64,000 bases of DNA. It comes from an uncultured Planctomycetia bacterium (GTDB lineage: Bacteria; Omnitrophota; Gorgyraeia; 1-14-0-20-64-10). Both the position numbers and the translations under genes were made by a program. The notes under the pieces were generated by a model. It did no database searches, was not told the origin of the DNA, and saw only the letters and a program-made list of their open reading frames with translations. The DNA lies in the NCBI GenBank assembly GCA_964373715.1, contig CAYJVR010000003.1, positions 47,050 through 111,049 on the forward strand. The letters run 5' to 3'. The first letter of the stretch is position 1. Each line of letters opens with the position of its first letter. This document shows, piece after piece, positions 1-64,000 of this stretch.

Positions 1-443
1 AATGGAAGAGATCTGGATAATCTTTCCCGACCGCTGCTTCATCATGATCCGGCCAACCGCTTTGGCCATGAGAAAAGCGCCGGTGAGGTTCACCGAAACG
101 GCCTTGTCCCAATCCTCTTTGTTCATCCGGAAGAAGAACCCACCCTCCCACACGCCGGCGTTGTTGACCAGCACGTCGATCCTGCCGAACTCTTTGACCG
201 CCGAATCAACGATGCCCTTGACCTGCCCCTCATCCGAAACGTCGCCTGCCATAACCGCGGTTTTACGCCCTATCCCGCGAATCTGGCCGGAGATTTCCTG
301 GAGCGATTCTGCCTTCCGGGCGTTTAACGCCAGATGGCAGCCCGCTTCGGCCAGCGCGAGGGACATAGCCCGGCCAAGCCCGCGGGAAGCGCCGGTCACC
401 AACGCCACCTTGCCGGTCAGGTCAAAAAGATTTTGAATCCCCA
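1..443 (-). CDS. Short-chain dehydrogenase/reductase (FabG-like), N-terminal part. The gene runs off the 5' edge of the window.
   Basis: Reverse-strand translation from the ATG at 443 gives MGIQNLFDLTGKVALVTGASRGLGRAMS...VLVNNAGV, which contains the TGxxxGxG Rossmann motif and the NNAG motif. This partial gene is not in the ORF track because it has no stop inside the window. Confidence 0.8.
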
Positions 444-1379
444 TTAATGGACTCCCTGTTCCTGGAGGTACCTTTCACAGTCTATCGCCGCCATACATCC
501 CCAGCCGGCCGCAGTGACCGCCTGTTTGTACCGGACGTCATGGATGTCCCCGCAGCCGAAAACACCGGACACCGAAGTCTGCGTGTTCTCCTTCAGCACG
601 AGATAGCCTTTCTCGTCCAGATCCACCTGCCCTTTCAAGAAAGAGGTGTTCGGCTCATGGCCGATCGCGATGAAAACCCCTCCGCAGGCCAGGTCCGATT
701 CTTTGCCGGTTTTCAGATTTTTCAGTTTAACGCCGGTCACTTTCCCCTTCGCGGCGTCGTAGATCTCCGCGACAGCCGAGTCCCAGACCCAACTGATTTT
801 CGGATTCGATTTCGCCCGATCCTGCATGATCTTCGACGCCCGCAGGGTGTCCCGGCGGTGGACGACCGTCACCTTACTGGCAAACTTTGTCAAAAATGTA
901 GACTCCTCCATCGCGGTGTCTCCGCCCCCAACAACAACCACCTCCTGCCCTTTGAAAAAAAATGCATCGCAGGTGGCGCAGGCCGACACCCCGTGGCCGA
1001 TCAATTTCTTCTCCGACTCCAACCCGATGAATTTTGCCGACGCCCCGGTGGCGACGATCAGAGTCCTCGTCCGGACCGGTTTCCCATCAACAAAGACCGA
1101 AAAGGGGGGTTTCGAGAGGTCCACAGTTTCCGCATTCCCGGCGATAAAGCGGGTGTCGAAACGGGCCGCCTGCTTTTTCATCTGCTCCATCAGCTCCGGC
1201 CCTTGTATCCCCAGGGGAAACCCGGGGTAATTTTCGACTTCGGTCGTTATTGCCAGCTGGCCGCCCGGCATCGTCCCCTCGATCAGCAGAGGCTTTAAGT
1301 TGGCCCGCGCGGCGTAAACCGCGGCGGTCAACCCCGCGCAGCCGGACCCTAAAATAACCACGTTTTCAATCTCAGACAT
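444..1379 (-). CDS. trxB: Thioredoxin-disulfide reductase
   Basis: 311 aa with GSGxAG FAD and NAD(P) sites and the redox-active CATCD motif (ACATCDAFFF). Confidence 0.9.
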   Translation of the reverse strand: MSEIENVVILGSGCAGLTAAVYAARANLKPLLIEGTMPGGQLAITTEVENYPGFPLGIQGPELMEQMKKQAARFDTRFIAGNAETVDLSKPPFSVFVDGKPVRTRTLIVATGASAKFIGLESEKKLIGHGVSACATCDAFFFKGQEVVVVGGGDTAMEESTFLTKFASKVTVVHRRDTLRASKIMQDRAKSNPKISWVWDSAVAEIYDAAKGKVTGVKLKNLKTGKESDLACGGVFIAIGHEPNTSFLKGQVDLDEKGYLVLKENTQTSVSGVFGCGDIHDVRYKQAVTAAGWGCMAAIDCERYLQEQGVH

Positions 1380-1413
1380 CGCAATATCCTATTTTTTCCA
1401 TTATACAGCAGGA

Positions 1414-1905
1414 CTAATTCATCACCGCCTGGACCCGGGCCAAAGCCATCCACGCCGACTTGTAGCGGGGATTCTCCTTCAGCGCAGCCCGGTAACATTC
1501 ACGGGCTTTCAAGTACCTGCCCTTGATCTCCCAAATCCTGCCGAGGTTGTAGTGAGGGAACATTCTCTCCTGGTAGCGGCCCGCCTTGATCGCCCGCTCG
1601 AGCCATGGGACCGCCTCATCCAAACTCCCTCGCTCGATCAGGTAAGCCCCAATGTCGTTGTACGGGTTCCCGAAATTCGGGTCGGCAGCTATCGCTTTCT
1701 TGCACTCGGTAATCGCGTCATCCAGTTTCCCGAGCAGAGCGTAAGCCCATCCGAGGTACGTGTGCGCCTCGGCCGTCGAAGCAAATTCCAATGACTTTTT
1801 ATAGCAGCCAACAGCCCCTTTTAGGCGGCCGTTGCGCTGATTCTCGAACCCCATCTCGAAAAAGAGGTCGGCTTGTTTTCTCAGTTCGGAAAATTCATGC
1901 ATCAT
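1414..1905 (-). CDS. Tetratricopeptide (TPR) repeat protein
   Basis: 163 aa with degenerate 34-aa TPR repeats (AxxYxxLGxAY...A). It overlaps the downstream gene by 11 nt. Confidence 0.6.
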   Translation of the reverse strand: MMHEFSELRKQADLFFEMGFENQRNGRLKGAVGCYKKSLEFASTAEAHTYLGWAYALLGKLDDAITECKKAIAADPNFGNPYNDIGAYLIERGSLDEAVPWLERAIKAGRYQERMFPHYNLGRIWEIKGRYLKARECYRAALKENPRYKSAWMALARVQAVMN

Positions 1906-2719
1906 TTTTGAGATTGGCTGCTTCGTTTTTAAAGAGCGGTTTAAGGATCTTCACCAAACCCGCATGAACCAAAGGGGATCCCGCCGCGATATGACCGTCC
2001 GTCATATAAGAAGACTTCCCGAGAAAATTACTGACCCTGCCGCCGGCCTCTTCCACGATTAAAGCCCCTGCCGCCATATCCCACGGGGAAAGCCCCATCT
2101 CCCAGAAACCGCCGGCCCTTCCGCAGGCGGAATAAGCTAGATCCAGCGCCGCGGAACCGGCCCGCCGGATCGCCCCAGTCTTCATGAAAACCTCTCGGAA
2201 CGATTTCAAATAAAGGTCCAGCTGTTTCTGCGCCTTAAAAGGGAATCCGGTGGTAATGAGAGTCCCTTTGAGAGAAGTTTTAGATATGACCCGAATGCGG
2301 CGGCCGTTCAAGTAGGCCCCTTTACCCCTGACGGCCGTGAAAAGCTCCTTCCTCAGAGGATCATAGATAACTCCGACCTGCATAACGCCTTTTTTCGCCA
2401 TCGCGATCGAAACGCAGAACATCGGGAACGCGTGAATGAAATTCACCGTCCCGTCCAAAGGGTCAATGAACCATTGGCAGTCGCCGATCCTCATGTCGAG
2501 AGGCGATTCTTCGGCAACAATGATATGCCCCGGGAAAACCCCGCGGATAATCCGAAGAATGGTCTTCTCGGAAAGATGATCAATGCGGGTGACCCAGTCG
2601 GACGGCCCCTTCTGCCTGACATCGGAAACTCTCAAGCGGCCGACATGCGACGAAAGAACACGCCCTCCCGCCAAAGCCGCGCGGACCGCCACGGAAAGAG
2701 CGGCTTGGTTCGGATTCAT
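1895..2719 (-). CDS. Inositol monophosphatase family protein (SuhB/CysQ-like)
   Basis: Contains the WFIDPLDGTVNF IMPase signature. Its ATGA start overlaps the upstream Nudix gene. Confidence 0.85.
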   Translation of the reverse strand: MNPNQAALSVAVRAALAGGRVLSSHVGRLRVSDVRQKGPSDWVTRIDHLSEKTILRIIRGVFPGHIIVAEESPLDMRIGDCQWFIDPLDGTVNFIHAFPMFCVSIAMAKKGVMQVGVIYDPLRKELFTAVRGKGAYLNGRRIRVISKTSLKGTLITTGFPFKAQKQLDLYLKSFREVFMKTGAIRRAGSAALDLAYSACGRAGGFWEMGLSPWDMAAGALIVEEAGGRVSNFLGKSSYMTDGHIAAGSPLVHAGLVKILKPLFKNEAANLKNDA

Positions 2720-3147
2720 CTGCCGATCCCTTTATTAAGCAATTCCTTGATGATCGGACCACTTGCCGGCGGGAATTCGAAATCGGCCAGCTCTTTGGCC
2801 TCCACCCATCGGAATTCGGAACATTCAATCGGCTGAGGCTCCCGCCCCTCCAGGATACCGCATGAAAAACAGTGGAACCTCAGCAGGCGGTTTGGATACT
2901 GGTATTCGACAACCTGTATCTCTTCCATCACCTTCACCGGAATCCCCAGTTCCTCCCTGATTTCACGGACGAGGCAGCCCCTCATGTCCTCATCGGGATT
3001 CAGTTTCCCTCCCGGGAATTCCCACAACCCGCCGAAACTGTCCTCCGGCAGCCTCTTTGCGATAAGGAAGCGCCCATCCCGCTGGATCACGGCAATCGCG
3101 ACGATCAGCGGGGCCTCCATGGGCTGTTTTTCCTCCGGGTTAAGCAA
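2716..3147 (-). CDS. Nudix hydrolase, MutT-like (8-oxo-dGTP diphosphatase family)
   Basis: Nudix box GGLWEFPGGKLNPDEDMRGCLVREIREELGI. Collinear with E. coli MutT. Confidence 0.8.
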   Translation of the reverse strand: MLNPEEKQPMEAPLIVAIAVIQRDGRFLIAKRLPEDSFGGLWEFPGGKLNPDEDMRGCLVREIREELGIPVKVMEEIQVVEYQYPNRLLRFHCFSCGILEGREPQPIECSEFRWVEAKELADFEFPPASGPIIKELLNKGIGR

Positions 3148-3877
3148 GAAGGCGTCCTCCGTCCACCGGAATCATGGCGCCGGTGACGAAGTCCGTCCCG
3201 CAGACAAGGAAGAGTACCGCTTGCGCGATATCCTCGGGAGACCCGCATCTCTTTAAAAGGGTGCGCCGCACCGCCTTTTCCTTTTCCTTGGCCGACGTGC
3301 CCGGAGGAAAAAGAATGGGCCCAGGGGCTATGGCGTTTACCTGGACTTCAGGCGCAAGAACTTTAGCCAAACCCCGGGTCAAGACTGCCAGGCCTCCCTT
3401 GGCCGCAGAATACGGCAGGTAGTCGATCCAGGGGGAGAAAACTGAAACGTCCACGATATTGATGATCTTCCCGGCCCCCCGCCGTTTCATCGCCTTACCG
3501 GCGGCCTGCGCGAACCACCAGGGTCCCGACAGATTGGTCCGGATGCTCTCTTCCCACTGAGCCTCAGTCACGTTTTCAAACGGGGTCGGATAAAAGGAGG
3601 AGGCGTTATTGACCAGCACATCCAACCGGCGGAAGCGGAAGATGATCTGCTTCACCGCCTCTTTTACCTGGTCCGCGTCCCGCTGGTCCACCCGGTAGGC
3701 GGCCGACCTCACTCCCTGTTTCCGGATAAGGGCAACCGTCCGACCGGCCTCGGTCTCGGAGGTATTGTAGGTGATCGCCACATGGCAGCCCCGGGAAGCA
3801 AGCCCTAGAGAAACCTGCCTGCCGACCCTCTTGGCACCTCCGGTGACGAGCGCCACCTTCCCCTTGATGTTCATCAA
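3140..3877 (-). CDS. SDR family oxidoreductase, FolM/pteridine-reductase-like
   Basis: TGGAKRVG Rossmann motif, NNAS, YSAAK catalytic motif, APGPILFP. Pattern-level resemblance to E. coli FolM / PTR1. Confidence 0.6.
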   Translation of the reverse strand: MMNIKGKVALVTGGAKRVGRQVSLGLASRGCHVAITYNTSETEAGRTVALIRKQGVRSAAYRVDQRDADQVKEAVKQIIFRFRRLDVLVNNASSFYPTPFENVTEAQWEESIRTNLSGPWWFAQAAGKAMKRRGAGKIINIVDVSVFSPWIDYLPYSAAKGGLAVLTRGLAKVLAPEVQVNAIAPGPILFPPGTSAKEKEKAVRRTLLKRCGSPEDIAQAVLFLVCGTDFVTGAMIPVDGGRLLA

Positions 3878-4299
3878 AACTGCTCCAGAGATTTTCTTCC
3901 GGAAAACCCGGTTTCGATGTCATGCCAAAAGCGAACCCTATCCTCCCCCTCTTTCCAGCAGAGGTAGACCAAGGTCTCCCCGCGGGAGGCGAAAAAGTCG
4001 ACAAGCCCTTCATTGAGATCTTTCAACTCAACGCCGAGCCCATTGAACGCTTCGAGCTTCGCCTCAAAGACTTTCAGCCCCTCCTCAATGAGCTTGTCCA
4101 ACCGGGCCACCTCGGTTTCCGCCTTCGGGCTAACCGTCCCATCCTCCCGGAGCCACGAAAGCTCTTCAACCGTTTTCTTGCGCTCCACCCCGAAAATCTT
4201 CTCCCGTTGAACGCGCAGCTCCTTCAATCTCCCGGTAAGTTCCGGGATCATGCTGTTGGCCTCATCCGCGGTAAAAACTTTCAGTCCCTCATCCTTCAT
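3874..4299 (-). CDS. DUF2203 family coiled-coil protein
   Basis: 141 aa. The N-terminus MKxFTADEANSMIPELT matches DUF2203 starts. Translationally coupled to both neighbours. Confidence 0.5.
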   Translation of the reverse strand: MKDEGLKVFTADEANSMIPELTGRLKELRVQREKIFGVERKKTVEELSWLREDGTVSPKAETEVARLDKLIEEGLKVFEAKLEAFNGLGVELKDLNEGLVDFFASRGETLVYLCWKEGEDRVRFWHDIETGFSGRKSLEQF

Positions 4300-4302
4300 G
4301 GA

Positions 4303-5133
4303 TCAGACCTCCACAAACTCCAGAGGAACCGTCTTGGGCGTAAGCCCCTTCTCGGCGGACCAATCCAGCAGTTTCTGCATCGCCTTGGCGCCGTCCGGCC
4401 TGCAGTCCACGCTCCACCGGTTGACGTACATGCCGACAAACCGGTCCGTAAGCGCCGGACTCAAGCCCCTGCCGTACTGCTGGGCGTAACGGAGCGCCTC
4501 ATCCCGGTGGGCGAACGCGTAATCGAGGCTGTCCTTAAATGTGGACGCCAGCTTCTTCAGGACGGCAGCGCCTAAATCCCTGCGGACCACATTGACCCCG
4601 AGCGGGACCGGAAGGCCGGTCGTCTGTTTCCACCATTCCCCCAAATCAAGCACCTTCGAAAGCCCGCTGGAGGAATAGGTGATCTGCCCTTCGTGGATTA
4701 AAACCCCCGCGGGTATCTTCCCCTCGTGGACTGCCGGCAGTATCTGATCAAACGGCATCATCACGAGGTCTGCTTCCCCTATCGCCAGCTGCAACAGCAG
4801 CGATGCGGTGGTCAAACGGCCTGGGACCGCGATCCGGACTTTCTTAAGTTCTTCAACCGTCATCGGACTTTTGCTGACGACCAGCGGACCGTAGCCTTCG
4901 CCGACGCTGGCGCCCGTTGTCAGCAGGAGGTAGCGGTCGGCGATGTAGGGATAGGCATGAAGGGAAACCGCCGTCATTTCGAGCTCGCCGCTCATCGCCC
5001 GCTGGTTAAGCTCTTCGATCCCCTCCATGCAGTGGGTCACCGTCATCCCGCCCAGTGGGACCTTCCCGTTGGTCATCGCATAGAACAAAAAAGCATCGTC
5101 CGGGTCCGGGCTGTGCCCAATGCGGATGTTCAT
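4303..5133 (-). CDS. mqnD: 1,4-dihydroxy-6-naphthoate synthase (futalosine-pathway menaquinone biosynthesis), MqnA/MqnD family
   Basis: The N-terminus MNIRIGHSPDPDDAFLFYAM matches the MqnD SPCPNDTFIFYA motif. Size is 276 aa. Confidence 0.65.
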   Translation of the reverse strand: MNIRIGHSPDPDDAFLFYAMTNGKVPLGGMTVTHCMEGIEELNQRAMSGELEMTAVSLHAYPYIADRYLLLTTGASVGEGYGPLVVSKSPMTVEELKKVRIAVPGRLTTASLLLQLAIGEADLVMMPFDQILPAVHEGKIPAGVLIHEGQITYSSSGLSKVLDLGEWWKQTTGLPVPLGVNVVRRDLGAAVLKKLASTFKDSLDYAFAHRDEALRYAQQYGRGLSPALTDRFVGMYVNRWSVDCRPDGAKAMQKLLDWSAEKGLTPKTVPLEFVEV

Positions 5134-5151
5134 GAAAACAGCTCCTTTAAC

Positions 5152-6210
5152 TTAAGAAGGTTCTGCTTCTTCTCCGGGCTCATCAAATTCATCACCCTCT
5201 TCTTCATCGTCATCTTCCGTGAGCCCCTCAAAATCTTCATTCGGCGCCAACTCGCTGAGGAACCGTGTAAAAACCCTTTCAAGAAGCTCATCCTGCCGAT
5301 CCACGTAGATCAGGATCAAGTTCCGCAGCATGCGCGCCAGAATCTCCCGGTTGGTGACCCCATCCATGAACTCCGACTGGTAGGGGTACCCCGCTTCAAC
5401 GATAAACTGGATGCACTCCGCCCGGGTGAGGAACCGCCCCTCGTTAAAAGTATCCAGGTACATTTCTCCCCCGTCCATCTCATATTTCAGCATAAAATGG
5501 CCCGGGATGCCGACCCCTTTAATGGGGAGCTTCAAGCGGTGCGCCAAAAGCATATAAAGGACAGACAAGCTGATCGGAATTCCCAGCTTCCTGTCCATCA
5601 CCCTATTCAGAAAGCTGTTCTGGGGATCAAAATAATCATTCCAATTCCCCCGGAATCCCTCCCTCTTAAACAGGTAGTCGTTCAGGACCCCTAAATGAGC
5701 GCGCAGCTTCTCAGCCGGCTTCAGTTTGGAACGGACCTTCTCCGCCATCTCATCGAGCCGGCGCTGGTAAATCTGAGCGTCAATGTTCGGGTAACTGACG
5801 CGGGCAAGGAGAAAGACCCCCGTCTCCAAGTCGATCTGCTCATCCGGCAACGCGGAAAGGCCCCCCCACTCCGTCAACAACGAGGAGAGTTGGACCTCCC
5901 TCAGGATTTTGCCCGCCTCGACGCGGACGGCGGCGTCTTCGTGAGACTTTGACGCCTTCTTAAGGTATGGGACCGCCTGGGCCCCCATCTCAATGAGCTT
6001 CGCCCGGGCCGTCTCAACAATCTGGGGATCGTCATCAGCCAGAAGTTTCAACAGCGCCAATAGGTTAGATTCAGGTGTAAGATCGGCCATATCTGGAGGT
6101 AATTGGTCACTTAGCTTACCGGAGCCCACAAGCGATGTCAACGCCTCCCTATCGACGGAAAGAGATTGTGGTATATTTATCCTGAAGGAACAACTTGATA
6201 GATGCCTCAA
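5152..6210 (-). CDS. Transglutaminase-like/TPR protein (SirB1/UPF0162 family) with an acidic C-terminal tail
   Basis: 352 aa with helical repeats and a DE-rich C-terminus. The start is probably an internal Met. Confidence 0.45.
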   Translation of the reverse strand: MRHLSSCSFRINIPQSLSVDREALTSLVGSGKLSDQLPPDMADLTPESNLLALLKLLADDDPQIVETARAKLIEMGAQAVPYLKKASKSHEDAAVRVEAGKILREVQLSSLLTEWGGLSALPDEQIDLETGVFLLARVSYPNIDAQIYQRRLDEMAEKVRSKLKPAEKLRAHLGVLNDYLFKREGFRGNWNDYFDPQNSFLNRVMDRKLGIPISLSVLYMLLAHRLKLPIKGVGIPGHFMLKYEMDGGEMYLDTFNEGRFLTRAECIQFIVEAGYPYQSEFMDGVTNREILARMLRNLILIYVDRQDELLERVFTRFLSELAPNEDFEGLTEDDDEEEGDEFDEPGEEAEPS

Positions 6211-6981
6211 CTGCTTGATCTACGGTTGATTGTTGAAGAGGAGGCGCCTCCGCTTGAATTGGAGATGCCGAGGGTTTACCGCCGTCCTCCGATGCCCCCT
6301 CCTCCCCGCCGCAAAAAAGCGGTCCGCAAACTCGCACGGGAAGCCCGTGAGGCTTCCGGCCGATCCGACTGGCCTGCGTTCGGGTTAGCCTATGGAGAGC
6401 TGACCGTCCTTTTCCAGCCGATGATCCAGTGGGGGCTTTCCTGCTGGGAGTATCTGCTTTCCAGTGAAGGATGCCGATTCGTCTGCCGCTTGCCGGAAGA
6501 AAAAAGGTACTGCCGGGGGGATTACCGGGCCTTCTCGGAGAAAGAGTACAATTCACTTGTTTATAAGGCCTTCAAGAACTGCCTTCTCGCCTATTCTTCA
6601 CAGCGGGAACCCGGAGATTTCAGCTTGTTCGTCAGGAGAAACTTCTGGCCCGAACTCCGGGAACAGTATAAAGCGATGGAACAACCTCCGGATCCCCGGC
6701 AGAGGATGCTCACCGGCTACTCGTACCTGCGCTGCGTCCCCTATCAGTTCCTGAACGACCTGCACCATGCCCGGGTCACCAAGATAATCTCCCGCTTGCC
6801 TGAGAAGATGCGCCGGGTCATTGAGCTCTATTACCTGCGTTTCTTCACGAAAGAGGCGGCGCAGGAGGCTTTGGGGATCAACCGGCTGGCTTTCCGGCGG
6901 AGGCAGCTGGCCGCGCTGCGCTGCATCTCAGAGGAAGACCGCTTAAGCTACGTTCTTCTGCGCCAAATCGAGCGATATTAA
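6202..6981 (+). CDS. Hypothetical protein with a degenerate ECF-sigma-like region 2 and a sigma-70 region-4-like HTH C-terminus. Start uncertain.
   Basis: The C-terminal LPEKMRRVIELYYLRFFTKEAAQEALGINRLAFRRRQLAALR resembles sigma70_r4_2. There is an upstream FSLFVRRNFWPELREQYK region-2.2-like segment and a Pro-rich N-terminus. Alternative starts are at 6265, 6292 and 6421. Confidence 0.4.
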   Translation: MPQLLDLRLIVEEEAPPLELEMPRVYRRPPMPPPPRRKKAVRKLAREAREASGRSDWPAFGLAYGELTVLFQPMIQWGLSCWEYLLSSEGCRFVCRLPEEKRYCRGDYRAFSEKEYNSLVYKAFKNCLLAYSSQREPGDFSLFVRRNFWPELREQYKAMEQPPDPRQRMLTGYSYLRCVPYQFLNDLHHARVTKIISRLPEKMRRVIELYYLRFFTKEAAQEALGINRLAFRRRQLAALRCISEEDRLSYVLLRQIERY

Positions 6982-7005
6982 TAAAGGTTCCCGGCAGAAC
7001 CCGCG

Positions 7006-7950
7006 TTACATTTTTACGCCGAGGGCGTTCAGTTGATCCAACAGGGGCCCCATATCGCCGGTGAACTGATGCGTGCGGATGCCGAGCACGTCGGCCGCCT
7101 CGATCAGGTCCCGCCGGTCGTCGATGTAGAACGCGTGCGAGGCCGGGACATTCGCCAGTTCCAGCGCCCGCTTGTAGATCACCGGGTGCGGCTTCAGCGC
7201 TCCCACCTCGTAAGAAAGGGCCCATCCGGTCATCTCCCGCAGAAACGGGTACTCCTCGACGCAGAACTCGAAATGGGCCCGGTTCGTATTCGATACCAGC
7301 ACACAAGGATAGTGGGCCATCAGCTTCCGGAGCAGGAACACCATCTCGACGTTCTCCGAAAAGATCCCGTTCCAGACACAAACAAACTCTTCGTAGTTGA
7401 CCTTCAGGTCCACCAGCCGCTTTAGCCCCTCGTAGAAAGCCCTCGAAGAAATTTTGCCTTCGTCGTGCTGACGCACGAGCGGCGAATCGTAAAAAAGCTG
7501 GTACAACAACTCCGGGTTGCTGGTCGTCCGGTCGGTCACCTTCCTGGCGAGGATCATATGGTCGAAGCGAATGAGCACATTGCCAAGATCGAACAGGAAG
7601 GCCTCGACCGGGGCGGCGGATACGCCAGGATCGATGGCCTGCCCTTTCCCGGCCATCGAAGCAAGCTGCTCTTTGATGATCTGGTCCACGTCCGCCGGCG
7701 CCACATTGTGGTACCACTGATAATCCGGATAGACCATCACGTTAGCCCCTTTGGCACACTGATCCATGCAGCCGGACCCGCTTATCCGGACCTTGCCGCT
7801 GAGCCCGTTCGCTTTCACGTACGCTTTGAGCTTGGTCTTGATCTCTTCCCCATCCACGTTCGCACAGCAGGAGGTGCCGTCTTCCCGCTTGTTGATGCAG
7901 ACGTAGATGTGCTTGAGATATGGGGCATGGGCCGATTCCATGGAAAACAT
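7006..7950 (-). CDS. Fusion protein: thioredoxin-like [2Fe-2S] ferredoxin domain plus HAD-IA phosphatase (YihX-like)
   Basis: The N-terminus HIYVCINKREDGTSCCA...SGCMDQCAKGANVMV has the 4 Cys of the NuoE/Fd-like fold. The C-terminus FLFDLGNVLI...LVSNTN...YIDDRRDLIEAADVLGI matches YihX-type HAD motifs I-III. Confidence 0.65.
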   Translation of the reverse strand: MFSMESAHAPYLKHIYVCINKREDGTSCCANVDGEEIKTKLKAYVKANGLSGKVRISGSGCMDQCAKGANVMVYPDYQWYHNVAPADVDQIIKEQLASMAGKGQAIDPGVSAAPVEAFLFDLGNVLIRFDHMILARKVTDRTTSNPELLYQLFYDSPLVRQHDEGKISSRAFYEGLKRLVDLKVNYEEFVCVWNGIFSENVEMVFLLRKLMAHYPCVLVSNTNRAHFEFCVEEYPFLREMTGWALSYEVGALKPHPVIYKRALELANVPASHAFYIDDRRDLIEAADVLGIRTHQFTGDMGPLLDQLNALGVKM

Positions 7951-8214
7951 TATAACAGAGAGGGTTCGGCGATTAACGCGGGGGAGCGCCGACTCCGGCG
8001 TTCGTCACATATCAGCGCAGGATTCATGGTGTCCGCAAACAGCACACCACCGTTTACAGGAACGGTTGAAAAGCTTCGCGCCGCAGGTCGGACAGTACAG
8101 GTGGCGGGTCATTTCATCTTGAGGGCCGCCGGCAGACGGCCCGGAAAAACCGGCGGGCATCGGGCACTCGGAAGTTTCAGAGGCCGGGGCCTGTTTTTCT
8201 TGCCCCACGCCCCC

Positions 8215-8913
8215 TTAGACCCCGCCCTTCCGGATCGCGAGCTTCACCTCGCCGATCGCGCGGGTCACATTGATCCCCCGGGGACAAGCCTCGACACAGT
8301 TGAAGACGGTCCGGCAGCGCCATACCCCGTCGTTGCCGTTGAGCACGGCAAGGCGCTCCTCTTTCCCCTGGTCACGGCTGTCGAAGATAAACCGGTGCGC
8401 CTGGACAATCGCCGCCGGCCCGACGTAATCCGGGTTCGACCAAAAAGAGGGGCAGCTGGTCGTGCAGGCGCCGCAGAGAATGCACTTGGTCGTGTCTTCG
8501 AATTTGTCCAGTTCGGCGGGAGACTGGATTCGTTCCTTCTCCGGCCTCTCCGATTTCTCAACCAGGTACGGCATGACGGAGCGGTATTTCTGAAAGAAAC
8601 CGTCCATATCCACGATGAAATCCTTTAATACCGTGAAACCTTTCATCGGCTCAATCATAATCGGCTGCTTCACGTGCTTGACCAGCATCTTGCAGGCGAG
8701 ACGGTTCCGGCCGTTGATCAGCATCGCGTCGGAACCGCAGACACCGTGCGCGCAGGAACGCCGGTAGCCTAAACTGCCGTCCAGCTTTCCCTTGATCTCC
8801 TCCAATCCGTCCAAAACCCGATCGGTCGGCTCCATCTCCACCTGATACATTTCCCAATGGGGCTTCTGGTCCTTCTGAGGGTCGAACCGGAGGAGCTTGA
8901 ATGTCACCTGCAT
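8215..8913 (-). CDS. sdhB: Succinate dehydrogenase/fumarate reductase iron-sulfur subunit
   Basis: 2Fe-2S, 4Fe-4S and 3Fe-4S Cys clusters (CxxxxCxxC...CxxCxxCxxxCP). Confidence 0.9.
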   Translation of the reverse strand: MQVTFKLLRFDPQKDQKPHWEMYQVEMEPTDRVLDGLEEIKGKLDGSLGYRRSCAHGVCGSDAMLINGRNRLACKMLVKHVKQPIMIEPMKGFTVLKDFIVDMDGFFQKYRSVMPYLVEKSERPEKERIQSPAELDKFEDTTKCILCGACTTSCPSFWSNPDYVGPAAIVQAHRFIFDSRDQGKEERLAVLNGNDGVWRCRTVFNCVEACPRGINVTRAIGEVKLAIRKGGV

Positions 8914-10640
8914 CAGTATTTTCTCTCTTGTGGTTTGAATTTTGTAACGACCACCGGTTTATAGCTCAACACCACGCGGTCGCCGTCCCTGTTCGCCAGG
9001 CTGTGCCTCAGGAATTTCTCATCGTCCCGTTTCGGGAAATCTTCGCGGCAGTGCGCCCCGCGAGACTCCTCGCGGGCCAGCGCGGCGGTAACAGTCACCT
9101 GCGCGAGGTCCAGCAGGTGCCCAAGCTCAAACGCCTCCAGCAGCTCCATGTTGTAGCGGGTCCCGGTGTCCTGCAAGCGGACGCCGGCATACCTCTGCTT
9201 CAGCCCCTTCACAATATCGAGCACCTTCTCCAAATCCGGCTTCACCCGAAAGACGGAGGCCTTATCCATCATTTCCTTCTGAAGCTCCTTTCGGATGCCG
9301 GACACGCTCTCTTTGCCGCTGCCGCCGCGCAGCGCCACGATCCGAGAGCTGACCGCCTCTTCCGGGTTCGATGGAAGCGGGACAAGGGAGCCTTTCTTCA
9401 CGAACTCGGCAATCTGCTTCCCACCTTTGCGCCCGAAGACGATAATGTCCACAAGCGAGTTGGTGCCTAGCCGGTTCGCGCCGTGCACCGACACACAGGC
9501 GCACTCGCCGGCCGCGTAGAGACCCGGCATCACGGTGTTCTTCTCGTCGATCACCACCTCGGCGTTCGCGTTTGTCGGGATGCCTCCCATCGCGTAATGG
9601 GCGGTCGGCTGAATCGGAATAGGCTGCTTTGTCGGATCCAGGCCCATGTAAGTCTCCACGAAATCGGTAATGTCCGGCAGTTTCTCATGAATCACCTTGG
9701 CGTCCAGGTGGGTCAGGTCGAGATGGACGTAATCCTTGCCGTCAATCCCTCTTCCCTCGCGCACCTCGATCGCGATCGCGCGGCTGACCATGTCCCGCGG
9801 CGCCAGGTCCTTGAGCGTGGGGGTGTAGCGCTCCATGAACCGCTCGCCGCTCTTGTTGCGCAGTATCCCCCCCTCGCCGCGGGCCGCCTCGGTGATCAGG
9901 ATCCCCATCTTGTAAATGCCGGTCGGGTGGAACTGGAAAAACTCCATATCCTCAAGAGGGATCCCCCGGCGGTAAACCACCCCCATCCCGTCGCCGGTCA
10001 GCGTCAGCGCGTTGGAGGTGATCTTGAACATCCTGCCGCAGCCGCCGGTGGCGAACAGCACCGCCTTTGCGTGGAACGTGTGGATCTCGCCGGTCGCTAT
10101 CTGGATCGCCACGACGCCGCAGGCGGCCCCCTGGTTCATCAACAAGTCCACCACATGGTACTCGTCGAAGAAGGTGACCCCCTGCTTGATGCACTGCTGG
10201 TAAAGGGTCTGCAGGATCATGTGGCCGGTCCGGTCGGCCGCGTAGCAGGAGCGGCGCACCGGGGCCTTTCCAAACTCCTTCGTGTGCCCGCCGAACGGGC
10301 GCTGGGCGATCTTCCCATCCGGCGTCCGGCTGAACGGAAGCCCCATGTGCTCCAACTCATAAACCGTTTCAACCGCCTCGCGGCACATCGTTTCGATGGC
10401 GTCCTGGTCGCCGAGATAATCGCCCCCCTTGACCGTATCGAACATGTGCCATTCCCAGCGGTCCTCTTCCAGATTGCCGAGCGCAGCGCCGATGCCCCCC
10501 TGCGCCGTTCCTGTGTGGGAGCGGGTCGGATAAAGTTTCGACAGAACCGCGGTCTTCGCCCCCTCGGAGGCCTGAAGCGCGGCCATCAAGCCGGCCCCGC
10601 CGGCTCCCACGATAATCGCATCGAACTGATGGACGGCCAC
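8913..10640 (-). CDS. sdhA: Succinate dehydrogenase/fumarate reductase flavoprotein subunit
   Basis: 575 aa with an N-terminal FAD GAGGAG motif and conserved HPT/RxxxH regions. Overlaps the sdhB start. Confidence 0.9.
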
Positions 10641-10710
10641 TACCCCACCACCTGTTTAAGCATTTTCATTATAAGTTTGATGCTGTCCCCACCCAAAACA
10701 GGTGGTGGGG

Positions 10711-11100
10711 TTACATGATCTTTCCAGTTGCCGGGTTGAAAAACAGGATGACCCACGTCCCGAGGATGAGAAAAACACCTCCCACGAAGTAGATCCCCCT
10801 GATCGAGATTCCCCTCAGAGGCTGTTTCAGGTAATCGTCCGCCAGAATTCTCAAACCGTTCAAACCGTGGAGCATCGCCAGCCAAAGCATCGCCAGGTCA
10901 TACGCGCGCCAGAAAAGGTGCATGTAACGCTGCGCGACAAAATCATAGCTAATCACGTGGATGCTGTTGAAGATATGCATGATAAACATGTGCCCGACCG
11001 CCAAGAGGACCAGCACGAGGCCGGAGTAGCGCATGAAGAGCCAGGTAAACAGCTCCGAACCTCCGGAGGGCCTGGGGCGCGAACCGTAGGAGGAGCTCAC
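10711..11100 (-). CDS. sdhD: Succinate dehydrogenase hydrophobic membrane anchor subunit
   Basis: Three-TM C-terminal part of the 241-aa ORF. A GTG at 11100 overlaps the sdhC stop (GTGA). An alternative ATG start is at 11034. The upstream part of the annotated ORF is GC-rich and unlikely to be coding. Confidence 0.6.
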   Translation of the reverse strand: MSSSYGSRPRPSGGSELFTWLFMRYSGLVLVLLAVGHMFIMHIFNSIHVISYDFVAQRYMHLFWRAYDLAMLWLAMLHGLNGLRILADDYLKQPLRGISIRGIYFVGGVFLILGTWVILFFNPATGKIM

Positions 11101-11465
11101 GAATGCAAACCCTCCAGGATATGGCCGATCATGATCCAGGCCACCGGCAGAAAAACGAGGAAGAACAGGGCCATCTCGACCATAAACATCTTCTTGTAGT
11201 GGACGGTCGAGGCCGGCCAGAAATCGATGATCACAATTCGGATCCCGTTGAGCGCATGGTACAAAACGGCTGCGAAAAGCCCGATCTCCATCACACCGAA
11301 AAGAGGCATCCGGAAAATCTGCATCAGATGATTGTATCGCTCGGGGCCGAGCATGATCAGGGAGGTGTCGAGGATATGCGTGAAAAGGAACAAGAGCACA
11401 CCGACCCCCGACAACCGATGAAGGGCCCACGACCACTGCCCGATTCCCCCCTTATAAACCGTCAT
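11097..11465 (-). CDS. sdhC: Succinate dehydrogenase cytochrome b subunit
   Basis: 122 aa with 3 TM helices and a heme His in HILDTS. Confidence 0.75.
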   Translation of the reverse strand: MTVYKGGIGQWSWALHRLSGVGVLLFLFTHILDTSLIMLGPERYNHLMQIFRMPLFGVMEIGLFAAVLYHALNGIRIVIIDFWPASTVHYKKMFMVEMALFFLVFLPVAWIMIGHILEGLHS

Positions 11466-12142
11466 AACAATCTCCTCCCGTACCGGGTTGGATCTGAAAT
11501 GCCGGCAGCCTTGAAACCAGCTTTCCGTTCAGCGCATTTTTGGCAGCGGCCGCAGTGCCTCCGGTTAACCGGCCGCAGACAGGAAAAGGTTTTATCCCAC
11601 GGGACGTCGGACCATCGGTTCAGCACCTCCGCCTTTGTCCACTCCCCCAATGGGGCGGCGATCCGCAGAGGAAAGGCCAGCGCTTCCGTCAAAAGGTTCT
11701 CCATCTGCTTGATGAAACCGGCCTGAGCGTCCCTGAAGGGGTTCCCCTTCAGGATGCCGATCCAGAGGTTCGGGATCTTCCGGACACTGCAAAAGAGGCC
11801 TCCGAGGCTTAAGAGAAGCACATTCCTGCCCGGCAGGTAAACTGCGTCATCCGGAGCCCGAAAGTTCGGCGTGCCACTCTTTCCCAAGCTCCAGTGGCGC
11901 CCGTAAATCGGGGACAACGGTATGTTCAGCACCGTCAGACGGGCCAGCCCGTCCAACTCCATCACCCTGAGCAGCTTCCTTAAAGAGACCAGCTCCGCCA
12001 CCTCCCACTGGAGCTCCTTGCGGATATAGATAGGATAGACCCGCTCGTACCTCTTGAGCGCCTCTTTCAGCATCGCGGCGCTTTCCACACCGCCGCTGAC
12101 CAGCACCGCTACCGCTGTTCCTTGATCTTTCCCGCTGCTCAT
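11462..12142 (-). CDS. queC: 7-cyano-7-deazaguanine synthase
   Basis: PP-loop SGGVES and a C-terminal Zn site CxxC...CGRCQKCAERK. The stop overlaps the sdhC start. Confidence 0.8.
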   Translation of the reverse strand: MSSGKDQGTAVAVLVSGGVESAAMLKEALKRYERVYPIYIRKELQWEVAELVSLRKLLRVMELDGLARLTVLNIPLSPIYGRHWSLGKSGTPNFRAPDDAVYLPGRNVLLLSLGGLFCSVRKIPNLWIGILKGNPFRDAQAGFIKQMENLLTEALAFPLRIAAPLGEWTKAEVLNRWSDVPWDKTFSCLRPVNRRHCGRCQKCAERKAGFKAAGISDPTRYGRRLL

Positions 12143-12167
12143 CGTATGATCATTCCGTTATTCCGCC

Positions 12168-12575
12168 ATGTACAAAGTCACGAAAGAAATCCACTTCTGC
12201 TACGGCCACCGGCTCCTCAATTACGATGGCAAATGCCGGTTTCTACATGGCCATAACGCTAAAGCCGAGATCGAACTCAGTTCCGAAACACTCGACCACC
12301 GGGGCATGGTGATGGACTTCAACGAGGTTAAACGCCGTCTTCAGAGCTGGGTAGACTCCACGTTGGACCACAAGATGCTGCTCAACAAGGCCGACCCGCT
12401 TCTTCCCGCGCTGAAACCGGAAACCGAGCCGGTCGTGCTGATGGACCGGAACCCGACCGCTGAAGTCATTTCTCAAATGATCTACGATTACGCCAAGAAT
12501 CAGGGATTCCCGATCGCCGAGGTCCGGCTTTGGGAAACTCCGACATCGTTCGCGACCTACCGGCCGTCCGTTTAA
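12168..12575 (+). CDS. queD: 6-carboxy-5,6,7,8-tetrahydropterin synthase (PTPS family)
   Basis: CxxxHGH (CYGHRLLNYDGKCRFLHGHN) and ExE motifs. Sits divergent to queC with only 25 bp between the start codons. Confidence 0.8.
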   Translation: MYKVTKEIHFCYGHRLLNYDGKCRFLHGHNAKAEIELSSETLDHRGMVMDFNEVKRRLQSWVDSTLDHKMLLNKADPLLPALKPETEPVVLMDRNPTAEVISQMIYDYAKNQGFPIAEVRLWETPTSFATYRPSV

Positions 12576-12906
12576 TCTCAGCCCCTACGCTCGCAGTGCC
12601 CGGAACCGAAAACTTCCTCACCCGGACCACCGCCTCTTCCGGCCGGAACCGCCCCATCAGCTCTCCCGCAACCGCTTCAGCCAGCGCCTCCACAAGGCAA
12701 AATTGCTTTTTTTCCGTCATCTCCCGGACAATCTGGGCAACCGCCGCATAATCCACCGTCTTTTCAAACTGGTCACTCGTCCCGGCCGGTTTTAAATCCA
12801 ATACCAGCTCAATATCCACTGAAACCCGCTGTTCCCGCCCCCGTTCCTCTTCCGGGACGCCAACATGGGCCATGCACTCCAGTCCCTCAATCAAAATTTT
12901 ATCCAA
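12466..12906 (-). CDS. folB: Dihydroneopterin aldolase family protein (FolB/FolX-like)
   Basis: The N-terminal 115 aa have the ILIEGLE...GVxxEER...VDIEL...TVDYAAV FolB pattern. The C-terminal 28 aa overlap the queD 3' end convergently. Confidence 0.65.
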   Translation of the reverse strand: MDKILIEGLECMAHVGVPEEERGREQRVSVDIELVLDLKPAGTSDQFEKTVDYAAVAQIVREMTEKKQFCLVEALAEAVAGELMGRFRPEEAVVRVRKFSVPGTASVGAEIKRTAGRSRTMSEFPKAGPRRSGIPDSWRNRRSFEK

Positions 12907-13549
12907 GCTGCCTCCTGGCCCCCCCGATTAATCCCAAAAACGCATCCATGTCCTTCGCCTGAAGGAAAGGATTGACCGTTTTCTCCTCCTGAAGACGGGA
13001 AGTAGGCGCGGCGGCGTAATTGTGGCCCGGGTGAATTACCAGCCTCTCATCGAGGCCGCGTAAACGGGTCAAACTTTTGTACATCATCTCCGGGTCCCCG
13101 CCCGGCAAGTCACAGCGGCCGCAGCCGCCGATAAAGAGGGTGTCTCCGGTAATCAGGAGATCCCCCGCAGTGATGCAGATGGACCCGGGGGTATGCCCCG
13201 GGGTATGCAGGAACGAAAGCTTCAGCGGGCCAAGCGCAATCTCGTGGCCCCCTTCGATAATCTTTTTGCTCCCCTTCTCCAGCGGCAAGGCCGCGTCTTC
13301 CTTTTTATGGACCACCACCTGGGCGTCGGTCTTCTCGACCACTTCCGGCACCCCGTTGATGTGGTCGAGATGTGTGTGGGTCACAATCACGGTCGTGATC
13401 CGCATCTCGTCCTGTTTGGCGGTCTCAAGAATCCGCGGGACGTCCCAGCCCGGGTCAACGACGGCCGCTTCCCTCGTTTCGAGTGAGCCAATCAGATAAA
13501 CGAAATTCTGCAAAGGGCCCAATTCAATCTGTTTCAGGTAAATTTTCAT
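12899..13549 (-). CDS. MBL-fold metallo-hydrolase (glyoxalase II-like)
   Basis: THTHLDH metal motif and downstream His/Asp ligands. Confidence 0.8.
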   Translation of the reverse strand: MKIYLKQIELGPLQNFVYLIGSLETREAAVVDPGWDVPRILETAKQDEMRITTVIVTHTHLDHINGVPEVVEKTDAQVVVHKKEDAALPLEKGSKKIIEGGHEIALGPLKLSFLHTPGHTPGSICITAGDLLITGDTLFIGGCGRCDLPGGDPEMMYKSLTRLRGLDERLVIHPGHNYAAAPTSRLQEEKTVNPFLQAKDMDAFLGLIGGARRQLG

Positions 13550-13580
13550 GACAACTCCGTTCGCCGAACGGATAGGCTGG

Positions 13581-14567
13581 TTACTTCTTTTTTCTTTTCA
13601 CGGCGCGGCGGGCGGCCTGCGCGATATCCGCCGCCGTCAATCCGTACTTCTTGAAAAGCTCTTCCGGCTGGCCCGACTCGGCGTAGGTGTCCTGAATACC
13701 GACAAACTCCACCGGGACAGGGTGTAGCCTGGAAAGAGCCTGCGATACGGCGGACCCGAGGCCGCCCCAGACCGAGTGCTCCTCCGCCACGACAAAAGCA
13801 CCTGTCGCTTCCGCCTGGGAGACCAGCAGGCTTTCATCCAGAGGTTTGATCGTGTGCATATCCACGACAGCGGCGGAGACCCCCTCTTTCTGCAGCTGCT
13901 CAGCGGCAAGAAGCGCCTCCCAAACAAGCAATCCGTTGGCCGCAAGGGTCACATCACTGCCGCTCCTGACCAGGATCCCTTTGCCCATCTTGACCGGCGT
14001 GGAGGGGCCGTGGATCACCGGGGCCTTCGGGCGGCCGGTCCGGATGTAGACCGGGCCCTCCGTCCCACCGGCTTCGGTAACCAAAGCGCGCGTGGAATGT
14101 TCGTCCGACGGCACAATCACCGTAAAATTCGGAAGGGAGGACATCAGCGCAACATCTTCGATGGACTGCTGAGAAGATCCATCCTCGCCGACGCTGATGC
14201 CGCCGTGCGAGGTGACCACCTTCACGTTCAGCTTCGGCAGCGCAACCGCCATCCGGAGCTGGTCGTATCCCTTACAGACCAGGAAACAGGCAAAGCTGGA
14301 AATAAACGGAATCTTACCGGAAGAGGCCAACCCCCCCGCCAATCCCACCATGTTCGCTTCGGCAATCCCAACGTTGAAAAACCGTTCAGGGAAAAGCTTC
14401 GCGAAAGCAGAGGTGCGTGTGGAGGAGGAGAGATCAGCGTCTAAAACGACGATTTTCGAATTCTTCTTCCCCAACTCGGCGAGGGCTTGTCCGTAGGCAT
14501 CCCGGGTGGCGAGTCCAAGTTTCTTTTCCACGGGTCTACGCGTGACTACAGCGCCGGTCATTGCCAT
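13581..14567 (-). CDS. Transketolase, C-terminal section (split transketolase subunit B)
   Basis: Pyrimidine-binding and C-terminal transketolase domains. 328 aa. Confidence 0.85.
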   Translation of the reverse strand: MAMTGAVVTRRPVEKKLGLATRDAYGQALAELGKKNSKIVVLDADLSSSTRTSAFAKLFPERFFNVGIAEANMVGLAGGLASSGKIPFISSFACFLVCKGYDQLRMAVALPKLNVKVVTSHGGISVGEDGSSQQSIEDVALMSSLPNFTVIVPSDEHSTRALVTEAGGTEGPVYIRTGRPKAPVIHGPSTPVKMGKGILVRSGSDVTLAANGLLVWEALLAAEQLQKEGVSAAVVDMHTIKPLDESLLVSQAEATGAFVVAEEHSVWGGLGSAVSQALSRLHPVPVEFVGIQDTYAESGQPEELFKKYGLTAADIAQAARRAVKRKKK

Positions 14568-14576
14568 AAGCCGCTT

Positions 14577-15464
14577 TCATTTACTCCCCTTCTTTACCTT
14601 GCCGGCCGCAATCAGCGCCTGGGAAAGAGAGGGATCCCCGTCCAGCTCCTTCAAAGCGGCCTGGGCCTCCTCGGAGGTTGGCGCCACTCCGTGGAAATAG
14701 TTGTTATTCTCCATAAAGGAAACCCCCTTCCCCTTCACCGTGTGGGCGATGATCAGGTGCGGCTGGCCTTTATGGGCCTTGGCCTGCTCGATGGCCTGGA
14801 GCACCTGCGGGATTGAATGGCCGTCCACCTCCTGGACATGCCAGCGAAACGATTCCCACTTGGCCTTGAACGGCTCCATATCGAGGATATCCTTGAGCGC
14901 TCCATCCAACTGAAACTTGTTGTAATCCACGATGGCGATGAGGCGGTCCAGCTTATGGAAGCCTGCGAAAGCCACCGCCTCCCAGGTTTGCCCCTCCTCC
15001 GTCTCGCCGTCGCTCATCAAGCAGTAGGTCCGGTAATCCTTCTTGTCCATCACCCCGGCCAGCGCGATACCGCAGGAAACCGAAAGCCCCTGGCCGAGAG
15101 AACCGGTCGAAGCCTCCAAAGCGGGTATAAACCTCTGGTCTGGGTGCCCCTGTAAAGGAGAACCGGTCTTGCGCAGGGTGGACAGCCACTCCTGGGGGAA
15201 ATAACCGGCCTTCGCCATCGCCGCGTAAAGGATCGGGCAGCCGTGCCCTTTGCTGAGAACGAACCGATCCCGGTCTTCCCAGTGCGGATTTTTCGGGTCA
15301 TACCGCATCACGTTGAAATAAAGGGAAGTGACGATGTCGGCTGCGGACAGCGAACCGCCCGGGTGGCCGGACGCAGACTTTTCCAGCATCCGGATCACCT
15401 CTTTCCTCATCTCACGAGCTACCTCTGGAAGCTGCGAAGCAGGCACTGAAAGTGACGTGGGCAT
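14577..15464 (-). CDS. Transketolase, N-terminal section (split transketolase subunit A, TPP-binding)
   Basis: GHPGGSLS and GDG..EG motifs. Start placed at ATG 15464 (MPTSL...), because the ORF-track start at 15536 is a TTG. Confidence 0.8.
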   Translation of the reverse strand: MPTSLSVPASQLPEVAREMRKEVIRMLEKSASGHPGGSLSAADIVTSLYFNVMRYDPKNPHWEDRDRFVLSKGHGCPILYAAMAKAGYFPQEWLSTLRKTGSPLQGHPDQRFIPALEASTGSLGQGLSVSCGIALAGVMDKKDYRTYCLMSDGETEEGQTWEAVAFAGFHKLDRLIAIVDYNKFQLDGALKDILDMEPFKAKWESFRWHVQEVDGHSIPQVLQAIEQAKAHKGQPHLIIAHTVKGKGVSFMENNNYFHGVAPTSEEAQAALKELDGDPSLSQALIAAGKVKKGSK

Positions 15465-15586
15465 TGCAAAAGGATAATACCGATTTTCTTGAACTCCGTC
15501 AACCCCAGCCTCCGGATTCCTCGCAATGACAAACAATTATCCTTTTGTTATAATAACCGCTCCGTTTCATTTTCTTTACCAAATCC

Positions 15587-16078
15587 ATGACGCAAAACAT
15601 CTTTTATCTTCTCGCCGCGCTGAGTATCGCCGGCGCGCTCGGGGTCATCCTGGCGCGCAACCCGGTGTATGCCGTTTTGAGCCTGGTGGCGACGATGTTC
15701 GCCATCTCCGGCATCTTTCTCCTACTGCACGCCTACTTCGTGGCGGCGATCCAGATCCTGGTCTACGCCGGCGCCGTGCTCGTGCTCTTCCTGTTCGTGG
15801 TGATGCTGCTGGACATGGCGCCGGAGACCATGTTCCGCATGAAGATCAACACGCTGAAAATCGGCGGCGCCCTTTTCAGCCTCTTCCTTCTCTGGGAAAT
15901 CCTGACGGCAGCAGGCTTCTTCACCATCCCTTCGGCTAACGACAACTCGTCCCAGGGAACGACAGCGGCGGTAGGCAAACTCCTTTTTACCCGCTACGCA
16001 CTGCCCTTTGAGCTGGCCTCAATCCTTCTTTTAGTCGGCATCATCGGCGCCATCGTGTTGGCCAAAAAGAAACTATGA
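15587..16078 (+). CDS. nuoJ: NADH-quinone oxidoreductase subunit J
   Basis: Typical NuoJ five-TM profile. First gene of nuoJKLMN. Confidence 0.85.
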   Translation: MTQNIFYLLAALSIAGALGVILARNPVYAVLSLVATMFAISGIFLLLHAYFVAAIQILVYAGAVLVLFLFVVMLLDMAPETMFRMKINTLKIGGALFSLFLLWEILTAAGFFTIPSANDNSSQGTTAAVGKLLFTRYALPFELASILLLVGIIGAIVLAKKKL

Positions 16079-16377
16079 TCTCACTCACACATCTGCTGGC
16101 ACTCAGCGGTATCCTTTTCGTCATCGGGCTAATCGGCACGATCACTCGGCGCAACATCATCATGATCCTGCTGAGCCTCGAGATCATCCTCAACGGGGTC
16201 AATATCGCTTTCGTCGCCTTCTCCTACGCTTTAGGCAACCTGACCGGGCAAATCATCGTCTTCTTCGTCATGATCGTCGCAGCGGTGGAGGTCACGGTGG
16301 GCCTAGCAATCGCTGTGGTCCTCGTCCAACAAATGGGCCAAACAAACGCCGATGAGCTGAAGCTGCTCAAATGGTAG
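16075..16377 (+). CDS. nuoK: NADH-quinone oxidoreductase subunit K
   Basis: 100 aa with 3 TM helices and conserved Glu residues. Confidence 0.85.
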   Translation: MISLTHLLALSGILFVIGLIGTITRRNIIMILLSLEIILNGVNIAFVAFSYALGNLTGQIIVFFVMIVAAVEVTVGLAIAVVLVQQMGQTNADELKLLKW

Positions 16378-18290
16378 AGCACCAAGAAATCGCCCGCGCT
16401 GCCGCGGCGCACACGGTCGCTCCGGCCGGCTGGCTCGCATGGACGATTCTCTTCCTGCCTCTGGCCGCATTTTTGGCAATCACTTTCCTTACCCGGAAAT
16501 CCAAACTCCTCAGCACCTCTTTAGCGATCGGCTCTATGGCCATCGGCCTGGCGGCAACCGGCACTCTTCTGCTTCATCTTCTGCGCGCCGGTGAGCACGC
16601 CGCTTATCAATACACCGTGAACTGGATCACCCTGCCAGGCCTGGCGGTCGAGTTCGGCCTGCTGATCAATCCCCTCTCGGTGCTGATGAGCCTTGTGGTC
16701 ACAGGGGTAGGTCTGATGATCTTCCTCTATTCGATTGGCTACATGGCGGACGACGCGGCCTACAGCCGCTACTTCGCCTACCTCTCCCTCTTCGCTTTCT
16801 CAATGCTCGGAATCGTGCTGGCCAATAACTTCGTCACCCTCTTCATGTCCTGGGAACTCGTGGGAGCCAGCTCCTACCTGCTGATCGGCTTCTGGTACGA
16901 CAAACCGGCGGCGGCCGATGCCGGTAAAAAAGCGTTTCTTGTCAACCGAATCGCCGACTTCGGCTTTTTGGCCGGAATCCTGATGCTCTGGAGCATCGCA
17001 GGCAACCAGCTCGACCCGAAAACGCTCAACCTCATTGAGCTGGAACAGAGGATGCCGGGCCTTATCGCGCAGTGGGGCGTGAACCTGTTTTCCCCGCTCT
17101 CGATCGCGGCACTGCTGATCTTCTGCGGAGCGGTCGGCAAGTCGGCCCAGTTTCCTCTGCATGTCTGGCTGCCCGACGCGATGCAGGGCCCGACGCCGGT
17201 TTCCGCCCTCATGCATGCCGCCACGATGGTGGCGGCGGGCGTTTACATGATCTGCCGGGTCTTTTTTCTCTTCGGAGAAGTTCCCGGCGCGCTCGAAATC
17301 ATCGCGGTGATCGGCGGCTTCACCTCGATCTTCGCGGCCAGCATGGCCCTCGTGGAAAACGACATCAAACGGATCCTCGCCTACTCCACCTTGAGCCAGC
17401 TCGGCACCATGGTGATGGCGCTGGGCCTGGGCGGCTACACCGCCGGCATGTACCACCTCTCCACGCACGCCTTCTTTAAAGCGCTTCTCTTTCTCGGCGC
17501 CGGCTGCGTGATTCACGCGATGCACTCGAACAACATCTGGCACATGGGAGGCTTAAAGAAAGCCATGCCGGTCACCACAGCCCTCTTTTTCATCGGCTCG
17601 CTCGCGCTGGCCGGCATCTGGCCCCTGTCCGGGTTCTGGAGCAAAGACGAGATCCTGGCGCTGGCCTTCGGCAAATGCAAGATCCTCTGGACGGTCGGCA
17701 CAGTGACCGCCGGAATGACCGCCTACTACATGGGCCGGGTGCTCTGCGTGGTTTTCCTGGGGGAACAACGGGACCACCACGCCCACCCGCACGAAGTACC
17801 TCCTGTCATGTATATGCCGCTCATCGTGCTGGCAATTTTCTCGGTGGTTGGCGGTTTTATTGGGATCCCCTCCCTGCTCCATCACGCAAAGGGGGTCCAC
17901 GTCGAGTTTAACAAGCTGGTGGCACTGATCTCCAGCGCCGCGGCAGCCGGCGGATTGTTGCTGGCTTTCAAGGTTTACGGCAAACAACCGCAAGAGGACC
18001 CATTCGCGGTGAGGTTCAAGGGGCTCACCCGCCTGCTGACCAGCAAATATTACATAGACGACATCTACGGCTGGCTCAACACCAACATCCAGCAGAGGAC
18101 GGCATTGGTCTCCGCTTGGGTGGAGCGAAACGTCATCATGAGTTTCCTCGTCAACGGCACCGCTAAAATTACCGGCTTGTCCGGCTCCCTCTTAACCAAA
18201 TTTCAGACCGGCAAAGTGCAGGCCTATGCGTTGAGCCTGGTCGCAGGCATCGGGATACTGATCTACGTGGGATGGCGATGCATCCCGTAA
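16371..18290 (+). CDS. nuoL: NADH-quinone oxidoreductase subunit L
   Basis: 639-aa antiporter-like subunit. Confidence 0.9.
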   Translation: MVEHQEIARAAAAHTVAPAGWLAWTILFLPLAAFLAITFLTRKSKLLSTSLAIGSMAIGLAATGTLLLHLLRAGEHAAYQYTVNWITLPGLAVEFGLLINPLSVLMSLVVTGVGLMIFLYSIGYMADDAAYSRYFAYLSLFAFSMLGIVLANNFVTLFMSWELVGASSYLLIGFWYDKPAAADAGKKAFLVNRIADFGFLAGILMLWSIAGNQLDPKTLNLIELEQRMPGLIAQWGVNLFSPLSIAALLIFCGAVGKSAQFPLHVWLPDAMQGPTPVSALMHAATMVAAGVYMICRVFFLFGEVPGALEIIAVIGGFTSIFAASMALVENDIKRILAYSTLSQLGTMVMALGLGGYTAGMYHLSTHAFFKALLFLGAGCVIHAMHSNNIWHMGGLKKAMPVTTALFFIGSLALAGIWPLSGFWSKDEILALAFGKCKILWTVGTVTAGMTAYYMGRVLCVVFLGEQRDHHAHPHEVPPVMYMPLIVLAIFSVVGGFIGIPSLLHHAKGVHVEFNKLVALISSAAAAGGLLLAFKVYGKQPQEDPFAVRFKGLTRLLTSKYYIDDIYGWLNTNIQQRTALVSAWVERNVIMSFLVNGTAKITGLSGSLLTKFQTGKVQAYALSLVAGIGILIYVGWRCIP

Positions 18291-19771
18291 CCTGGGCCCT
18301 CCTCTCCCCGTTTGTTGGGGTTACCCTGCTCTTCGTGATTCCACAGTCCCGCGTGGACTGGGTCCGCCGGATTTCGGCCATCTTCGCCTTCATCCCGTTC
18401 GTAATCGCCCTTTACCTTATCTCCCACTACGACAGAACCATCGCCGGCTACCAGTGGGTCCATAAAATCCCCTGGATCAGCTCACTCGGTGTCTCCTATC
18501 AGGTCGGCGTGGACGGAATCAGCGTCGTCCTCCTGCTCCTGCACTCCATCTGCGGATTGGCGGGGGTCTTGATCTCCTACCGGATCACGGAGCGTGTCAA
18601 AGAGTATTACATCTTCTACCTCATGCTGATCGGCGGCGTCACCGGCGTTTTCGTCTCGCTCGACCTCTTCTTTTTCTACATGTTCTACGAGATGGCGGTC
18701 ATCCCGATGTTCCCGCTGATCGGCATATGGGGGTCCGGCGAAAAGTATTACGCCACGATGAAGCTGACCCTCTACCTCACCGCCGGAGCGGTGCTCGCAT
18801 TGGTCGGGCTGATGATGGTCTACATGATCAGCGGCATTTGGACCTTCGACCTGATCTTTCTGGAAAGGTACCTGGCGCAGAACCCGATCCCGGGCCACAT
18901 CCAGATCTTCCTGTTCCCGTTCCTGCTGATCGGCTTCGGTGTGATCGCGCCGATGTGGCCATTCCACTCCTGGTCGCCGATCGGCCACGCCTCGGCACCG
19001 GCCGCCGTCTCCATGCTCCATGCCGGTGTGCTGATGAAGCTCGGCTCCTACGCGATCCTCAGGGTCGCGTTCCAGATCCTCCCGCAGGGGGCCTACACCT
19101 GGATGCCCTGGGTGGCGGTGCTCTGCACGATGAACATCCTGTACGGCGGTTTCGTAGCGATGGCGCAAAAGGACATCAAGTACACGATCGGCTACTCCTC
19201 TTCGAGCCACATGGGCTACGTCCTCTTGGGCCTGGCCTGCCTGAACCCGGTCGCCTTAAACGGGGCCGTTTTCCTCATGTTCGCGCACGGCATCATGACC
19301 GCGCTGGCCTTCGCCAGCGTCGGCCATATCTACGACCAGACCCACACCCGCATCACCTCCGACTGGGGCGGCCTCTCAAAAAGGATCCCCTTCATCGCAA
19401 CGATGTTCGTGCTGGCTGCGCTGGCCTCCAGCGGTCTGCCGGGCTTCGGCAATTTCGTCGGTGAATTGCTCATCTTCTTCGGCTCGTGGGACGTTTACCG
19501 CTGGCCTGCCCTCGCGGCAATCTTCGGCATCATCACCACAGCCTTCTACATGCTACGCGCCGTAAGGACCGGTTTCTTCGGCCCACTTAACCCAAAGTGG
19601 GAGCATCTCGAAGACGCCAATACACTTTTCGAGAAAGCGCCGTACCTCCTACTCGTGGGGGCGTTGGTCGCGGTCGGCTGCTGGCCGAGGCTCCTGACCG
19701 AGATCGTCTCCGTCTCAACCGGCAATATCTTGAGCCACCTCTCTCCCTTGAAAACACTGGCGGGACTCTAA
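18272..19771 (+). CDS. nuoM: NADH-quinone oxidoreductase subunit M
   Basis: 499-aa antiporter-like subunit. Confidence 0.9.
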   Translation: MAMHPVTWALLSPFVGVTLLFVIPQSRVDWVRRISAIFAFIPFVIALYLISHYDRTIAGYQWVHKIPWISSLGVSYQVGVDGISVVLLLLHSICGLAGVLISYRITERVKEYYIFYLMLIGGVTGVFVSLDLFFFYMFYEMAVIPMFPLIGIWGSGEKYYATMKLTLYLTAGAVLALVGLMMVYMISGIWTFDLIFLERYLAQNPIPGHIQIFLFPFLLIGFGVIAPMWPFHSWSPIGHASAPAAVSMLHAGVLMKLGSYAILRVAFQILPQGAYTWMPWVAVLCTMNILYGGFVAMAQKDIKYTIGYSSSSHMGYVLLGLACLNPVALNGAVFLMFAHGIMTALAFASVGHIYDQTHTRITSDWGGLSKRIPFIATMFVLAALASSGLPGFGNFVGELLIFFGSWDVYRWPALAAIFGIITTAFYMLRAVRTGFFGPLNPKWEHLEDANTLFEKAPYLLLVGALVAVGCWPRLLTEIVSVSTGNILSHLSPLKTLAGL

Positions 19772-19774
19772 CCG

Positions 19775-21202
19775 GTGGACACACTCCTTTACCTTCTCCC
19801 TGAAGTCTGGGTGAGCCTCCTGGCTCTCTTCGTACTTTTTCTCGACCTCTCCTGGGAAAAGGAACGGCATCCCCAAATCGGCCTCATGGCGGCGATGGGC
19901 ATGATCCCGGTACTGCCGATCCTGTTCATGCAGAGACAGCTCGGCACGGTGGATCTCCTGTACGGGATGTACCGGATTGACCAGGTCGCGCTCATCTTCA
20001 AGGGGATCTTCATCTTTGCCGCGATCTTCGTGATCCTGATGACCCGGGAGCAATCCCGGACGATGGAACGGGGCCACGGGGAATTTTACTTGCTGATCCT
20101 CGCGGCGACGCTCGGCATGATGTTCGCCGCTTCAGCCGCCGACTTCCTGATGCTGTTCGTCTCGCTGGAGCTGATCACGGTCAGCTTCTACGTGATGACC
20201 TCCTACTTGAAGACGAACCTCCGTTCGCTGGAGGCCGGCGTGAAATATCTGATCCTGGGCTCGATCTCCTCCGCCTGCCTGCTTTACGGGATCGCCTTCG
20301 TCTACGGCACCACCGGCTCGGTCAATTTCTCCGAAATCCGGCATTTCCTCAAGGGAACCCCTTATTCCGCCAGCTGTCTCTTCGGCCTTTTCCTTATCCT
20401 GGGCGGCATCCTCTTTAAAGCGACGGCGGTCCCGTTCCAGCTCTGGGCACCGGATGTTTACGAGGGGGCCCCGACGCCGGTGACAGCGTTCCTTTCGGTA
20501 GGGTCCAAATCGGCCGGGTTCCTCGTGGCTCTGCGGGTTTTCCACGAGCTGTTCATGCCGGCCAGCAGCGACTGGGTGCCGCTCATGGTCTGGCTGTCGG
20601 GCCTCACGATCCTTTACGGAAACCTGGGGGCGATCTCCCAAAAGAACATCAAGCGGCTGTTCGGCTACTCCTCGATCGGGCACGCCGGCTACTTATTGAT
20701 GGGGCTGGCAACCCCCTCGAGTCTCGGCACGACCGCGGTGATCTTTTATCTCACCGGCTACCTATTCACGAACATGGCTGCCTTCCTCGTCATCATCACC
20801 TTCTCCAGCCACACCAACTCGGATGAAATTAAGGATTACGCGGGCTTGGCCAGACGCTCGCCGTTCCTGGCGATGGTGATGTTCGTCTCCCTGCTCTCGC
20901 TGGCGGGCGTGCCGCCGATGGCCGGCTTTATCGGCAAATTCATGCTGCTGTTAAGCGCCCTCTCGGAAGGATTTTTAGTGCTGGCGGTGATCGGAGCGGC
21001 AGCGGTGGTGATCTCGCTCTACTACTATCTCATGATCGTCCGGACGATCTACGCCGACACCCCGTCCGACGCCTCCCCCATTCCGGTTTCCTGGCCGGCA
21101 AAGATCGCGATGATCACCTGCCTGGCCGGCATCTTCGTGATCGGCGTCTGGCAGGAGCCGTTTTTGAACGCCTCCTTCGCCGCCGTCAAGAAACTCTTCT
21201 GA
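19775..21202 (+). CDS. nuoN: NADH-quinone oxidoreductase subunit N
   Basis: 475-aa antiporter-like subunit. Confidence 0.9.
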   Translation: MDTLLYLLPEVWVSLLALFVLFLDLSWEKERHPQIGLMAAMGMIPVLPILFMQRQLGTVDLLYGMYRIDQVALIFKGIFIFAAIFVILMTREQSRTMERGHGEFYLLILAATLGMMFAASAADFLMLFVSLELITVSFYVMTSYLKTNLRSLEAGVKYLILGSISSACLLYGIAFVYGTTGSVNFSEIRHFLKGTPYSASCLFGLFLILGGILFKATAVPFQLWAPDVYEGAPTPVTAFLSVGSKSAGFLVALRVFHELFMPASSDWVPLMVWLSGLTILYGNLGAISQKNIKRLFGYSSIGHAGYLLMGLATPSSLGTTAVIFYLTGYLFTNMAAFLVIITFSSHTNSDEIKDYAGLARRSPFLAMVMFVSLLSLAGVPPMAGFIGKFMLLLSALSEGFLVLAVIGAAAVVISLYYYLMIVRTIYADTPSDASPIPVSWPAKIAMITCLAGIFVIGVWQEPFLNASFAAVKKLF

Positions 21203-21939
21203 TGGATCTGAACCAGGAACTTTTCATCGGCCTTCCGCGGCAGGGCCCGGGCAGCAACGCCTGCACGCGGAAAGCGCTTCGCCTTTTCACCAAACTCCCT
21301 CCGACACCGGAAATCCTCGACCTTGGCTGCGGCACCGGCTTGACCTCGGTTCAGCTTGCTCACCAGACCGGGGGGCATGTCACCGCGGTGGACATCTGCA
21401 AGCCGTACCTCGACCAGCTGACGATCTACTCCCAGCTCACCAGCCTGAATAACCGGGTCAAGCCGCATCTGGGCAAAATGGAAGAGCTGCCGTTCAAGAA
21501 GGAAAGCTTTGATCTGATCTGGGCCGAAGGCTCGATCTATCTGATCGGGTTCAAGAAAGGGCTCGAGTACTGGAGGGGGTTCCTCAAGAAGGGGGGATTC
21601 GCCTGCGTGAGCGAGCTGACCTGGCTCTCAAACGAGCCGCCGGATGAGCCGAAACGATTCTGGAAGAAGAAATACCCCGCGATGAAGGACATCCGGGGCA
21701 ACCTGAAGCTGGCCGAAGAGGCCGGTTACAAGCCAGTGGACCAGTACCTGATCCCCGAACTGGACTGGTGGCAGAATTACTACGGGCCGATGGAGCGGAG
21801 GATTGTGGACCTGCGTGGGCAGTACGCCGCCGACCCGGACGCCCTGCAGAAGCTCAAGGAACAGCAGGCGGAGCTCACTTTGTTCAAGGAATACGCGAAC
21901 ATCTACGGCTACGTCTTCTACGCCCTCCAAAAATCGTAG
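21202..21939 (+). CDS. Class I SAM-dependent methyltransferase, start-overlapping the nuoN stop
   Basis: LDLGCGTG motif I and a downstream acidic motif II. Confidence 0.7.
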   Translation: MDLNQELFIGLPRQGPGSNACTRKALRLFTKLPPTPEILDLGCGTGLTSVQLAHQTGGHVTAVDICKPYLDQLTIYSQLTSLNNRVKPHLGKMEELPFKKESFDLIWAEGSIYLIGFKKGLEYWRGFLKKGGFACVSELTWLSNEPPDEPKRFWKKKYPAMKDIRGNLKLAEEAGYKPVDQYLIPELDWWQNYYGPMERRIVDLRGQYAADPDALQKLKEQQAELTLFKEYANIYGYVFYALQKS

Positions 21940-21979
21940 GAATAGGTGTGGGGCTCCTTTTCGGAATCACCCTTATGGG

Positions 21980-22006
21980 GTCCTTCGACAAGCTCAGGGC
22001 GAACGG
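21980..22006. repeat. 27-bp dispersed repeat, family R3, copy A (MTase/nuoI convergent intergenic region)
   Basis: GTCCTTCGACAAGCTCAGGGCGAACGG, identical at 26 of 27 positions to 23985-24011. Confidence 0.65.
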
Positions 22007-22039
22007 GGTACCTCCGCCACAAGGCTTTGGCGGACGCCC

Positions 22040-22097
22040 CGTGAGCGGGGCGAAAAACAAAAACCGGGCGGCTCCTGAACAGGAACCACCCGGATTT
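22040..22097 (-). terminator. Candidate rho-independent terminator for the minus-strand nuoA-I operon. An adjacent GC hairpin may also terminate the plus-strand nuoJ-N/MTase transcript.
   Basis: Minus-strand RNA: CCGGGUGGUUCCUG-UUCA-GGAGCCGCCCGG followed by UUUUUGUUUUU. It lies just 3' of the nuoI stop. A neighbouring CGCCCCG-ugag-CGGGGCG hairpin is also present. Confidence 0.5.
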
Positions 22098-22124
22098 GCC
22101 TTTACCGGGGAGGGAGAGTTGGGG

Positions 22125-22787
22125 TCAGTGCCCTTTGGACGTTAGCTCCCGCAGGCGCTTCCAACCCTCTTCGGTAATCTGCTTCCGATCCTTATTATAC
22201 ACCTGCTTCCAGTCTCCCGTCATCTCTTCTTTATGGAACGAGCATTTGTGGGGGAACTTGAGGTCGCATTTCTTGGTGGCCTTGCGCAGTTTCGGATCCA
22301 TCAGCTCATGGATGTCCAGCTTCATCTCGTCGCGGGTGTAGGCCGCCACGTCAAGGATATTCGTGTCCATCCGGATCGCGTCCTCCGGGCAGACCTCCAC
22401 GCAGTAGCCGCAATAGACGCAGACCCCCAGGTCAATATCGAACTTGACAGGGTACTTCTCCACGTTTGGGTCCGGGTGCTCGCCGGCCACGATCGTGATG
22501 CATTTGGCCGGGCAGACCGTCTCGCAGAGCATACAGCCCACGCACCGGGGGGTCCCCTCTTCGCGGACAGTCAGCCGGTGCCGGCTCCGGAAGCGGGGGG
22601 CCAACGGCCTCGGGTTCTCCGGGTATTGGAACGTCACGCCGGCCTGCACATCCTTCATCAGGCCGAACCGGTGGGCCGTGTGGATCCCCAGGTTCCGGAA
22701 GAAGTGAACGGAGGTGATATAGACCCCCCGGAAGATCTCCGGCAGGTACAGGTTTTCCCAGAATGTCAGTTCCCTCTTACGGATCAT
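22125..22787 (-). CDS. nuoI: NADH-quinone oxidoreductase subunit I with a ~60-aa Lys-rich C-terminal extension
   Basis: Two CxxCxxCxxxCP ferredoxin motifs. 220 aa versus the typical ~160-180 aa. Confidence 0.85.
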   Translation of the reverse strand: MIRKRELTFWENLYLPEIFRGVYITSVHFFRNLGIHTAHRFGLMKDVQAGVTFQYPENPRPLAPRFRSRHRLTVREEGTPRCVGCMLCETVCPAKCITIVAGEHPDPNVEKYPVKFDIDLGVCVYCGYCVEVCPEDAIRMDTNILDVAAYTRDEMKLDIHELMDPKLRKATKKCDLKFPHKCSFHKEEMTGDWKQVYNKDRKQITEEGWKRLRELTSKGH

Positions 22788-22790
22788 GCG

Positions 22791-23930
22791 CTACCAGCCT
22801 TTCGGGAAGAAGACCGCCATCACCAAAGCCGTCACCGCCACGTTCGCCAGCGCGATCGGGAAAAGGACCTTCCAGCCGAGCTTCATCAGCTGGTCGTAGC
22901 GAAACCTCGGCAAGGTCCAGCGGATCGTCATGAAGAGCCAGCAGAAAAAGATCACCTTCAGCGAGAAGGACCCGACGCCCATCAGGGCGTAGACCAGGTT
23001 ATTCACCGGCACCGACCCCCCCCAGGGAAAGTAAAACCCGCTCGGAGAAAGGAACGGCACCTGCCACCCGCCAAGGAATAGGGTGGTAAGCAGGCAGGAG
23101 ATCAGCACCGTCTCGAGGAAATCCACCATGAAGAAGATGCCGAACTTCATGCCGCTGTACTCCACAAAATAGCCGACGATCTCCGACTCCCCTTCCGGGA
23201 GGTCGAAGGGAATCCTTTTGGTCTCGGCGAGCGCCGCCGCCATGAAGACGAAGAAGGCGACCGGCTGGAGGAATATCCCCCACATCGGCAGAAAGCCGAA
23301 CAGATACCTGCCCTGCGCCCTCACCATCTCCTGCAGGTCGAGCGTGCCGTAGAGCATCACGAGGCCGATGATCGAGATCCCCAGCGCGATCTCATAGGAG
23401 ATCATCTGGGCCGAGGCCCGCAGGGAGCCGAGGATCGCGTAGTTATTTTTTGAGGAGAAGCCGGCCAGGATCACGCCGTAGACCCCGAGCGACATCATCG
23501 CGAAAACGTACAAAAGGGCGATGTCAATCTTGGCGATCTGCAGGTCGATCACCTGCCCGCTTAAGACCAGCCGGTCGCCGAACGGAATGCCGGCGAACGC
23601 CACCAGCGCGAAAAACATCGAGAGGAACGGGGCCAGCGTGTGGAGGAACCGGTCGGCGTTGGCCGGAATGAAATCCTCCTTGGTAAACATCTTCACAGCA
23701 TCGGCGACCGGGTGGAACAGCCCGAGTACATTGAGCGGCCTCAGCAACCAGTTGATCGGCGCCGCCCATTTCCAGGGTAGACGGATATAGGCCCGGTTTG
23801 CGCCAATCCGGTCCTGCATCAGGGCCGACTGCTTGCGCTCGACCCAGGCATGCAGACCCCCCAGTTGGAGCACGAAACCGAGAATAAAGGCCCCCGCCAG
23901 ACCGGCCTTGACCGCAATCACGGAGATCAT
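22791..23930 (-). CDS. nuoH: NADH-quinone oxidoreductase subunit H
   Basis: 379-aa polytopic ND1-like protein. Confidence 0.9.
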   Translation of the reverse strand: MISVIAVKAGLAGAFILGFVLQLGGLHAWVERKQSALMQDRIGANRAYIRLPWKWAAPINWLLRPLNVLGLFHPVADAVKMFTKEDFIPANADRFLHTLAPFLSMFFALVAFAGIPFGDRLVLSGQVIDLQIAKIDIALLYVFAMMSLGVYGVILAGFSSKNNYAILGSLRASAQMISYEIALGISIIGLVMLYGTLDLQEMVRAQGRYLFGFLPMWGIFLQPVAFFVFMAAALAETKRIPFDLPEGESEIVGYFVEYSGMKFGIFFMVDFLETVLISCLLTTLFLGGWQVPFLSPSGFYFPWGGSVPVNNLVYALMGVGSFSLKVIFFCWLFMTIRWTLPRFRYDQLMKLGWKVLFPIALANVAVTALVMAVFFPKGW

Positions 23931-23952
23931 CGGGCGGCCACCTCGATCTCAC

Positions 23953-25623
23953 TCATGGTGAGCCTGTCGAACCATGAGCAGCGCGTCCTTCGACAAGCTC
24001 AGGACGAACGGTGGTTAATTGCGCACCCTGCAGGCCGATCTTGTCGTGCGAAAGCCCTTCGAAAGCCGGATTCTCGGCCGCCAGCTTCGCAAAGATCTCT
24101 TCAGGCGACGCAAAGGGGGCCGGGATCTCCAACAGATGGAACAGCTCCAGAAGTGTTTTCCAGTCGGGGCGGGCCTCCCCCAGAGGAGCGAAGGCCGGCA
24201 GTATCCGCTGTACCCTGCCGTGGCAGTTGACGAACGTACCGTTGTTTTCCGCGAAGACGGCGCTCGGCAAAACCCAGTGGGCATGCTTCGCGGTGCCGTT
24301 CTCGTTCGGCCCCTGGAACACGAACACCTCCAGCTTGTCGGCCAGCGTTTTCACCTTCTCTTCGCCGATCAGATTGACCAGGTCATGGCCGAAGACCCAG
24401 AGGGTCTTGATCTCGCCGGCCAAAGCCTTCTCGATGATCGCGCCGGAAGCGCTGGCCCCGTTGCCCGGCTTGGCCGGCGCGGAAGCCCCCGGGAAACCGA
24501 CCAGCGTGGCCCCGAGCGTGTTCGGATTCTTGTCCCCCTTGATGAGGAAGTCGTCGGAAGAGCCGGGCTGGCGCGGCACCTGGATGTCGCAGTGGCCGAT
24601 CCCCAGAGATTCCTTGAACAGCTTGCGGACCAGATAAAGCTCCTCGTTGGTCTGCTGGGCCGACGGAAGCACACCGACCTGCCCCTGCTTCCCTTCCGAT
24701 TTCGCGCGGCTGAGCGCATCGGCGAGCCCGCTCAGCGCCTGGTCCCAGGTAGTTTCACGCCCCTTCTGCCGGACCTTCAGTATCCGGTCCTTATCAATGA
24801 ACTTGTAACCGTAGCGGCCCTCGTCGCACATCCACCACTGGTTCACCTCTGAGTTGTACCGGGGCTTGACCCGCATCACGCGGGCGCCGTCGGCCAGGTG
24901 CGGCCGGTCGGTGACGTAATGAAGATCAATGTTGCAACCCTGCGAACAACCGGTGCAGACCGACGGGGCCGTTGAAAGATACCAGACCCTCGCTTTGAAC
25001 CGGAAATCTCGGTCGGTCAGGGCTCCAACCGGGCAGATGTCTACCACGTTGCCGGAGTAATTGTTTTCGAGCACCTTGCCCGGATAGAGACCAACTTCCG
25101 CCTTGTCTCCCCGGTTAAAAATCCCCAGTTCGCCGGTCTTGCTCACTTCATCGGTGAACCGGGTGCATCGGGAGCAGAGAACACACCTCTCGGCGTCCAG
25201 CATCACGGTGGGGCCAAGAGGCAGAGCCTTCGCCTTCTTGACCTTCTGCTCCTGGAACCGTGAATCGTACAGCCCGTACTGCATGTAGAAATTCTGCAGG
25301 TCGCACTCCCCCGACTGGTCGCAGACCGGGCAGTCGAGAGGATGGTTGATCAGCAGGAACTCAAGCACCGACTGCTGGCCCTCGGTCACTTTCTGGGAGT
25401 TGGTGCGGACTACCATCCCCTCGGCGACCGGTGTGTTGCAGGCAATCTGGAGTTTCGGGGCTTTCTCGATCTCCACGAGGCAGATCCGGCAGTTGCCGGC
25501 AATCGAGAGGCCCGGGTGATAGCAGTAGCGGGGCACGAAGATGCCGAGTTTCTCCGCCGCCTGGATCACCGTCGTCCCGGGCGGGACCTCGACCTCTTTT
25601 CCGTCAATCGTCAGTTTAGGCAT
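23953..25623 (-). CDS. nuoG: NADH-quinone oxidoreductase subunit G (short form)
   Basis: The N-terminal 2Fe-2S and 4Fe-4S Cys motifs are present. The last ~17 codons are encoded by a dispersed 27-mer repeat. Confidence 0.85.
   Translation of the reverse strand: MPKLTIDGKEVEVPPGTTVIQAAEKLGIFVPRYCYHPGLSIAGNCRICLVEIEKAPKLQIACNTPVAEGMVVRTNSQKVTEGQQSVLEFLLINHPLDCPVCDQSGECDLQNFYMQYGLYDSRFQEQKVKKAKALPLGPTVMLDAERCVLCSRCTRFTDEVSKTGELGIFNRGDKAEVGLYPGKVLENNYSGNVVDICPVGALTDRDFRFKARVWYLSTAPSVCTGCSQGCNIDLHYVTDRPHLADGARVMRVKPRYNSEVNQWWMCDEGRYGYKFIDKDRILKVRQKGRETTWDQALSGLADALSRAKSEGKQGQVGVLPSAQQTNEELYLVRKLFKESLGIGHCDIQVPRQPGSSDDFLIKGDKNPNTLGATLVGFPGASAPAKPGNGASASGAIIEKALAGEIKTLWVFGHDLVNLIGEEKVKTLADKLEVFVFQGPNENGTAKHAHWVLPSAVFAENNGTFVNCHGRVQRILPAFAPLGEARPDWKTLLELFHLLEIPAPFASPEEIFAKLAAENPAFEGLSHDKIGLQGAQLTTVRPELVEGRAAHGSTGSP
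23985..24011. repeat. R3 repeat copy B (encodes the C-terminal tail of nuoG)
   Basis: GTCCTTCGACAAGCTCAGGACGAACGG. Read in the nuoG frame it encodes ...VRPELVEGRA... Confidence 0.65.
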
Positions 25624-27489
25624 TTAGGCGTGGACCTCTGTCCTTGCCAGATCGCACTTCCCGGTGGCGACGTGGTGCTCGAACTCGCTCCGGAACTTGT
25701 TGATGTAGCTCTGCACCGGCCAGGCCGCCGCGTCGGCGAAAACGCAGATCGTTTTCCCCTCCATGTTGGAGGCGATCGAGAGCATGTTGTTGATGTCGGC
25801 GGGCCGTCCTTGCGCGTTCTTCACCCGGTCCATGATCTTGAGAATCCAGCCGGTCCCCTCCCGGCACGGGGAGCATTGGCCGCACGACTCGTCGGCGAAG
25901 AAGTGGGCGGCGCTCTGCAAAGCGTCCACCATGCAGGTGGTCTCATCCATCACGATTACGCCGGCCGAACCGGCCATCGTGCCGGCCGCCATCAGCGAAT
26001 CGAAGTCCATGCCGACCTCTATCTCATCAGCCTTCAGGATCTTCGCGGAGATGCCTCCCGGCACCACCGCCTTGAGCTTCTTGCCCTCCCGGATGCCGCC
26101 CGCGTATGTCGCGGAGTAGATCAGTTCTTTTAATGAGACGCCGGCGGAGGCCTCGTAAAGGCCGGGCCGGACCACGTGGCCGGAAACAGAAAAAAGCCGC
26201 GTGCCCCCCTGCTTCGGGGTGCCCAGCTTGGCGAACCACTCGGGGCCGTTGCGGATGATCGGCGGCACAGCGGCGAGGGTCTCCACGTTGTTCACGATCG
26301 TCGGACACTTGAAGAGGCCGGAGATCGCCGGGAACGGCGGCTTCAGTTTCGGGAAACCCTTGCTCCCTTCGAGCGAGGAAAGCAAAGCCGTCTCCTCCCC
26401 GCAGATGTAGGCGCCGGCCCCCTTGTGCACCACGAGCTCCAGGTCAAAACCGGATCCCTGGATGTTCTTGCCCAGCCACCCTTTGGCGTACGCCTCAGCG
26501 ACCGCCTTGCCAAAGCGCTCGATCGAGCGGTCGTATTCGCCCCGGATGTAAACATAAGATTTATGGGAACCGATCGCGTAGGCGGCGATGATGATCCCTT
26601 CGATTAAAGAGTGAGGGTCCCTCTCGAGGATATACCGGTCCTTGAAGGTGCCCGGCTCCCCCTCGTCGGCGTTGACCACGAGGAACTTCGGCTTCGGGGA
26701 ATTCTTCGGGATGAACGACCACTTCTTGCCGGTCGGAAAGCCGGCGCCGCCGAGGCCGCGCAGATTCGCCTTGCTGACCGTGTCGATCACCTGCTCCGGC
26801 TTCATCGTGCTCAACACCTGCTTCGCCGCCTGATAGCCCTTGTCGGCCGTGTAGGCGTCGAACCAGGCGCCGGCCACGCTCTTGAAACGGCTCGAGATCA
26901 CCGGCCCCTCTGTGGCAATGTGAAGCGCCGGTTCCGGAACGTTCAGACTCCCGCCCGGGCCGCTCCGGGTCTGCTGGATCACCGTCTCGAAGATGGTTTT
27001 ATCGGTCAGGCAGCCGACGTATTGCTTGTTCACCTGAGCGCAGGGGGCCGCCTCGCACGCGCAGAGACACTCGACCGTGGAAAGGGTCACCTGCCCGTCC
27101 GGCGTGGTCTCTCCGGGAGATATCCCGTACCGCTCCTTCATCTGGGCGATCACGTTCTTCGACCCTTTAAGGAGACACGGCAGGGAGACGCAAACCTGGA
27201 CGTTGTATTTGCCGACTGGCTTCGTGTGATAAAGGGTGTAGAAGGAAACCACCTCCCGGACATGGACAATGCTGGTCTCCACCTTGTCAGCCACCCATTG
27301 TTCCGCTTCGGGGGTAAGATAACCGATCGAATCCTGCGCGAGCCACAACAGAGGCAGGGTCGTGGCTCGCTTCTCCTCGTACTTCTCGAGGATCTCGTTC
27401 GCCTGGGCTTCCAGTTTTTGGAAGTCGAATTTTCCGTGCCCCATGCCCCCCGCCCCTTGTCCCTTATCTCCTGCTCCCTGTCCCATCAT
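25624..27489 (-). CDS. nuoEF: Fused NADH-quinone oxidoreductase subunits E and F (24-kDa 2Fe-2S domain plus 51-kDa FMN/NADH/4Fe-4S domain)
   Basis: The N-terminal ~170 aa have the NuoE Cys motifs (CVSLPC...CLCACEAAPC). The remainder is NuoF, with GLGGAGFPTGKKWSF, a GEPGTFKDR segment and the 4Fe-4S CGQCSPCREG motif. The N-terminal leader is Gly-rich. Confidence 0.85.
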   Translation of the reverse strand: MMGQGAGDKGQGAGGMGHGKFDFQKLEAQANEILEKYEEKRATTLPLLWLAQDSIGYLTPEAEQWVADKVETSIVHVREVVSFYTLYHTKPVGKYNVQVCVSLPCLLKGSKNVIAQMKERYGISPGETTPDGQVTLSTVECLCACEAAPCAQVNKQYVGCLTDKTIFETVIQQTRSGPGGSLNVPEPALHIATEGPVISSRFKSVAGAWFDAYTADKGYQAAKQVLSTMKPEQVIDTVSKANLRGLGGAGFPTGKKWSFIPKNSPKPKFLVVNADEGEPGTFKDRYILERDPHSLIEGIIIAAYAIGSHKSYVYIRGEYDRSIERFGKAVAEAYAKGWLGKNIQGSGFDLELVVHKGAGAYICGEETALLSSLEGSKGFPKLKPPFPAISGLFKCPTIVNNVETLAAVPPIIRNGPEWFAKLGTPKQGGTRLFSVSGHVVRPGLYEASAGVSLKELIYSATYAGGIREGKKLKAVVPGGISAKILKADEIEVGMDFDSLMAAGTMAGSAGVIVMDETTCMVDALQSAAHFFADESCGQCSPCREGTGWILKIMDRVKNAQGRPADINNMLSIASNMEGKTICVFADAAAWPVQSYINKFRSEFEHHVATGKCDLARTEVHA

Positions 27490-28817
27490 CGATCCAGCTC
27501 CCCGCCGATCATGTTGACCGACCCAAAGGTCGGGACCACGTCGGCCATCTGGTCGCCGTTCAACAAGAGAGGCAGCGCCCCCATGATAGTAAAGCAGGGG
27601 GGCCTCACCCGGACCCGGTAGGGGTTCTCGGTGCCATCGCTCACGATGTAGAAACCGAGTTCCCCGTTGGCCCCTTCGACCGGCACGTACGCCTCACCCT
27701 TAGGCGGGCGTATCCCGTGGCCGACCATCACCAGCTTGAAGTGGTTCATCAGCCCTTCGATGTTGCCGTAGGTGTCCTCTTTTGCCGGCAGGAAAACCCT
27801 CTTCTCCGGCGCGGCGATATCTTTCCAGACCGTTTTGTCGGTCCCCTGCAAAGTGGGGTCCACCTCCGCCATCTTGCCAGCGATCTCCCGGATCTTGCCC
27901 ATCTTGGCCTCGTCGATCATTTCGGCAGCCGGGATCGGCTCGAGCGCCTCCGGCTTGACCGGCAGGCCGGTCTCCGGGTCCACCGCAACGTGCCCGCCGG
28001 GGATATCCTTCAGGCATTGTTCAATAATCCGGATGGACTGCTCCATCTCCTCCATCCGGCAGTAGTAGCGGTCCAGGTTGTCGCCGTGCGAACCGAGCGG
28101 AACATCAAACTGAAGCCGGTCATAAATCGAGTAGGCGCAAGCCTTGCGCACGTCGTAATTGACGCCGGTACTCCGCAGGAACGGCCCGGTGATTCCGTAG
28201 GAGATGGCATCCTTCTGGGAGATTTTGCCGGTCCCCTTCATTCGGTCCACGAAGATCCGGTTGCGGGTCAAAAGCTTGTCGCACTCCGCAATAACGTCGC
28301 GCACATCCTTCAACGCTTTTCTCGTCTTCTCCTCGAAACCGGGCGGCAGGTCGGCCTTCACGCCGCCGACGCGGCAGTAGGAGACGGTCAGCCTCGCGCC
28401 GGTCACCATCTCCACCAACTCCCAGAGGTACTCGCGCGCCTTGATCATATAGAGGAAGACGGTGAAGGCTCCGAGCTCCATCGCGGAGGCGCCGACACAA
28501 GTGAGGTGATCGGTGATGCGCGATATCTCCGAAACGATCACCCGGATGTATTCGCAGCGCTCCGGCACCTTCAGGCCGAGCAGTTTCTCGACCGCCATCG
28601 CGTAGCCGACGTTGTTGATGAGCGGCGAGACGTAGTTCAAGCGGTCGGTGTACGGGAAGACGCCGTTGTAGGTGACCGTCTCCGACATCTTCTCGAATCC
28701 CCGGTGCAGGTAACCGATCTCGACGTCCGTGGAGCGGATCGTCTCCCCTTCCAGGCCAACGATGATCCGGATGATCCCGTGCATCGCCGGATGGGCAGGG
28801 CCGACATTCAGCAGCAT
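27486..28817 (-). CDS. nuoD: NADH-quinone oxidoreductase subunit D (49 kDa) with a ~40-aa internal insertion
   Basis: Start placed at ATG 28817 (MLLNVGPAHPAMHG...). The 31 upstream codons of the ORF (to the GTG at 28910) lie inside a copy of the 48-bp dispersed repeat and are probably non-coding. Confidence 0.8.
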   Translation of the reverse strand: MLLNVGPAHPAMHGIIRIIVGLEGETIRSTDVEIGYLHRGFEKMSETVTYNGVFPYTDRLNYVSPLINNVGYAMAVEKLLGLKVPERCEYIRVIVSEISRITDHLTCVGASAMELGAFTVFLYMIKAREYLWELVEMVTGARLTVSYCRVGGVKADLPPGFEEKTRKALKDVRDVIAECDKLLTRNRIFVDRMKGTGKISQKDAISYGITGPFLRSTGVNYDVRKACAYSIYDRLQFDVPLGSHGDNLDRYYCRMEEMEQSIRIIEQCLKDIPGGHVAVDPETGLPVKPEALEPIPAAEMIDEAKMGKIREIAGKMAEVDPTLQGTDKTVWKDIAAPEKRVFLPAKEDTYGNIEGLMNHFKLVMVGHGIRPPKGEAYVPVEGANGELGFYIVSDGTENPYRVRVRPPCFTIMGALPLLLNGDQMADVVPTFGSVNMIGGELDR

Positions 28818-28880
28818 CTCCTTCGTCTGCAAAGAAGACGCGTCATCGCGAGACCCCGAAGGGGTCGTGGCAATCTCGTT

Positions 28881-28928
28881 GGTGCTTTCCGTATGAGATT
28901 GCTTCGTCACTTCGTTCCTCGCAATGAC
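28881..28928 (-). repeat. R1 repeat copy 3 (inverted orientation) at the nuoD 5' end
   Basis: Reverse complement reads GTCATTGCGAGGAACGAAGTGACGAAGCAATCTCATACGGAAAGCACC. Partial 11-mer copies also occur at 15499-15516 and 38729-38742. Confidence 0.65.
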
Positions 28929-28938
28929 GCGTACCGCA

Positions 28939-29541
28939 TCAATTCACCGGGCCAATTAAGGGCTGGCGCTTACTGACAGGATAATCCTTGCGCAATGGGT
29001 GCCCCTTGAATTCCGAATACAGCAAAAGCCGCTTCAGGTTCGGGTGCCCCTTGAATTTGATCCCGTACATATCCCACACCTCCCGCTCGAACCAGTTGGC
29101 GGATCCCCACAAATGGGCCACCGAATCCACCTGGGGATTCGACTCCTCGACCGGGACTTTTAAGCGGAGCCTATGGCCAAGAGGCAGAGAAAAAAAGTGA
29201 TAGACCAGCCCGAACCGGGCTTTCGCCGCCGTACCCGGCCAGGGAGATCCGTCCTCGATGTGGCCCGGCGGTTTGGCCGCAACACCTGCGTTGAAATGGG
29301 CCGCCTTGGCCGGCGGGGTCGCGGCAAACGTGAGGTAATCCACCGCCGTCAGATCGATCAGAAAATTCATCTGGAACGAGGAATTCTCTTTAAGGAAATT
29401 CGCCACGTCGAGAACATACTCCGGGCGGATCGTGGTGGTGGCGTCACCCCTGTAGGTATGGGTCGAGATGACCGCCGCGGCAAAACGCCGGGAGATCAGA
29501 TCGAAGAGGGCGGGGTCAGACTGAGAAAGATTTTCCGGCAT
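28939..29541 (-). CDS. nuoC: NADH-quinone oxidoreductase subunit C (30 kDa) with a ~35-aa Ala/Pro-rich insertion
   Basis: The NuoC core (LIDLTAVDY...FGLVYHFFS...) is interrupted by TFAATPPAKAAHFNAGVAAKPPGH... Confidence 0.8.
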   Translation of the reverse strand: MPENLSQSDPALFDLISRRFAAAVISTHTYRGDATTTIRPEYVLDVANFLKENSSFQMNFLIDLTAVDYLTFAATPPAKAAHFNAGVAAKPPGHIEDGSPWPGTAAKARFGLVYHFFSLPLGHRLRLKVPVEESNPQVDSVAHLWGSANWFEREVWDMYGIKFKGHPNLKRLLLYSEFKGHPLRKDYPVSKRQPLIGPVN

Positions 29542-30025
29542 GATACATCTGCGCTTTCGGGAACTCTTTTCCGGAATGCTGAAGCTGGATCTTTTCCTGA
29601 AGCTTCATCAGGCCGTCCAACACATACTCAGGCCTGGGGGGACAGCCGGGAATGTAAATGTCCACAGGGATAATCGTGTCGATCCCCATCACGGTGGCGT
29701 AATTGTCGTAGAAACCGCCGGTGCAGGTGCAGACGCCGAACGCGACGACCCACTTCGGTTCGGTCATCTGGTCGTAGATCTTCTTCAAAATCGGCGCCAT
29801 CTTGTGGCTGATCGTGCCGACCACGAAGAGGACGTCGGCCTGCCGGGGGGAAAAACGCGGGAGACCCGCCCCGAACCGGTCCACGTCGTAGTGGGAGCAG
29901 GCGGTGGCCATGTACTCCATGCCGCAGCAAGCGGTGACAAAAGGGTACTGGAAAATCGAGTACTTGCGGGCCCACCCGATCGCCGATTCCAGCTTGCTGG
30001 TAACGAAGTTTTCTCCGCCGAACAT
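29516..30025 (-). CDS. nuoB: NADH-quinone oxidoreductase subunit B (PSST)
   Basis: CCxxE...C...CP 4Fe-4S (N2) motif. SD GAGGT upstream. Confidence 0.9.
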   Translation of the reverse strand: MFGGENFVTSKLESAIGWARKYSIFQYPFVTACCGMEYMATACSHYDVDRFGAGLPRFSPRQADVLFVVGTISHKMAPILKKIYDQMTEPKWVVAFGVCTCTGGFYDNYATVMGIDTIIPVDIYIPGCPPRPEYVLDGLMKLQEKIQLQHSGKEFPKAQMYHAGKSFSV

Positions 30026-30042
30026 ATTTACCTTACCTCGCC

Positions 30043-30090
30043 GTCATTGCGAGGAGCATAGCGACGCGGCAATCTCATCGCAGAATCACC
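30043..30090 (+). repeat. 48-bp dispersed repeat, family R1, copy 1, between the nuoB start and nuoA
   Basis: GTCATTGCGAGGAGCATAGCGACGCGGCAATCTCATCGCAGAATCACC. The partner motif GCCACGCTCCACTCGCAATGACAC at 30115-30138 carries the inverted 11-mer. Confidence 0.7.
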
Positions 30091-30147
30091 CAAGATAACT
30101 TTGCATGAGATGGCGCCACGCTCCACTCGCAATGACACATAATGCGT

Positions 30148-30516
30148 TCACTGCCATTCGAGAGCACCTTTGCGCCAAGCATACACAAAGCCGATCAACA
30201 GGACCCCCAGGAAGAGGGCCATCGTCGTGAACCCGGGCAGGCCCAGATGCCTGTAAACGACCGCCCAGGGGAACAGGAAGACCAGCTCAACGTCAAAGAG
30301 AATAAAGAGCATCGCGATCAGGTAAAAGCGGATCGTCATCTTGCCGGTCGGCAGGCTGAACGGCCTCTCGCCGCATTCGAACGGTTCGCTCTTGGCGGCT
30401 GAAGGCTTCTTCGGGCCGAGGATCGAGGAGAGCAGGATGAAAACCCCTGCGATCCCGCCGGCCAGAATAAATGTGACTAGGATACCGAGATATTCGCTCA
30501 TGGATAAGACGCTCAT
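30148..30516 (-). CDS. nuoA: NADH-quinone oxidoreductase subunit A
   Basis: 3-TM ND3-like protein. ATG at 30516 with a GGGAG SD. The ORF-track start at 30528 is a TTG. Confidence 0.8.
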   Translation of the reverse strand: MSVLSMSEYLGILVTFILAGGIAGVFILLSSILGPKKPSAAKSEPFECGERPFSLPTGKMTIRFYLIAMLFILFDVELVFLFPWAVVYRHLGLPGFTTMALFLGVLLIGFVYAWRKGALEWQ

Positions 30517-30556
30517 TATAACAATCAAGCTCCCGAATTTCTACTTATCCATCTCT

Positions 30557-30603
30557 GTCATTGCGAGAAGCGTAGCGACGAAGCAATCTCATGCAAAATC
30601 AAC
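30557..30603 (+). repeat. R1 repeat copy 2, in the nuoA/thyA divergent region
   Basis: GTCATTGCGAGAAGCGTAGCGACGAAGCAATCTCATGCAAAATCAAC, with the partner GCCACGCTCTGCTCGCAATGACAC at 30691-30714. Confidence 0.7.
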
Positions 30604-30740
30604 TTACGGTTAGCCGGTTTGCGAGTTTGCGAGTTAACCGGTGAACCGACTAACAGGCCAACTGGCCAACGCTTTGTTCCAGGACGAAATGCCACGCTCT
30701 GCTCGCAATGACACGGCAAGACCCGTATAATGATGAACCT

Positions 30741-31535
30741 ATGAAAGCCTACCTGGATCTTATACGCCACATCATTGACAACGGCGCCAAAAAAACCGAC
30801 CGGACCGGCACCGGAACCTTATCCGTTTTCGGCTACCAGATGCGGTTTGACCTCACTCAGGGCTTCCCTCTGGTCACCACGAAGAAGATGCACACCAAAT
30901 CGGTGATCCATGAACTGCTCTGGTTCCTCCGCGGCGACACGAACGTGAAGTACCTTCACGACAACGGCGTCACGATCTGGGACGAGTGGGCCGACGCTCA
31001 AGGAGAGCTTGGGCCGGTCTACGGACATCAGTGGCGCAGTTGGCCGATACCCGAGGGCGGAACGATCGACCAGACCAGCCAAGTAGTCGAGATGATCAAA
31101 ACAAAGCCGGATTCCCGGCGGCTGATCGTCTGCGCCTGGAACGCGGCCGACATTGACAAGATGAAGCTGCCCCCCTGCCATTGCCTGTTTCAATTCTACG
31201 TGGCGGACGGAAAGCTCTCCTGCCAGCTTTACCAGCGCAGCGCCGACGTTTTCCTCGGCGTGCCGTTCAATATCGCCTCCTACGCTCTGCTCACGATGAT
31301 GGTCGCGCAGGTAACCGGCCTGAAGGCCGGCGAATTCATTCACACATTCGGCGACGCCCATCTTTACCTCAATCACCTGGAACAAGCGAAGCTTCAGCTC
31401 TCAAGGGAGCCGTTCCCGCTCCCAACAATGAAGCTGAATCCCGCAGTCAAATCAATCTTCAACTTTAAATACGAGGACTTCACTTTGGAGAATTACCAGT
31501 CCCACCCAAGCATTAAGGCCCCGATCGCCGTCTAA
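30741..31535 (+). CDS. thyA: Thymidylate synthase
   Basis: Start at [11 protein letters not shown]. Active-site PCH motif and the DRTGTGT region. Confidence 0.9.
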
Positions 31536-32077
31536 TGACCGTTTCCCTCATCGTCGCAGTTTCCCAGAACGGGGTGATCGGCGCCGACAACAAACTCCCC
31601 TGGCAGTTGACCGAGGACCTCAAACGGTTCAAGGAGATCACGATGGGCCACCCAATCGTCATGGGCAGAAAAACCTTCGAAGCGATCGGCAAACCCCTAC
31701 CCGGCCGAACCAACATCGTGATCACCCATCAAAAGGATTTCGCCTGCTGCGGCGTTCTGGTTGCAAACTCACTTGAACAAGCATTGGAAATCTGTGACCG
31801 TCGAGCGACCGCGCAGCGGTCGGAGGAAATAGTCGCGCATCCAATGAGCGCGGACCGCGCCGATCAGGAGGAGGTCTTCGTGATCGGCGGCGCCAGCATC
31901 TTCGAGCAGGCGATGCCTCTGGCCGACAACCTGTACCTTACGCTAATCCACCAGGATTTCGACGGGGACACCTTCTTCAAGTGGGATAAAACGCAGTGGA
32001 AGCAGGTCTCCCGAGAAAACCGGCCAGATCCGATCCCCTTCAGCTTCATCCTGCTCAAAAAAAGGAAAACACCTTGA
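31535..32077 (+). CDS. folA: Dihydrofolate reductase, with a ~20-aa insertion
   Basis: LIVAVSQNGVIG...LPW..DL..FK..T.G..IVMGRKT pattern. TAATG overlap with thyA. Confidence 0.85.
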   Translation: MTVSLIVAVSQNGVIGADNKLPWQLTEDLKRFKEITMGHPIVMGRKTFEAIGKPLPGRTNIVITHQKDFACCGVLVANSLEQALEICDRRATAQRSEEIVAHPMSADRADQEEVFVIGGASIFEQAMPLADNLYLTLIHQDFDGDTFFKWDKTQWKQVSRENRPDPIPFSFILLKKRKTP

Positions 32078-32133
32078 AAACGGCCGCGGCCCTTGTTTTC
32101 ATGCTGGCCTTCGCCCGCGTCAAAATCTAGAAA

Positions 32134-32433
32134 TCAAGCAGGCTGGAGAATCTCGGCGAGCTTTTCGGGATGGAGACGGCGCAATTCTGGAATCCTATAC
32201 TCCTCCGCCAGTTGTGCAAGCTTTCGATGTACCTGGACTGTGACTTTTCGGGGACGAACCCATAGAAGCTCTATTCCAACAAGATCCCCTTTGCTGTCCA
32301 AATCAAGATTCACAAAATCAGCATATTCTACAGTCTTCGAAACAGACTTCTCGCTCAAAGCGATATAGCTGGCTTTTGCTTGCGGATCATACGTTATCTC
32401 TAATATTTTAATCATCTTATGGAATCCACCCAC
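32134..32433 (-). CDS. DUF2283 domain protein (antitoxin-like partner of DUF4258)
   Basis: 99 aa, MKILEITYDPQAKASYIAL...GDLVGIELL pattern. Local GC clearly below the flanks. Confidence 0.6.
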   Translation of the reverse strand: MGGFHKMIKILEITYDPQAKASYIALSEKSVSKTVEYADFVNLDLDSKGDLVGIELLWVRPRKVTVQVHRKLAQLAEEYRIPELRRLHPEKLAEILQPA

Positions 32434-32651
32434 CCTGCAGTGATAACAATGATATTATCTCTATCCAATTCTACTACAGCAAAACAGGTTCTGCTTCCTA
32501 TTTCCTTCCAAAATTTCATTGTTCTGAGGAGCTTCCCAGGACTCTTTTTATCTGAATAACGCACTGTAGCGCGGATATGGTCGGGCGTTACCCCTCTCTG
32601 TTTCATTCTTTTATGAACGTGGTGGGTATAAATGAATCGCTGCATGACCAC
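32412..32651 (-). CDS. DUF4258 domain protein (toxin-like)
   Basis: 79 aa with a conserved HVxxRMxQRGV-like N-terminus. Overlaps the DUF2283 gene by 22 nt in an AT-rich island. Confidence 0.55.
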   Translation of the reverse strand: MVMQRFIYTHHVHKRMKQRGVTPDHIRATVRYSDKKSPGKLLRTMKFWKEIGSRTCFAVVELDRDNIIVITAGWVDSIR

Positions 32652-32757
32652 ATTATATCATGCAAATATATTGCAATAAAACATAATACCCGTATTGACA
32701 ACAACCCCCTTTCTACAACTTTCCTGTATTCAAACCTTCAGTTATACTATTAAGTCT

Positions 32758-34230
32758 ATGGCTAAGACACTGTTTGAAAAGGTGTGGGACCCGCACGTCG
32801 CGGTGCAGAACCCCGACGGCACGGTCCTGCTTTACATTGACCGCCACCTGGTGCATGAGGTCACCTCGCCGCAGGCCTTCGAAGGGCTGCGCCTGACCCA
32901 CCGGAAAGTGCGCCGGCCTGAGCTCACGTTCGCCACGATGGACCACAACGTGCCGACCTCCGCCACAGAGCGAGGCGGATCCGCCTCAGGCGGAAACGAC
33001 CGGATGAATATCGCCGACCCAATCTCGAAGGCGCAGATCGACGCCCTTTCAGAAAACTGCCGAGAGTTCGGTATTACCCTCTATGACTTGAAATCGGATA
33101 AACAGGGGATCGTCCACATCATCGGGCCGGAACTGGGGATCACCTTGCCCGGCTCAACGATCGTCTGCGGAGACTCCCACACCTCGACGCACGGGGCGTT
33201 CGGCACGCTGGCGTTCGGGATCGGCACCTCCGAGGTGGAACACGTGCTGGCCACCCAAACCCTGCCCCAGAAACGGCCGAAGACCTTTAAAGTGGAATAT
33301 ACAGGCACCCTGAAAGCCGGCTCAACTCCCAAGGACATGGTCCTGAAGATGATCGGGTTGATCGGCACCGCCGGCGGAACCGGCTACGTGATCGAGTACG
33401 CGGGCGAGGCTGTGCGGAAACTCTCGATGGAACAGCGGATGACGATCTGCAACATGACGATTGAGGCGGGAGCGCGGGCCGGCATGATCGGGCCGGATGA
33501 GACCACGTTCCAGTACGTCGCCTCCGGCAACCGGCCGTTCGCGCCGAAAGGGGCGAATCTCGAAAAGTCCCTGGCCTATTGGAAGACTCTGCCCTCCGAC
33601 CCGGAGGCGAAATTCGACCGGACGCTCTCTATCAACGCCTCGGAGATCGCACCGCAGGTCACCTGGGGGACAAACCCCGGCATGGTGATGGATGTGACCG
33701 GGCGGATCCCGGAACCGGACAAGGTGCCAGGCTACTCCCGGAAGGATGTCGAGCAGGCGCTCGCCTACATGGGGCTTACCCCCGGCACCCTGATCACCGA
33801 GATCAAGCTGGACCTGGTCTTCATCGGCAGCTGCACCAACGGCCGGATCGAGGATCTGCGGAGCGCGGCGAAGATTTTCAAAGGGAGAAAGGTGGCCAAA
33901 GGGATCAAAGTGCTGGTGGTCCCCGGCTCCGAGCAGGTGCGCAAGCAAGCGGAGAGCGAAGGGCTCGACAAGATCTACAGGGAGGCCGGCTGTGAGTGGC
34001 GGTTCGCCGGCTGTTCGATGTGCCTCGGGATGAACCCGGACCAGCTGAAGTCCGGCGAACGGTCGGCTTCGACGTCAAACCGGAACTTCGAGGGGCGGCA
34101 AGGCAAAGGGGGGCGCACCCACCTGGTCTCGCCGGAGATGGCGGCCGCCGCCGCGATCGAGGGGCATTTCGTGGACATCCGCACGTGGAATGAAAAACGA
34201 AAGGAAACCCTTACCCTTCCCTCTCCCTGA
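32758..34230 (+). CDS. leuC: 3-isopropylmalate dehydratase large subunit
   Basis: Aconitase-family Cys ligands and the [11 protein letters not shown] start. The stop codon sits in the loop of a GC-rich palindromic repeat. Confidence 0.9.
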
Positions 34231-34252
34231 GGGAGAGGGTTAGGGTGAGGGG
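34208..34252. repeat. GC-rich palindromic repeat, family R2, copy a (the leuC stop is in its loop)
   Basis: CCCTTACCCTTCCCTCTCCC-tga-GGGAGAGGGTTAGGGTGAGGGG, a near-perfect ~20-bp-arm hairpin. Confidence 0.7.
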
Positions 34253-34260
34253 AAACCAAG

Positions 34261-34872
34261 ATGCTGCAGCCGTTGAAATCGCACAAGGGACTCATCGCCA
34301 CGCTGGACAAGGCCAACGTGGACACCGACCAAATCATCGCGAAGCAATTCCTGAAATCGATCAAACGAACCGGCTTCGGGGAATCCCTCTTTTTCGACTG
34401 GCGCTATCTGCCCGACGGCAAGCCGAACCCCTCTTTCGAACTTAATGACCCGCGGTTTAAAGGGGCCTCCATACTCGTCACCCGGAACAATTTCGGCTGC
34501 GGCTCCTCGAGGGAACACGCGGTCTGGGCGGTGGTCCAGTACGGCTTCAAAGCGGTGATTGCCCCGAGTTTCGCCGACATCTTCCGGAACAACTCGATGA
34601 AGAACGGCCTTTTAACGATCGAGTTGGAGGAACCGGAAGTGGAGGAGATCTTCCAGATGACCGGCCGCTATAAAGGACTCGAGGCAACGGTGAATCTGGA
34701 AGAACAGCGGATCACTTTGCACACGACGGAAGAGATTTCATTTCACTTCGAGATCGAACCTTCTGTGAAGGACCATCTGGTCCGGGGGTTGGACTCCATC
34801 GGACTAACGCTCAAGCAGGAAAACCAAATCGCGGCTTTTGAAAAGAACCACGACACCCAACTCTACCGCTGA
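34261..34872 (+). CDS. leuD: 3-isopropylmalate dehydratase small subunit
   Basis: 203-aa aconitase swivel domain. Confidence 0.9.
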   Translation: MLQPLKSHKGLIATLDKANVDTDQIIAKQFLKSIKRTGFGESLFFDWRYLPDGKPNPSFELNDPRFKGASILVTRNNFGCGSSREHAVWAVVQYGFKAVIAPSFADIFRNNSMKNGLLTIELEEPEVEEIFQMTGRYKGLEATVNLEEQRITLHTTEEISFHFEIEPSVKDHLVRGLDSIGLTLKQENQIAAFEKNHDTQLYR

Positions 34873-34875
34873 CCC

Positions 34876-37800
34876 TTACGCGTACATCAAGATGAAGTGG
34901 GCCCTTCCCTCCAGATCGGTAAAAAGTATCCCCTGCACATTCTGCGATGGGGGGATATTCAGCGTGTTTCGGAAAATCAGAACAAGCATCTGGACAGGGT
35001 CCAGGGCGGACACCGCCTCGGCTGTCGGATAAACGCGCACAGAGGCCATTTTCTCTGGCTTTACCTTCAGAGAATCCAGCATTTCGTTTTCGAGGATCAA
35101 GCCTATCTCTCCCCAGTTAAACCTGCGGAGCTCCTCTTCGGTCTCCGGAAGGACGGCCAACCGGAACGCAACACCGGCCAGAGGACCGGGCAGATGCTCC
35201 TTCGCTACCTTGTACAGTTCGGAACTTTGGACGTAAACGGGAACAACCGTCAAATCGAGCGTTGCCGTCACCGCCCGAGCTCCCTGCCTCCCCATGAACT
35301 CCTCTATCCTGTTCTGCTGTTTCTCAGTTAAGCGGCTGGAATATTCCGGCAGATAACTTTCCAAAATAGTTTTGGCGGTATGAATCTCTATGCCTTGAAT
35401 CGTCAGCGGCACAGCGGATATCTCTTTCCGGAAGGCGCTGCCGCCGACTCCGGTTTGCTTAAAATCAAACCTGCCTGCAATCCGGGCCATTTCACCGTTG
35501 TCCGACGAGTCGTTCACCCGTACCTCCTGCACCCCCGGTACCACCATTAAAGACCACAGAAGCTCCTGAAATATCCTCGCGCCTATTCCGACGGTCTGCA
35601 GGTCCTGTTGGACAGTAAATTCCGATATCCGCCCAACTGAAGGGGCCTCAGCATCGATCTCCGCGACCCCGAACCCAATAAGATCACTTCCCCGTCGCGC
35701 CCCCACGGCAAAACGTCCGTCTGCCTGAGACAACAGCTCCACGACGGCCTGGATGGGGGAGGGGTTTTCTTCCAAACTGGGAGCCAATCCGGCCGGCCCG
35801 CCCCGCAAGACCGGCTTCGGGAGATCCACCCTTCTCAACGGAAGCTTCATGACTTCTTGATTCTTCGCGTAGGAATACCACCGCATAGGAACCGCCAGAT
35901 ACTGCGCCTCCGATACGGAGCTGGCATGGACCATCACCACCTCGTTCATCCAAAGGGAGGGCTCAAAAGGCCCCCCTTCGTCCCACCGGCCGAAATTCAC
36001 CCTCAAGTTGTATTCGGAAAGATCCGGATAAACGAACTGCACAATCTCCGGCGTTGCGGCGTACACGAGAAAATTATTGCCCCGCGCCCAATCGGCAATG
36101 AGATCAATAGCTCCGCGTCTCCAAACATCCAGAGTACGGCACTGCAGCTGGTTGAACTTTTTATAGCCGTCGCCCGGCCGGGCTTCCTGAATCAAGACGG
36201 CAATCCGACCCTGTTTTGTCAAATAGGTGCTGACGAGAATCTGGCCGAACGCGCCTGGAGCCGCGGCGTAGTCCCCTCCTCCGTTAAACTGAAGAACCTG
36301 CAGCTCGGGATGGCTCTGAAAATCGCCGTAGGGAAAAACCTGGACTCTGTCATACTGACCTACCTGCATCTGGGCTTCCATGTTCCCGTACCGCTCTGTC
36401 TTCCAGCTAAATCTCCCGTTGGTCTTCAGCCAGCCCGCCAGATTACGGGAGAACACTCCCGGCACTTCAACCCCGCGCAACTCCGTCACAAACCCTCCGG
36501 GGCCGGCGGCAAACTCCGGCCTGAGAGCCCGCCAATAACGGCTCGGGAATAGCACTCCCGGCACCGGTTCATAACCCAGACTGCGGGCGGCGGCAACAAT
36601 CGGCTCATCCGGGTCATCGGCGCTCACTAAAGAGATCCCAATCCCCTGCTTTTCGAAATGGGCCTGGGCGGAGGCAAGCAGATTTCGGCTGGTTTTCGCG
36701 TCACGGTACGCCGGCAAAAGGACAAGCTCTGAAATTTGTCCGATCGATGCCGGGAAATCTTTCAGCGCACGAACGCGGACCTCGGCGAGCGCGTAACCCA
36801 CCACCCGGCCGGAACCTTCGTTCGCCACAACCAAAACCCCGAGGTCCGGGTTGCGGATCATCTCCCGGAAAAATCCCTTGCCCCCATCCTTGCCGGACTG
36901 TTTTGTCTCTAGCCCGGCTTGCTGTCTGAGTTGGATAACTTGGCCGAGGATCGGCTCTAAAACACTGTCGTCCCGGTTCTGAACGGGCCTGACCCCAATC
37001 TCTTCCAGGCCTGCCTCCGGCCCATTTGGGACCACCGGCTGCTGGGGCTCTGCCGGCAACTGCGCGGCGGCTGGAGGCTGCGCCGGCCGGCCGATATAGC
37101 GGTACCAGTTGAACTCTTTTGATTCATCGGTAAAATGGGATCTGCGCAAAATAAGAGGAACCGTTTCCCACCGCCGCGGCTCACGATCGGCCACCGGTAA
37201 ATAATAGTTGTACTGGATTGTCTTTTGCCGGATATCCGGCCGCTGTCCGCGCGCCTGTTCCGGCCGAATCAGATAGACCTCCATCCCCTGGCGCTTTCCC
37301 CATTCGCCGATGGCTTCAATGATTTCAGAGCGGATCTCGATTTCGTCCGGATGCTCCAAATTCAGCGGCCCGGCCAAGATCTGAACCCTTTCGATCACGA
37401 TGGCATCCTTGCCCTGCTCATCCTCATACCGGTCTAAGTAAACATGAACAAGCGCCCTGCCCAAATGAAAGTAATTTTGCCAAAGAAGGTTCCGCACCAA
37501 AAAATCATTTAACTCCGGACTGGTTTCAACCCACTCATTCAGGGCAATAGCGCCGATGATATTAAACGGCTTATCCCTGTCCACAAACCGGAGCGCAACC
37601 CGGGCCCGCCCATAATGTTCCGTATCCCTCTGAATCTCGCCGTACTGGATAAGGTACTGGTCCAGTTTGTCGGCCAAATCTCCCATCTTCACACGCATGA
37701 GGACCGGCGCCTTGGAAACCTCTGGTTCCTCCATGCCAGCCTTTCCTTTATAGAGAAACCAGAAGGCTTCCCCCTCCAACGTTGTGAGCAATGAGCCTGA

Positions 37801-38577
37801 AATCTTCAGAGGGGCCGATTCCCACGCCGCCCCATCGACAGACTCTTCATAGTTGCGCAGTCTGGTTGCCTCCCTCATATTGGGAAGGACCTTTTGAATA
37901 AGATCCGGCTGTATGAGATGTACAGGAATGCCGCGCGCTCTGCCCCACTCCCCGATCGCCTCCAGCAGAAGCGAGAGCCTGCCGGAAATCTCTTCCGAAT
38001 GATCCAAGCGGTCCACCCCGGCTAAGACCTCCACCCTTTCAATAAGCAGATGGTCTTTCCCTTCGGCCGTCTGGTAGCGGGCCAGCGACACCTGGACAAG
38101 CCCAGGGCCCAGATCCTCATAATTCCAGTTTGGAAGAACAACCAGATTCCCCTGGAGAACAGGCTGTGCCGACACCCATTCCCATGCCCCCAAAAGGGCC
38201 GCGGTGCCGGTAGCCTCGTCGTTCTGCACTATCCGCATGAAAACTCTCGCCTGGCCGTAGGCGGCCGTATCAAACCGGCTCTCTCCCCTCCGGGTCAACG
38301 CCTGGTCGAGATCTTCGGCAAGATCCCCTAAGGGGACCCGTTTCAAAACAAGCGGTTTTCCTTGCCGGACGGAAGGAGATTTTGGCCTGGAGATTTCCAG
38401 GGTAGCCGGCTGGGAGACGCCCGGAAGGCTGGACTTTGACTGGGGCACATCCACCAGGGAGTTGACGAGCTGCTGATCGAGACTCGCCCCTTCCGACGCG
38501 TTAGTTTGGCGCATCGCGAAGGCAGGCGAAGGTGTGGCAAGCAATAAGCTTAAACCAACGCTTATTGCCCGGCGCAT
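34876..38577 (-). CDS. Large secreted hypothetical protein: signal peptide, tandem duplicated ~200-aa domain of unknown function, then two GNAT-like acyltransferase-fold domains
   Basis: Signal peptide MRRAISVGLSLLLATPSPAFA. Residues ~85-290 and ~300-510 are clear paralogous repeats (VLKRVPLGDLAEDLDQ... versus VLMRVKMGDLADKLDQ..., both carrying an IERVxxLAG...EAIGEWGxxxG motif). There is a GNAT motif-A-like VQQDLQTVGIGARIF near residue ~1000 and a degenerate GNAT around residue ~650. The ORF track starts it 11 codons further upstream (38610). Confidence 0.6.
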   Translation of the reverse strand: MRRAISVGLSLLLATPSPAFAMRQTNASEGASLDQQLVNSLVDVPQSKSSLPGVSQPATLEISRPKSPSVRQGKPLVLKRVPLGDLAEDLDQALTRRGESRFDTAAYGQARVFMRIVQNDEATGTAALLGAWEWVSAQPVLQGNLVVLPNWNYEDLGPGLVQVSLARYQTAEGKDHLLIERVEVLAGVDRLDHSEEISGRLSLLLEAIGEWGRARGIPVHLIQPDLIQKVLPNMREATRLRNYEESVDGAAWESAPLKISGSLLTTLEGEAFWFLYKGKAGMEEPEVSKAPVLMRVKMGDLADKLDQYLIQYGEIQRDTEHYGRARVALRFVDRDKPFNIIGAIALNEWVETSPELNDFLVRNLLWQNYFHLGRALVHVYLDRYEDEQGKDAIVIERVQILAGPLNLEHPDEIEIRSEIIEAIGEWGKRQGMEVYLIRPEQARGQRPDIRQKTIQYNYYLPVADREPRRWETVPLILRRSHFTDESKEFNWYRYIGRPAQPPAAAQLPAEPQQPVVPNGPEAGLEEIGVRPVQNRDDSVLEPILGQVIQLRQQAGLETKQSGKDGGKGFFREMIRNPDLGVLVVANEGSGRVVGYALAEVRVRALKDFPASIGQISELVLLPAYRDAKTSRNLLASAQAHFEKQGIGISLVSADDPDEPIVAAARSLGYEPVPGVLFPSRYWRALRPEFAAGPGGFVTELRGVEVPGVFSRNLAGWLKTNGRFSWKTERYGNMEAQMQVGQYDRVQVFPYGDFQSHPELQVLQFNGGGDYAAAPGAFGQILVSTYLTKQGRIAVLIQEARPGDGYKKFNQLQCRTLDVWRRGAIDLIADWARGNNFLVYAATPEIVQFVYPDLSEYNLRVNFGRWDEGGPFEPSLWMNEVVMVHASSVSEAQYLAVPMRWYSYAKNQEVMKLPLRRVDLPKPVLRGGPAGLAPSLEENPSPIQAVVELLSQADGRFAVGARRGSDLIGFGVAEIDAEAPSVGRISEFTVQQDLQTVGIGARIFQELLWSLMVVPGVQEVRVNDSSDNGEMARIAGRFDFKQTGVGGSAFRKEISAVPLTIQGIEIHTAKTILESYLPEYSSRLTEKQQNRIEEFMGRQGARAVTATLDLTVVPVYVQSSELYKVAKEHLPGPLAGVAFRLAVLPETEEELRRFNWGEIGLILENEMLDSLKVKPEKMASVRVYPTAEAVSALDPVQMLVLIFRNTLNIPPSQNVQGILFTDLEGRAHFILMYA

Positions 38578-38747
38578 TGAGAGTGGCGTGTAGGCAGAAT
38601 CTATGATCATCTTATCTTTACAATCCAGTCAACCTATTAAGAAGTATGTCTGAAACAGGGCTAGAAATACAAGGGATAAAACAAGATTTATATTCCTTTA
38701 CTAGCTGAACGTGGGATTATTGTCATTGCGGGGGTTTACGCTGGCTT

Positions 38748-39878
38748 CTAGGAGAGTTCGAGGAACTTCGGGAAGGAGGTTAAGATTTCACAACCGGTTT
38801 CGGTAACCAAAACATCATCTTCGATCCGGATGCCGCCTACCCCGGGATAATAAAGCCCCGGCTCCACCGTGACAATCTGCCCTGCTTGGAGAATATCACT
38901 GACCCCGCCGATCCGGGGAGCTTCATGGATCTCCAGCCCCAAACCGTGACCGGTGCCGTGAAAGAAGCCGGTCATCCGGCCGTTTTTCTCGCCGGTTTTG
39001 AACCCTTCCTTATCGAAATAATCCAGAATCGCCTGGTGGATCTTCTGCCCGTCCTCGCCGGCCTTGACCCTATCGAAGCCGATCTGCTGGCCGTGCTGAA
39101 CAGCGGCGTACATCCGCTTAACCTCTGGGCTCGCGGTGCCGCGCAAAACGGTGCGGGTAATGTCTGCGTAGTAGCGGCTCTTCTGAGAAACAGGAAACAC
39201 GTCCAGCACGATCGGCATATGGGCCTTGAGCGGCCCGAACCCAATGCAGTGGGGATCGCAGGCCTGGTTGCCGCCGGCGATGATCGTTTCCCTGGCGAGG
39301 CAGTCGGAACCCATGAGACTCAGGTGCATGTATTTCCGGAGCAGTTCGGAGGTCAACGGCTGGCCTTTCAGCCACAGTTCGCCGTTCTTGATCTCCGACT
39401 GCTGGATCAGCCCGATCGTGGATTTCAGCGCATCTTCCGTCATGCGGATTGTTTCGCGGACGGCATCCACTTCCTCTTTGGTCTTGATCATCCGCTGAGG
39501 CAGAAACGGCTCTGGGCCGACAACCAGCTCGTATCCTTTGGCGCGGAGCTTATCGGCCAGCACCACCGGAAAAGTGGCCGGCACCTTGAGAGAAACGACG
39601 GAATTCTCCTTAAGAACCAGGTCCAGCGCGTCGAGCATGCCGGGATTGGCGACGCCATCAGCCTTCGCTTTCGCCAGAAGCCGGGAAACGGAAAGGACTT
39701 CATCCACCGATGATTCCGCCCTGGCCCGGTCCACCTCCAGGTCGCTCATCAAAAGAAATTTGCGGCCGGCGATCTGAACGAAGACAAACGGATCCGGCGC
39801 CCAGAAATGGGTGGCGTAGTAGAGGTTGGCGTCCTGCTCGCTCGCCGCGATGATCAACAGAGTCTCTTTACCCGCCAT
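38748..39878 (-). CDS. M24 family metallopeptidase (Xaa-Pro aminopeptidase/dipeptidase)
   Basis: Creatinase N-terminal domain plus a pita-bread domain with HGxGHxxGLxxHE and an EPG motif. Confidence 0.85.
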   Translation of the reverse strand: MAGKETLLIIAASEQDANLYYATHFWAPDPFVFVQIAGRKFLLMSDLEVDRARAESSVDEVLSVSRLLAKAKADGVANPGMLDALDLVLKENSVVSLKVPATFPVVLADKLRAKGYELVVGPEPFLPQRMIKTKEEVDAVRETIRMTEDALKSTIGLIQQSEIKNGELWLKGQPLTSELLRKYMHLSLMGSDCLARETIIAGGNQACDPHCIGFGPLKAHMPIVLDVFPVSQKSRYYADITRTVLRGTASPEVKRMYAAVQHGQQIGFDRVKAGEDGQKIHQAILDYFDKEGFKTGEKNGRMTGFFHGTGHGLGLEIHEAPRIGGVSDILQAGQIVTVEPGLYYPGVGGIRIEDDVLVTETGCEILTSFPKFLELS

Positions 39879-40368
39879 AGTGCCATCCTGTCTCTTGAAG
39901 CGTTAAGGGGTCCACGTCCCTGTGCAGTCCGACATTCACCACTTCCCCGACCACGATCCCATGATCCCCTCCGGGATGGATGCCGCGGACCTCGCACTCA
40001 ATATAAGCGGCCGCCTCCTCTAAAACAGGGGCGCCGGTCCTCTCGCCTAGCCTATACCGAATCCCTTGAAGCTTGTCGGCCCCCAAATGGGCGGGTTTAA
40101 GAAAATGCTGAGCAAGCTGCTTCTGCCCTCTTTCTAGGATGTTGATAACGAAAACCCTGCTCTCCTCGATCATACGAAAGGAGACCGATTCCTTGTTCAC
40201 GCCGAAAACGATGAGCGGAGGCTTGAAAGAAATCTGGGAAATCCAGGTGGCCGTAAAAGCGTTAAGTTTATTCTTGTCTTTAACGCCGGCCACATAGACC
40301 CCGTGAACGATCTTCCGCAAAACCTTCTTTTTAAGTTCTTGATCCATGTCCTGGACATTATCGTACAA
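39868..40368 (-). CDS. Flavin reductase family protein (FMN-binding split barrel)
   Basis: 166 aa with the conserved NAFTATWISQISFKPPLIVFGVNK region. Confidence 0.7.
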   Translation of the reverse strand: MYDNVQDMDQELKKKVLRKIVHGVYVAGVKDKNKLNAFTATWISQISFKPPLIVFGVNKESVSFRMIEESRVFVINILERGQKQLAQHFLKPAHLGADKLQGIRYRLGERTGAPVLEEAAAYIECEVRGIHPGGDHGIVVGEVVNVGLHRDVDPLTLQETGWHYGG

Positions 40369-40386
40369 AGAAGATTATTTGTCTCC

Positions 40387-41616
40387 TCATTGCAAGCGCC
40401 CGCCTAAGGCGGGTCCGCCTCCGGAGGACAACGCCGTCTCGTTTTTTAGCCGAGACGCGAACACCAGAGAAACAAGCGCGATCAGGCATCCCGTCCAGTA
40501 AGGGGCGGCCCCCATAAAAGAGCCGGAATGGGAAAAATCAAGGTCCAAGAGCCAGCCGCCCAAAACAGGGCCGATTATTCTCGCGAAAGAGGCGGAGGAC
40601 TGCATCGCCCCTAAAACCCTTCCCTGGAACAACGTGCCGACCGATTTGGAAGCAAGAGAGTTCAATGGAGCCGCTACAAAACTGTGCCCAACGGCAATCG
40701 CGCCGGTCGCCCATAAGAGAAGAACATGCGTCGAACTGAACGGCAGCGCAAGAAAACCAGCCGAGAGGACAACCGCGCCGAGAACCGTCAATCCCTTATC
40801 ACCGAGGATCTTAACGAGCGCGCCAAGCATACCCCCCTGTATCAGAGCACTCACGAGTCCCAACCCTGCGAAGATGTAGCCTATCTGCAGCGCGCTGTAG
40901 CCAAAGCGGTGTGCAGCGAAAAGCGGGTATGTCGCCGTCAGCATCGAGAAAGCAACCGTCACAAAGAAGTAAGTCGCCAGCACAATCTGGACGTTGCCTC
41001 CTTTAGACTCCCGGAGAATCTGCGTAAGCGCGGGCCCTTTTTGGGCGGCCCCCCGGTGTTCGGCGGAAAGGCTCTCAGGCAGGAAGAAATAGACCAAAAG
41101 GGCATTGAGGAGGGCCAGGCCGGCGGCAAAAAAGAATGGGGCAGATAGGGAAATCCGGCTCATTACGCCGCCGATCGCCGGGCCGAAGATGAACCCAAGG
41201 CCGAAAGCGGCGCCGATAAGCCCCATTCTTTTGGAACGCTGCTCAGGGGGCGTGATGTCGGCGATGTAAGCCTGGGCGGTGGAAACATTGCCTCCGGTAA
41301 TGCCGTCAATAATCCTGCCGGCGAACAGCAGCGGAAGCGCTTTTGCCGCACCCATCAGTACAAAACCGGCTGCGGTACCAGCGATGCTTAGGAGCAGGAC
41401 CGGCCTCCGGCCCACCCGGTCGGAAAGCTTTCCGAGAACGGGCGCGAAAACCACCTGAGCGATCGAGTAGACCGCCACGAGGAAACCGATCACAAGAGGG
41501 CTGGCCCCGAAACGCTGAGCGTACAAAGGCAGAACCGGTATGACGATGCCGAAACCAATCAGGTTAATAAAAACCGTGGCGAAAATAAGCCCCAATTGAG
41601 AGCGCTGGCTATTCAC
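40387..41616 (-). CDS. MFS transporter
   Basis: 12 TM helices and the GKLSDRVGRRPVLL MFS signature. Confidence 0.85.
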   Translation of the reverse strand: MNSQRSQLGLIFATVFINLIGFGIVIPVLPLYAQRFGASPLVIGFLVAVYSIAQVVFAPVLGKLSDRVGRRPVLLLSIAGTAAGFVLMGAAKALPLLFAGRIIDGITGGNVSTAQAYIADITPPEQRSKRMGLIGAAFGLGFIFGPAIGGVMSRISLSAPFFFAAGLALLNALLVYFFLPESLSAEHRGAAQKGPALTQILRESKGGNVQIVLATYFFVTVAFSMLTATYPLFAAHRFGYSALQIGYIFAGLGLVSALIQGGMLGALVKILGDKGLTVLGAVVLSAGFLALPFSSTHVLLLWATGAIAVGHSFVAAPLNSLASKSVGTLFQGRVLGAMQSSASFARIIGPVLGGWLLDLDFSHSGSFMGAAPYWTGCLIALVSLVFASRLKNETALSSGGGPALGGRLQ

Positions 41617-41623
41617 GAAGAAT

Positions 41624-42520
41624 TCACCATCCCAAAAAACCGGCCTTCACCCGCTCCTTGAGCCAGAGCGCTATCTCAGGGCTCGGCAGCAAGGTCTCCC
41701 CGCTGAAAACATAGTCCAGACCGGCAAGCCTCTCGGCAATCTTCTTTTCGATCCCCCCTTTCGAAATCAACAGGGGAATAATAATCACCCTGTAAGAGGC
41801 GCTCAGTATCCGCACCTGTTCACGCAGTTTTTGGGTCGCGGCGTTTCGGATCTCCCCCGGGGCATCATCCTGAAGGGTCGCCAACTCCAAAACGGGGTAC
41901 CGCCCCTTCTCTTTAACAAACAACCCGAGCGATTCCATCTCAGAAAGCCAAGCCCTATTGTCCTCCTCCGTTTCAGGGCCGTGCGCCACAAGGACTACGG
42001 CCTCCTCGGCCGGTTTTCGGCTCAAGCGCCTGACCCGCTTTAAAAGAACTCCGGCCACGTAAGGGGAATCATCCAGCGCGGGACTCATCTGAACTCGGAT
42101 CCCCGGCCGGACATTCACCGGCGCGACAGGATGATGCTCCGGCCAGGAGGGGTCCTTCCTCAAACCCAAAAGATATTCGTACTGCCTATAGACGCTTGAG
42201 TGAGACGAAACAAGCAGAGGGATCGCGAGGATCTTGGTTACCCCGGCCTCCTGCAACCTGTCAACGGCCGATTGAAGAGCGTTGACCTCTTCGGACATCA
42301 TCCCCATGCCAAAGGAGATTTCCACCGGCAGAGTAATGCCCGCCTCTTTGACCGTTTCCTTGATCTGGGCATTCCAACCGGCAGTTCCGCCGTGCGCGAG
42401 GATCAGTACCCCGCTGTGCTCCGTTTCCGTAAACGTAGGAGAAACCCAGAGAACGACAAAAACGGCGGCAAGAAAGCGGACGCTTGCAATGACGGGATAT
42501 TTATTTATGAACCGTTCCAT
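41624..42520 (-). CDS. CbiX/SirB-type sirohydrochlorin chelatase family protein (duplicated-domain long form) with an N-terminal hydrophobic anchor or signal
   Basis: Two repeats with LILAHGG... and LVAHGPE... Confidence 0.65.
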   Translation of the reverse strand: MERFINKYPVIASVRFLAAVFVVLWVSPTFTETEHSGVLILAHGGTAGWNAQIKETVKEAGITLPVEISFGMGMMSEEVNALQSAVDRLQEAGVTKILAIPLLVSSHSSVYRQYEYLLGLRKDPSWPEHHPVAPVNVRPGIRVQMSPALDDSPYVAGVLLKRVRRLSRKPAEEAVVLVAHGPETEEDNRAWLSEMESLGLFVKEKGRYPVLELATLQDDAPGEIRNAATQKLREQVRILSASYRVIIIPLLISKGGIEKKIAERLAGLDYVFSGETLLPSPEIALWLKERVKAGFLGW

Positions 42521-42524
42521 GAAA

Positions 42525-43307
42525 TCAGCGGGCCTCTTTCAGCAAGCGCGCGTACGCTTTAAGCATTTTATTCCTGACCTGCACCGCTAACAAATGGATG
42601 GAGCGCGGATCACTGTCCTTCGGATAAACCGGCGGAAGCACTTCGATATAAAGGGTGGTGCCGGCGCGGAAGATCCAGCTCCTGCGAGGCAGCATCTGTC
42701 TTGCCCCAACGACAACAACCGGAACAATCGGGATCCCGGTCGCCACCGCCAGTCGGAATCCCCCGGTCTGAAACCGGGAAAAAAGTCCCGTACGGCTACG
42801 GGTCCCCTCCGGAAAAATAAAGACCGAAACACCCCGGGAAAGCCACTCTTTCGCCTGCTCCAGAGAGCGGATGCCGTCTTTTGGGTTCCCCCGGTTGACT
42901 GGAATATATCCCGACATCCGCATCGCCCACCCAAAAAATGGAATATGGAAAAGACCGGCATCCGCCATCCATTTAAAATGACGCCGAACGTGGAAAAGAA
43001 GAGGGACATCCACATAACTTTGATGGTTCGCCATGAAGATAACGGGGCCCTGCGTAAGAACAGATTCCGCACCGGTTACCTTCACGGAGGAACCCGGAGC
43101 CAGCGCCACGAGGTTACGGCCCCACATCGAGGCGAAACCATGGGCCAACTCCAGCCGAGGATCAACAACCCGCCGGAGCAGGAAAACGACCGAGATCGGA
43201 ACGCACCAGAAGACCGTCACGAACGAGATCCCCATCCAGGCACCGGCTGAAAGAACCGTTTCAACCAGGTTTGGTTTCCTCCCTGCACAGGAAAGCCCTG
43301 AATTCAT
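42525..43307 (-). CDS. plsC: 1-acyl-sn-glycerol-3-phosphate acyltransferase
   Basis: HxxxxD motif (NHQSYVD) and FPEGTRS motif. N-terminal TM. Confidence 0.85.
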   Translation of the reverse strand: MNSGLSCAGRKPNLVETVLSAGAWMGISFVTVFWCVPISVVFLLRRVVDPRLELAHGFASMWGRNLVALAPGSSVKVTGAESVLTQGPVIFMANHQSYVDVPLLFHVRRHFKWMADAGLFHIPFFGWAMRMSGYIPVNRGNPKDGIRSLEQAKEWLSRGVSVFIFPEGTRSRTGLFSRFQTGGFRLAVATGIPIVPVVVVGARQMLPRRSWIFRAGTTLYIEVLPPVYPKDSDPRSIHLLAVQVRNKMLKAYARLLKEAR

Positions 43308-44686
43308 GAGCGGTCATCCGAACGCTGGAGCGGAAACTCACGCTTCACCCACGCACCCGCTTCTTCAAAAGAGGAGAGCTCCCCCTCCAATTGACGTTCC
43401 TCCACGGATTTTAAAATCGCGCCGATCAACGGCCCTTCCTGATAGCCCATCCCAAGCAGGTCTTTCCCATTCATCAGGGGGTTCGGCTTGATCTCCTCGA
43501 CCGATAATTCTTTCTGCTTCGCCTTAAGAAAAGTCCAGTTGGTCAAATCTTTATGCGACGCCAAGCAATCGGCTCTGTGCAACTTCATCTGATCAGCAAA
43601 CGTCGGCGCAGCCATAAACCGCTTCAGCGTCGAGAGGCGCATGTTCCGGACATCCTTGAACCGCATGTGGTCCGCTACGAGCTCCGTGATTTCCTCCGTT
43701 TCAACGTTGGAAAATTTCAGGCGCCGGCAGATCTTCGTCGCCATCGAGGCGCCGACCCTGTCATGGCCGTCAAAACGGATCCTTTCAGCCACCTTGAAAG
43801 TGGGCGGCTTGCCCACATCATGCAGAAGACCACCGATGGCCAAAACCGTTGAGGGGCCTTTCAAGTGGTCGAGCAAAAGCTTCGTGTGGATGAACACGTC
43901 CCCCTCCGGGTGGAATTCCGGCGGCTGAGCCACCCCCTTCATCACCGATACCTCCGGAAGGATCACCGGCAGGAGCCCGCTCTCATCCAGCAGAGTCAAT
44001 CCCCGTCCCGGATGAGCCCCCGTAAACATCTTGACGAGCTCGTCCCGCACCCTTTCACTGCTGACATCGGTAATCTCTTTCGCCGCCTCCCGGACCGCCT
44101 GGAAAGTGGCCGGATCAATCGAGAAATCGAGGACGGTGGCCAGACGGACCGCACGAAGCATCCTTAAACGGTCCTCTTTAAAACGATGAGCCGGATCCCC
44201 TATAGCCCGGATAACTCTCTTCTTTAAATCGGCCTGCCCGCCAACGTAATCAATCACCCTCTCCTTCAACGGGTCAAAAAAGAGACCGTTGACCGTGAAA
44301 TCTCTGCGCAGCGCGTCTTGCTTCGGCGTTGAAAAGACAACCCCTTCGGGACGGCGGCCATCCTTGTAGGCAAGGTCGGTGCGGAAGGTCGCCACCTCAA
44401 ACGGGTGCCCACCTTTTAAAACGATCTGAACCCCGAACTGGGCACCGACCGGTATCGTCTTTTGGAAAATGGACGCCACCTGCTCAGGCAAAGCGCTGGT
44501 GGCGATATCAAAATCTTTCGGCGCGCGCCCCATTAAAAGGTCCCGGACGCAGCCGCCCACCAGCAGGGCTTCATGCCCAGCGGCATGGAGCTTTTTAACC
44601 AGCTCAACCGCGGCCTTGTAGGGAGCTGTTTTTTTAAAAACCGGTTTCTTCTTCACGGGAACTCGCATAGCTCGCCATTTTAACAC
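43304..44686 (-). CDS. cca: CCA tRNA nucleotidyltransferase (Pol-beta NT domain plus HD domain)
   Basis: GGxVRD motif, RRD motif, and a C-terminal HD region (LHDVGK). Confidence 0.85.
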   Translation of the reverse strand: MLKWRAMRVPVKKKPVFKKTAPYKAAVELVKKLHAAGHEALLVGGCVRDLLMGRAPKDFDIATSALPEQVASIFQKTIPVGAQFGVQIVLKGGHPFEVATFRTDLAYKDGRRPEGVVFSTPKQDALRRDFTVNGLFFDPLKERVIDYVGGQADLKKRVIRAIGDPAHRFKEDRLRMLRAVRLATVLDFSIDPATFQAVREAAKEITDVSSERVRDELVKMFTGAHPGRGLTLLDESGLLPVILPEVSVMKGVAQPPEFHPEGDVFIHTKLLLDHLKGPSTVLAIGGLLHDVGKPPTFKVAERIRFDGHDRVGASMATKICRRLKFSNVETEEITELVADHMRFKDVRNMRLSTLKRFMAAPTFADQMKLHRADCLASHKDLTNWTFLKAKQKELSVEEIKPNPLMNGKDLLGMGYQEGPLIGAILKSVEERQLEGELSSFEEAGAWVKREFPLQRSDDRS

Positions 44687-45065
44687 GGAGGTCCTGCTAT
44701 ACAGCAGCTACTACATCATTCGCTTCGGCCTCCGCCGGGGGATATCTCCTCGGGTCGCTTGTCCGGCCCTGCGAGCCGGACTGTGCTCGACGGACTCGCT
44801 CGCTCTTCCCCTTGGGAATCCATGCCCGCTCACATCGTCCAACGTCCCTCGGAGACACCCCCCGTCGTAGCCCTTCACAAATGTCGAAGGGGCTGAGGGG
44901 ATGGTTTCGAAGGCAATAGGAGTCCCGGACGGGCACGGATCCCGCCAAAGGCGGGAGAGGCAGGGCCGACTTTTAGTGAGCCGGACTCGCAGGGGACGGC
45001 GAACGGCCTGAGAGACTTTCCCCTCGGCCCCGGATGCGTGCAGCGATAAGACTCGAAGGGAATAA

Positions 45066-46721
45066 TCAGGCGGGGCGGCGGAGGGCTTTAACCCCTTCGA
45101 AGAGCAGGCCGAGGCCGAGGGCAAACAGCAGAAGCGAGGCGACCGCGGTCGGATCGGCAACCGGCCCGCCGGCGGCGAGCTTCACACGCCAGCTACCCAG
45201 AAGAATCGCGAGCGCCCACAGGGTCATCCCCATCATGAATAAGCACGGGACGCCGGCGAACCACCAATGCTTGCCCGATTTCTTGAGCCAAACACTCAAC
45301 CCCAAAAGGGTCAGCGCGGCAAGCAACTGATTGGAGGTTCCGAAGACCGTCCAAAAAGCCTTCCATGCCGGTATCTGCCTGCCGGAGGGATCGGTAACGC
45401 TGACCGTTACGAAAAAAGCCGGCAGAACCAGTGTCAACAAGGTGGCCCGTTTCCTCCCCTTCTCCCCCTCAAACCCAAAAATCTCCTGCAGGATGTAGCG
45501 TCCTAGCCGGGTGGCCACATCCAGCGTGTCGAAAATGAAGGTCGCGAAAGCCAGCAGCACGAACGACATGGCCAATTCCATCGGCACACCCAGCTTTCCG
45601 ACAAAAGAGGCCAGCCCCTGCGCGTAGATCCTGTCCGGCGAAAGCTTCGCCGCCGGATCGGAAGGAAGGAGAATCATCACGGTGGCCAGCGCGATCAGCG
45701 CCACAACCCCCTCGAGCAGCATGCCGCCGTACCCGATCAGCCGGCAGTCGGTCTCCTTGGCCACCTGTTTGGAGGTGGTGCCGGAACAAACGAGCCCGTG
45801 GAAACCGGAACAGGCACCGCAGGCAACCGTCACGAAGAGAATCGGGAACAGAGGCATACCGGAAGTGCTTGTGAACCCGATAAACGCCGGGTACCGGATC
45901 GTCGCCCCGCCCATCGCCAGCCCGAGTATCCCGGCAATCAGCGAGACATAAAGGAAAACACCCCCCAGGTAACCGCGCGGCTGGAGCAAAATCCACACCG
46001 GCAGCACCGAGGCGATAAAACAATACCCCAGAATGACGGCGTTCCACAGCAGAGCCGGACTCACCCCCTGGACCGCCGGAAGGATGACCGGGATCCCCGG
46101 GCCGATCCAGACCACCATCGCCAACAGCGGCATAAAAAGAGCGGTGGCCGGCCCCAGCGGCATTTTAAAACGGTTCATGCAGACCCCCATGGCAGCCGCC
46201 AGCGCAAGATAAAGAATAGAGGAGGAGGCCACCCCTCCCCCGGAGAGGGGATCGGCGAAAGAGCTCGACGTCAAATCGGTGAAAGCGGTAATCACGTAAA
46301 CAAGAGACAGCCAGATGAAGAGAAGGAACAGCAGGTAGGCACGCCGGCCGACGTATTCCTGGATGATCTGAGCAACCGACTGTGCCTTGTGGCGGACCGA
46401 CCCGAACAAGCTCGAGAAATCATGCACGGCTCCAATGAAAATCGCGCCAAGCACGATCCAGAGAAGTGCCGGCAGCCAGCCGAACACCAATCCGGCCAGA
46501 ATCGGGCCAACAATGGGGCCCGCCGCGGCAATCGCTGAAAAATGCTGGCCAAGAAGAAACGGCGCCTTCGCCGGGATAAAGTCAATGCCATCGGTCATCG
46601 TGACGGCCGGGGTGGGATTAGCGTCGGTCAGGCCGAGCCGTCGGGCGATAAAACGGCTGTAAGCGGTGTAGCCCAGGAAGAAAACAACGAGAACAACCGC
46701 GGCGATGAGGGTTAAGCTCAC
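45066..46721 (-). CDS. cstA: Carbon starvation protein A family transporter
   Basis: 551-aa polytopic protein typical of CstA. GTG start. Confidence 0.85.
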   Translation of the reverse strand: MSLTLIAAVVLVVFFLGYTAYSRFIARRLGLTDANPTPAVTMTDGIDFIPAKAPFLLGQHFSAIAAAGPIVGPILAGLVFGWLPALLWIVLGAIFIGAVHDFSSLFGSVRHKAQSVAQIIQEYVGRRAYLLFLLFIWLSLVYVITAFTDLTSSSFADPLSGGGVASSSILYLALAAAMGVCMNRFKMPLGPATALFMPLLAMVVWIGPGIPVILPAVQGVSPALLWNAVILGYCFIASVLPVWILLQPRGYLGGVFLYVSLIAGILGLAMGGATIRYPAFIGFTSTSGMPLFPILFVTVACGACSGFHGLVCSGTTSKQVAKETDCRLIGYGGMLLEGVVALIALATVMILLPSDPAAKLSPDRIYAQGLASFVGKLGVPMELAMSFVLLAFATFIFDTLDVATRLGRYILQEIFGFEGEKGRKRATLLTLVLPAFFVTVSVTDPSGRQIPAWKAFWTVFGTSNQLLAALTLLGLSVWLKKSGKHWWFAGVPCLFMMGMTLWALAILLGSWRVKLAAGGPVADPTAVASLLLFALGLGLLFEGVKALRRPA

Positions 46722-46798
46722 CCCACCACCTGCACTTGTTTCACGGGAAGAGCTTGCACCTGCAGCGAATCAACAGGTGGTGGGGTCATGGGGTCCGC

Positions 46799-47206
46799 TT
46801 AGAAGCTGGTGCTGTCGCTTAAAAGTTCGAGCGTGCGGTCCAGTTCATCGGTCCGGAGGATCAGGCTGCCCGCCTCCTGATGGGGTAAGGCGGTGCAGTA
46901 GGCGTATTCGATGTTGACGTCGGCACGGGCCAGCTTACGGGCCACCTCACCCAAAGAACCGGGTTTGTTGCCGAGCTCATAGACCACAACGTCCGATTCG
47001 AGGATATAGAGACCAAGCTGTTCCAGCAAGAGAAGCGCCTTCACCGGGCGGTCGCACAAAAGACGGATGATCGCATGATCCACAGTATCGTGGATAGTCA
47101 GCGCCAGGATATTAATATCGGCTTCGGCCAAGGTTCCGCATATCTTGGCCAGGCCGCCCGGCCTGTTCTCCAGAAAGATCGACAGCTGTTTCTCCACCTT
47201 GACCAT
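46799..47206 (-). CDS. Tandem ACT-domain protein
   Basis: 135 aa with two beta-alpha-beta-beta-alpha-beta ACT-like halves (IFLENRPGGLAKI... and YELGNKPGSLGEV...). Confidence 0.6.
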   Translation of the reverse strand: MVKVEKQLSIFLENRPGGLAKICGTLAEADINILALTIHDTVDHAIIRLLCDRPVKALLLLEQLGLYILESDVVVYELGNKPGSLGEVARKLARADVNIEYAYCTALPHQEAGSLILRTDELDRTLELLSDSTSF

Positions 47207-47210
47207 CAGT

Positions 47211-47741
47211 TCACTCCTCGTCCCAGTAGCGAGAATACTCAGCCAAATAGGTCAACGTCTTCAAATCCGGCATCCGGTCCAGGTAAACATTCCCCTGGAG
47301 GTGGTCCCACTCATGCTGGATGACCCGTGCATAAAACCCATCCGCCTTGAAATGGATCTTCTCTCCCTTTGCATTATACGCCTCCACCCCAACGGAACGC
47401 CAGCGGGGAACCCTTCCCCGCAAACCCTCCACCGAGAGACAACCCTCCCAATCTATCTCCTTCTGAGAGGAAGCCTGCTTGATCTTCGGGTTGATCAGCA
47501 CAATAAGGGGGATCTTAGGAGCCTTGGGGTAACGCTCACTCTCCTCAATACCAATAACAGCAAGCTGCAGCGAAACATGCACCTGCGGGGCGGCAACCCC
47601 CACTCCCGCATACTCATGCATCGTGTCAATCATATCCTGAATCAGGCTGTTCAGTTCGGGGGTACCGATCTTATCCACCGGGACAGGATCCGCCTTCTTT
47701 CGAAGCACAGGATGCCCTAAGCAGGAGACTTTCAGGATCAT
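47211..47741 (-). CDS. def: Peptide deformylase
   Basis: GVGVAAPQ, EGCLS and HEWDHL motifs. Confidence 0.9.
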   Translation of the reverse strand: MILKVSCLGHPVLRKKADPVPVDKIGTPELNSLIQDMIDTMHEYAGVGVAAPQVHVSLQLAVIGIEESERYPKAPKIPLIVLINPKIKQASSQKEIDWEGCLSVEGLRGRVPRWRSVGVEAYNAKGEKIHFKADGFYARVIQHEWDHLQGNVYLDRMPDLKTLTYLAEYSRYWDEE

Positions 47742-47809
47742 TGTTTCATTACCCCTTTCTTTGAAAAATTACTGTACCAAATTGCTTGTCCCTAAGCAAG
47801 TTCCGACAA

Positions 47810-47931
47810 TACATGACAAAATAGTCATGTTTTAAGCTATTTTAGGGTAAAATTAGAGTAGGGGACAGTGTCAAGTCTATATGGTGCTAAGACAGGAAGC
47901 TATAGTTGACAAATTAGTCATGTATCTATAA
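47810..47931 (+). promoter_or_regulatory. suf operon control region: two Rrf2-operator-like palindromes and a promoter
   Basis: Perfect inverted repeat ACATGAC-AAAATA-GTCATGT at 47810-47829. A related site TTGACAAATTAGTCATGTA at 47905-47923 overlaps a TTGACA -35 and TATAAA -10 (47926-47931). AT-rich, immediately upstream of the Rrf2 gene. Confidence 0.55.
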
Positions 47932-47975
47932 AATAAAGATTCTTCATGGGAATTTACCCAAAAACAGGTGTCAAG

Positions 47976-48476
47976 ATGAAGATAAGCGCTCAAGAAGAAT
48001 ACGGGTTACGGTGCCTCCTTCAGCTGGCCAAAGCCGGTGAAAACGCCGGCCTGACGGTCAGAGAGATCGCACATCGGGAGGGGCTTTCCCCCGCCTATGT
48101 GGAAAAACTGCTGAGGGTCTTAAACAAGGCCGGTCTGACTCAATCGGTCAGGGGAATCAAGGGGGGGTACCACCTCACTAAGAAACCTCAGGAGATCAAC
48201 CTATCCATGGTGGTGCGGGCCATGGGAAAAGTTCCCTCGGCGCAGGAGATCTGCGAGCGCTACACGGGCAACCAGAAGAGCTGCGTCCATATTGACAGTT
48301 GCTGCGTCCGGTCGGCATGGTCCAGCCTGACGCAGGTTATGGAAGAGTTCCTCGAAGGGATTTCCCTTTTGGATCTTTTAGGGTCGGAAACGAAAATGAA
48401 CCAGCTTCTCAGCCAACGGATCGCGTTCGGCGGGAAGCCATCCACAAATGAACATGGAGCCGGATTCAAAATATGA
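47976..48476 (+). CDS. Rrf2 family transcriptional regulator (IscR/SufR-like, 3-Cys cluster ligands)
   Basis: N-terminal w[21 protein letters not shown]. Cys cluster [11 protein letters not shown]. Start chosen at the internal ATG 47976. Confidence 0.8.
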
Positions 48477-49243
48477 GCGCGCCGCTGCTTGAAATTAAAG
48501 ATCTTCACGCCACGATCGATGGGAAGGAGATCCTCAAGGGAATTTCCCTGACCCTCGAAAAAGGACAGGTCCATGCTTTAATGGGCCCGAACGGTTCGGG
48601 GAAATCGACCTTATCCAACACGCTGATGGGGCACCCAAAATACCAGGTGACAAGCGGGCAGATCCTCTACAACGGCCAGGACATCACCGGCTGGAAAACG
48701 TATGAGAGAGCGCGGGCCGGCATCTTCCTGGCCTTTCAGTACCCTACCTCCATTCCGGGCGTGAGCGTCGCCAATTTCCTGAGGACAGCCATGAAAGCCC
48801 GTTTCGGCGACGCTTTCCAGGCAAAGGAGTTCCGGAAACAGTTGAAGGCGACGATGGCCGAGCTTGGAATAGACGATTCCTTCGCCACCCGGTACGTGAA
48901 CGACGGATTCTCCGGAGGAGAGAAGAAACGGCACGAGGTGCTGCAGCTGTCCGTGATGAAGCCGGAGCTGGCCATTCTGGATGAAACCGATTCTGGCCTC
49001 GACATCGACGCTCTGCGGACGGTGGCCGAAGGGATCAACCGCCTGAAGGGCCCGCAGTTGGGGATCCTTCTGATCACCCATTACCAAAGAATTTTGAATT
49101 ACATTCAGCCGGATGTCGTCCATGTCTTTATGGACGGGAAAATTACACGCTCCGGGGGGAAAGAACTCGCCCTGGAGCTGGAACAAAAAGGCTATGCCCC
49201 TTACGAGGCGCAGCGGAAAGCACAAGAACCGGTGAGAACATGA
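48473..49243 (+). CDS. sufC: Fe-S cluster assembly ATPase
   Basis: Walker [13 protein letters not shown] signature FSGGEKKR, Walker [11 protein letters not shown]. Confidence 0.9.
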
Positions 49244-50649
49244 GCTCAAAAATCGATATCGGCAAAAACTACGAGCAGGAATACGGCTTCCACGATCCGG
49301 AGAAGTTCGTCTTCAAAGCCAAGAGAGGCCTGACCGTGAAAGGGGTAGAAGAGATCTCCTGGATGAAGAACGAGCCGGAATGGATGCGCTCGTTCCGCAT
49401 CCGGGCCTTCGAGCATTTCAACCGCAAGCCGATGCCCGCGTGGGCCGACATGAGCATCCTCTCCCAGATCGATTTCGACAACATCTTCTATTACCTGAAA
49501 CCGACCGATAAAGAAGGCCGGAAATGGGAGGATGTCCCAGAGGATATTAAAAAGACCTTCGACAAACTGGGGATCCCGGAGGCGGAACGGAAATTCCTCT
49601 CCGGCGTGACCGCCCAGTACGAAAGCGAAGTGGTTTACCATTCGATCCGGGAAGACCTCACGAAACAGGGGGTGATCTTTCTCGGGATGGATGAGGGTCT
49701 CAAGCAACACCCCGAACTGGTCCGCAAATACTTCGGCACCGTGATCCCCTCGGCGGACAACAAGTTTTCCGCCTTGAACTCGGCGGTCTGGTCCGGCGGC
49801 AGCTTCATCTACGTGCCCAAGAACGTCAAAGTGGAGATACCGCTGCAGGCCTATTTCCGCATCAACGCGGAGAACATGGGCCAATTCGAGCGGACGCTGA
49901 TCATCGCGGACGAGGGCTCGAGCGTGCATTACATAGAAGGGTGCACCGCTCCTGTCTACGCGTCGGACAGCCTTCATTCGGCGGTGGTGGAGCTGATCGC
50001 TCTTCCCCATTCCCACATCCGCTACACGACGATCCAGAACTGGTCGAAGAACGTCTACAACCTGGTGACCAAGCGAGCGATCGCTCACGAAAACGCGATC
50101 GTGGAATGGCTGGACGGGAACCTGGGAAGTAAGCTGACGATGAAATATCCCGGCGTCTACCTCGTTGGACGCAAGGCCCGAGGAGAAGTGGTTTCCGTCG
50201 CTTTCTCCGGCAAGGGCCAGCACCAGGATGCAGGAGCCAAAATGGTCCACGTCGCGCCCGAGACGAGCTCCACGATTGTTTCCAAGTCCATCTCAAAAGA
50301 CGGCGGGAGAACAACCTACCGGGGGCTGGTGAAGGTCTACCCGCAGGCCGAGAACGTGAAATCCTCCGTGCGCTGCGACGCGCTGCTGATGGACGAGATC
50401 TCCCGGTCGGACACCTATCCGACGATGGAGATCGACGCCAAGCGCGTGCAAATCGGTCATGAGGCGACGGTCAGCAAAGTGGGCGAAGAACAGCTCTTTT
50501 ATCTCATGAGCCGCGGCCTGAAGGAACAGGAAGCCACCACGATGGTGGTCAACGGTTTCTTCGAGGCGTTTGCCAAGGAGCTTCCCCTGGAATATGCCGT
50601 GGAGTTAAACCGCCTGGTGGCCTTAGAGATGGAGGGGTCGGTCGGCTGA
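49240..50649 (+). CDS. sufB: Fe-S cluster assembly protein SufB
   Basis: 469-aa SufB/SufD fold with conserved C-terminal Cys. Confidence 0.9.
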
Positions 50650-50685
50650 CCCGTTACAGGGAAAGCGGTTCCGGCACACACGGCC

Positions 50686-51924
50686 ATGGCACTGTCCACA
50701 TTTGATTTTCTCACTCCCGAAACAGTCGAAACGCTCGGCCCTAAATCTTCTGCACGCTTAAAAGAACTCCGGCGCGAAGGGTGGGAACATTTTCAGTCCC
50801 TTCCCTGGCCCGTCAAGACCGATGAGGAATGGCGGCGGACCGATCCGGCTCAATTCACCCTTTCCGAAGCGCAGTTGCAGCCGGCGGATGACTCTCTGCG
50901 CATCGGGTTCGACCCGGTCGCGCCCGAGCTCATCCATGCAGGCGTTATCTTAAGCGACATGCAAACCGCTTTACGCCAATTTCCAGCGCTGGTGGAAAAA
51001 CATTTGTTTAAAACCGGGCCGCCGAAGGGCCTTTTAAAATACGCTTTCCTGCACCAGGCTTTCTGGAAGCAAGGTCTCTTCCTGTACGTCCCTGAAGGGA
51101 TTCGAATCGAAACCCCTCTGAACGCCTGGATCGAATCCTCCTCTTCCGGGCCGGCGGTCTTCCCGCACACGCTGGTGGTCCTCGAACGCGGAGCCGCGGC
51201 GACTCTGGTGGCCGAACACCGGTCCGCCGGAGCTCACGCCGGTCCCGTCGTTTCGAACCAAATGACCGAAATCGTGCTCGAAGAAGCTTCCGACTTCCGC
51301 TACCTGCACATCCAAAGATGGGGCTCCTCTACGGCCGAGTTGCTCATCCAGCAGGCCTCCCTGGAAAAAGAGGCGCATTTCTTGAATGTCGCGGTCGCTT
51401 TGGGCGGACGCCTTACAAAAGCGCATGTAGAAACGGCTCTTAGGGGACAGGGCGGCCGCGCGGACCTTCTCGGGGCCATCTTCGGCTGCGATAATCAGCA
51501 TTTCGACTTCCATACGGTCCAAGACCATCAGGCGGAGAGAACCTTCAGCGACCTGCTTTACAAAAGCGCTCTGAGGGACAGCGCCAAAGCGGTTTACACC
51601 GGCTTGATACGGATCGAAAAGGCGGCCCAAAAATCGGACGCGTACCAAGCCAATCGGAATCTTCTCCTGGACGATGGGGCTTCCGCAGATTCGATCCCCA
51701 TGCTGGAAATACTTGCCGATGACGTGCGTTGCACGCACGGCGTCGCGGTCGGTCCCGTCGATGAGGACCAAACTTATTACCTGATGACGCGGGGACTTTC
51801 TCCTGAAGAAGCCCAGCGGATCATCGTAGGCGGCTTCTTCGAGCAGGTGCTCAAGAGGATACCGGTAGAGACAGTCAACGAACGGCTGATGGACGAACTG
51901 ACCCAGCGGCTGGAAAAAAGATGA
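50686..51924 (+). CDS. sufD: Fe-S cluster assembly protein SufD
   Basis: 412-aa SufBD family protein downstream of sufB. Confidence 0.85.
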   Translation: MALSTFDFLTPETVETLGPKSSARLKELRREGWEHFQSLPWPVKTDEEWRRTDPAQFTLSEAQLQPADDSLRIGFDPVAPELIHAGVILSDMQTALRQFPALVEKHLFKTGPPKGLLKYAFLHQAFWKQGLFLYVPEGIRIETPLNAWIESSSSGPAVFPHTLVVLERGAAATLVAEHRSAGAHAGPVVSNQMTEIVLEEASDFRYLHIQRWGSSTAELLIQQASLEKEAHFLNVAVALGGRLTKAHVETALRGQGGRADLLGAIFGCDNQHFDFHTVQDHQAERTFSDLLYKSALRDSAKAVYTGLIRIEKAAQKSDAYQANRNLLLDDGASADSIPMLEILADDVRCTHGVAVGPVDEDQTYYLMTRGLSPEEAQRIIVGGFFEQVLKRIPVETVNERLMDELTQRLEKR

Positions 51925-52229
51925 GCGAATGGGTCAAAGTGGCCCGGACAGAAGAGATACCTGCCGGCAAGGTGAAGGTGGTCGACGCCAAAGGGCGCCG
52001 GCTGGCGCTGGCCAATGTCGGCGATTCCTACCATGCCGTGGAGGACTTGTGCACGCATGACGGCGGCCCGCTGGGCGAGGGGGAGCTGGCGGGCGATCTG
52101 GTGGAGTGCCCCCGGCACGGGGCCCGGTTCAACGTAAAAACCGGCGAGGCGGTCACCCTGCCGGCGGTGGTGCCGGTCAAAAGTTTTCAGGTGAAGATTA
52201 ACGGAAACGACATTCTTGTCGAGCTATAA
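51921..52229 (+). CDS. Rieske [2Fe-2S] ferredoxin
   Basis: CTH...CPRHG Rieske motifs. 102 aa. Confidence 0.85.
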   Translation: MSEWVKVARTEEIPAGKVKVVDAKGRRLALANVGDSYHAVEDLCTHDGGPLGEGELAGDLVECPRHGARFNVKTGEAVTLPAVVPVKSFQVKINGNDILVEL

Positions 52230-52244
52230 AAGGAGGAGAAACAG

Positions 52245-52568
52245 GTGATCACGTTAACGGAGAAAGCAGCGAAGAAAGTTCAAACACTGCAGGAATCGGA
52301 AGGCAAACCCGGATACGCGCTGCGGATCAAAGTGGTCGGCGGAGGATGTTCGGGCTATTCCTACGCGATGGATTTCGAAAAGGAACCGGCTCCGGAAGAT
52401 GCCATCTTCGATACCCAAGGGGTCAAACTGCTGGTGGACCCGAAATCTCTGCCGATGATTGACAATACGGAGGTGGATTGGGTTGACGCCATGACAGGGG
52501 CCGGCTTCACGCTCCAGAACCCGAACGCGAAGGGGTCGTGCGGCTGCGGCCATTCGTTCTCAGTCTAA
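52245..52568 (+). CDS. Iron-sulfur cluster insertion protein, A-type carrier (SufA/IscA/ErpA family)
   Basis: GGGCSG ... C-terminal SCGCGHSF motifs. Confidence 0.9.
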   Translation: MITLTEKAAKKVQTLQESEGKPGYALRIKVVGGGCSGYSYAMDFEKEPAPEDAIFDTQGVKLLVDPKSLPMIDNTEVDWVDAMTGAGFTLQNPNAKGSCGCGHSFSV

Positions 52569-52582
52569 TGATTTGATGAGGG

Positions 52583-52628
52583 CCCTCACCCTACCCTCTC
52601 CCTCAGGGAGAGGAGAAAGGTGATGGGG
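52583..52628. repeat. R2 palindromic repeat copy b (between sufA and sufS)
   Basis: CCCTCACCCTACCCTCTCCCTCAGGGAGAGGAGAAAGGTGATGGGG, a degenerate copy. Confidence 0.6.
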
Positions 52629-52656
52629 AATTTGAGTGAACTAAAGCGAGAATATT

Positions 52657-53895
52657 ATGCTTGATGTGAAGAAGATAAGAGAAGATTTCCCGATCCTGGG
52701 GCGGATGATAAAGGGCAAACCCCTCGTCTACCTGGACAACGCGGCCACTTCCCAAAAACCAAAAGTGGTGGTGGACGCCCTGGTAGACTATTACACCCAG
52801 CACAACGCCAACGTCCACAGGGGAATCCATTCCTTGAGTGAGGAGGCGACTGCGCTGTACGAAGGGGCCAGGGAAAAAACGGCCCAGTTCATCGGCGCCC
52901 CGAAACCGGACATGGTCATCTTCACCCGAAACACAACCGAAGCAATCAACCTGGTCAGCCACGGGTGGGGCCTAAAGCATATCAAGAAAGATGACGAGAT
53001 CCTGCTGACTGAGATGGAACACCATTCAAACCTGGTCCCCTGGCAGGTGCTCGCCCAGCGACAAGGGGCCCGTTTAAAATTCATCCCGGTGACAAAAGAA
53101 GGTACGCTGGCTCTCGAAAAACTGCCGGGGCTCCTGACCGACAGGACAAAGCTTGTTTCGGTGACCCTTATGTCAAACGTGCTGGGGACGATAAACCCTG
53201 TCAAAGAGATCATCCGGGCAGCGCACGCCAAAGGGATACCGGTGCTGGTGGACGGCGCCCAGGGGGTCCCTCACCTGCCGGTGAACGTGATGGACTTGAA
53301 CTGCGATTTCCTGGCATTCTCTTCGCATAAGATGCTCGGGCCGACCGGCGTGGGCATACTTTACGCGAAAGAGGCGATCCTTGATGAGATGGACCCGTTC
53401 CTCTTCGGAGGGGACATGATCAAGGATGTCTGGCTCGATCACTCTACATGGAACGACCTGCCCTGGAAATTCGAGGCGGGGACCCCGAACATCGCGGATG
53501 TGATCGCCTTCGGCGCGGCGGTGGATTACCTCCGTAAAATCGGCATGGATGAGATCCGCCGGCACGAGGAACATCTGACCGGGTACACTCTCGACGCCCT
53601 GCGCAAGATAGAGGGCATTACGATTTACGGACCGCTCGACCCGAAGATCCGCGGAGGGGCCGTTTCCTTTAACATCCAGAACGTGCACCCACACGACCTG
53701 GGGCAGATATTAGACGACGCCGGGGTAGCCATACGGGCCGGGCATCATTGCTGCAAACCGCTGATGCGCATATTAGGGGTCGTCGCTACGGCCCGCGCCA
53801 GCTTTTACCTGTACAACACGAAAGAAGAGGCAGACGCGCTCGTCGATGCCCTTCACAAAGCAAAGGAGCTATTCTCCGTTGTCTCTCACAGATGA
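52657..53895 (+). CDS. sufS: Cysteine desulfurase, SufS subfamily
   Basis: PLP Lys region (SSHKMLGPTG) and a C-terminal catalytic Cys loop (RAGHHCCKP). Confidence 0.9.
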   Translation: MLDVKKIREDFPILGRMIKGKPLVYLDNAATSQKPKVVVDALVDYYTQHNANVHRGIHSLSEEATALYEGAREKTAQFIGAPKPDMVIFTRNTTEAINLVSHGWGLKHIKKDDEILLTEMEHHSNLVPWQVLAQRQGARLKFIPVTKEGTLALEKLPGLLTDRTKLVSVTLMSNVLGTINPVKEIIRAAHAKGIPVLVDGAQGVPHLPVNVMDLNCDFLAFSSHKMLGPTGVGILYAKEAILDEMDPFLFGGDMIKDVWLDHSTWNDLPWKFEAGTPNIADVIAFGAAVDYLRKIGMDEIRRHEEHLTGYTLDALRKIEGITIYGPLDPKIRGGAVSFNIQNVHPHDLGQILDDAGVAIRAGHHCCKPLMRILGVVATARASFYLYNTKEEADALVDALHKAKELFSVVSHR

Positions 53896-54730
53896 CCTTT
53901 ACAGGGAAATTATCCTGGAGCACTTTAAAAACCCCAGAAACCAGGGGCATCTCGACCACCCCAATCTGACGGCGCAGGGGGCAAACCCCTTTTGCGGCGA
54001 TGAACTGGACCTGACTATTTCGATAGAGGCAGACGAGATCCGGGACATCCGCTTCCAGGGCAAGGGCTGCTCCATCAGCCAGGCCTCCTCCTCCATGATG
54101 ACCGAGGCCGTTAAAGGAAAAACCACGGCGGCCGCCAAAGCGCTGATCAAACAGTTTAAAGGGGTGATGCTCGAGTCGGCCCCGATGGTGTTCCCGGACG
54201 GGCTGGAAGATCTGGAAGCGCTCGAGGGGGTTAAGAAATACCCGGTCCGGATTAAATGCGCGATCTTAAGCTGGAACACTCTGCTGGATGGGCTTGATGC
54301 CCGGGAAAAGGGAGAGACCCAGGCTTCCCATGTAGAAGGAGAAGCAGGAATGGCTTCGGACACGAATAAATTCCCCCATTCGGCGAAGATCGAACCGGCG
54401 GCGGAACCCGCGGCCCCATTGGACAGCCCCGATGAACAGGTCCGGACGGCCCTGAAAACGGTGATTGACCCGGAGCTCAACATGAACATCCTGGATCTCG
54501 GCCTGATCTACGGCGTTGAAGTCCGCCCGGATGCCGGGGCCGTGAAGGTCACTTACACGCTAACCTCGCCAGGCTGCCCGCTCGGCCCCGTGATCAAGGG
54601 CCAAATGGAAGGGGCCTTAAGGAAAATCCCCTGGGTGAAAGAGATCCAGCCGGAACTGGTCTGGTCCCCGCCCTGGGACCCTCAGACCATGGCCTCCGAA
54701 GAGGCAAAATCGGAACTTGGAATCTGGTAA
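53846..54730 (+). CDS. SufU-like Fe-S scaffold fused to a C-terminal SufT/MIP18 (DUF59) domain
   Basis: The N-terminus DLYREIILEHFKNPRNQG...CGD...GKGCSIS...IKCAILSW matches B. subtilis SufU. The C-terminus VIDPELNMNILDLGLIYGV...LTSPGCPL...LVWSPPWD is MIP18/DUF59. The start may be the TTG at 53877. Confidence 0.75.
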   Translation: MPFTKQRSYSPLSLTDDLYREIILEHFKNPRNQGHLDHPNLTAQGANPFCGDELDLTISIEADEIRDIRFQGKGCSISQASSSMMTEAVKGKTTAAAKALIKQFKGVMLESAPMVFPDGLEDLEALEGVKKYPVRIKCAILSWNTLLDGLDAREKGETQASHVEGEAGMASDTNKFPHSAKIEPAAEPAAPLDSPDEQVRTALKTVIDPELNMNILDLGLIYGVEVRPDAGAVKVTYTLTSPGCPLGPVIKGQMEGALRKIPWVKEIQPELVWSPPWDPQTMASEEAKSELGIW

Positions 54731-54786
54731 ATGCTGAAAGAGCGCGGGACACAAGAGAGAGGCTTAAGGAGGAGCTCGTTATCTCG

Positions 54787-55974
54787 ATGAAGAATTCTGG
54801 AAGCAATAACCCGAAGGAAACCGAAACACCCGTCACTCTGAGCCACGACGAGGTGAAGCGCTACAGCAGGCACTTGATCATGCCCGAAGTGGGCGTCGAG
54901 GGGCAAAAAAAGCTGAAGGCCGCCTCCGTGCTCCTGATCGGGACCGGGGGCTTGGGCTCCCCTCTCGGGCTTTACCTGGCCTCGGCCGGGATAGGCCGGA
55001 TCGGCATCGTGGACTTTGACGTGGTGGACTTCACGAACCTCCAGCGCCAGGTGATGTACACGACCCAGGACGTGGGGAAACCGAAGGTCCAGACGGCGAA
55101 GGAACGGATGCTGGCGATCAACCCGTACATCTCGGTGGAAGCGCACGAAACCCGGCTCTCGTCCGAAAACGCTCTGGAAATCCTCAGGAATTACAACATC
55201 GTGGTGGATGGGACCGATAATTTCCCCACCCGGTACCTGGTCAACGACGCCTGCGTGCTGCTTGGAAAACCGAACGTGTACGGCTCTATCTTCCGGTTCG
55301 AGGGGCAAGCCTCCGTCTTCGACTCCTCGCAAGGGCCCTGCTACCGGTGCCTTTATCCGGAGCCCCCTCCCCCCGGCCTCGTCCCCTCATGCGCCGAAGG
55401 AGGCGTGTTGGGAATACTGCCCGGGATCGTGGGAACCATCCAGGCCACCGAAACAATCAAACTGATCCTCGGCAACGGCGAGCCTCTTATAGGCCGGCTG
55501 TTGCTTTTCAACGCCTTGAAAATGAAGTTCCGGGAGCTGAAGCTGCGCAAGAGCCCGACCTGCCCCCTGTGCGGCCCCAACAAGACAATCACAAAACTGA
55601 TCGACTACGATGAGTTCTGCGGCATAGGCCGAGGGCAGGAGGATGGGGGAGCCGGCGTCCAGGAGATCGAGCCGGAAGAACTGCAGGCGTTGCTGGAGAA
55701 AAACCCCGGCCTGAAGCTGGTTGACGTCCGGGAACAGCATGAATACGATATCTGCCACATCGACGGAGCGCGGCTGATCCCAACTTCTGAATTCGCCCAC
55801 AGGATGGGGGAATTGGATTCCGCGGATGAGCTGGTGCTCTACTGCCACAAGGGAGTCCGCAGCCGGAAGGCGGCTGAACTGCTGAAGACAGCCGGGTTCA
55901 AGAAGATCAAGTCCCTCACTGGCGGCGTGGACGCCTGGGCCGAGAGAGTTGATCCGGAAATGCCGAGGTATTAA
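54787..55974 (+). CDS. moeZ: Adenylyltransferase/sulfurtransferase, MoeB/ThiF E1-like with a C-terminal rhodanese domain
   Basis: GxGxxG (LIGTGGLGS), CxxC pairs, and a C-terminal rhodanese with CHKGVRS. Confidence 0.8.
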   Translation: MKNSGSNNPKETETPVTLSHDEVKRYSRHLIMPEVGVEGQKKLKAASVLLIGTGGLGSPLGLYLASAGIGRIGIVDFDVVDFTNLQRQVMYTTQDVGKPKVQTAKERMLAINPYISVEAHETRLSSENALEILRNYNIVVDGTDNFPTRYLVNDACVLLGKPNVYGSIFRFEGQASVFDSSQGPCYRCLYPEPPPPGLVPSCAEGGVLGILPGIVGTIQATETIKLILGNGEPLIGRLLLFNALKMKFRELKLRKSPTCPLCGPNKTITKLIDYDEFCGIGRGQEDGGAGVQEIEPEELQALLEKNPGLKLVDVREQHEYDICHIDGARLIPTSEFAHRMGELDSADELVLYCHKGVRSRKAAELLKTAGFKKIKSLTGGVDAWAERVDPEMPRY

Positions 55975-56273
55975 TGTTGTTGACCGGCAAGAGGCTTTCC
56001 GACGCTGAGGTTTCCTCTTCGCTAAAGGAGCTGCCGGGCTGGGAGCTGAAGGACGGGACGATCTGCAAGCTCTTCACATTCGAGAACTTCGGGGATGCGG
56101 TCTCTTTCGTGAACGAAGTGGCCGACCTGGCCGAGGAACTCGACCACCACCCGGACATCCTGATCCAGTACAACAAGGTAACCCTAACTCTTTCCACTCA
56201 CTCCGCCGGCGGCCTGACGGACAAGGATTTCTTCCTCGCAAAAGAGATAAACACCCCCGAAAACCCGACCTGA
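55974..56273 (+). CDS. phhB: Pterin-4-alpha-carbinolamine dehydratase
   Basis: EE..HHPD motif (AEELDHHPDI). 99 aa. Confidence 0.8.
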   Translation: MLLTGKRLSDAEVSSSLKELPGWELKDGTICKLFTFENFGDAVSFVNEVADLAEELDHHPDILIQYNKVTLTLSTHSAGGLTDKDFFLAKEINTPENPT

Positions 56274-56554
56274 TGGAAGTCCTTCACGACGAGGAGGCTC
56301 ATCGCTTCACCATCGCTCTAGAAAACAACCTTCAGGCATTCGTCGAATACAGGCGGATGGACGGAGCGATTGATCTATGCCACACCTATGTGTCTCCTGA
56401 AACGAGAGAGCGAGGGCTTGCCGAAAAGGTGGTCGAGGCGGCATTCCGGTACGCGCAGAAAAACAACCTGCAGGTCATCCCCTCTTGCAGCTATGTTTCG
56501 GGGCGGTTCCTCCAGAAGAGGACGGAATTCCTTTCGCTCGTCAGGAACCCCTAA
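56273..56554 (+). CDS. Small GNAT-fold N-acetyltransferase (Acetyltransf_CG-like)
   Basis: 93 aa of GNAT-core size, translationally coupled (ATGA) to the preceding gene. Confidence 0.5.
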   Translation: MEVLHDEEAHRFTIALENNLQAFVEYRRMDGAIDLCHTYVSPETRERGLAEKVVEAAFRYAQKNNLQVIPSCSYVSGRFLQKRTEFLSLVRNP

Positions 56555-56566
56555 GAAACCCTCCGC

Positions 56567-57766
56567 CTAGCAGTGGGACCGGAAAACCTTGCCGAAGAGC
56601 CCCCACACCGATTCACGCCGGCCCGGGACGCTGAAAAGCATGATCAGCGTCAAAACAACGTACAGACCGCCGAAGGCATACCTGACCTCGGGAGACGGGA
56701 ACATCAGCTGCGCGCCGAAAAGACTCAGTAAAACCAGCGCCTCGCGTATGGAAAATTTGAAGTTGGCGATAACAGCAACCGCAAAGAGGGACTGAGCCGA
56801 GGTCAAGAAAATCTCTTCCACCTGCCTGGCATCCAGATGCATCGGAGCTATTCTCCCCGAAGAAAGAATGTAAACCAGCGGCAGCATTCCGACCAAAAGG
56901 GTCCACTGGTTGACCTTCGAAGAAACCAGCGTTCCCAAAGAAGCGCCGGCAAGTCCCCTGAGTGCGAACAAAATCGCCACGATGAATTCCGGGGACTCCG
57001 ATGCCAAAGGGGCCAGCCACTGCACCAGGATAAACTCCTCAACACCGAAAGAACGCCCGGCGGAGAGCAAACCCTCCGCGAACGGTTCGGCCGCCTGAAA
57101 AATTGCGACCCCGGCCAGAGCGAAAAGCCCCAGCATCGCCATACGGCGGGCAGACCTCTTCCACTGAGCGATCCATTCCGCCGGCCCGCCCAACTCCGGC
57201 TCAACATGTTCCGACCGGCTCGCGAAAACCATGTAGACCGCAAAGAGAGAGAGCATGAAGACGGTGTCAATCAGAGAGAGTGTGCCTTTTAGCGGAATAA
57301 CGAAGGAGTAAAGGGTTACAACAAAGAGGATACCTATCGCGATTCCCTGAGATGTTTCCAACTCCACCACTTTCTTGCGCGTCCCAAACCAATAGGCAAA
57401 CAAGACGGTGGGCCAGCCGATGCCAATGAGGAGCCGGTTCGCACCGGTCATATTGGCGGTAACGTACTGAATATAGACAGGATCCTTGCCGGCCTTCCAG
57501 GCGAAATACATGTCCACCGCATACTCCGGCAGCACAGCGATCAGCGCGAGGAGAGCCAGCGCAAGGGCCTGGGGAATCTCCAACTGGGCCAATTCCGCCG
57601 CCCAGGAAAGAAGGAAGGCGGCGCCGAATATTCCCAACCCCGGCAAAATAGCGTTGAACGGAACAGGCAGGTGAACACCCGACAGATGGAGAAGTATCCA
57701 CTGCCCCGCCAGCATCACAGCGCCGACCAAAGCAATCTGACTCTTGAGCTTTTCTTCAGATTTCAT
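56567..57766 (-). CDS. Sodium/calcium exchanger (CaCA family) membrane protein
   Basis: Two alpha-repeat regions with Glu-containing motifs (AVLPEYAVD and LASESPEF). ~10 TM helices. Confidence 0.7.
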   Translation of the reverse strand: MKSEEKLKSQIALVGAVMLAGQWILLHLSGVHLPVPFNAILPGLGIFGAAFLLSWAAELAQLEIPQALALALLALIAVLPEYAVDMYFAWKAGKDPVYIQYVTANMTGANRLLIGIGWPTVLFAYWFGTRKKVVELETSQGIAIGILFVVTLYSFVIPLKGTLSLIDTVFMLSLFAVYMVFASRSEHVEPELGGPAEWIAQWKRSARRMAMLGLFALAGVAIFQAAEPFAEGLLSAGRSFGVEEFILVQWLAPLASESPEFIVAILFALRGLAGASLGTLVSSKVNQWTLLVGMLPLVYILSSGRIAPMHLDARQVEEIFLTSAQSLFAVAVIANFKFSIREALVLLSLFGAQLMFPSPEVRYAFGGLYVVLTLIMLFSVPGRRESVWGLFGKVFRSHC

Positions 57767-57769
57767 GCA

Positions 57770-58126
57770 TCATCCCTCATCAAGAAGACTCGGCCTGCAG
57801 GCCTCACAGCCGCAGAGAGATCTCAGGTATTCATAAGAATAAATCCCGGTCGCATGCCCATCGCTCCACCGGATGGTCAACGCGTAACGTCCGACAGGCT
57901 GGATCTCCTGCGGCCGCACATCAGCGAAAGATCGCCCCCTCACCCTGCCCTCTCCCCCTTCAGGGGGAGAGGGATCGGGTGAGGGGATCTCGCCGCAAGC
58001 GGCGCAGGGGCATGCGGCGCGCAAATAATCCCACACATAGAGACTTTCATGGCCATCCGCCCAAACGACCTTCAACGCGGTCTGCCCGACCCGCTCCACG
58101 CTCGCTGGCTCATGGCTTAAAAGCCC
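57770..58126 (-). CDS. Tandem DUF971 (gamma-butyrobetaine hydroxylase-like N-domain) protein. Start uncertain; the ORF extends to 58282.
   Basis: Two copies of the VxWxDGH...YLRxxCPCAxC module, joined by a linker that is encoded by a GC-rich palindromic repeat. Confidence 0.5.
   Translation of the reverse strand, partial: GLLSHEPASVERVGQTALKVVWADGHESLYVWDYLRAACPCAACGEIPSPDPSPPEGGEGRVRGRSFADVRPQEIQPVGRYALTIRWSDGHATGIYSYEYLRSLCGCEACRPSLLDEG
57935..57986. repeat. R2 palindromic repeat copy c (in-frame inside the tandem DUF971 gene)
   Basis: CCCTCACCCTGCCCTCTCCCCC-ttca-GGGGGAGAGGGATCGGGTGAGGG. Confidence 0.7.
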
Positions 58127-58144
58127 CATGCTACAATAACCCTC

Positions 58145-59134
58145 ATGGAAAAATCCGACATTCATTCCGGACGGATACAGGCCGTCCGCGCTAGCGCAGG
58201 CCTCTTGACCGAATTCCCTCGCCGATTTATCGCGGCGCGGGGACCCGACCGGGTCCAGTTCCTTCACAACATGGTGTCCCATGATATCAAAGGCCTATCA
58301 CCCGGACAAGGCAAACCGGCCTGCCTGCTCGATAGGCAGGGAAAGATACAGGCCTCCTTCCTCATCCATGCCCGGCCCGAAGAGCTGGTCCTGGAGATGG
58401 AGGAGCGGGACCTTTCCCCCGCATTGGCCCTGCTTGGAAAATACCGGATCTCCGAGGCGGTGGAATTCACAGAGATCACGGATTCGTTCAGTACCACCGC
58501 TCTGCATGGGCCTAAATCCGGGGAGATGCTCCGCGCCCTCTTGCCGGGGATCAGCCTGCCCGGAAACAACCTTTCTGCCGAGGAAACCCCCGCAGGATTC
58601 CCGGAAATCCTCCGAATCACCCGCTGGGATCTCTTCCGGATCCCCGGCTACCATGTATGGCTAAAAAAGGATGCGAAAACTGGCGCGGAACGCCTGCTTC
58701 TGGAAAAAGGGGCTGAACCCGTAGACCGGAAGATGTTCGACATCCTCAGGATTGAGGCTGGCGTCCCCTGGCCCGGTTCGGAAATCACCCCATCCGTCAT
58801 CCTCAACGAGTTGGGAAGCGACGAGATGGTGAGCTTCACGAAGGGCTGCTATGTCGGGCAGGAGACCGTCGCGAGAATCAAGTACCGGGCGCACCCTCCC
58901 CGGCTTCTGAGAAATTTTCGGAGTGAAGGGCCCGAGCCGCCTGCCGTCCCGGCGCCGATTTTCGCCGGAGAGAAAGAGGCCGGGACCCTCACCTCCTCCT
59001 GCTGGTCCCCGACGCTCAAGTCAGTCATAGGGCTGGGATTTTTAGCTTTCGGAACAGAAGAGAACGGCCTCACCATAGAAGACCGGGGAACACGGAAAGC
59101 TGCTTCCCCTTACACGCCCCCTATCGAGACCTGA
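58145..59134 (+). CDS. ygfZ: YgfZ/CAF17 family folate-binding Fe-S cluster repair protein
   Basis: GcvT-like fold with the KGCYVGQE signature motif. Confidence 0.8.
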   Translation: MEKSDIHSGRIQAVRASAGLLTEFPRRFIAARGPDRVQFLHNMVSHDIKGLSPGQGKPACLLDRQGKIQASFLIHARPEELVLEMEERDLSPALALLGKYRISEAVEFTEITDSFSTTALHGPKSGEMLRALLPGISLPGNNLSAEETPAGFPEILRITRWDLFRIPGYHVWLKKDAKTGAERLLLEKGAEPVDRKMFDILRIEAGVPWPGSEITPSVILNELGSDEMVSFTKGCYVGQETVARIKYRAHPPRLLRNFRSEGPEPPAVPAPIFAGEKEAGTLTSSCWSPTLKSVIGLGFLAFGTEENGLTIEDRGTRKAASPYTPPIET

Positions 59135-59777
59135 CAACCCCGGTTTTAGCGCAATAACGCTCGACAGGGCAGCGGCTGCACCACGGGGAGGTCGGGTGGC
59201 AAATTGTCTGGCCAAAAGCAACCAGCAGATCGTTATACGGAATCCAGTATCTCTTCGGCAGCTTCCCACGAAGAACCATCTCCGTCTTCTCCGGTGTCTT
59301 TGTGGCCACGTAGCCTAACCGGTTGGAAATCCGGTGGACGTGGGTATCCACGCAAATTCCAAGCTTCCCGAAACCGACCGTCAGCACCAGGTTGGCCGTT
59401 TTCCGGCCGACACCCGGCAGAGTGAGCAGCTGATCCAAATCATCCGGTACCCTGCCGCGAAACCGCCCGATCAGATGCTGGCAAATTTGATGGATACGCT
59501 TTGCTTTCGTCTTGTAGAAGCCAACCGGATAGATGATCTTCCGAATAGTCACCAACGGAAGGCTTAACATCTGCTGCGGGGTCCGGGCCCTGTCGAATAA
59601 ACGGGCCGACGCCTGCATTGTCACTTGGTCTTTCGTTCTTAAAGAGAGAAGGCAGGAGATCAAAACGAGGAACGGATCGCGGGTGCGCAGACCTACCTGG
59701 CTCACGGACGGCAGAACCCAGCCGCGGGAGGCCCCCTTCAACACCCTTAAGACACCGGAAATATCGGAATCCTTCAT
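59121..59777 (-). CDS. nth: Endonuclease III
   Basis: HhH-GPD motif (LPGVGRKTANLV) and a C-terminal 4Fe-4S motif (CxxxxxxCxxCxxxxxC). Confidence 0.9.
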   Translation of the reverse strand: MKDSDISGVLRVLKGASRGWVLPSVSQVGLRTRDPFLVLISCLLSLRTKDQVTMQASARLFDRARTPQQMLSLPLVTIRKIIYPVGFYKTKAKRIHQICQHLIGRFRGRVPDDLDQLLTLPGVGRKTANLVLTVGFGKLGICVDTHVHRISNRLGYVATKTPEKTEMVLRGKLPKRYWIPYNDLLVAFGQTICHPTSPWCSRCPVERYCAKTGVVRSR

Positions 59778-59796
59778 GGCCGGCCGCTGGCGGCGG

Positions 59797-60024
59797 TCAC
59801 CTTAAAACAAGTTCAGTATCTGTCGCCCGGATGCCATCCAATTTCCGCATTTGGGACACAACCTTCGCCAACTCATCGTAGGGATTGGTGTCAACGAAAG
59901 CGATCATGTCATGGGCGCCTGTCACCTGATAAACAAACTTAACCCCTTTCATCTTGCCGATCGCCCGCTGTGTTTCAGCTTCACGGCCCGGAAGGACATC
60001 AATCATCACAAATGCCTTTGGCAT
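59797..60024 (-). CDS. Lrp/AsnC ligand-binding (RAM) domain stand-alone protein
   Basis: Start at ATG 60024 with a strong AGGAGG SD. A 75-aa RAM fold. Confidence 0.6.
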   Translation of the reverse strand: MPKAFVMIDVLPGREAETQRAIGKMKGVKFVYQVTGAHDMIAFVDTNPYDELAKVVSQMRKLDGIRATDTELVLR

Positions 60025-60105
60025 AAATCCTCCTGTGGTGGGTGAAACAACGCCCAGTCTACCTGCCGGTAAACTGGGCGTCAAGAGAAGCCTACCCGCG
60101 GGACA

Positions 60106-60753
60106 TCAAATTTGGCGGAAAAGGCCTACCACCTTCCCTAATATCTGGATCGTCTTATCCCGGGGATGGACGAAGATCGGCTCCATCGCCGGGTTCTCCG
60201 GCTGGAGACGGACCTTGCCGCCCCTCTCCTGGTAAAATTTCTTCACGGTCGCCTCGTTATCCACAAGGACCGCTACGATCTCCCCGTTCTGAGCGGTCGG
60301 CTGCTGGCGAACCATCACAAAGTCCTTGTCCATAATCCCAGCGCCAATCATACTGCTGCCGTGAATGCGCAACGCGAAACAGCCGGGTCCGGGAACCCAT
60401 CGGGGGTCCACCGCGAGACGGCCTTCGACATGCTGCTCGGCCAAAACAGGCTCACCGGCAGCTATCCGGCCGAGAATCGGGATATAAACCGGCTCGATTT
60501 CAGCCAGCATCTCCTGGTCATCGGAACGGTCCCGGACAACGTTCGTCAATCGGATGCCGCGCGCCTGCCGACTCCGGTCAATGAATCCTTTACGAACCAA
60601 AGCATCCAGATGCACCGTAACACCACGAAGCGATTTCAACTTTAAACCCTCCCGCAGTTCGCGAATCGTGGGGGGAGCCCCTTGGCGTACCATATGGCGC
60701 CGGATCAGCTCCAGCACCTGCTTCTGCCTTTCAGTGAGAGTTTTTTCAACCAT
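60106..60753 (-). CDS. lexA: LexA repressor
   Basis: N-terminal wHTH. S24 Ser/Lys dyad (GSSM ... K) and an AAG cleavage site. Confidence 0.9.
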   Translation of the reverse strand: MVEKTLTERQKQVLELIRRHMVRQGAPPTIRELREGLKLKSLRGVTVHLDALVRKGFIDRSRQARGIRLTNVVRDRSDDQEMLAEIEPVYIPILGRIAAGEPVLAEQHVEGRLAVDPRWVPGPGCFALRIHGSSMIGAGIMDKDFVMVRQQPTAQNGEIVAVLVDNEATVKKFYQERGGKVRLQPENPAMEPIFVHPRDKTIQILGKVVGLFRQI

Positions 60754-60754
60754 G

Positions 60755-60788
60755 ACCCGACTATACTAGACAGGTGTCTACATGTCAA
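60755..60788 (-). promoter_or_regulatory. lexA promoter with an embedded palindromic operator candidate
   Basis: Minus strand: TTGACA-17 nt-TATAGT. The spacer contains the inverted repeat TAGACA-CC-TGTCTA. The -10 ends 6 nt before the ATG, which implies a leaderless or very short leader. Confidence 0.55.
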
Positions 60789-60803
60789 GGCAAAAAAAAG
60801 AGA

Positions 60804-61499
60804 TTAGAACTTGGCCCGGATGCCGGTTTCAAACTGGTCGGTATCATTCAGATGGACGAGATCCACATGGCGCCATCCTATGAACAACCCGACGGAATGC
60901 TTCTCGACCAAAGGAATCTTCACGCCGGCCGCAATCTCATTCCGGATCGTCCTTCCCTGGTTCAAGTCAACGATGTACTCATCAAGAGCGTACAGTCCCA
61001 GCGGATGGGACTTTATCGCCCAGGGGATAGGGATATCGAAGAGGAAACGGCTCTCCCATTCGGTATGCGTGGCCCCCGGAAAGATGTGCTCGAGAGTTTC
61101 CGCCGACTTTGCCGGGGTTTGCGAAATCTCCGGCTTAAGCCAGCGCTGGTAAACGGCTTGGCCGAAATAGAACCAGGTCAGGGGCTTCGTGTACCAATTG
61201 GCCTCGAGCTCTTCCTGCCACCAAGAGAAAGGCTTTACCCCTGCTTCGGCGCCAAGCTCAACGCGCGAGAAATCGGAATCATCAAAGCTGTACCGCGTTT
61301 CGACGAACGGCGTAAACATCCAATGGGGATGGTTCGGCAACAACAGCACGTCAATCCGGCTCAACAGCTCGCTGGGGACGCCGTCCTTCGAACGAAGCGA
61401 AACCCTGCCGGCCGCGGTCAACTCGATCTCGGGCCGCTCGGCCCATGCCCACCCGGCCAACGTAAGCAGCATCAATGCAGCAGCGAGTATCTTCTTCAT
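60804..61499 (-). CDS. Exported hypothetical protein, putative outer-membrane beta-barrel (DUF2490-like)
   Basis: Signal peptide MKKILAAALMLLTLAGWAWA. Alternating amphipathic strands and a C-terminal Phe. Start overlaps the ispH stop. Confidence 0.4.
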   Translation of the reverse strand: MKKILAAALMLLTLAGWAWAERPEIELTAAGRVSLRSKDGVPSELLSRIDVLLLPNHPHWMFTPFVETRYSFDDSDFSRVELGAEAGVKPFSWWQEELEANWYTKPLTWFYFGQAVYQRWLKPEISQTPAKSAETLEHIFPGATHTEWESRFLFDIPIPWAIKSHPLGLYALDEYIVDLNQGRTIRNEIAAGVKIPLVEKHSVGLFIGWRHVDLVHLNDTDQFETGIRAKF

Positions 61500-62716
61500 T
61501 CGGCAACTCCAACGGTCTCCAGGGAATAGCCTCTGGCCCGAAGGATCCTCTCGATCGCGTCACCGATCACCCGGTTCGGGGTTGAAGCCCCAGCCGTAAC
61601 ACCAATAGTCACGTTTCCTTTCGGGAGCCAGTCCTCCGTCACAACCGGCTCATGCTTGCCCGCCGGTTTATGCCGGATGCTCGAGGCTGACAAGATGCAG
61701 TCGGCCTCATCGATATGGTACGCGGGGCAGTACTGAGAAGCTATTTCGCACAGATGGTTCGTGTTGCTCGAATTGAAACCTCCGATCACAACGACGAGGC
61801 TAACATCCTGCCGGACAAGGGACATGATGGCATCCTGACGGTCCTGCGTCGCACTGCAGATCGTATCAAAATTTCTGAAATGCTCCTGGAGATTCCCCGC
61901 CCCGTACCGGTCGGTCATCGCCTCTTTCAACATCTCCCCAATCTCCAGGGATTCGCTGGAAAGCATCGTCGTCTGGTTGGCGACCCCGACCCTCAGCAGA
62001 TCCTTCTCCGGATCAAAACCGGGGGAGGATTTCGCGGAAAAGTGCTTCAAGAACGCGGCCGGATCGCCGCCGCTGCGAATATAATCGCAGACCAATTTGG
62101 CTTCAGGCTTGTCCCAAACAACGAGATACCTGCCCTTCGGAAACTGGGTGGCGCGGGAACTGGTCGCACGGGTCTCTTCATGCTTGTAGTTGCCGTGGAT
62201 GATCGCGGTGAACCCATCCCGGCCATACTGCTCAACCCTCTTCCACACCTGGATCACCGAACCACAAGTGGCGTCCACCAGGACACATCCCTTGGATTTC
62301 AGAACCTCCATCTCCTCCACGCGGGTGCCGAAAGCGGCAATGATCACAACATCGTTCGAGGTCAGGGCTTCAATAGGCTTATCAATCTGACCCGGGCCGT
62401 TGAGAAAGCCTATCCCCATCTCCCGAAGGCAGTTGTTGACGCGGGGGTTATGGATAAGCTCGGTCGTAAGATAGATCGGCCTGTCGGGGAACTGTTTGCG
62501 GGTTTCGTACGCATAATCCACCGCCCGCTCGACCCCGTAGCAAAAACCGAACTCCTTGGCCAAACGGAGGGTCAAGTCGCCCACTACGAAAACGTTGTCA
62601 TGGGCCCGGATCTCCTCGACAAGAAGGGAGCGGTAATCCTGGTCCAACTCTCCCGCTACCTGCTCTTTGAGCCCAAAACCTCTGCGGAATATCTGGATCT
62701 CTTTTATCTCGCTCAT
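61496..62716 (-). CDS. ispH: 4-hydroxy-3-methylbut-2-enyl diphosphate reductase (long form)
   Basis: FGFCYGVERA, ICSATQDRQ and NSSNTNHL motifs with the three Cys ligands. Confidence 0.85.
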   Translation of the reverse strand: MSEIKEIQIFRRGFGLKEQVAGELDQDYRSLLVEEIRAHDNVFVVGDLTLRLAKEFGFCYGVERAVDYAYETRKQFPDRPIYLTTELIHNPRVNNCLREMGIGFLNGPGQIDKPIEALTSNDVVIIAAFGTRVEEMEVLKSKGCVLVDATCGSVIQVWKRVEQYGRDGFTAIIHGNYKHEETRATSSRATQFPKGRYLVVWDKPEAKLVCDYIRSGGDPAAFLKHFSAKSSPGFDPEKDLLRVGVANQTTMLSSESLEIGEMLKEAMTDRYGAGNLQEHFRNFDTICSATQDRQDAIMSLVRQDVSLVVVIGGFNSSNTNHLCEIASQYCPAYHIDEADCILSASSIRHKPAGKHEPVVTEDWLPKGNVTIGVTAGASTPNRVIGDAIERILRARGYSLETVGVAE

Positions 62717-62866
62717 TTCTGTTGATTATAAGGGCTTGGAGCGAAAGAATCAATGCGGTATAATGCTCATCTAGCAATAGCAATTCGCTCGTTTTCTCCA
62801 GATATTTTCCAACCGTTTCTTTTTGAAAACTGCATGAAGCGCAACTCATTTGGGGGATCATAAGAA

Positions 62867-64000
62867 GTGAAAGCACAGCTCTTCCGTTCGTTGATGCAGG
62901 GGGGAAACCCCATCGTTTTAGCCGGCGCGCACGACGCGATCAGCGCCAAACTCGTGGAAAAAACAGGCTTCGACGCCGTCTGGGTGTCGAGCTTCGGACT
63001 TTCGGCCGCGCAGAAATCGATGCCGGACATGAACGTCCTGACAATGACCGAGGTCCTTGATGTCGCCAAGAACATCAACACGGCGATTAAAATCCCGGTC
63101 ATCGCCGACTGCGATAACGGGTACGGAAACGCGATCAACGTCATGAGGACAGCAGAAGAATTTTCCTCCGCTGGAATCGCCGGAATGTCCATCGAAGACG
63201 CAACGTTCCCGAAGCGTTGTTCCCTTTACCCGGGACGGCACGACCTGGTCGACATGGATGAATTCGCCGGCAGGATCCGGGCCGCCAAGAAAGCTGCCGT
63301 CTCCCCCGACTTTGTCGTGATCGCACGAACCGAAGCGCTCATCAACGGCCTTGGTCTGGAGGAGGCCATGAAGAGGGCCTCGGCTTACACCGCCGCCGGC
63401 GCAGACGCCATACTGATCCACTCGAAATCAAAATCTTCCCAGGAGGTCCTGGCTTTCGCGAAGCAGTGGGACGGCAAGGTCCCGCTGGTCGTAGTACCCA
63501 CGATGTTTCCCTCTGCAAGCGTGGAGGAGCTGGCGCAGGCCGGCTTCAAGATCATCATCTTCGCGAACCACGCGCTGAGGGCCGCGGTGGCCGCGATGAG
63601 CGCCCAGCTCAAGATATTGAAGAAGGAAGGCCGGGCGGAGGTGCTGGACGGCAACATCGCCACCCTCCAGGAGGTGTACGACCTGGTAGGCGTTCCGGAG
63701 TTCCAGGCGATTGAGACCGAATTCATCCCGGCGGAGCAGGAACCGGCCACCGCCGTCATCCTGGCGGCCGGGTTCGAGGAAGAGCTGCTTCCCCTCAACG
63801 AGGACCGGCCCAAGGCAATGATCGAGATCAAGGGCCGCTCAATCTTGGAAAGACAGCAAAATCTCCTCCGGTCGGCGGGTATCAACAACATCGTCGTTGC
63901 GGCCGGTTACAAAGCCGAGGCGGTCAATATCCCGAACGTTCAGGTCTTCCAGAACCCCAACTACCAGACAACCGGCATCGCCGCTTCCCTCTTCGCCGCG
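62867..64000 (+). CDS. PEP mutase/isocitrate lyase-superfamily enzyme (PepM-like) fused to a C-terminal sugar-phosphate nucleotidyltransferase domain. Partial: runs off the 3' edge.
   Basis: GTG start with a GGGGGA SD. The PepM-like core is LAGAHDAISAKL...VIADCDNGYGN...ARTEALINGLGLEEAMKRASAYTAAGADAILIHSK...VVVPT. At the PepM signature position it reads EDATFPKRCS instead of EDKxxxxxNS. The C-terminus VILAAGFEEELLPLNEDRPKAMIEIKG...IVVAAGYK is NTP_transferase-like. It has no stop in the window, so it is absent from the ORF track. Confidence 0.75.
   Translation, partial: MKAQLFRSLMQGGNPIVLAGAHDAISAKLVEKTGFDAVWVSSFGLSAAQKSMPDMNVLTMTEVLDVAKNINTAIKIPVIADCDNGYGNAINVMRTAEEFSSAGIAGMSIEDATFPKRCSLYPGRHDLVDMDEFAGRIRAAKKAAVSPDFVVIARTEALINGLGLEEAMKRASAYTAAGADAILIHSKSKSSQEVLAFAKQWDGKVPLVVVPTMFPSASVEELAQAGFKIIIFANHALRAAVAAMSAQLKILKKEGRAEVLDGNIATLQEVYDLVGVPEFQAIETEFIPAEQEPATAVILAAGFEEELLPLNEDRPKAMIEIKGRSILERQQNLLRSAGINNIVVAAGYKAEAVNIPNVQVFQNPNYQTTGIAASLFAA

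Follow-up and report, generated by a model that had tools for sequence, protein, structure and literature searches.

Why should the first nuo genes of this 64-kb stretch of DNA (the window) be separated by copies of one palindromic repeat? A first-pass annotation had offered two readings: a MITE-like element that inserts into 5' untranslated regions, or a cis-regulatory or RNA-structural module that coordinates complex I expression. The sequence comparisons suggest a different identity. The three elements, here called E1, E2 and E3, are very probably inverted dimers of a hairpin repeat of the CGTC-tagged REP and NTS/SRM kind, the partner of a GIY-YIG nuclease, inserted at nuo. This repeat is widespread and selfish-looking, and is not a complex I control element. 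In our judgement, the kind of repeat is already known and the flavour found in the window is new.

Each of the three palindromic elements is complete, is an inverted dimer of one unit, and has no strand assigned to it. E1 (28838..28932) lies in the 121-nt nuoC-nuoD spacer, and its palindrome has an outer reach of ACGCGTCAT...ATGACGCGT. Its left arm (28842..28879, + strand) reads GTCATCGCGAG-ACCCCGAAGGGGTC-GTGGCAATCTCGT, with one mismatch in the 11-mer (profile E 6.5e-9), and its right arm (28893..28928, - strand) reads GTCATTGCGAGGAACGAAGTGACGAAGCAATCTCAT (profile E 3.8e-10). E2 (30043..30136), in the 122-nt nuoA-nuoB spacer, is a heterodimer of a long arm (30043..30078, + strand; GTCATTGCGAGGAGCATAGCGACGCGGCAATCTCAT; profile E 1.7e-10) and a short arm (30105..30136, - strand; GTCATTGCGAGTGGAGCGTGGCGCCATCTCAT; profile E 2.7e-8). 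E3 (30557..30712), in the divergent spacer between thyA and nuoA, is expanded and partly degenerate. It has the long-arm/short-arm layout of E2 around a structured centre of 87 nt, with the long arm at 30557..30592 (+ strand; GTCATTGCGAGAAGCGTAGCGACGAAGCAATCTCAT; profile E 1.2e-11) and the degenerate short arm at 30680..30712 (- strand; GTCATTGCGAGCAGAGCGTGGCATTTCGTCC; profile E 6.3e-6).

The three near-identical copies first noticed here correspond to the long copies at 30043-30078, 30557-30592 and, on the opposite strand, 28893-28928, which are 85-89% alike; these belong to whole elements and are not the half-copies they were taken for. The partner motif reported after the plus-oriented copies, GCCACGCTC..CTCGCAATGACAC, is present at 30115-30138 and 30691-30714. 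It is not limited to those copies, as the nuoD copy also has a partner 11-mer (GTCATCGCGAG at 28842, one mismatch). With this arm included, every one of the three elements is a complete inverted dimer and is predicted to fold into a long hairpin.

Each unit opens with a YGTC tag; AT-TGC and GCA-AT then enclose a variable interior that contains a small hairpin with a GNA loop, and CTC forms the tail. The head is C/T-GTCAT in 6/6 window arms (CGTC in three, TGTC in three), with ATTGC/GCAAT as the stem and a CTC tail. As RNA, the dimers are predicted to form long, stable hairpins of -44 to -65 kcal/mol (z -4 to -7): -47/-51 kcal/mol for E1 (z -6.9/-6.4), -50.6/-44 kcal/mol for E2 (z -5.1/-6.9) and -64.9 kcal/mol for E3 (z -4.0). 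Folding of E1 and E2 revealed no consistent asymmetry between strands. Single arms folded as DNA with nearest-neighbour energies form weak hairpins (-1 to -8.7 kcal/mol, z about 0), no better than shuffles, so that covariation is the sole basis for pairing at the level of the arm.

This covariation becomes visible when units from elsewhere are compared. For the basal stem in GTCAT-NNN-GAGCGAAGCGA-N'N'N'-ATC, 127 of 139 distinct copies are complementary, with at least nine different stems; shuffles averaged 54 and reached at most 68 of the 139 copies. Complementarity holds in 48/57 of the non-TGC copies, as compared to 13 expected, and further basal-stem variants include ATTAC/GTAAT and ATTTC/GAAAT. 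In 833 arms defined by their structure, GTC is preceded by C in 380, by T in 354, by G in 68 and by A in 31 (C/T in 734), and the tails include CTC (232) and CCA (219). Inverted pairs across the family carry their tags outward in 153 cases and inward in 11.

The exact 11-mer, GTCATTGCGAG/CTCGCAATGAC, occurs six times in the 64-kb window; at one mismatch or fewer there are ten occurrences against 1.32 expected, and 0/100 shuffles reached ten. A profile built from the six arms returns the same six arms only, plus one marginal relic. This possible solo relic or short unit (15513..15531, - strand; TGTCATTGCGAGGAATCC; profile E 0.05) is located where the transketolase gene (true start about 15461) and nuoJ (15587) diverge, in the spacer that separates them. 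A relic upstream of the transketolase operon had been proposed at 15499-15516, and a marginal match is there, with the coordinates slightly shifted. The relic proposed at the large secreted-protein gene was not upheld: the site at 38722 is at noise level in the arm-profile search, and 11-mer-like sites at 38722, 42483 and 4973 were all discarded as relics for this reason. Every copy that can be recognised in the window is next to a nuo gene, a distribution that simple random scattering leaves unexplained.

The positions of E1-E3 relative to the genes are informative. The genes nuoA (30148..30501; PF00507, 3.8e-37), nuoB (29516..30025; PF01058), nuoC (28939..29541; PF00329) and nuoD (27486..28817; PF00346; likely start ATG 28817) are all on the - strand, so that E3 is upstream and E2 downstream of nuoA. 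E1 begins 6 nt past the nuoC stop codon and E2 begins 8-11 nt past that of nuoA. The predicted hairpins leave the downstream Shine-Dalgarno sites free, with that of nuoB, GAGGTAAGG, lying outside the E2 hairpin. The repeat had been described as sitting at gene starts or in 5' UTRs. Three copies are indeed near nuoA, nuoB and nuoD, but the wording is misleading, because E1 and E2 follow stop codons. E3, for its part, is located upstream of the predicted nuoA promoter (30515..30543, - strand), a TAGAAA-17-TGnTATAAT site between E3 and nuoA called from its match to consensus. The layout of TATAAT, 13 nt and ATG before nuoA is also present in the relatives L121 and L297. Orientation relative to the mRNA varies among the elements, and the order of long and short arms differs between E1 and E2. 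The suspected spurious extension of nuoD is borne out: the open reading frame at 27486-28910 carries 31 extra codons over the likely start at 28817, and its GTG at 28910 is inside E1. The position of E1 is where relatives have the first nuoD codons (MELQTKE...).

Are these sites occupied in other genomes? The three closest nuo operons with readable junctions (L296, with NuoC 75% identical; L297, 67%; L298, 65%) have 0-7 nt at the same junctions. This compactness argues that E1-E3 are lineage-specific insertions. Seven more distant nuoABCD loci (L122-L125, L130, L137, L169) have about 0-30 nt at the nuoA-nuoB junction, and close inspection of their nuoC-nuoD junctions found no such unit. Units of this type are also found at nuoC-nuoD in L121 and L186/L199. 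L121, an Omnitrophota genome and the closest named relative, has in its nuo operon repeats of this kind but of another flavour.

Beyond nuo, the unit is very common. It is found in more than 200 viral contigs, and also in Alphaproteobacteria, cyanobacteria, Flavobacterium and Helicobacter prophages; the ATTGCGAG flavour spans at least five phyla and many phage genomes. Complete elements bearing the same 11-nt ends are present in at least 120 stretches of viral contigs, and among the viral matches listed there are at least 165 elements, mostly 78-102 nt long. The unit's contexts include phage gene clusters for capsid, portal and tail as well as unrelated bacterial operons, and its placement after stop codons recurs in other genomes. 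Clustering of the gene neighbours at 215 viral loci returned phage structural genes only, with no transposase cluster, and the GIY-YIG nuclease did not surface. Rfam covariance models gave no match at gathering scores over the window, and only chance-level hits in the region at E up to 10. In a literature search by exact sequence, the 11-mer matched unrelated primers only and the 17-22-mers had no match. For the NuoB protein, an exact look-up gave no entry.

A likely partner enzyme is indicated by the genes that such units flank. In L121, the nuo operon contains a 98-aa GIY-YIG gene, placed between nuoD and nuoEF and flanked by GTCATCCTCGC units of its own; the product has 48% identity with the SsnA homologue of N. 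gonorrhoeae. Among the GIY-YIG loci taken from viral contigs, 10/10 have such units at distances of about 10-130 nt from the gene, and units of this kind flanked the GIY-YIG genes of this family at all loci examined. For the window flavour, six loci of a Flavobacterium ssn clade (L107, L394, L399-L402) have GTCATTGCGAG or GTCATTACGAG...GTAATC units flanking the gene, on both sides in 5/6 loci and downstream only in L400. The proteins of this clade match Pfam GIY-YIG and share 45-48% identity with the SsnA homologue of N. gonorrhoeae. A tblastn search found no ssn homologue in the 64-kb window. The published Ssn enzymes bind the hairpin of their own units and cut one strand only, a short way upstream of the hairpin. 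This was demonstrated for Neisseria and three other homologues, the source organisms being Neisseria and Wolbachia, and the activity is on single-stranded DNA and not RNA (PMC11893778).

The NTS/SRM repeats recognised by Ssn (Chenal et al., Nat Commun 2025, PMC11893778) resemble the window units in several respects. Both have an oriented C/T-GTC-A-T head, a hairpin starting with AT and an ATC-pyrimidine tail; both are intergenic and clustered around genes; and both flank small single-domain GIY-YIG genes, for the window flavour in the six Flavobacterium-clade loci. The window arms carry the HGTCWY head of SRMs. An SRM hairpin, an inverted repeat of 20-50 nt, is indicated for them by the basal-stem covariation, the folding energies of single arms being unremarkable. 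The published SRM string, HGTCWYN(0-2)YYVSBRHN(0-5)WNVSBRGN(0-2)RNCYNB, has no match in the window. It matches Neisseria NTS, used as a positive control, and the L121 nuoC-nuoD dimer, and it also misses the ssn-flanking units in L107, L386, L396 and L398. The window flavour departs from NTS/SRM in its basal stem of 5 bp, in an interior that is longer and encloses a small nested hairpin, and in its CTC tail; it is found mostly as inverted dimers and has no ssn gene in the window. The host is of an Omnitrophota-like lineage.

A second point of comparison is the CGTC-tagged REP superfamily, which, in the text of Di Nocera et al. 2013 (PMC3733652), includes Neisseria dRS3 and Rickettsia RPE-4/6. 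As described there, these repeats share with the window units an unpaired CGTC/TGTC tag, a stem that begins with A-T and then T-A, and a 3-nt tail (CCA; CTC in the window). They too are mostly inverted dimers, often heterodimers with structured spacers, placed after ORFs. In the window, 3/3 elements are dimers, and E3 is in a divergent spacer. The families CGTC-1 to CGTC-4 are given 8-9-bp stems and 4-5-nt loops, whereas in the window flavour the basal stem is 5 bp long and the interior 11-25 nt. As far as the text of that paper shows, the window flavour fits the superfamily and none of its four described families. Identity with CGTC-2 of N. aromaticivorans, as that family is described in the paper's text, was considered and rejected: the ssn gene there is flanked by CGTCGCCCCGTGCTTGACACGGGGC, a unit distinct from the GTCATTGCGAG elements of the same plasmid.

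If E1-E3 are SRM-like dimers, their origin can be envisaged as follows. Each unit would comprise an unpaired C/T-GTC head, an AT-starting basal stem (ATTGC/GCAAT), an interior with a GNA-loop mini-hairpin and a CTC/CCA tail. On single-stranded DNA, by analogy with the published pairs, the window flavour may be recognised by a cognate single-domain GIY-YIG nuclease (Ssn), which, bound to the hairpin, would cut one strand just upstream. The ssn genes, flanked by their own units, would have an IS-like layout, and in trans the units would spread by multiplication to intergenic spacers, typically directly behind stop codons. In the source genome, three dimers would have been inserted into the spacers of the first nuo genes, and the cognate ssn gene is presumably elsewhere in that genome. 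Co-transcription of E1 and E2 would place stable RNA hairpins 6-11 nt past the nuoC and nuoA stop codons, with the nuoD and nuoB ribosome-binding sites free. As a by-product, these hairpins may alter nuo mRNA decay or translational coupling, as E. coli REPs do.

A compatible extension of this explanation is that the hairpins are selfish by origin and have been kept in the nuo operon as useful RNA. They could act as segment stabilisers, as barriers to RNase III or exonucleases, or as translation uncouplers that set subunit ratios. The stability of the E1 and E2 hairpins (z -5 to -7), their start just past stop codons with Shine-Dalgarno sites left free, and the confinement of every recognisable window copy to nuo genes would all suit such roles. 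So would the units at nuoC-nuoD in L121 and L186/L199, and a second palindromic family at the nuoG-nuoH junction and after nuoI. REPs of E. coli make transcripts more stable and are able to stall ribosomes close to stop codons (PMC12306157). We nevertheless consider retention for function unlikely. The three closest relatives do without elements at every junction readable on their contigs, the arm order relative to the mRNA differs between E1 and E2, and folding lacks a consistent strand asymmetry. E1-E3 all lie within 1.9 kb and so may not be independent events, and the window has only about 20 spacers of at least 35 nt, others of which contain other palindromic repeats. A module specific to complex I and common to nuoA, nuoB and nuoD, the second of the original readings, draws on the same clustering of three copies and is close to refuted. 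The elements are absent from the orthologous junctions of L296, L297 and L298 and from the more distant nuoABCD loci closely inspected; they stand in either orientation to the mRNA, with E3 upstream of the predicted nuoA promoter; the unit recurs in unrelated contexts by the hundreds, clusters of phage structural genes (capsid, portal, tail) among them; no Rfam family matches; and the published partner enzyme works on single-stranded DNA.

The remaining alternatives concern the enzyme that moved the repeat. REP/BIME and REPIN-RAYT systems of E. coli and Pseudomonas are also short extragenic palindromes, often in inverted doublets, and transcribed copies can affect mRNA. As in Ssn/SRM, a single-copy enzyme gene is flanked by its own repeats, and the site is recognised as single-stranded DNA. 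That E1-E3 are REPINs, doublets copied by a RAYT (an IS200-like HUH tyrosine transposase), would account for the identical dimer architecture, and Bertels and Rainey assigned the CGTC-type Neisseria repeat ATTCCCGCGCAGGCGGGAATC to a Group 2 RAYT. This is very unlikely here, as REPs pair a GTAG tag with an HUH tyrosine transposase, whereas the window kind pairs a CGTC (or TGTC) tag with a GIY-YIG nuclease, the type of gene that such units flank. RAYT was rejected as the partner: tblastn with E. coli RayT found none in the 64-kb window, in L167, L244 and N. gonorrhoeae the repeats directly adjoining the RAYT homologues are of another, GTAG type, and RAYT is almost absent from viral contigs (3 loci), where the repeat is abundant. 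The text of Di Nocera et al. (PMC3733652) likewise reports no transposase linked to CGTC repeats. Classical MITEs, deletion derivatives of DDE-type insertion sequences with terminal inverted repeats and target-site duplications, would match the 11-36-bp terminal inverted repeats, the length of about 90-160 bp and the intergenic location, and Correia/NEMIS elements are similarly small, non-coding, intergenic and co-transcribed. Correia elements, however, have defined terminal inverted repeats with a TA duplication, a promoter and IHF sites. No target-site duplication was seen at E1-E3 or in filled-versus-empty comparisons, in which the sites are too diverged for exact borders; the arms are co-varying hairpins in their own right, each with its head and tail oriented; and no transposase cluster adjoins the elements. 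A classical MITE is highly improbable. The MITE-like option stands insofar as the elements are multi-copy palindromes, short and non-coding, that the nearest relatives lack at these junctions; a classical repeat and duplication structure is improbable, and the 5'-UTR targeting does not hold.

For the preferred reading, an SRM-like dimer, one further proposal can be made, although we hold it to be unlikely: that the ATTGCGAG flavour is a distinct, very widespread SRM subfamily with the Flavobacterium-type Ssn clade, and that nuo junctions, nuoC-nuoD above all, are preferred landing or retention sites. If nuo junctions were preferred, this would hint that Ssn/SRM spread is linked to the exposure of single-stranded DNA in long, heavily transcribed operons. 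For annotation, the consequences are practical. Hairpin repeats of this kind lengthen ORFs spuriously at the N terminus (here nuoD, the transketolase ORF at 15536 and thyA at 30708) and can also mask true starts; recognising them avoids spurious calls of regulatory elements. What the window contributes is a host of Omnitrophota-like lineage and a repeat flavour missed by the published degenerate motif. Genes for ssn with locus-specific flanking hairpins occur in viral contigs, Flavobacterium and cyanobacteria, so the diversity of Ssn/SRM pairs, which are of interest as single-strand DNA tools, is probably under-counted. In one relative, the ssn gene itself lies inside nuo.

The nuo genes of the window lie in two separate groups. 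The minus strand carries nuoABCD-EF-GHI (22125-30501), in which a single 621-aa ORF (25624-27489) encodes a NuoE-NuoF fusion with 2Fe-2S thioredoxin-like and 51-kDa domains; the plus strand carries nuoJKLMN (15587-21202). Pfam matches identify nuoA (30148-30501), nuoB (29516-30025), nuoC (28939-29541) and nuoD (27486-28817), all on the minus strand; thyA, with its true start at 30741, diverges from nuoA on the plus strand. Three inverted dimers of one short hairpin unit, or arm, occupy spacers of this region: E1 (28838-28932) in the 121-nt nuoC|nuoD spacer, E2 (30043-30136) in the 122-nt nuoA|nuoB spacer, and E3 (30557-30712) between thyA and nuoA. The dispersed repeat reported by the first-pass annotation is real but was incompletely described: there are three complete two-armed elements, and the left arm of E1, GTCATCGCGAG at 28842, one mismatch from the 11-mer, had been overlooked. 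The 11-mer GTCATTGCGAG or its complement has six exact sites in the 64-kb window; with at most one mismatch there are 10 sites versus 1.3 expected, a number reached in 0 of 100 shuffles. A profile of the six arms, searched against the 64 kb, recovers those arms alone (E 1e-11 to 6e-6) besides one marginal match at 15513-15531, which adjoins nuoJ (E 0.05). The remaining relic-like 11-mer sites are at noise level in the arm profile.

The unit reads, in order, C/T-GTC, AT-TGC, interior, GCA-AT and tail. Across 833 arms, GTC is preceded by C in 380 and by T in 354, and the tail is CTC in 232 and CCA in 219. The interior starts with GAG and usually includes a small hairpin whose loop is GAA, GTA or ATA; inverted pairs have their tags outward in 153 cases versus inward in 11. 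A pattern scan for GTCATTGCGAG-N55-85-CTCGCAATGAC found at least 120 stretches in viral contigs, and the viral loci listed contain at least 165 of these elements, most of them 78-102 nt in length. Cultured bacteria also have GTCATTGCGAG-type elements: Novosphingobium resinovorum (40 or more places on one 1.76-Mb replicon), Novosphingobium aromaticivorans, Methylosinus trichosporium OB3b, Methylobacterium, the cyanobacterium Aulosira laxa, and Helicobacter canis in its prophages.

The stem of this unit covaries. With the pattern GTCAT-NNN-GAGCGAAGCGA-N(3-4)-ATC, which leaves the stem bases unconstrained, the triplets are complementary in 127 of 139 distinct copies (mean 54, maximum 68, with shuffled 3' halves). 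The stems seen include TGC/GCA, TCT/AGA, CCT/AGG, TCC/GGA, CCC/GGG, ACT/AGT, GTT/AAC, CGC/GCG and GCT/AGC, among others, and complementarity is found in 48 of the 57 non-TGC copies versus 13 expected. Because triplet complementarity is not needed for arm-arm pairing in a dimer, this supports a hairpin of the single arm; the covariation indicates that each arm is a selected hairpin in its own right. Single-arm nearest-neighbour DNA folding energies are unremarkable. E1, E2 and E3 each fold as a long hairpin on both strands (RNA, -44 to -65 kcal/mol; z -4 to -7).

Comparison with relatives bears on the origin of these elements. Among named relatives, the nearest is an Omnitrophota MAG (L121; NuoC 64% and NuoD 82% identical), which shares the thyA<>nuoA synteny. 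The three closest metagenomic nuo loci are all compact: the nuoC|nuoD gap is 7 nt in L296 (NuoC 75%); L297 (NuoC 67%) has 57 nt between thyA and nuoA and 0 nt at both nuoA|nuoB and nuoC|nuoD; and in L298 (NuoC 65%) nuoA and nuoB are 3 nt apart while nuoC and nuoD overlap. More distant nuoABCD loci that were read closely (L122-L125, L130, L137, L169) are likewise compact with no such unit at these junctions, and 80 nuo loci from GTDB genomes (941 kb in total) contain no complete element of the window's flavour. E1 occupies the position of the first NuoD residues of relatives (MELQTKE-MLLN), and the window's nuoD retains ...LQTKE in frame; its start is likely ATG 28817, with TTG ~28832 or GTG 28910 (inside E1) perhaps as alternatives. 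Filled and empty sites of like kind exist at gene junctions of phage/GTA-like structural clusters, where the elements begin 0-11 nt past a stop codon, as at nuo: the nuoC stop codon is followed 6 nt later by E1, and that of nuoA 8-11 nt later by E2. On these sequence comparisons, E1-E3 are insertions relative to the closest relatives and probably not part of nuo regulation.

The first-pass annotation had proposed either a MITE-like element or a regulatory module coordinating complex I expression. The latter is not supported, since the closest nuo loci are compact, the order of long and short arms relative to the mRNA is reversed between E1 and E2, and folding of both strands gives no consistent strand bias. 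Neither the E1 nor the E2 hairpin covers the Shine-Dalgarno site of the gene that follows it (nuoD and nuoB, respectively). A promoter-like site (30543-30515) lies between E3 and nuoA; as E3 is upstream of it, and its layout of TATAAT, 13 nt and ATG is found again in relatives, E3 is probably outside the nuoA leader. Transcribed E1 and E2 would be incidental RNA hairpins, which by analogy with E. coli REPs might change decay or translational coupling (PMC12306157). The MITE-like proposal was right in spirit: against compact relatives E1-E3 are insertions, of the CGTC-tagged REP/SRM kind.

Elements of this kind were catalogued by Di Nocera et al. (2013) as 'CGTC-tagged REPs', with a CGTC/TGTC tag, an AT-starting stem, a CCA tail and a mostly inverted-dimer layout; no associated transposase was found in that work (PMC3733652). 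The window arms share the tag, stem start, tail and dimer layout, but differ in size from the stems of 8-9 bp and loops of 4-5 nt given there. In Neisseria, the NTS repeat (CGTCATTCCCGCGMAVGCGGGAATCYRG) is an oriented form of dRS3; NTS, and more generally Ssn-related motifs (SRMs), flank single-domain GIY-YIG nuclease genes (Ssn, cd10448), and the NTS-ssnA-NTS layout is insertion-sequence-like (Chenal et al., Nat Commun 2025; PMC11893778). Ssn binds the hairpin on single-stranded DNA and makes a strand-specific cut upstream of it, with no action on dsDNA or RNA (PMC11893778). The published degenerate SRM string matches NTS and the nuoC|nuoD dimer of L121 but not the window arms. It also misses ssn-flanking units of four comparison loci (L107, L386, L396, L398). 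The window's flavour is thus a member of the kind outside the published pattern. E1-E3 are best read as a new flavour, in a new host, of the known CGTC-tagged REP/SRM kind, whose partner is Ssn.

Bertels and Rainey linked the Neisseria unit with a RAYT of Group 2. A RAYT (REP transposase) was considered as partner and rejected: the window contains none, and in other loci the repeats that flank RAYT homologues are of the GTAG type. Two RAYT-like genes flanked by other repeat families, GGCGCAGGCTTCAGCCTGTGG-type dimers (L244, ~1220-1830) and GTAGGTCGAAAC-type REPs (L167, 150-1000), illustrate this separate GTAG/RAYT system.

At these nuo junctions L121 has palindromic units with a different flavour, a solo unit GTCATTTCGAGCGAAGCGAGAAATCTC at nuoA|nuoB and a dimer of GTCATCCTCGCGAAAGCGAGGATC at nuoC|nuoD. 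A 1.7-kb insert (10008-11708) with a GTCATCCTCGCGAAAGCGAGGAT unit cluster separates its nuoD from nuoEF; it contains a 310-aa ORF that has no Pfam match or assigned function, as well as a GIY-YIG gene (11315-11608; Pfam PF01541) for a 98-aa Ssn-like protein. The sole other GIY-YIG homologue among the fetched comparison loci, in L107, has GTCATTGCGAG dimers on both sides; its protein is identical to one from Flavobacterium beibuense. Compared with an N. gonorrhoeae SsnA homologue, whose sequence record shows NTS on its flanks, the L121 protein has 48% identity and the L107 protein 45%. A viral-contig search with both proteins gave ten loci, and C/T-GTCA(T/C) hairpin units lie ~10-130 nt from the GIY-YIG gene in 10/10, usually on both sides and with locus-specific stems; the background for such arms is ~0.045 per kb in shuffled sequence. 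In genomes, four more members of the L107 clade (L399-L402) each have flanking units of the GTCATTGCGAG or the co-varying GTCATTACGAG...GTAATC type. By these flanking sequences, the window's flavour is linked to an Ssn clade. On Planktothrix agardhii plasmid p1 (L398, record 18847-19131), an Ssn-like GIY-YIG gene has TGTCATTCTGAGTGAAACGAAGAATCTC dimers as well as short tandem head repeats at its flanks, with an MmeI-type restriction-modification gene on one side and the DISARM gene drmA on the other.

The unit anatomy, family breadth, stem covariation, insertion relative to the closest relatives and the link of the flavour to an Ssn clade are established here; that Ssn cleaves single-stranded DNA in a strand-specific way is taken from published work (PMC11893778). 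A cognate Ssn would be encoded elsewhere in the source genome, and the units would multiply in trans.

Every unit that can be recognised in the window borders a nuo gene (nuoA, nuoB or nuoD; nuoJ in the case of the relic). A second palindromic family, GTCCTTCGACAAGCTCAGGACGAACGG, is at nuoG|nuoH and in the spacer after nuoI, and units of the E1-E3 kind also lie at nuoC|nuoD in L121, L186 and L199. Enrichment at nuo genes is nevertheless regarded as unproven, because spacers of at least 35 nt number only ~20 in the window, E1-E3 all lie inside 1.9 kb and may be non-independent events, and another palindromic intergenic family, CCCTCTCCCT(G/C)AGGGAGAGGGTTAGGGTGAGGGG, occupies three spacers unrelated to nuo (34209-34253, 52584-52628, 57943-57987).

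Other repeats and inserts were seen near nuo genes. In two MAGs, a 1.4-1.5-kb insert at nuoC|nuoD (L186, 8438-9867; L199, 5044-6582) contains an ORF without assigned function and adjoining GTCATTCTGAACGAAGTGAAGAATC-type units. A Nitrospinales heterodimer of GTCATTCTGAGGAACAACGTGACGAAGAATC and GTCATGCTGAGCTTGTCGAAGCATC is present in L132 (7215-7284), L145 (7134-7204) and L329 (752-821), ~320 nt upstream of nuoA in the first two. In the window, the repeat GTCCTTCGACAAGCTCAGG(A/G)CGAACGG, with inverted partner GGTGAGCCTGTCGAACC, has copies 96% identical at 23957-24011 (nuoG|nuoH) and 21980-22006 (after nuoI); the former probably extends the nuoG ORF beyond its true stop near 24017. The thyA ORF (30708-31535) has a false start, the ATG inside CAATGAC at a repeat end, and the ORF of the transketolase N-terminal subunit (14577-15536; true start ~15461) has a false extension, MFVIARNPEAG..., through a repeat end.

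Follow-up and report, generated by a model that had tools for sequence, protein, structure and literature searches.

Between folA and leuC, in the 64-kb stretch of DNA analysed here (the window), lies an AT-rich interval of 680 nt that contains two small open reading frames, both on the minus strand. The question is whether these two genes form a toxin–antitoxin (TA)-like module and whether they reached this site by horizontal transfer, as the initial annotation proposed. Pfam searches identified the neighbouring gene products as thymidylate synthase, DHFR, and the large and small subunits of an aconitase-family enzyme (leuC/leuD), in agreement with the proposed placement of the pair. On the left is folA (DHFR; positions 31535 to 32077, plus strand; DHFR_1, E 6e-57), and on the right is leuC (large subunit of 3-isopropylmalate dehydratase; 32758 to 34230, plus strand; Aconitase, E 1.7e-179). 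Both flanking genes have native composition, with GC3 values of 0.735 and 0.82, respectively. The stop codons of folA and of the nearer small gene converge on a 56-nt spacer (32078 to 32133), in which inverted repeats form a weak GC-rich hairpin. A terminator between these two genes was considered and rejected, as hairpin folding was no better than in shuffled sequences (z −1.4 and −1.1).

The initial annotation described proteins of 79 and 99 aa with a 22-nt overlap. These values are correct for the maximal open reading frames (32412 to 32651 and 32134 to 32433), both of which begin with GTG, but they probably do not describe the genes. All 13 homologues of the upstream product start with MQRF, which places its start at the ATG at 32645 and gives a protein of 77 aa. 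Likewise, all homologues of the downstream product start with MK(I/V)LE, corresponding to the ATG at 32415 and a protein of 93 aa, and an identical 93-aa sequence (P0004) is deposited at NCBI. Because the start sites of the homologues agree and are joined by this NCBI record, we use the shorter models. The upstream gene (32412 to 32645, minus strand; stop codon TGA at 32414 to 32412) encodes a DUF4258-family protein, a predicted RNase, hereafter the toxin. The downstream gene (32134 to 32415, minus strand) encodes a DUF2283 protein, a putative antitoxin, hereafter the partner. Read in this way, the two genes most likely share a 4-nt ATGA stop/start overlap (32412 to 32415, minus strand) rather than one of 22 nt.

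The assignment of the upstream product to DUF4258 held by a narrow margin. The Pfam model PF14076 matched it over model positions 1 to 69 of 71 with 26.1 bits (E 1.1e-5), a marginal score that is 1 bit above the gathering cutoff of 25. Precomputed PF14076 matches were present on all 13 close homologues. Structure prediction (pLDDT 93) gave a beta-alpha-alpha-beta-beta-beta-beta arrangement, and the model can confidently be assigned to the BECR/RelE fold. Its closest structural neighbour was BrnT, followed by ParE, YoeB, YafQ, HigB, MqsR, and colicins E5 and D. Across 47 diverse DUF4258 members, the only invariant columns were His9, Arg13, and Arg17 in helix 1, all three of which are present in the window toxin. 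Family membership is thus indicated by the gathering score, the BECR/RelE-type alpha/beta fold, and the H-x3-R-x3-R motif of helix 1. A sequence search of the PDB with the toxin also returned designer pentatricopeptide repeat proteins (E 1e-13). This match was discarded as an artefact because its score sums ten 'MKEKGIVPD'-like repeats, no single stretch of which is significant. In a survey of the RelE/ParE superfamily, DUF4258 is listed as a BECR toxin family of unknown target that is 'undescribed in the literature' (PMC11980606), and as a C-terminal domain of CdiA it has been entered as 'tRNase (?)' (PMC11630599).

Searched against 1.84 billion proteins, a profile of the toxin subfamily matched 1140 representatives at E≤1e-3. 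Just one 50%-identity cluster was close (E 4e-41), and the next had an E value of 3e-15. The window toxin retains every near-invariant position of the subfamily as well as the family-wide H9, R13, R17, and T69. It is at the same time the most diverged member, with 60–74% identity to the others versus 70–83% for most other pairs, and judged from sequence this divergence could reflect attenuation. Public records seem to lack an annotation of the toxin gene. With any start codon, its product had no entry in a collection of 15 billion proteins, and in six Logan contigs from the same strain the gap contained no called gene. In the relative L113, an intact toxin gene was likewise uncalled. That the database held 31 homologues of the partner and 13 of the toxin is therefore probably due to gene callers missing the toxin gene.

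The assignment of the downstream product to DUF2283 was clear, with 47.1 bits against a gathering cutoff of 23 for PF10049 (E 2.6e-12) and precomputed PF10049 matches on all 31 homologues. The predicted structure (pLDDT 87) comprises a five-stranded beta domain, which is the DUF2283 part (residues 6–51), and three helices (residues 57–90). This C-terminal three-helix tail is very strongly conserved within the subfamily. No known DNA-binding domain was recognised in the partner. Two published statements on this family were set aside. The description of FseA/QseM as 'DUF2283' (PMC4755241) was not relied on, as the accession match was unconfirmed, and the description of PF10049 as a calcineurin-like phosphatase (PMC6733907) concerns the wrong accession.

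The two genes recur as a unit. The toxin gene preceded the DUF2283 gene in every locus that we read with a close toxin homologue, and the junction was always overlapping or abutting. Nine other pair-bearing loci showed the same co-directional arrangement as the window. The junction was an ATGA or GTGA overlap in five of them (L089, L090, L094, L100, and L113), a 2-nt gap in two (L101 and L112), and a direct abutment in one (L099). The close subfamily occupied at least six unrelated neighbourhoods, and its named relatives were Omnitrophica MAGs. Besides the folA/leuC neighbourhood (the window, L089, and L113), these comprised rpsU with a TonB-like gene (L090 to L093); dnaE with HU-hisS-aspS (L094 to L098 and L106, including Omnitrophica WOR_2 RIFCSPHIGHO2_02_FULL_68_15); birA with uvrB (L112); and two further settings (L100 and L101). 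A 42%-identical pair lay next to a PilZ gene (L099). Across loci, the identities of toxin and partner were correlated, with r = 0.54 within the subfamily and 0.94 when L099 was included, both values being uncorrected for phylogeny. The locus thus shows features of type II TA modules, namely small, adjacent, co-directional genes kept as a unit and a patchy distribution independent of the neighbouring genes. The recurrence of a TA-like pair was therefore borne out by the same gene order in at least six neighbourhoods, but the initial annotation had also called the pair 'widely predicted', and our literature search found no paper naming DUF4258 and DUF2283 together.

On a small Thermus thermophilus plasmid, a gene that RefSeq annotates as DUF4258 is followed by a DUF2283 gene; this divergent DUF4258 is below threshold in Pfam (15.4 bits). 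The window toxin had no tblastn match in plasmids or phages and none in IMG/VR, and a typical DUF4258 representative (P0055) had no plasmid match either. Matches to the partner in mobile-element collections were weak and comprised Thermus and Acidiphilium plasmids and one archaeal virus (E 9e-3). Neither window protein matched any family in PADLOC-DB 2.0 (E≤0.01) or any NCBIfam model, and PHROGs gave nothing useful.

The expression signals of the cassette are conserved with it. An extended −10 promoter, TGATATAAT (32652 to 32660, minus strand), precedes the toxin ATG by 6 nt. The pattern TGnTAnnnT preceded the toxin ATG in 10 of the 10 loci read, while the sequence farther upstream was unrelated. 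Its distance to the ATG was 6 nt in the window, L090, L094, L101, L107, and L112, and 8–10 nt in L089, L100, L113, and L099. Among the 1721 ATG triplets of the window, this arrangement occurred at one, the toxin ATG itself. A generic two-hexamer promoter scan did not report the element because it has no −35 element. The conservation of the extended −10 ahead of the toxin ATG indicates that the cassette has its own promoter. No Shine–Dalgarno sequence was found before the toxin ATG. The arrangement implies, as far as sequence can tell, a leaderless or near-leaderless toxin mRNA, and the ATGA overlap suggests that translation of the partner may be coupled to that of the toxin. A −10-like TATACT also lies at 32743 to 32748, separated by 9 nt from the ATG of leuC (32758), and this spacing is conserved in the window, L089, and L001. 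Because leuC, too, has this arrangement, short leaders may be common in the lineage. A 7-bp inverted repeat (TGCATGA-N10-TCATGCA) covering the −10 box and the start codon was considered as an operator and rejected, as the other loci lack it.

The AT-richness of the islet was confirmed. The GC content of the two genes was 0.442, whereas the window averages 0.577 (in 518-nt windows, sd 0.033 and z = −4.1). A GC content this low was reached in just 0.5% of the 518-nt windows in the 64 kb, and the lowest of all begins at 32261. Outside the islet, a nearly comparable value was found only in a def/iscR-like region near 47.5 kb. That region (47.4–48.3 kb) was ruled out as another islet, as it is the intergenic region between def and an Rrf2-IscR-like gene. 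GC3 was 0.41 and 0.43 in the pair, versus 0.74–0.82 in thyA, folA, leuC, and leuD. Both values are below the minimum of 0.554 among the 45 long open reading frames of the window (0.727 ± 0.076). Part of the islet is not foreign coding DNA. The roughly 110 nt between the toxin ATG and leuC (32646 to 32757; GC 0.32) form a divergent promoter region that serves both the cassette and leuC, and this AT-rich 112-nt segment is native promoter DNA; the corresponding leuC promoter region of L001 has a GC content of 0.37. In every host, the pair was more AT-rich than its flanks, and its composition partly followed that of the host (GC 0.59–0.60 where the host has 0.67, and 0.36–0.38 where the host has 0.46). 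The orthologous partner gene of L089 has a host-like GC3 of 0.75 versus about 0.42 for the window copy. One possible explanation for the low GC3 of the window copy is allele replacement from a lower-GC donor.

We compared the folA–leuC gap with that of relatives. Three relatives with FolA proteins only 60–67% identical to that of the window carry the pair, or the DUF2283 gene alone, beside folA. The content of the gap varied: L089 has an additional 206-aa open reading frame, L113 has a 162-aa open reading frame and a 187-nt spacer, and the Omnitrophica MAG L001 has BrnT/CopG, DUF6941, and HEPN_AbiU2 genes. A scan of a genome collection for relatives with an empty folA–leuC gap, made with generic DHFR motifs from a FolA alignment, gave, among the matches listed, DHFRs of 41–50% identity from unrelated phyla and no relative with an empty gap. 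Flanking direct repeats, target-site duplications, and att-like repeats were searched for, with only chance matches of 10–11 nt, and no integrase or other mobility gene and no tRNA gene was found near the cassette. As relatives at 60–67% FolA identity share the folA-adjacent position, the acquisition is probably not recent, and the gap probably represents a long-standing hotspot at which conflict cassettes vary, rather than the site of a recent insertion. The many unrelated neighbourhoods together with the atypical composition make it clear that the pair is mobile on an evolutionary time scale. The proposed horizontal acquisition is thus supported by composition and by the variety of neighbourhoods, whereas the folA-adjacent relatives make a recent insertion improbable. 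Both domain models match their proteins, and the pair is not part of a conserved core synteny with native composition.

DUF2283 genes are also found without DUF4258. In L001 and L002, a full-length, 78%-identical DUF2283 gene starts 11 nt after a HEPN_AbiU2 gene with no DUF4258 gene present, and tblastn (E≤1) found no toxin remnant there. A second HEPN-then-DUF2283 arrangement occurs in L109, where the HEPN partner has a match in PADLOC to PDC-M05B, a candidate defence protein. Since DUF2283 genes follow HEPN, ParE, or DUF5647 genes elsewhere, DUF2283 is not a dedicated partner of DUF4258. On the Acidiphilium plasmid, the ParE gene before DUF2283 already has a CopG antitoxin, and the DUF2283 gene there may be a mere unrelated neighbour.

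Taken together, the cassette is probably a self-contained, evolutionarily mobile two-gene TA-like module. It has its own extended −10 promoter, and the toxin would be read from a leaderless mRNA. The toxin, a predicted endoribonuclease, would cleave mRNA or tRNA and halt translation. Coupled re-initiation would supply the DUF2283 protein, which, by analogy with antitoxins and CdiI immunity proteins, may neutralise the toxin by direct binding. Depletion of the partner would free the toxin, with stabilisation of the locus or abortive phage infection as the possible outcome. Since the partner has no known DNA-binding domain, any autoregulation would take a route other than such a domain. A more far-reaching version of this model is doubtful at present: DUF2283 proteins would form a class of antitoxins or immunity proteins not described so far, without a DNA-binding domain and with a distantly CdiI-like fold, interchangeable behind unrelated RNase toxins (BECR DUF4258, HEPN/AbiU2, and possibly ParE), and the folA–leuC gap would act in one Omnitrophota lineage as a conserved landing pad for such cassettes, expressed from leaderless mRNAs.

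Three other readings were weighed against the TA-like module. The low GC content might be a native local feature, arising from small genes, a divergent promoter, and selection for AT-rich, weakly expressed genes, with the pair inherited vertically. The presence of DUF2283 beside folA in four relatives, the partial tracking of host GC, the natively AT-rich leuC promoter region (0.37 in L001), and the failure to find an integrase, a tRNA gene, or a flanking repeat are all consistent with this. However, the pair is found in no fewer than five further unrelated neighbourhoods of related genomes, the content of the gap differs in every folA-adjacent relative, and GC3 values of 0.41–0.43 fall well outside a range whose minimum over 45 long open reading frames is 0.554. 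The host-like GC3 (0.75) of the L089 partner argues in the same direction: long vertical residence should have ameliorated the window copy too. We regard native composition as very improbable. An unlikely but less remote reading is that the open reading frames are intact and the cassette is nevertheless a decayed or domesticated remnant, its toxin attenuated or inactive and with no role in addiction or defence. Relative to the rest of the subfamily, the window toxin has diverged more than the partner, the folA-adjacent position seems old from the 60–67% FolA identities, the toxin is wholly lost in L001, and public gene callers did not call the window toxin gene. Yet the last point applies equally to the intact toxin gene of L113, and both window open reading frames are full length, with the near-invariant subfamily positions, H9/R13/R17/T69, the promoter, and the ATGA junction all retained.

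The third reading accepts a functional pair but not a classical TA relationship. Here, the role of DUF2283 would be that of a general-purpose adaptor, sensor, or regulator accompanying different small nucleases (DUF4258, HEPN, ParE, and DUF5647) and controlling activation in an abortive-infection or other conflict system. Four different types of gene upstream of DUF2283, the match of the L109 HEPN protein to PDC-M05B, the retention of the C-terminal tail whatever the partner (P0032), and the lack of a DNA-binding domain in DUF2283 all point this way. Against it, no PADLOC model matches either window protein, the identities of toxin and partner co-vary, and translational coupling as tight as this is a typical trait of stoichiometric neutralisation. 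The Acidiphilium case also counts for less, as the CopG antitoxin of its ParE leaves DUF2283 as a possibly unrelated gene. We consider a general adaptor role unlikely, to about the same degree as a remnant, and retain the TA-like module as the preferred reading.

If the cassette is functional, it would provide the first defined partner protein for the DUF4258 branch of the RelE/ParE (BECR) superfamily, in a compact pair (77 + 93 aa) suited to study. The points of note are the occurrence of DUF2283 with several RNase toxin classes, a conserved promoter that implies leaderless mRNA, and the under-annotation of the toxin gene. As the toxin gene is often uncalled, in the window genome and in L113, 'orphan' DUF2283 genes in annotations may conceal complete pairs.

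Of the systems already described, BrnT/BrnA from Brucella abortus (PDB 3u97) includes the protein structurally closest to the toxin model, at 13% identity. The window toxin had no match to BrnT_toxin (PF04365) at E≤1, and helix 1 carries its conserved residues (H-x3-R-x3-R). In place of BrnA, a DNA-binding antitoxin of the CopG/RHH type, the cassette has a partner with a DUF2283 beta domain and without any known fold for DNA binding. Because PF04365 does not match and the partner is not a CopG protein, the cassette is not a member of BrnT/BrnA, and the resemblance is structural only. The type II toxins RelE, ParE, HigB, and YoeB share the BECR fold of the RelE/ParE superfamily, but the class of antitoxin differs; classical type II antitoxins carry a DNA-binding domain, and none was recognised in the window partner. 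The RelE/ParE survey describes DUF4258 in an antitoxin-first order and in MqsA fusions (PMC11980606), whereas here the toxin comes first and its partner is DUF2283. CdiA-CT/CdiI pairs (NC101, 5i4q; EC869, 7vmc) are among the closest known systems, and class 8 of E. coli CDI has a DUF4258 domain at the C-terminus. HEPN-containing TA pairs (HEPN/MNT; AbiU2) are linked to the cassette through L001/L002 and L109, where the gene immediately after that for a HEPN-family RNase encodes a DUF2283 protein of this subfamily, at the place that the partner gene takes after DUF4258 in the window, but the window cassette contains neither a HEPN protein nor an MNT nucleotidyltransferase. The data suggest that DUF2283 accompanies several different nuclease toxins. 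The family is uncharacterised but the logic of the module is familiar, and the cassette is one more chromosomal example of a small TA-like module, from an uncultivated lineage.

The gene for the DUF4258 toxin in the window (32412-32645, minus strand) was not called in the public annotations of the source genome, and no identical or near-identical protein was found in a collection of 15 billion proteins. Likewise, the folA-leuC gap carried no gene calls on any of the six same-strain Logan contigs (L083-L088). In L113, a relative with the DUF4258/DUF2283 pair beside folA, the toxin ORF (630-863) is intact, yet it was also uncalled. Because the toxin gene was missed in both the source genome and L113, DUF2283 genes annotated as 'orphans' may conceal complete DUF4258/DUF2283 pairs. 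When database proteins were matched with the profile of the window toxin's DUF4258 subfamily, four tandem stretches matched in each of P0068 (438 aa) and P0177 (464 aa), both of which carry the predicted toxin domain in multiple copies.

We also compared composition within the pair. In L089 (243-751), another relative carrying the pair beside folA, GC3 was 0.49 in the toxin gene versus a host-like 0.75 in the partner gene, and the same tendency was observed in L113 (0.53 versus 0.69). For the L089 pair, this mosaic GC3 may reflect recombination within the cassette. Second in AT-richness across the window is 47400-48300 (GC ~0.46), which was considered as another islet but rejected, as it comprises the end of a peptide deformylase gene and the intergenic region preceding genes for a regulator of the Rrf2/IscR type and a SufC-like ATPase.

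Upstream of leuC, a TATACT element lies exactly 9 nt 5' of the ATG and is kept, with conserved spacing, in three diverged relatives: the window (32743-32760), L089 (~130-160), and the Candidatus Omnitrophica MAG L001 (~3887-3905). Since this arrangement is conserved and no obvious Shine-Dalgarno sequence precedes the ATG in any of the three, the sequences suggest that 5' leaders in this lineage may be very short or absent. Rfam returned no families at gathering score across the window (1-64000), and thus no riboswitch, leader, or small RNA was recognized in the 64 kb, including upstream of leuC. Five of five independent same-strain assemblies (L083-L087) stop at an identical point, ~198 nt into leuC, suggesting that at this position the assembly graphs contain a strain-level branch or repeat. 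A 1244-aa ORF (34876-38610, minus strand) gave weak Pfam matches to two GNAT acetyltransferase families, Acetyltransf_1 and Acetyltransf_10, with no individually significant stretch and no family match elsewhere; its translation contains a long internal repeat in at least two copies (e.g. PLGDLAEDLDQALTRRGESRFDTAAYGQARVFMRIV and KMGDLADKLDQYLIQYGEIQRDTEHYGRARVALRFV).

On the other flank, the DHFR encoded by the window folA (31535-32077) carries a ~21-residue insertion at residues ~89-109 (RRATAQRSEEIVAHPMSADRA), whereas the DHFR of the syntenic MAG L001 (GCA_016201735.1), with 67% identity, lacks it. The folA-leuC gap of L001 (3887-6277; L002 shares the DUF2283 gene and the lack of DUF4258) lacks DUF4258 and contains BrnT/CopG-like, DUF6941, and HEPN_AbiU2 genes together with a DUF2283 gene, whose product is 78% identical to that of the window. 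This DUF2283 gene starts 11 nt downstream of HEPN_AbiU2. A second HEPN-then-DUF2283 arrangement was found in L109 (1795-2420), where the HEPN protein matches the PADLOC candidate PDC-M05B.

Follow-up and report, generated by a model that had tools for sequence, protein, structure and literature searches.

BoxC/PIT/TMECO-type palindromes in an Omnitrophota-like genome and the association of their family with YcjD-like DUF559 genes

The BoxC repeats of Escherichia coli, also described as PIT elements and as 'TMECO' intrastrand-triplex-motif repeats, have been on record since the 1990s, but no function, origin or partner gene has been assigned to them (Bachellier 1999; Hoyne & Maher 2000, 2002; Holder et al. 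2015, PMC4666352). The published TMECO pattern is 5'-CCCTCNCCC-N3-6-GGGNGAGGG-N3-GGGNGAGGG-3' (Holder et al. 2015). In that study the family was reported from 262 proteobacterial genomes only and its function in E. coli was given as unknown; in vitro the E. coli motif folded into a stable triplex, its loci varied more from strain to strain, no triplex was detected in vivo, paired units were seen collapsing into a single stem-loop and, according to the authors, no mobility gene had ever been found near the E. coli repeats (PMC4666352). PIT elements, as summarized there from Hoyne & Maher 2002, had neither promoter nor terminator activity in E. coli.

Several other repeat systems share parts of this design. 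REP/BIME and REPIN-RAYT systems are built on a short GC-rich hairpin that carries a single-stranded, conserved tail. A genome has tens to hundreds of copies, solo or paired, and a single-copy partner gene between inverted repeats, with no target-site duplication; the partner, RAYT, is a HUH/Y1 transposase (TnpA-REP), and REP types are species-specific and extragenic. MITEs such as Neisseria Correia/NEMIS and ERIC are small non-autonomous palindromes that can be co-transcribed, alter the expression of their neighbors and extend ORFs, and they carry the terminal inverted repeats of DDE transposons together with target-site duplications. Ogata and co-workers reportedly described, in 2000, Rickettsia palindromic elements (RPEs) that lie in frame within protein genes, with the added peptides in loops or linkers and the protein preserved. 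RPEs are 100–150 bp long and restricted to Rickettsia (and Wolbachia), and we know of no partner enzyme for them.

The window analyzed here, a 64-kb stretch of DNA from an Omnitrophota-like MAG, contains three palindromes of 45–52 nt, which are given below with the genes around them.

Copy 1, 34208–34252, + strand: compact double triplex-motif palindrome, CCCTTACCC-TT-CCCTCTCCC-TGA-GGGAGAGGG-TTA-GGGTGAGGGG
leuC, 32758–34230, + strand: Pfam Aconitase at residues 8–470 of the 491 translated
leuD, 34261–34872, + strand: Pfam Aconitase_C
Copy 2, 52583–52628, + strand: partly decayed palindrome, right arm GGGAGAGGA-GAA-AGGTGATGGGG
Copy 2 site: 88-nt spacer between an iscA/sufA-like gene (52245–52568; Pfam Fe-S_biosyn) and sufS (52657–53895; Pfam Aminotran_5)
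Copy 3, 57935–57986, − strand: palindrome of 51–52 nt, read in frame as PSPDPSPPEGGEGRVRG within the DUF971 gene
DUF971 (GBBH-like_N) gene, 57770–58129, − strand: start set at MGLLSHE, as in homologs

The original prediction had described these three palindromes, at these positions, as an interspersed, palindromic, multi-copy repeat family, and this description was borne out. The left arm CCCTCACCCTNCCCTCTCCC, with ≤3 mismatches allowed, gave three matches in the window against 0.02 expected, and the inner hairpin CCCTCTCCC-N1-12-GGGAGAGG matched at these three loci only (0.00 expected). The asymmetric orientation of the motif, which had been missed, is identical for all three copies on the + strand. 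RNA folding, proposed earlier as a check, gave very stable structures for copy 1 (dG −39.6 kcal/mol, z −5.2) and copy 3 (dG −49 to −51 kcal/mol, z −5.4 at −49.1), with values of −27.3 kcal/mol and z −1.6 for copy 2, the right arm of which is degenerate (GGAGAAAGGTGATGGGG). The window copies have a compact double form with the triplex motif on both strands, and each of their G-rich arms is also a canonical G4 motif (G3N1-7 four times). An inverted-repeat search (≤80 nt apart) did not list the three palindromes, which were found by pattern search, and that silence is uninformative; Rfam at gathering score gave no matches in the whole window. CRISPR, attC and tandem-array readings were rejected because the copies lie 18 and 5 kb apart and form no arrays, as was chimeric assembly or contamination because each copy is flanked on its two sides by parts of a single gene or operon, and these flanks resemble Omnitrophota-type homologs.

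The window palindromes are members of the BoxC/PIT/TMECO family, a described family separate from the REP repeats to which they had been likened. Positions 34219–34252 are identical over 34/34 nt to TMECO no. 17 of E. coli K-12 (Table 1 entry), and copy 1 strictly matches the published pattern at 34219–34251, sharing with the family the CCCTCNCCC-loop-GGGNGAGGG-N3-GGGNGAGGG design, the TTA 'type A' spacer and the absence of a terminator signature; three copies in 64 kb suggest that the dispersed multi-copy distribution may be shared as well. In vitro triplex formation has been demonstrated with the E. coli sequence present in copy 1. Copy 3 matches a relaxed triplex-motif pattern on both strands with a second spacer of 2–3 nt; its formal loop is 8 nt because the stem is 11 bp, hence the loop limits were relaxed. 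Copy 2 fails the pattern because of three substitutions in its G blocks. REP sequences, in contrast, are unrelated to the window motif, which has no GTAG tetranucleotide. The window copies nevertheless differ from the literature on the family in host (proteobacterial there, an Omnitrophota-like MAG here), in form (here a compact double unit whose single hairpin has a third block on either side) and in location, as the E. coli copies are described as 'always intergenic' and two of those analyzed here reach into coding sequence, copy 1 around a stop codon and copy 3 in frame within a gene.

The family extends much further. A 35-nt stretch of copy 1 was 100% identical in 2724 of 5426 E. coli genomes by megablast, and one arm of the motif alone was found in at least 120 stretches of a species-representative genome collection, which rules against the alternative of three chance GC-rich look-alikes. 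The MAGs bearing this arm carried more than 15 different phylum-level labels among the matches listed, including Rokubacteria, Planctomycetes, Nitrospirota, Chloroflexi, Elusimicrobia, Melainabacteria, CPR, Omnitrophica and Proteobacteria, and the exact partner GGGAGAGG followed straight after the variable loop in 91 of the 131 matches listed. The same repeat sequence exists far outside Proteobacteria, and the motif is nearly invariant across phyla, unlike the species-specific REP types. It occurs in both orientations relative to genes, within ORFs and beside unrelated genes, and about 4% of the units in other loci are compact double units.

Stop-to-stop ORFs running through the motif gave 61 candidates, many of them false in GC-rich loci, and only Pfam-confirmed cases were used. 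In these, Pfam domains span in-frame motif inserts in Eco57I methylase, Hydantoinase_B, Cmk, CtaA and Map, and a further in-frame insert lies in a GlcF-like linker. With copy 3 and several copies in other phyla in frame within genes, the earlier statement that the palindromes land at gene ends is not a rule. The reading frames differ, giving TLTLPSP in LeuC, PSPDPSPPEGGEGRVRG in the DUF971 protein and PHPxPLPxGE in DUF559 tails, and protein-level selection for a 'PSP..GEG' segment was rejected on account of these different frames, both orientations and intergenic occurrence. Direct-repeat lengths around 212 solo units equaled those of a shuffled control, with neither target-site duplication nor target consensus, and no consistent target duplication was seen at the three window copies. 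The classical MITE label, also suggested at the outset, therefore does not apply, as no target-site duplications were found for the window motif.

At the leuC/leuD junction, the leuC stop codon TGA (34228–34230) is the 3-nt loop between CCCTCTCCC (34219–34227) and GGGAGAGGG (34231–34239), and the final LeuC residues, TLTLPSP, are encoded by the left arm of copy 1, in agreement with the original prediction and with the end of the ORF at 34230. The 13-residue LeuC tail and the stop codon derive from the spacer plus the repeat. The comparison of LeuC C-termini that had been proposed pointed the same way: nearly all aligned homologs (75–85% identical) end 1–3 residues past ...DIRTW, a few have short unrelated tails, and none of those shown in the alignment has the 13-residue tail. 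In one relative (L126) leuC and leuD overlap (ATGGCGCTAA), which represents a repeat-free empty site, and another (L127) has a different repeat at the junction. A feature overlooked earlier is that the right arm of copy 1, GGGTGAGGGG (34243–34252), is the only Shine-Dalgarno (SD)-like stretch ahead of the leuD ATG (34261); its predicted anti-SD binding, calculated with a generic anti-SD sequence, is −7.7 kcal/mol (median over 42 long ORFs of the window, −4.05), and the minimum-free-energy structure, a −39.6 kcal/mol hairpin, has this arm paired. Copy 1 lengthens LeuC by 13 residues, provides its stop and, in the predicted fold, buries the leuD SD-like sequence in a strong hairpin; leuD translation is then probably coupled to that of leuC, depending on ribosomes that complete leuC and thereby open the hairpin.

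Copy 2 lies between genes of the suf operon and is decaying. Copy 3 is an in-frame insert of 51 nt (17 codons) in the minus-strand DUF971 ORF, a point that the original prediction had missed. Pfam PF06155 matches in two stretches flanking the copy, the insert lying in the linker between two conserved halves, and the invariant DUF971 residues are all intact on both sides of it in the homolog alignment. The closest homolog (P0122, 81% identical) does not contain the insert, the empty site being known at the protein level only, and a 65% identical homolog (P0123, locus L129) has a near-identical 51 nt following the same codon. Like RPEs, which add short peptide segments to proteins, copy 3 is a multiple of three, keeps the frame open, leaves the domains intact and is absent from a close homolog; RPE sequences are unrelated to the window motif. 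It would be a tolerated 17-codon insert in the linker of the DUF971 protein. The window insertions, all of them at housekeeping loci, are in the derived state.

The motif is associated with DUF559 genes, a partner absent from the BoxC/PIT/TMECO literature. In 80 metagenome loci chosen by DUF559 protein patterns alone, 82 strict hairpins lay within 200 nt of the DUF559 gene (2.69/kb) and only 3 beyond 300 nt (0.023/kb), and 62 of the 80 had a loose-pattern hairpin. Conversely, in the 120 motif-selected loci listed, the DUF559 gene adjoined the motif in all three of its occurrences. The units have a fixed polarity relative to the gene: upstream, 17 were hairpin-G-block and none C-block-hairpin, and downstream C-block-hairpin outnumbered the reverse by 20 to 1. 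At least one locus (L032) shows the opposite arrangement, C and G blocks outermost. The loops and spacers of the two flanking units are often reverse complements of each other, and the right unit encodes the C-terminal tail of the DUF559 protein, in a frame that is conserved (..PHPxPLPxGE..). Contig L226 has a composite of ~75 nt that flanks DUF559 in inverted orientation and recurs as solo copies 3–5 kb away.

The flanked gene is DUF559 (PF04480/PF18741) and not a Y1 transposase, and nearly all of the proteins (119 of 120) and loci (78 of 80) retain the catalytic-type motif D[FY]..E.DG..H. The arrangement resembles REPIN-RAYT in having a gene between inverted repeats, the candidate partner here being a PD-(D/E)xK Vsr-fold nuclease instead of a HUH/Y1 enzyme; likewise, inverted units flank a gene as expected of an autonomous MITE relative, but the gene encodes a candidate nuclease and not a known transposase. 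To our knowledge, no activity is known for YcjD itself. PDB relatives of YcjD-like proteins are Vsr/DUF559 (3HRL) and the homing endonuclease I-Bth0305I (3R3P), which have the catalytic fold in common with them and provide a precedent for use by a selfish element; I-Bth0305I, however, resides in a group I intron of a phage and has no palindromes at its flanks, and Vsr is a housekeeping T/G mismatch nickase. There is no DUF559 gene within the 64-kb window. Only 3 of the 131 motif-selected copies listed adjoin one, and hairpins occur at only 5 of 57 DUF559 homologs on viral contigs, which indicates that the link concerns a YcjD-like subclade. The motif was also present on 111 IMG/VR stretches; carriage by phages was regarded as unsupported, given the same 5 of 57 and the fact that those contigs may be host DNA.

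In E. coli, ycjD ends in ...RRSPSP*, its stop codon TGA being located in a degenerate unit, within the loop. TMECO no. 9 follows 168 nt further downstream, and ycjD is present once per genome in 3378 of 5426 genomes. Published per-strain TMECO counts are 13–30 in strains of phylogroups A/B1/C and 0–2 in strains that we take to belong to phylogroup B2. The ycjD gene is reported from phylogroups A, B1 and C, with eefRABCD in its place elsewhere (PMC12817139). ST69 and ST182 have ycjD in a D/E background. The correlation between ycjD and TMECO number in E. coli is confounded by phylogeny.

Taken together, the window palindromes are derived insertions of the BoxC/PIT/TMECO family, and we consider it likely that they are non-autonomous copies and that this family is a selfish element with a YcjD-like DUF559 partner. 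A family unit consists of a 9-bp GC hairpin (CCCTCTCCC-loop-GGGAGAGGG) together with either GGGTGAGGG at one side or CCCTCACCC at the other as its third block. The window copies have the compact form, a single hairpin serving two inverted units, and this form possibly arises by collapse of paired units. The family has an exceptionally wide host range, its likely partner being the YcjD-like DUF559 (Vsr-fold PD-(D/E)xK) nuclease gene flanked by inverted motif copies. A causal role of the nuclease in mobilization is suggested by this arrangement, and we would give slightly less than an even chance to the nuclease acting on the hairpin/triplex structure and driving spread without target-site duplication. 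More tentatively, the motif and YcjD-like nucleases could form one selfish, REPIN/RAYT-like system across much of the bacterial domain, in which the nuclease recognizes the hairpin/triplex module and spreads units of ~35 nt without target duplication, also into the reading frames of essential genes; such a system would account for the same 34-mer in E. coli, Omnitrophota, Planctomycetes, CPR and others. Points against a selfish element with this partner are the lack of a DUF559 gene in the window, the low counts of 3 of the 131 copies listed and 5 of 57 viral-contig homologs, the opposite arrangement at L032, the phylogenetic confounding in E. coli, the failure to detect a triplex in vivo there and the absence of target-site duplication and target consensus around the solo units; we also know of no transposition intermediate. 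Solo units of ~35 nt, moreover, lie in frame in essential genes and are hard to understand as remnants of a ~450-bp unit.

Among other explanations, the suggestion in the original prediction that the hairpins act as intrinsic terminators or attenuators at gene ends fits the GC-rich stem-loop at or just past the stop codon in copies 1 and 2, but is very improbable: the stems are followed by GAAACCAAG, AATTTGAGT and ATCTCGCCG with no U-tract at any copy, no + strand terminator was called at copy 1 (a single minus-strand match, 1 found against 0.8 expected), leuC–leuD and iscA–sufS need co-expression, the C-terminal half of DUF971 lies downstream of copy 3, and PIT elements in E. coli are cited in PMC4666352 as having no terminator activity. 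A host-selected role as intercistronic mRNA stabilizers or processing barriers with translational coupling, tuning leuCD and suf, has more in its favor, as two of the hairpins are very stable (−39.6 and −49.1 kcal/mol, z about −5), copies 1 and 2 each lie between genes of an operon, the SD-like stretch of leuD lies in a repeat arm and, according to a review-type statement in PMC3738161, transcripts include BIME and boxC repeats, which can make mRNA more stable. We nonetheless regard this as unlikely, because the same sequence is found in both orientations, inside ORFs and beside unrelated genes of many phyla, close relatives manage without the repeat at the leuC/leuD junction (overlapping genes in L126, a different repeat in L127) and copy 2 is decaying. 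An RNA role may be a local side effect or exaptation of copy 1 and not the reason for the existence of the family.

The hypothesis of Holder et al., in which a DNA structure (intrastrand triplex, G-quadruplex or cruciform) promotes genome plasticity with no dedicated enzyme, agrees with the in vitro stability of the E. coli triplex, with the between-strain variability of its loci (PMC4666352) and with the canonical G4 motifs in all G-rich window arms. It is quite improbable, since it leaves unexplained the letter-identical stems, common spacer types (TTA, CA) and even loops across phyla, as well as the constant inverted placement of the units about genes of a single nuclease family; the triplex was undetected in vivo (PMC4666352), and local variability is equally expected near an active or formerly active mobile element. 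Causality could also be reversed, with palindromes spreading by other means and DUF559 being a homing-type or addictive passenger that inserts or is retained beside them. A bona fide homing endonuclease is among the proteins with the DUF559/Vsr fold (3R3P; PMC3424549), DUF559 plus two units lies in frame within priA, solo units of ~35 nt insert alone and such units far outnumber DUF559 genes. Against this, which makes the reversal doubtful, the flanking units are true inverted repeats with a polarity fixed to the ORF and a conserved tail frame, which indicates a co-evolving unit and not random capture, and one gene per 20–30 repeats in an E. coli genome fits the RAYT/REP pattern.

A selfish family with a nuclease partner, the reading that we prefer, bears on several matters. 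The repeat can occupy coding sequence, rewriting protein termini and linkers, and the related loci yield a concrete candidate partner in the uncharacterized E. coli ycjD and its relatives. Should the nuclease be causal, it would define a new class of nuclease-driven repeat, explain strain differences in repeat load and instability near repeats in E. coli, and account for thousands of odd 'PSP..GEG' segments in database proteins. Regardless of mechanism, this repeat family needs masking in many phyla; its palindromes create false C-terminal extensions in annotation and break short-read contigs; two such contigs (L004 and L005) begin inside copy 1, at 34223 and 34224.

The original prediction of three GC-rich palindromes (copies 1, 2 and 3; 34208-34252, 52583-52628 and 57935-57986) was confirmed by inspection of the sequence. 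In a pattern search of the window, the left arm CCCTCACCCTNCCCTCTCCC was found three times against 0.02 expected, and the inner hairpin CCCTCTCCC-loop-GGGAGAGG occurred at these three loci only (0.00 expected), with an identical asymmetric polarity on the + strand. RNA folding gave -39.6 kcal/mol (z -5.2) for copy 1, -27.3 kcal/mol (z -1.6) for copy 2, whose right arm has decayed, and -49.1 kcal/mol (z -5.4) for copy 3. The repeats and their immediate surroundings are as follows:

32758-34230, + strand: leuC, 5' neighbour of copy 1
34261-34872, + strand: leuD, 3' neighbour of copy 1
34231-34252 and 57963-57986, + strand: G-rich arms of the repeat, canonical G-quadruplex motif
34208-34227, 52583-52602 and 57935-57958, - strand: G-rich arms of the repeat, canonical G-quadruplex motif
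Copy 2: suf operon, 15 nt past an IscA/SufA-type gene and 28 nt ahead of sufS
Copy 3: within a DUF971 gene on the minus strand, a 51-nt, 17-codon in-frame insert (PSPDPSPPEGGEGRVRG)

Every G-rich repeat arm is a canonical G-quadruplex (G4) motif with four G3 runs and loops of 1-3 nt, which makes hairpin, triplex and G4 rival folds of one sequence. Short-read contigs from other samples start at 34223 and 34224, within copy 1, as expected of a multi-copy palindrome.

The three palindromes belong to the BoxC family of E. coli, a 56-bp repeat of about 32 copies that was rediscovered as “PIT elements” and then renamed TMECO, with the pattern CCCTCNCCC-N3-6-GGGNGAGGG-N3-GGGNGAGGG (Holder et al. 2015, PMC4666352). 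Specifically, 34219-34252 in copy 1 satisfies the strict pattern and equals entry no. 17 of Holder et al. (PMC4666352), with 35 nt at 100% identity in 2724 of 5426 complete E. coli genomes. The repeats had been likened to REP or MITE elements; a dispersed family is indeed real, but the known family is BoxC/PIT/TMECO. TMECO forms a stable single-strand triplex in vitro, with none detected in vivo, has been reported from 262 proteobacterial genomes, shows raised local variability among strains at its loci, is without exception intergenic in E. coli and explicitly has no mobility gene nearby (PMC4666352). The suggested role as an intrinsic terminator was rejected, there being no U-tract and, at copy 1, no terminator call on the + strand, with copies lying inside operons or an ORF and E. 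coli PIT elements lacking both promoter and terminator activity in work cited in PMC4666352. The family itself is known; what is new about the window variant is its host, its form and its position.

When species-representative genomes were searched with one arm (19 specified bases), at least 120 stretches were recovered. Nearly all listed matches continued through a variable loop into the hairpin, which identifies them as the same element rather than chance similarity. The listed matches came from MAGs labelled Rokubacteria, Planctomycetes, Nitrospirota, Nitrospinaceae, Chloroflexi, Acidobacteria, Verrucomicrobia, Elusimicrobia, Melainabacteria, Omnitrophica, Ignavibacteria, CPR (Uhrbacteria), Thermodesulfobacteriota and several proteobacterial classes, and were mostly single units, each made up of a hairpin and a lone third block. 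The compact double form, in which two inverted units share one hairpin, was rare overall (5/142 units) and, among the matches listed, typical of Omnitrophica, Nitrospirota and Rokubacteria. Paired inverted units have been seen collapsed to one stem-loop among E. coli strains (Holder et al., PMC4666352), and the compact form could plausibly have arisen by such a collapse. In several Planctomycetes loci (among L012, L024, L076, L085, L090, L116 and L117), a conserved AGTTATTTTTCGTTCG stretch lies 10-15 nt past the unit and on the opposite strand looks like a gene end (..EK*), which suggests that members of a paralogous gene family repeatedly bear the unit just past their stop.

At leuC, the TGA stop does form the 3-nt hairpin loop of copy 1, the ORF ending at 34230, and the last residues (TLTLPSP) are read from the left arm, as had been proposed. 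The protein has a 13-residue C-terminal tail that was present in none of the aligned relatives, nearly all of which stop 1-3 residues past ...DIRTW. The named closest homologues of both LeuC and the DUF971 protein are from “Candidatus Omnitrophica”, and genes identical to those of the window are present in groundwater-type metagenome runs. In L126, a syntenic relative whose LeuC is 85% identical, leuC and leuD overlap (ATGGCGCTAA) without a repeat; another 85%-identical relative (L127, 2921-3040) has a different 118-nt GC-rich repeat in the spacer, translating e.g. as ..FDKLRTNG... Unrelated repeat families seem to favour this junction as a hot spot. Copies 1 and 3 represent the derived state, and locally copy 1 has taken the place of a junction at which leuC and leuD overlapped. 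Of the three frames entering copy 1, two hit a stop within it. The sole SD-like stretch of leuD lies in the copy 1 stem, paired in the RNA fold, with a predicted anti-SD energy of -7.7 kcal/mol (window median -4.05). Ribosomes terminating leuC would open this stem, so that translational coupling to leuD probably persists, albeit in a new form.

The copy 3 insert sits in the linker joining two conserved DUF971 halves. It is missing from the closest homologue (81% identical), and a 65%-identical homologue has, following the same codon, 51 nt that nearly match it. Among open frames traversing units elsewhere, checked by Pfam, units lay within genuine domains or linkers of an Eco57I-type methylase (between FPDVF and GFDCVIGNPPW), hydantoinase B, cytidylate kinase and CtaA/COX15, and also in methionine aminopeptidase of a CPR bacterium and a GlcF-like Fe-S protein. 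In-frame insertion, tolerated in coding sequence, is a general behaviour of the units; it is akin to that of Rickettsia palindromic elements and is not among the described behaviours of BoxC. In a Nitrospirae MAG (L027, ~4692), N- and C-terminal transketolase subunit ORFs form one open frame through a unit (..SAAPLTLPSPSRGEGKGEK..), which may be a repeat-mediated gene fusion.

In a Gastranaerophilales MAG (L032, 2400-2845), priA contains a complete in-frame DUF559 domain, of a Vsr-fold nuclease family, between two inverted units, and this led to three tests of a DUF559-motif link. The insert lies just before the Walker A motif, and its C and G blocks are on the outside, opposite to the usual order. 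In E. coli K-12, ycjD is a DUF559 gene whose reading frame ends ...RRSPSP*; its TGA, like that of leuC in the window, sits in the loop of a unit, here a degenerate one. TMECO no. 9 follows 168 nt downstream of ycjD, and the duplicated ycjD 3' fragment ahead of it suggests that the DUF559 unit was once tandemly duplicated or rearranged:

NC_000913.3 1351240-1351400 (L131): partial ycjD 3' duplicate, between ycjD and TMECO no. 9

DUF559 occurred three times among 120 listed motif-selected loci, abutting the motif every time. In an independent sample of 80 metagenome loci, picked by DUF559 peptide patterns alone with the tail excluded from the query, strict hairpins numbered 82 (2.69/kb) within 200 nt of the ORF and 3 (0.023/kb) beyond 300 nt; at least one was present at 49/80 loci with the strict and 62/80 with the loose pattern. 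The order was fixed, hairpin-spacer-GGGTGAGGG, 10-60 nt, ORF, CCCTCACCC-spacer-hairpin, the two ends being inverted repeats of one another, often including loops and spacers, and the right unit encoding the C-terminal tail (..PHPxPLPxGE..). At the protein level, hairpin-encoded peptides were found in 28/120 DUF559 homologues vs 0/120 LeuC and 2/120 DUF971. The catalytic-type motif was conserved in 119/120 proteins and at 78/80 loci, and the fold relatives are 3HRL and the homing endonuclease I-Bth0305I (PMC3424549). Hairpins accompanied only 5/57 homologues on viral contigs, so the association is not valid for all DUF559. The 6.7-kb contig L226 carries one and the same ~75-nt composite both inverted on either side of DUF559 and as solo copies; there and in L270, where it likewise flanks DUF559 as an inverted pair, it reads [C-block-hairpin1]-16 nt-[hairpin2] and is present 3-4 times per ~6.8 kb. 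In L139 (335-1190), motif units lie between two tandem DUF559 copies. The motif is physically associated with a conserved nuclease gene; no link to BoxC was found in those of the papers covered that mention DUF559, PF04480, COG2852 or ycjD, and the strong association with YcjD-like DUF559 is apparently unreported.

In E. coli, ycjD is single-copy and present in 3378/5426 genomes. Strains CFT073, UTI89, IHE3034, S88, APEC O1, SE15, LF82 and similar ones belong to phylogroup B2. Published TMECO counts are 0-2 per strain in these, 13-30 in K-12, BL21, HS, 55989, IAI1, SE11, W and E24377A (phylogroups A, B1) and 6-15 in strains of phylogroups D, E and F. Since genomes of phylogroups A, B1 and C carry ycjD in the fabI-sapF interval, where eefRABCD lies in other groups (PMC12817139), TMECO load tracks ycjD, a correlation that is supportive only because it is confounded by phylogeny.

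A YcjD-like nuclease may act on the hairpin/triplex module and cause its spread, a tentative reading with a probability a little under even. A search around the units for target-site duplications or a target consensus found neither, which counts against DDE-type transposition and is consistent with single-strand, REP/IS200-like or repair-templated routes. That solo units of ~35 nt lie within essential genes points to the lone unit as the inserted entity. The association with YcjD-like DUF559 makes the old question of the nature of BoxC/PIT repeats directly testable.

Directly upstream of leuC (32134-32651, - strand), a DUF2283 gene and a small overlapping ORF look like a toxin-antitoxin pair; the corresponding pair is DUF4258/DUF2283 in L127 and absent from L126, where DHFR abuts leuC. 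Convergent to leuD (34876-38610, - strand) lies a gene for a 1244-aa protein, conserved in relatives (1155-1244 aa), with repeated but only faint GNAT acetyltransferase matches. The top match of a generic inverted-repeat scan of the window was a perfect 16-nt inverted repeat at 10642-10711 (ACCCCACCACCTGTTT / AAACAGGTGGTGGGGT, spacer 38 nt).
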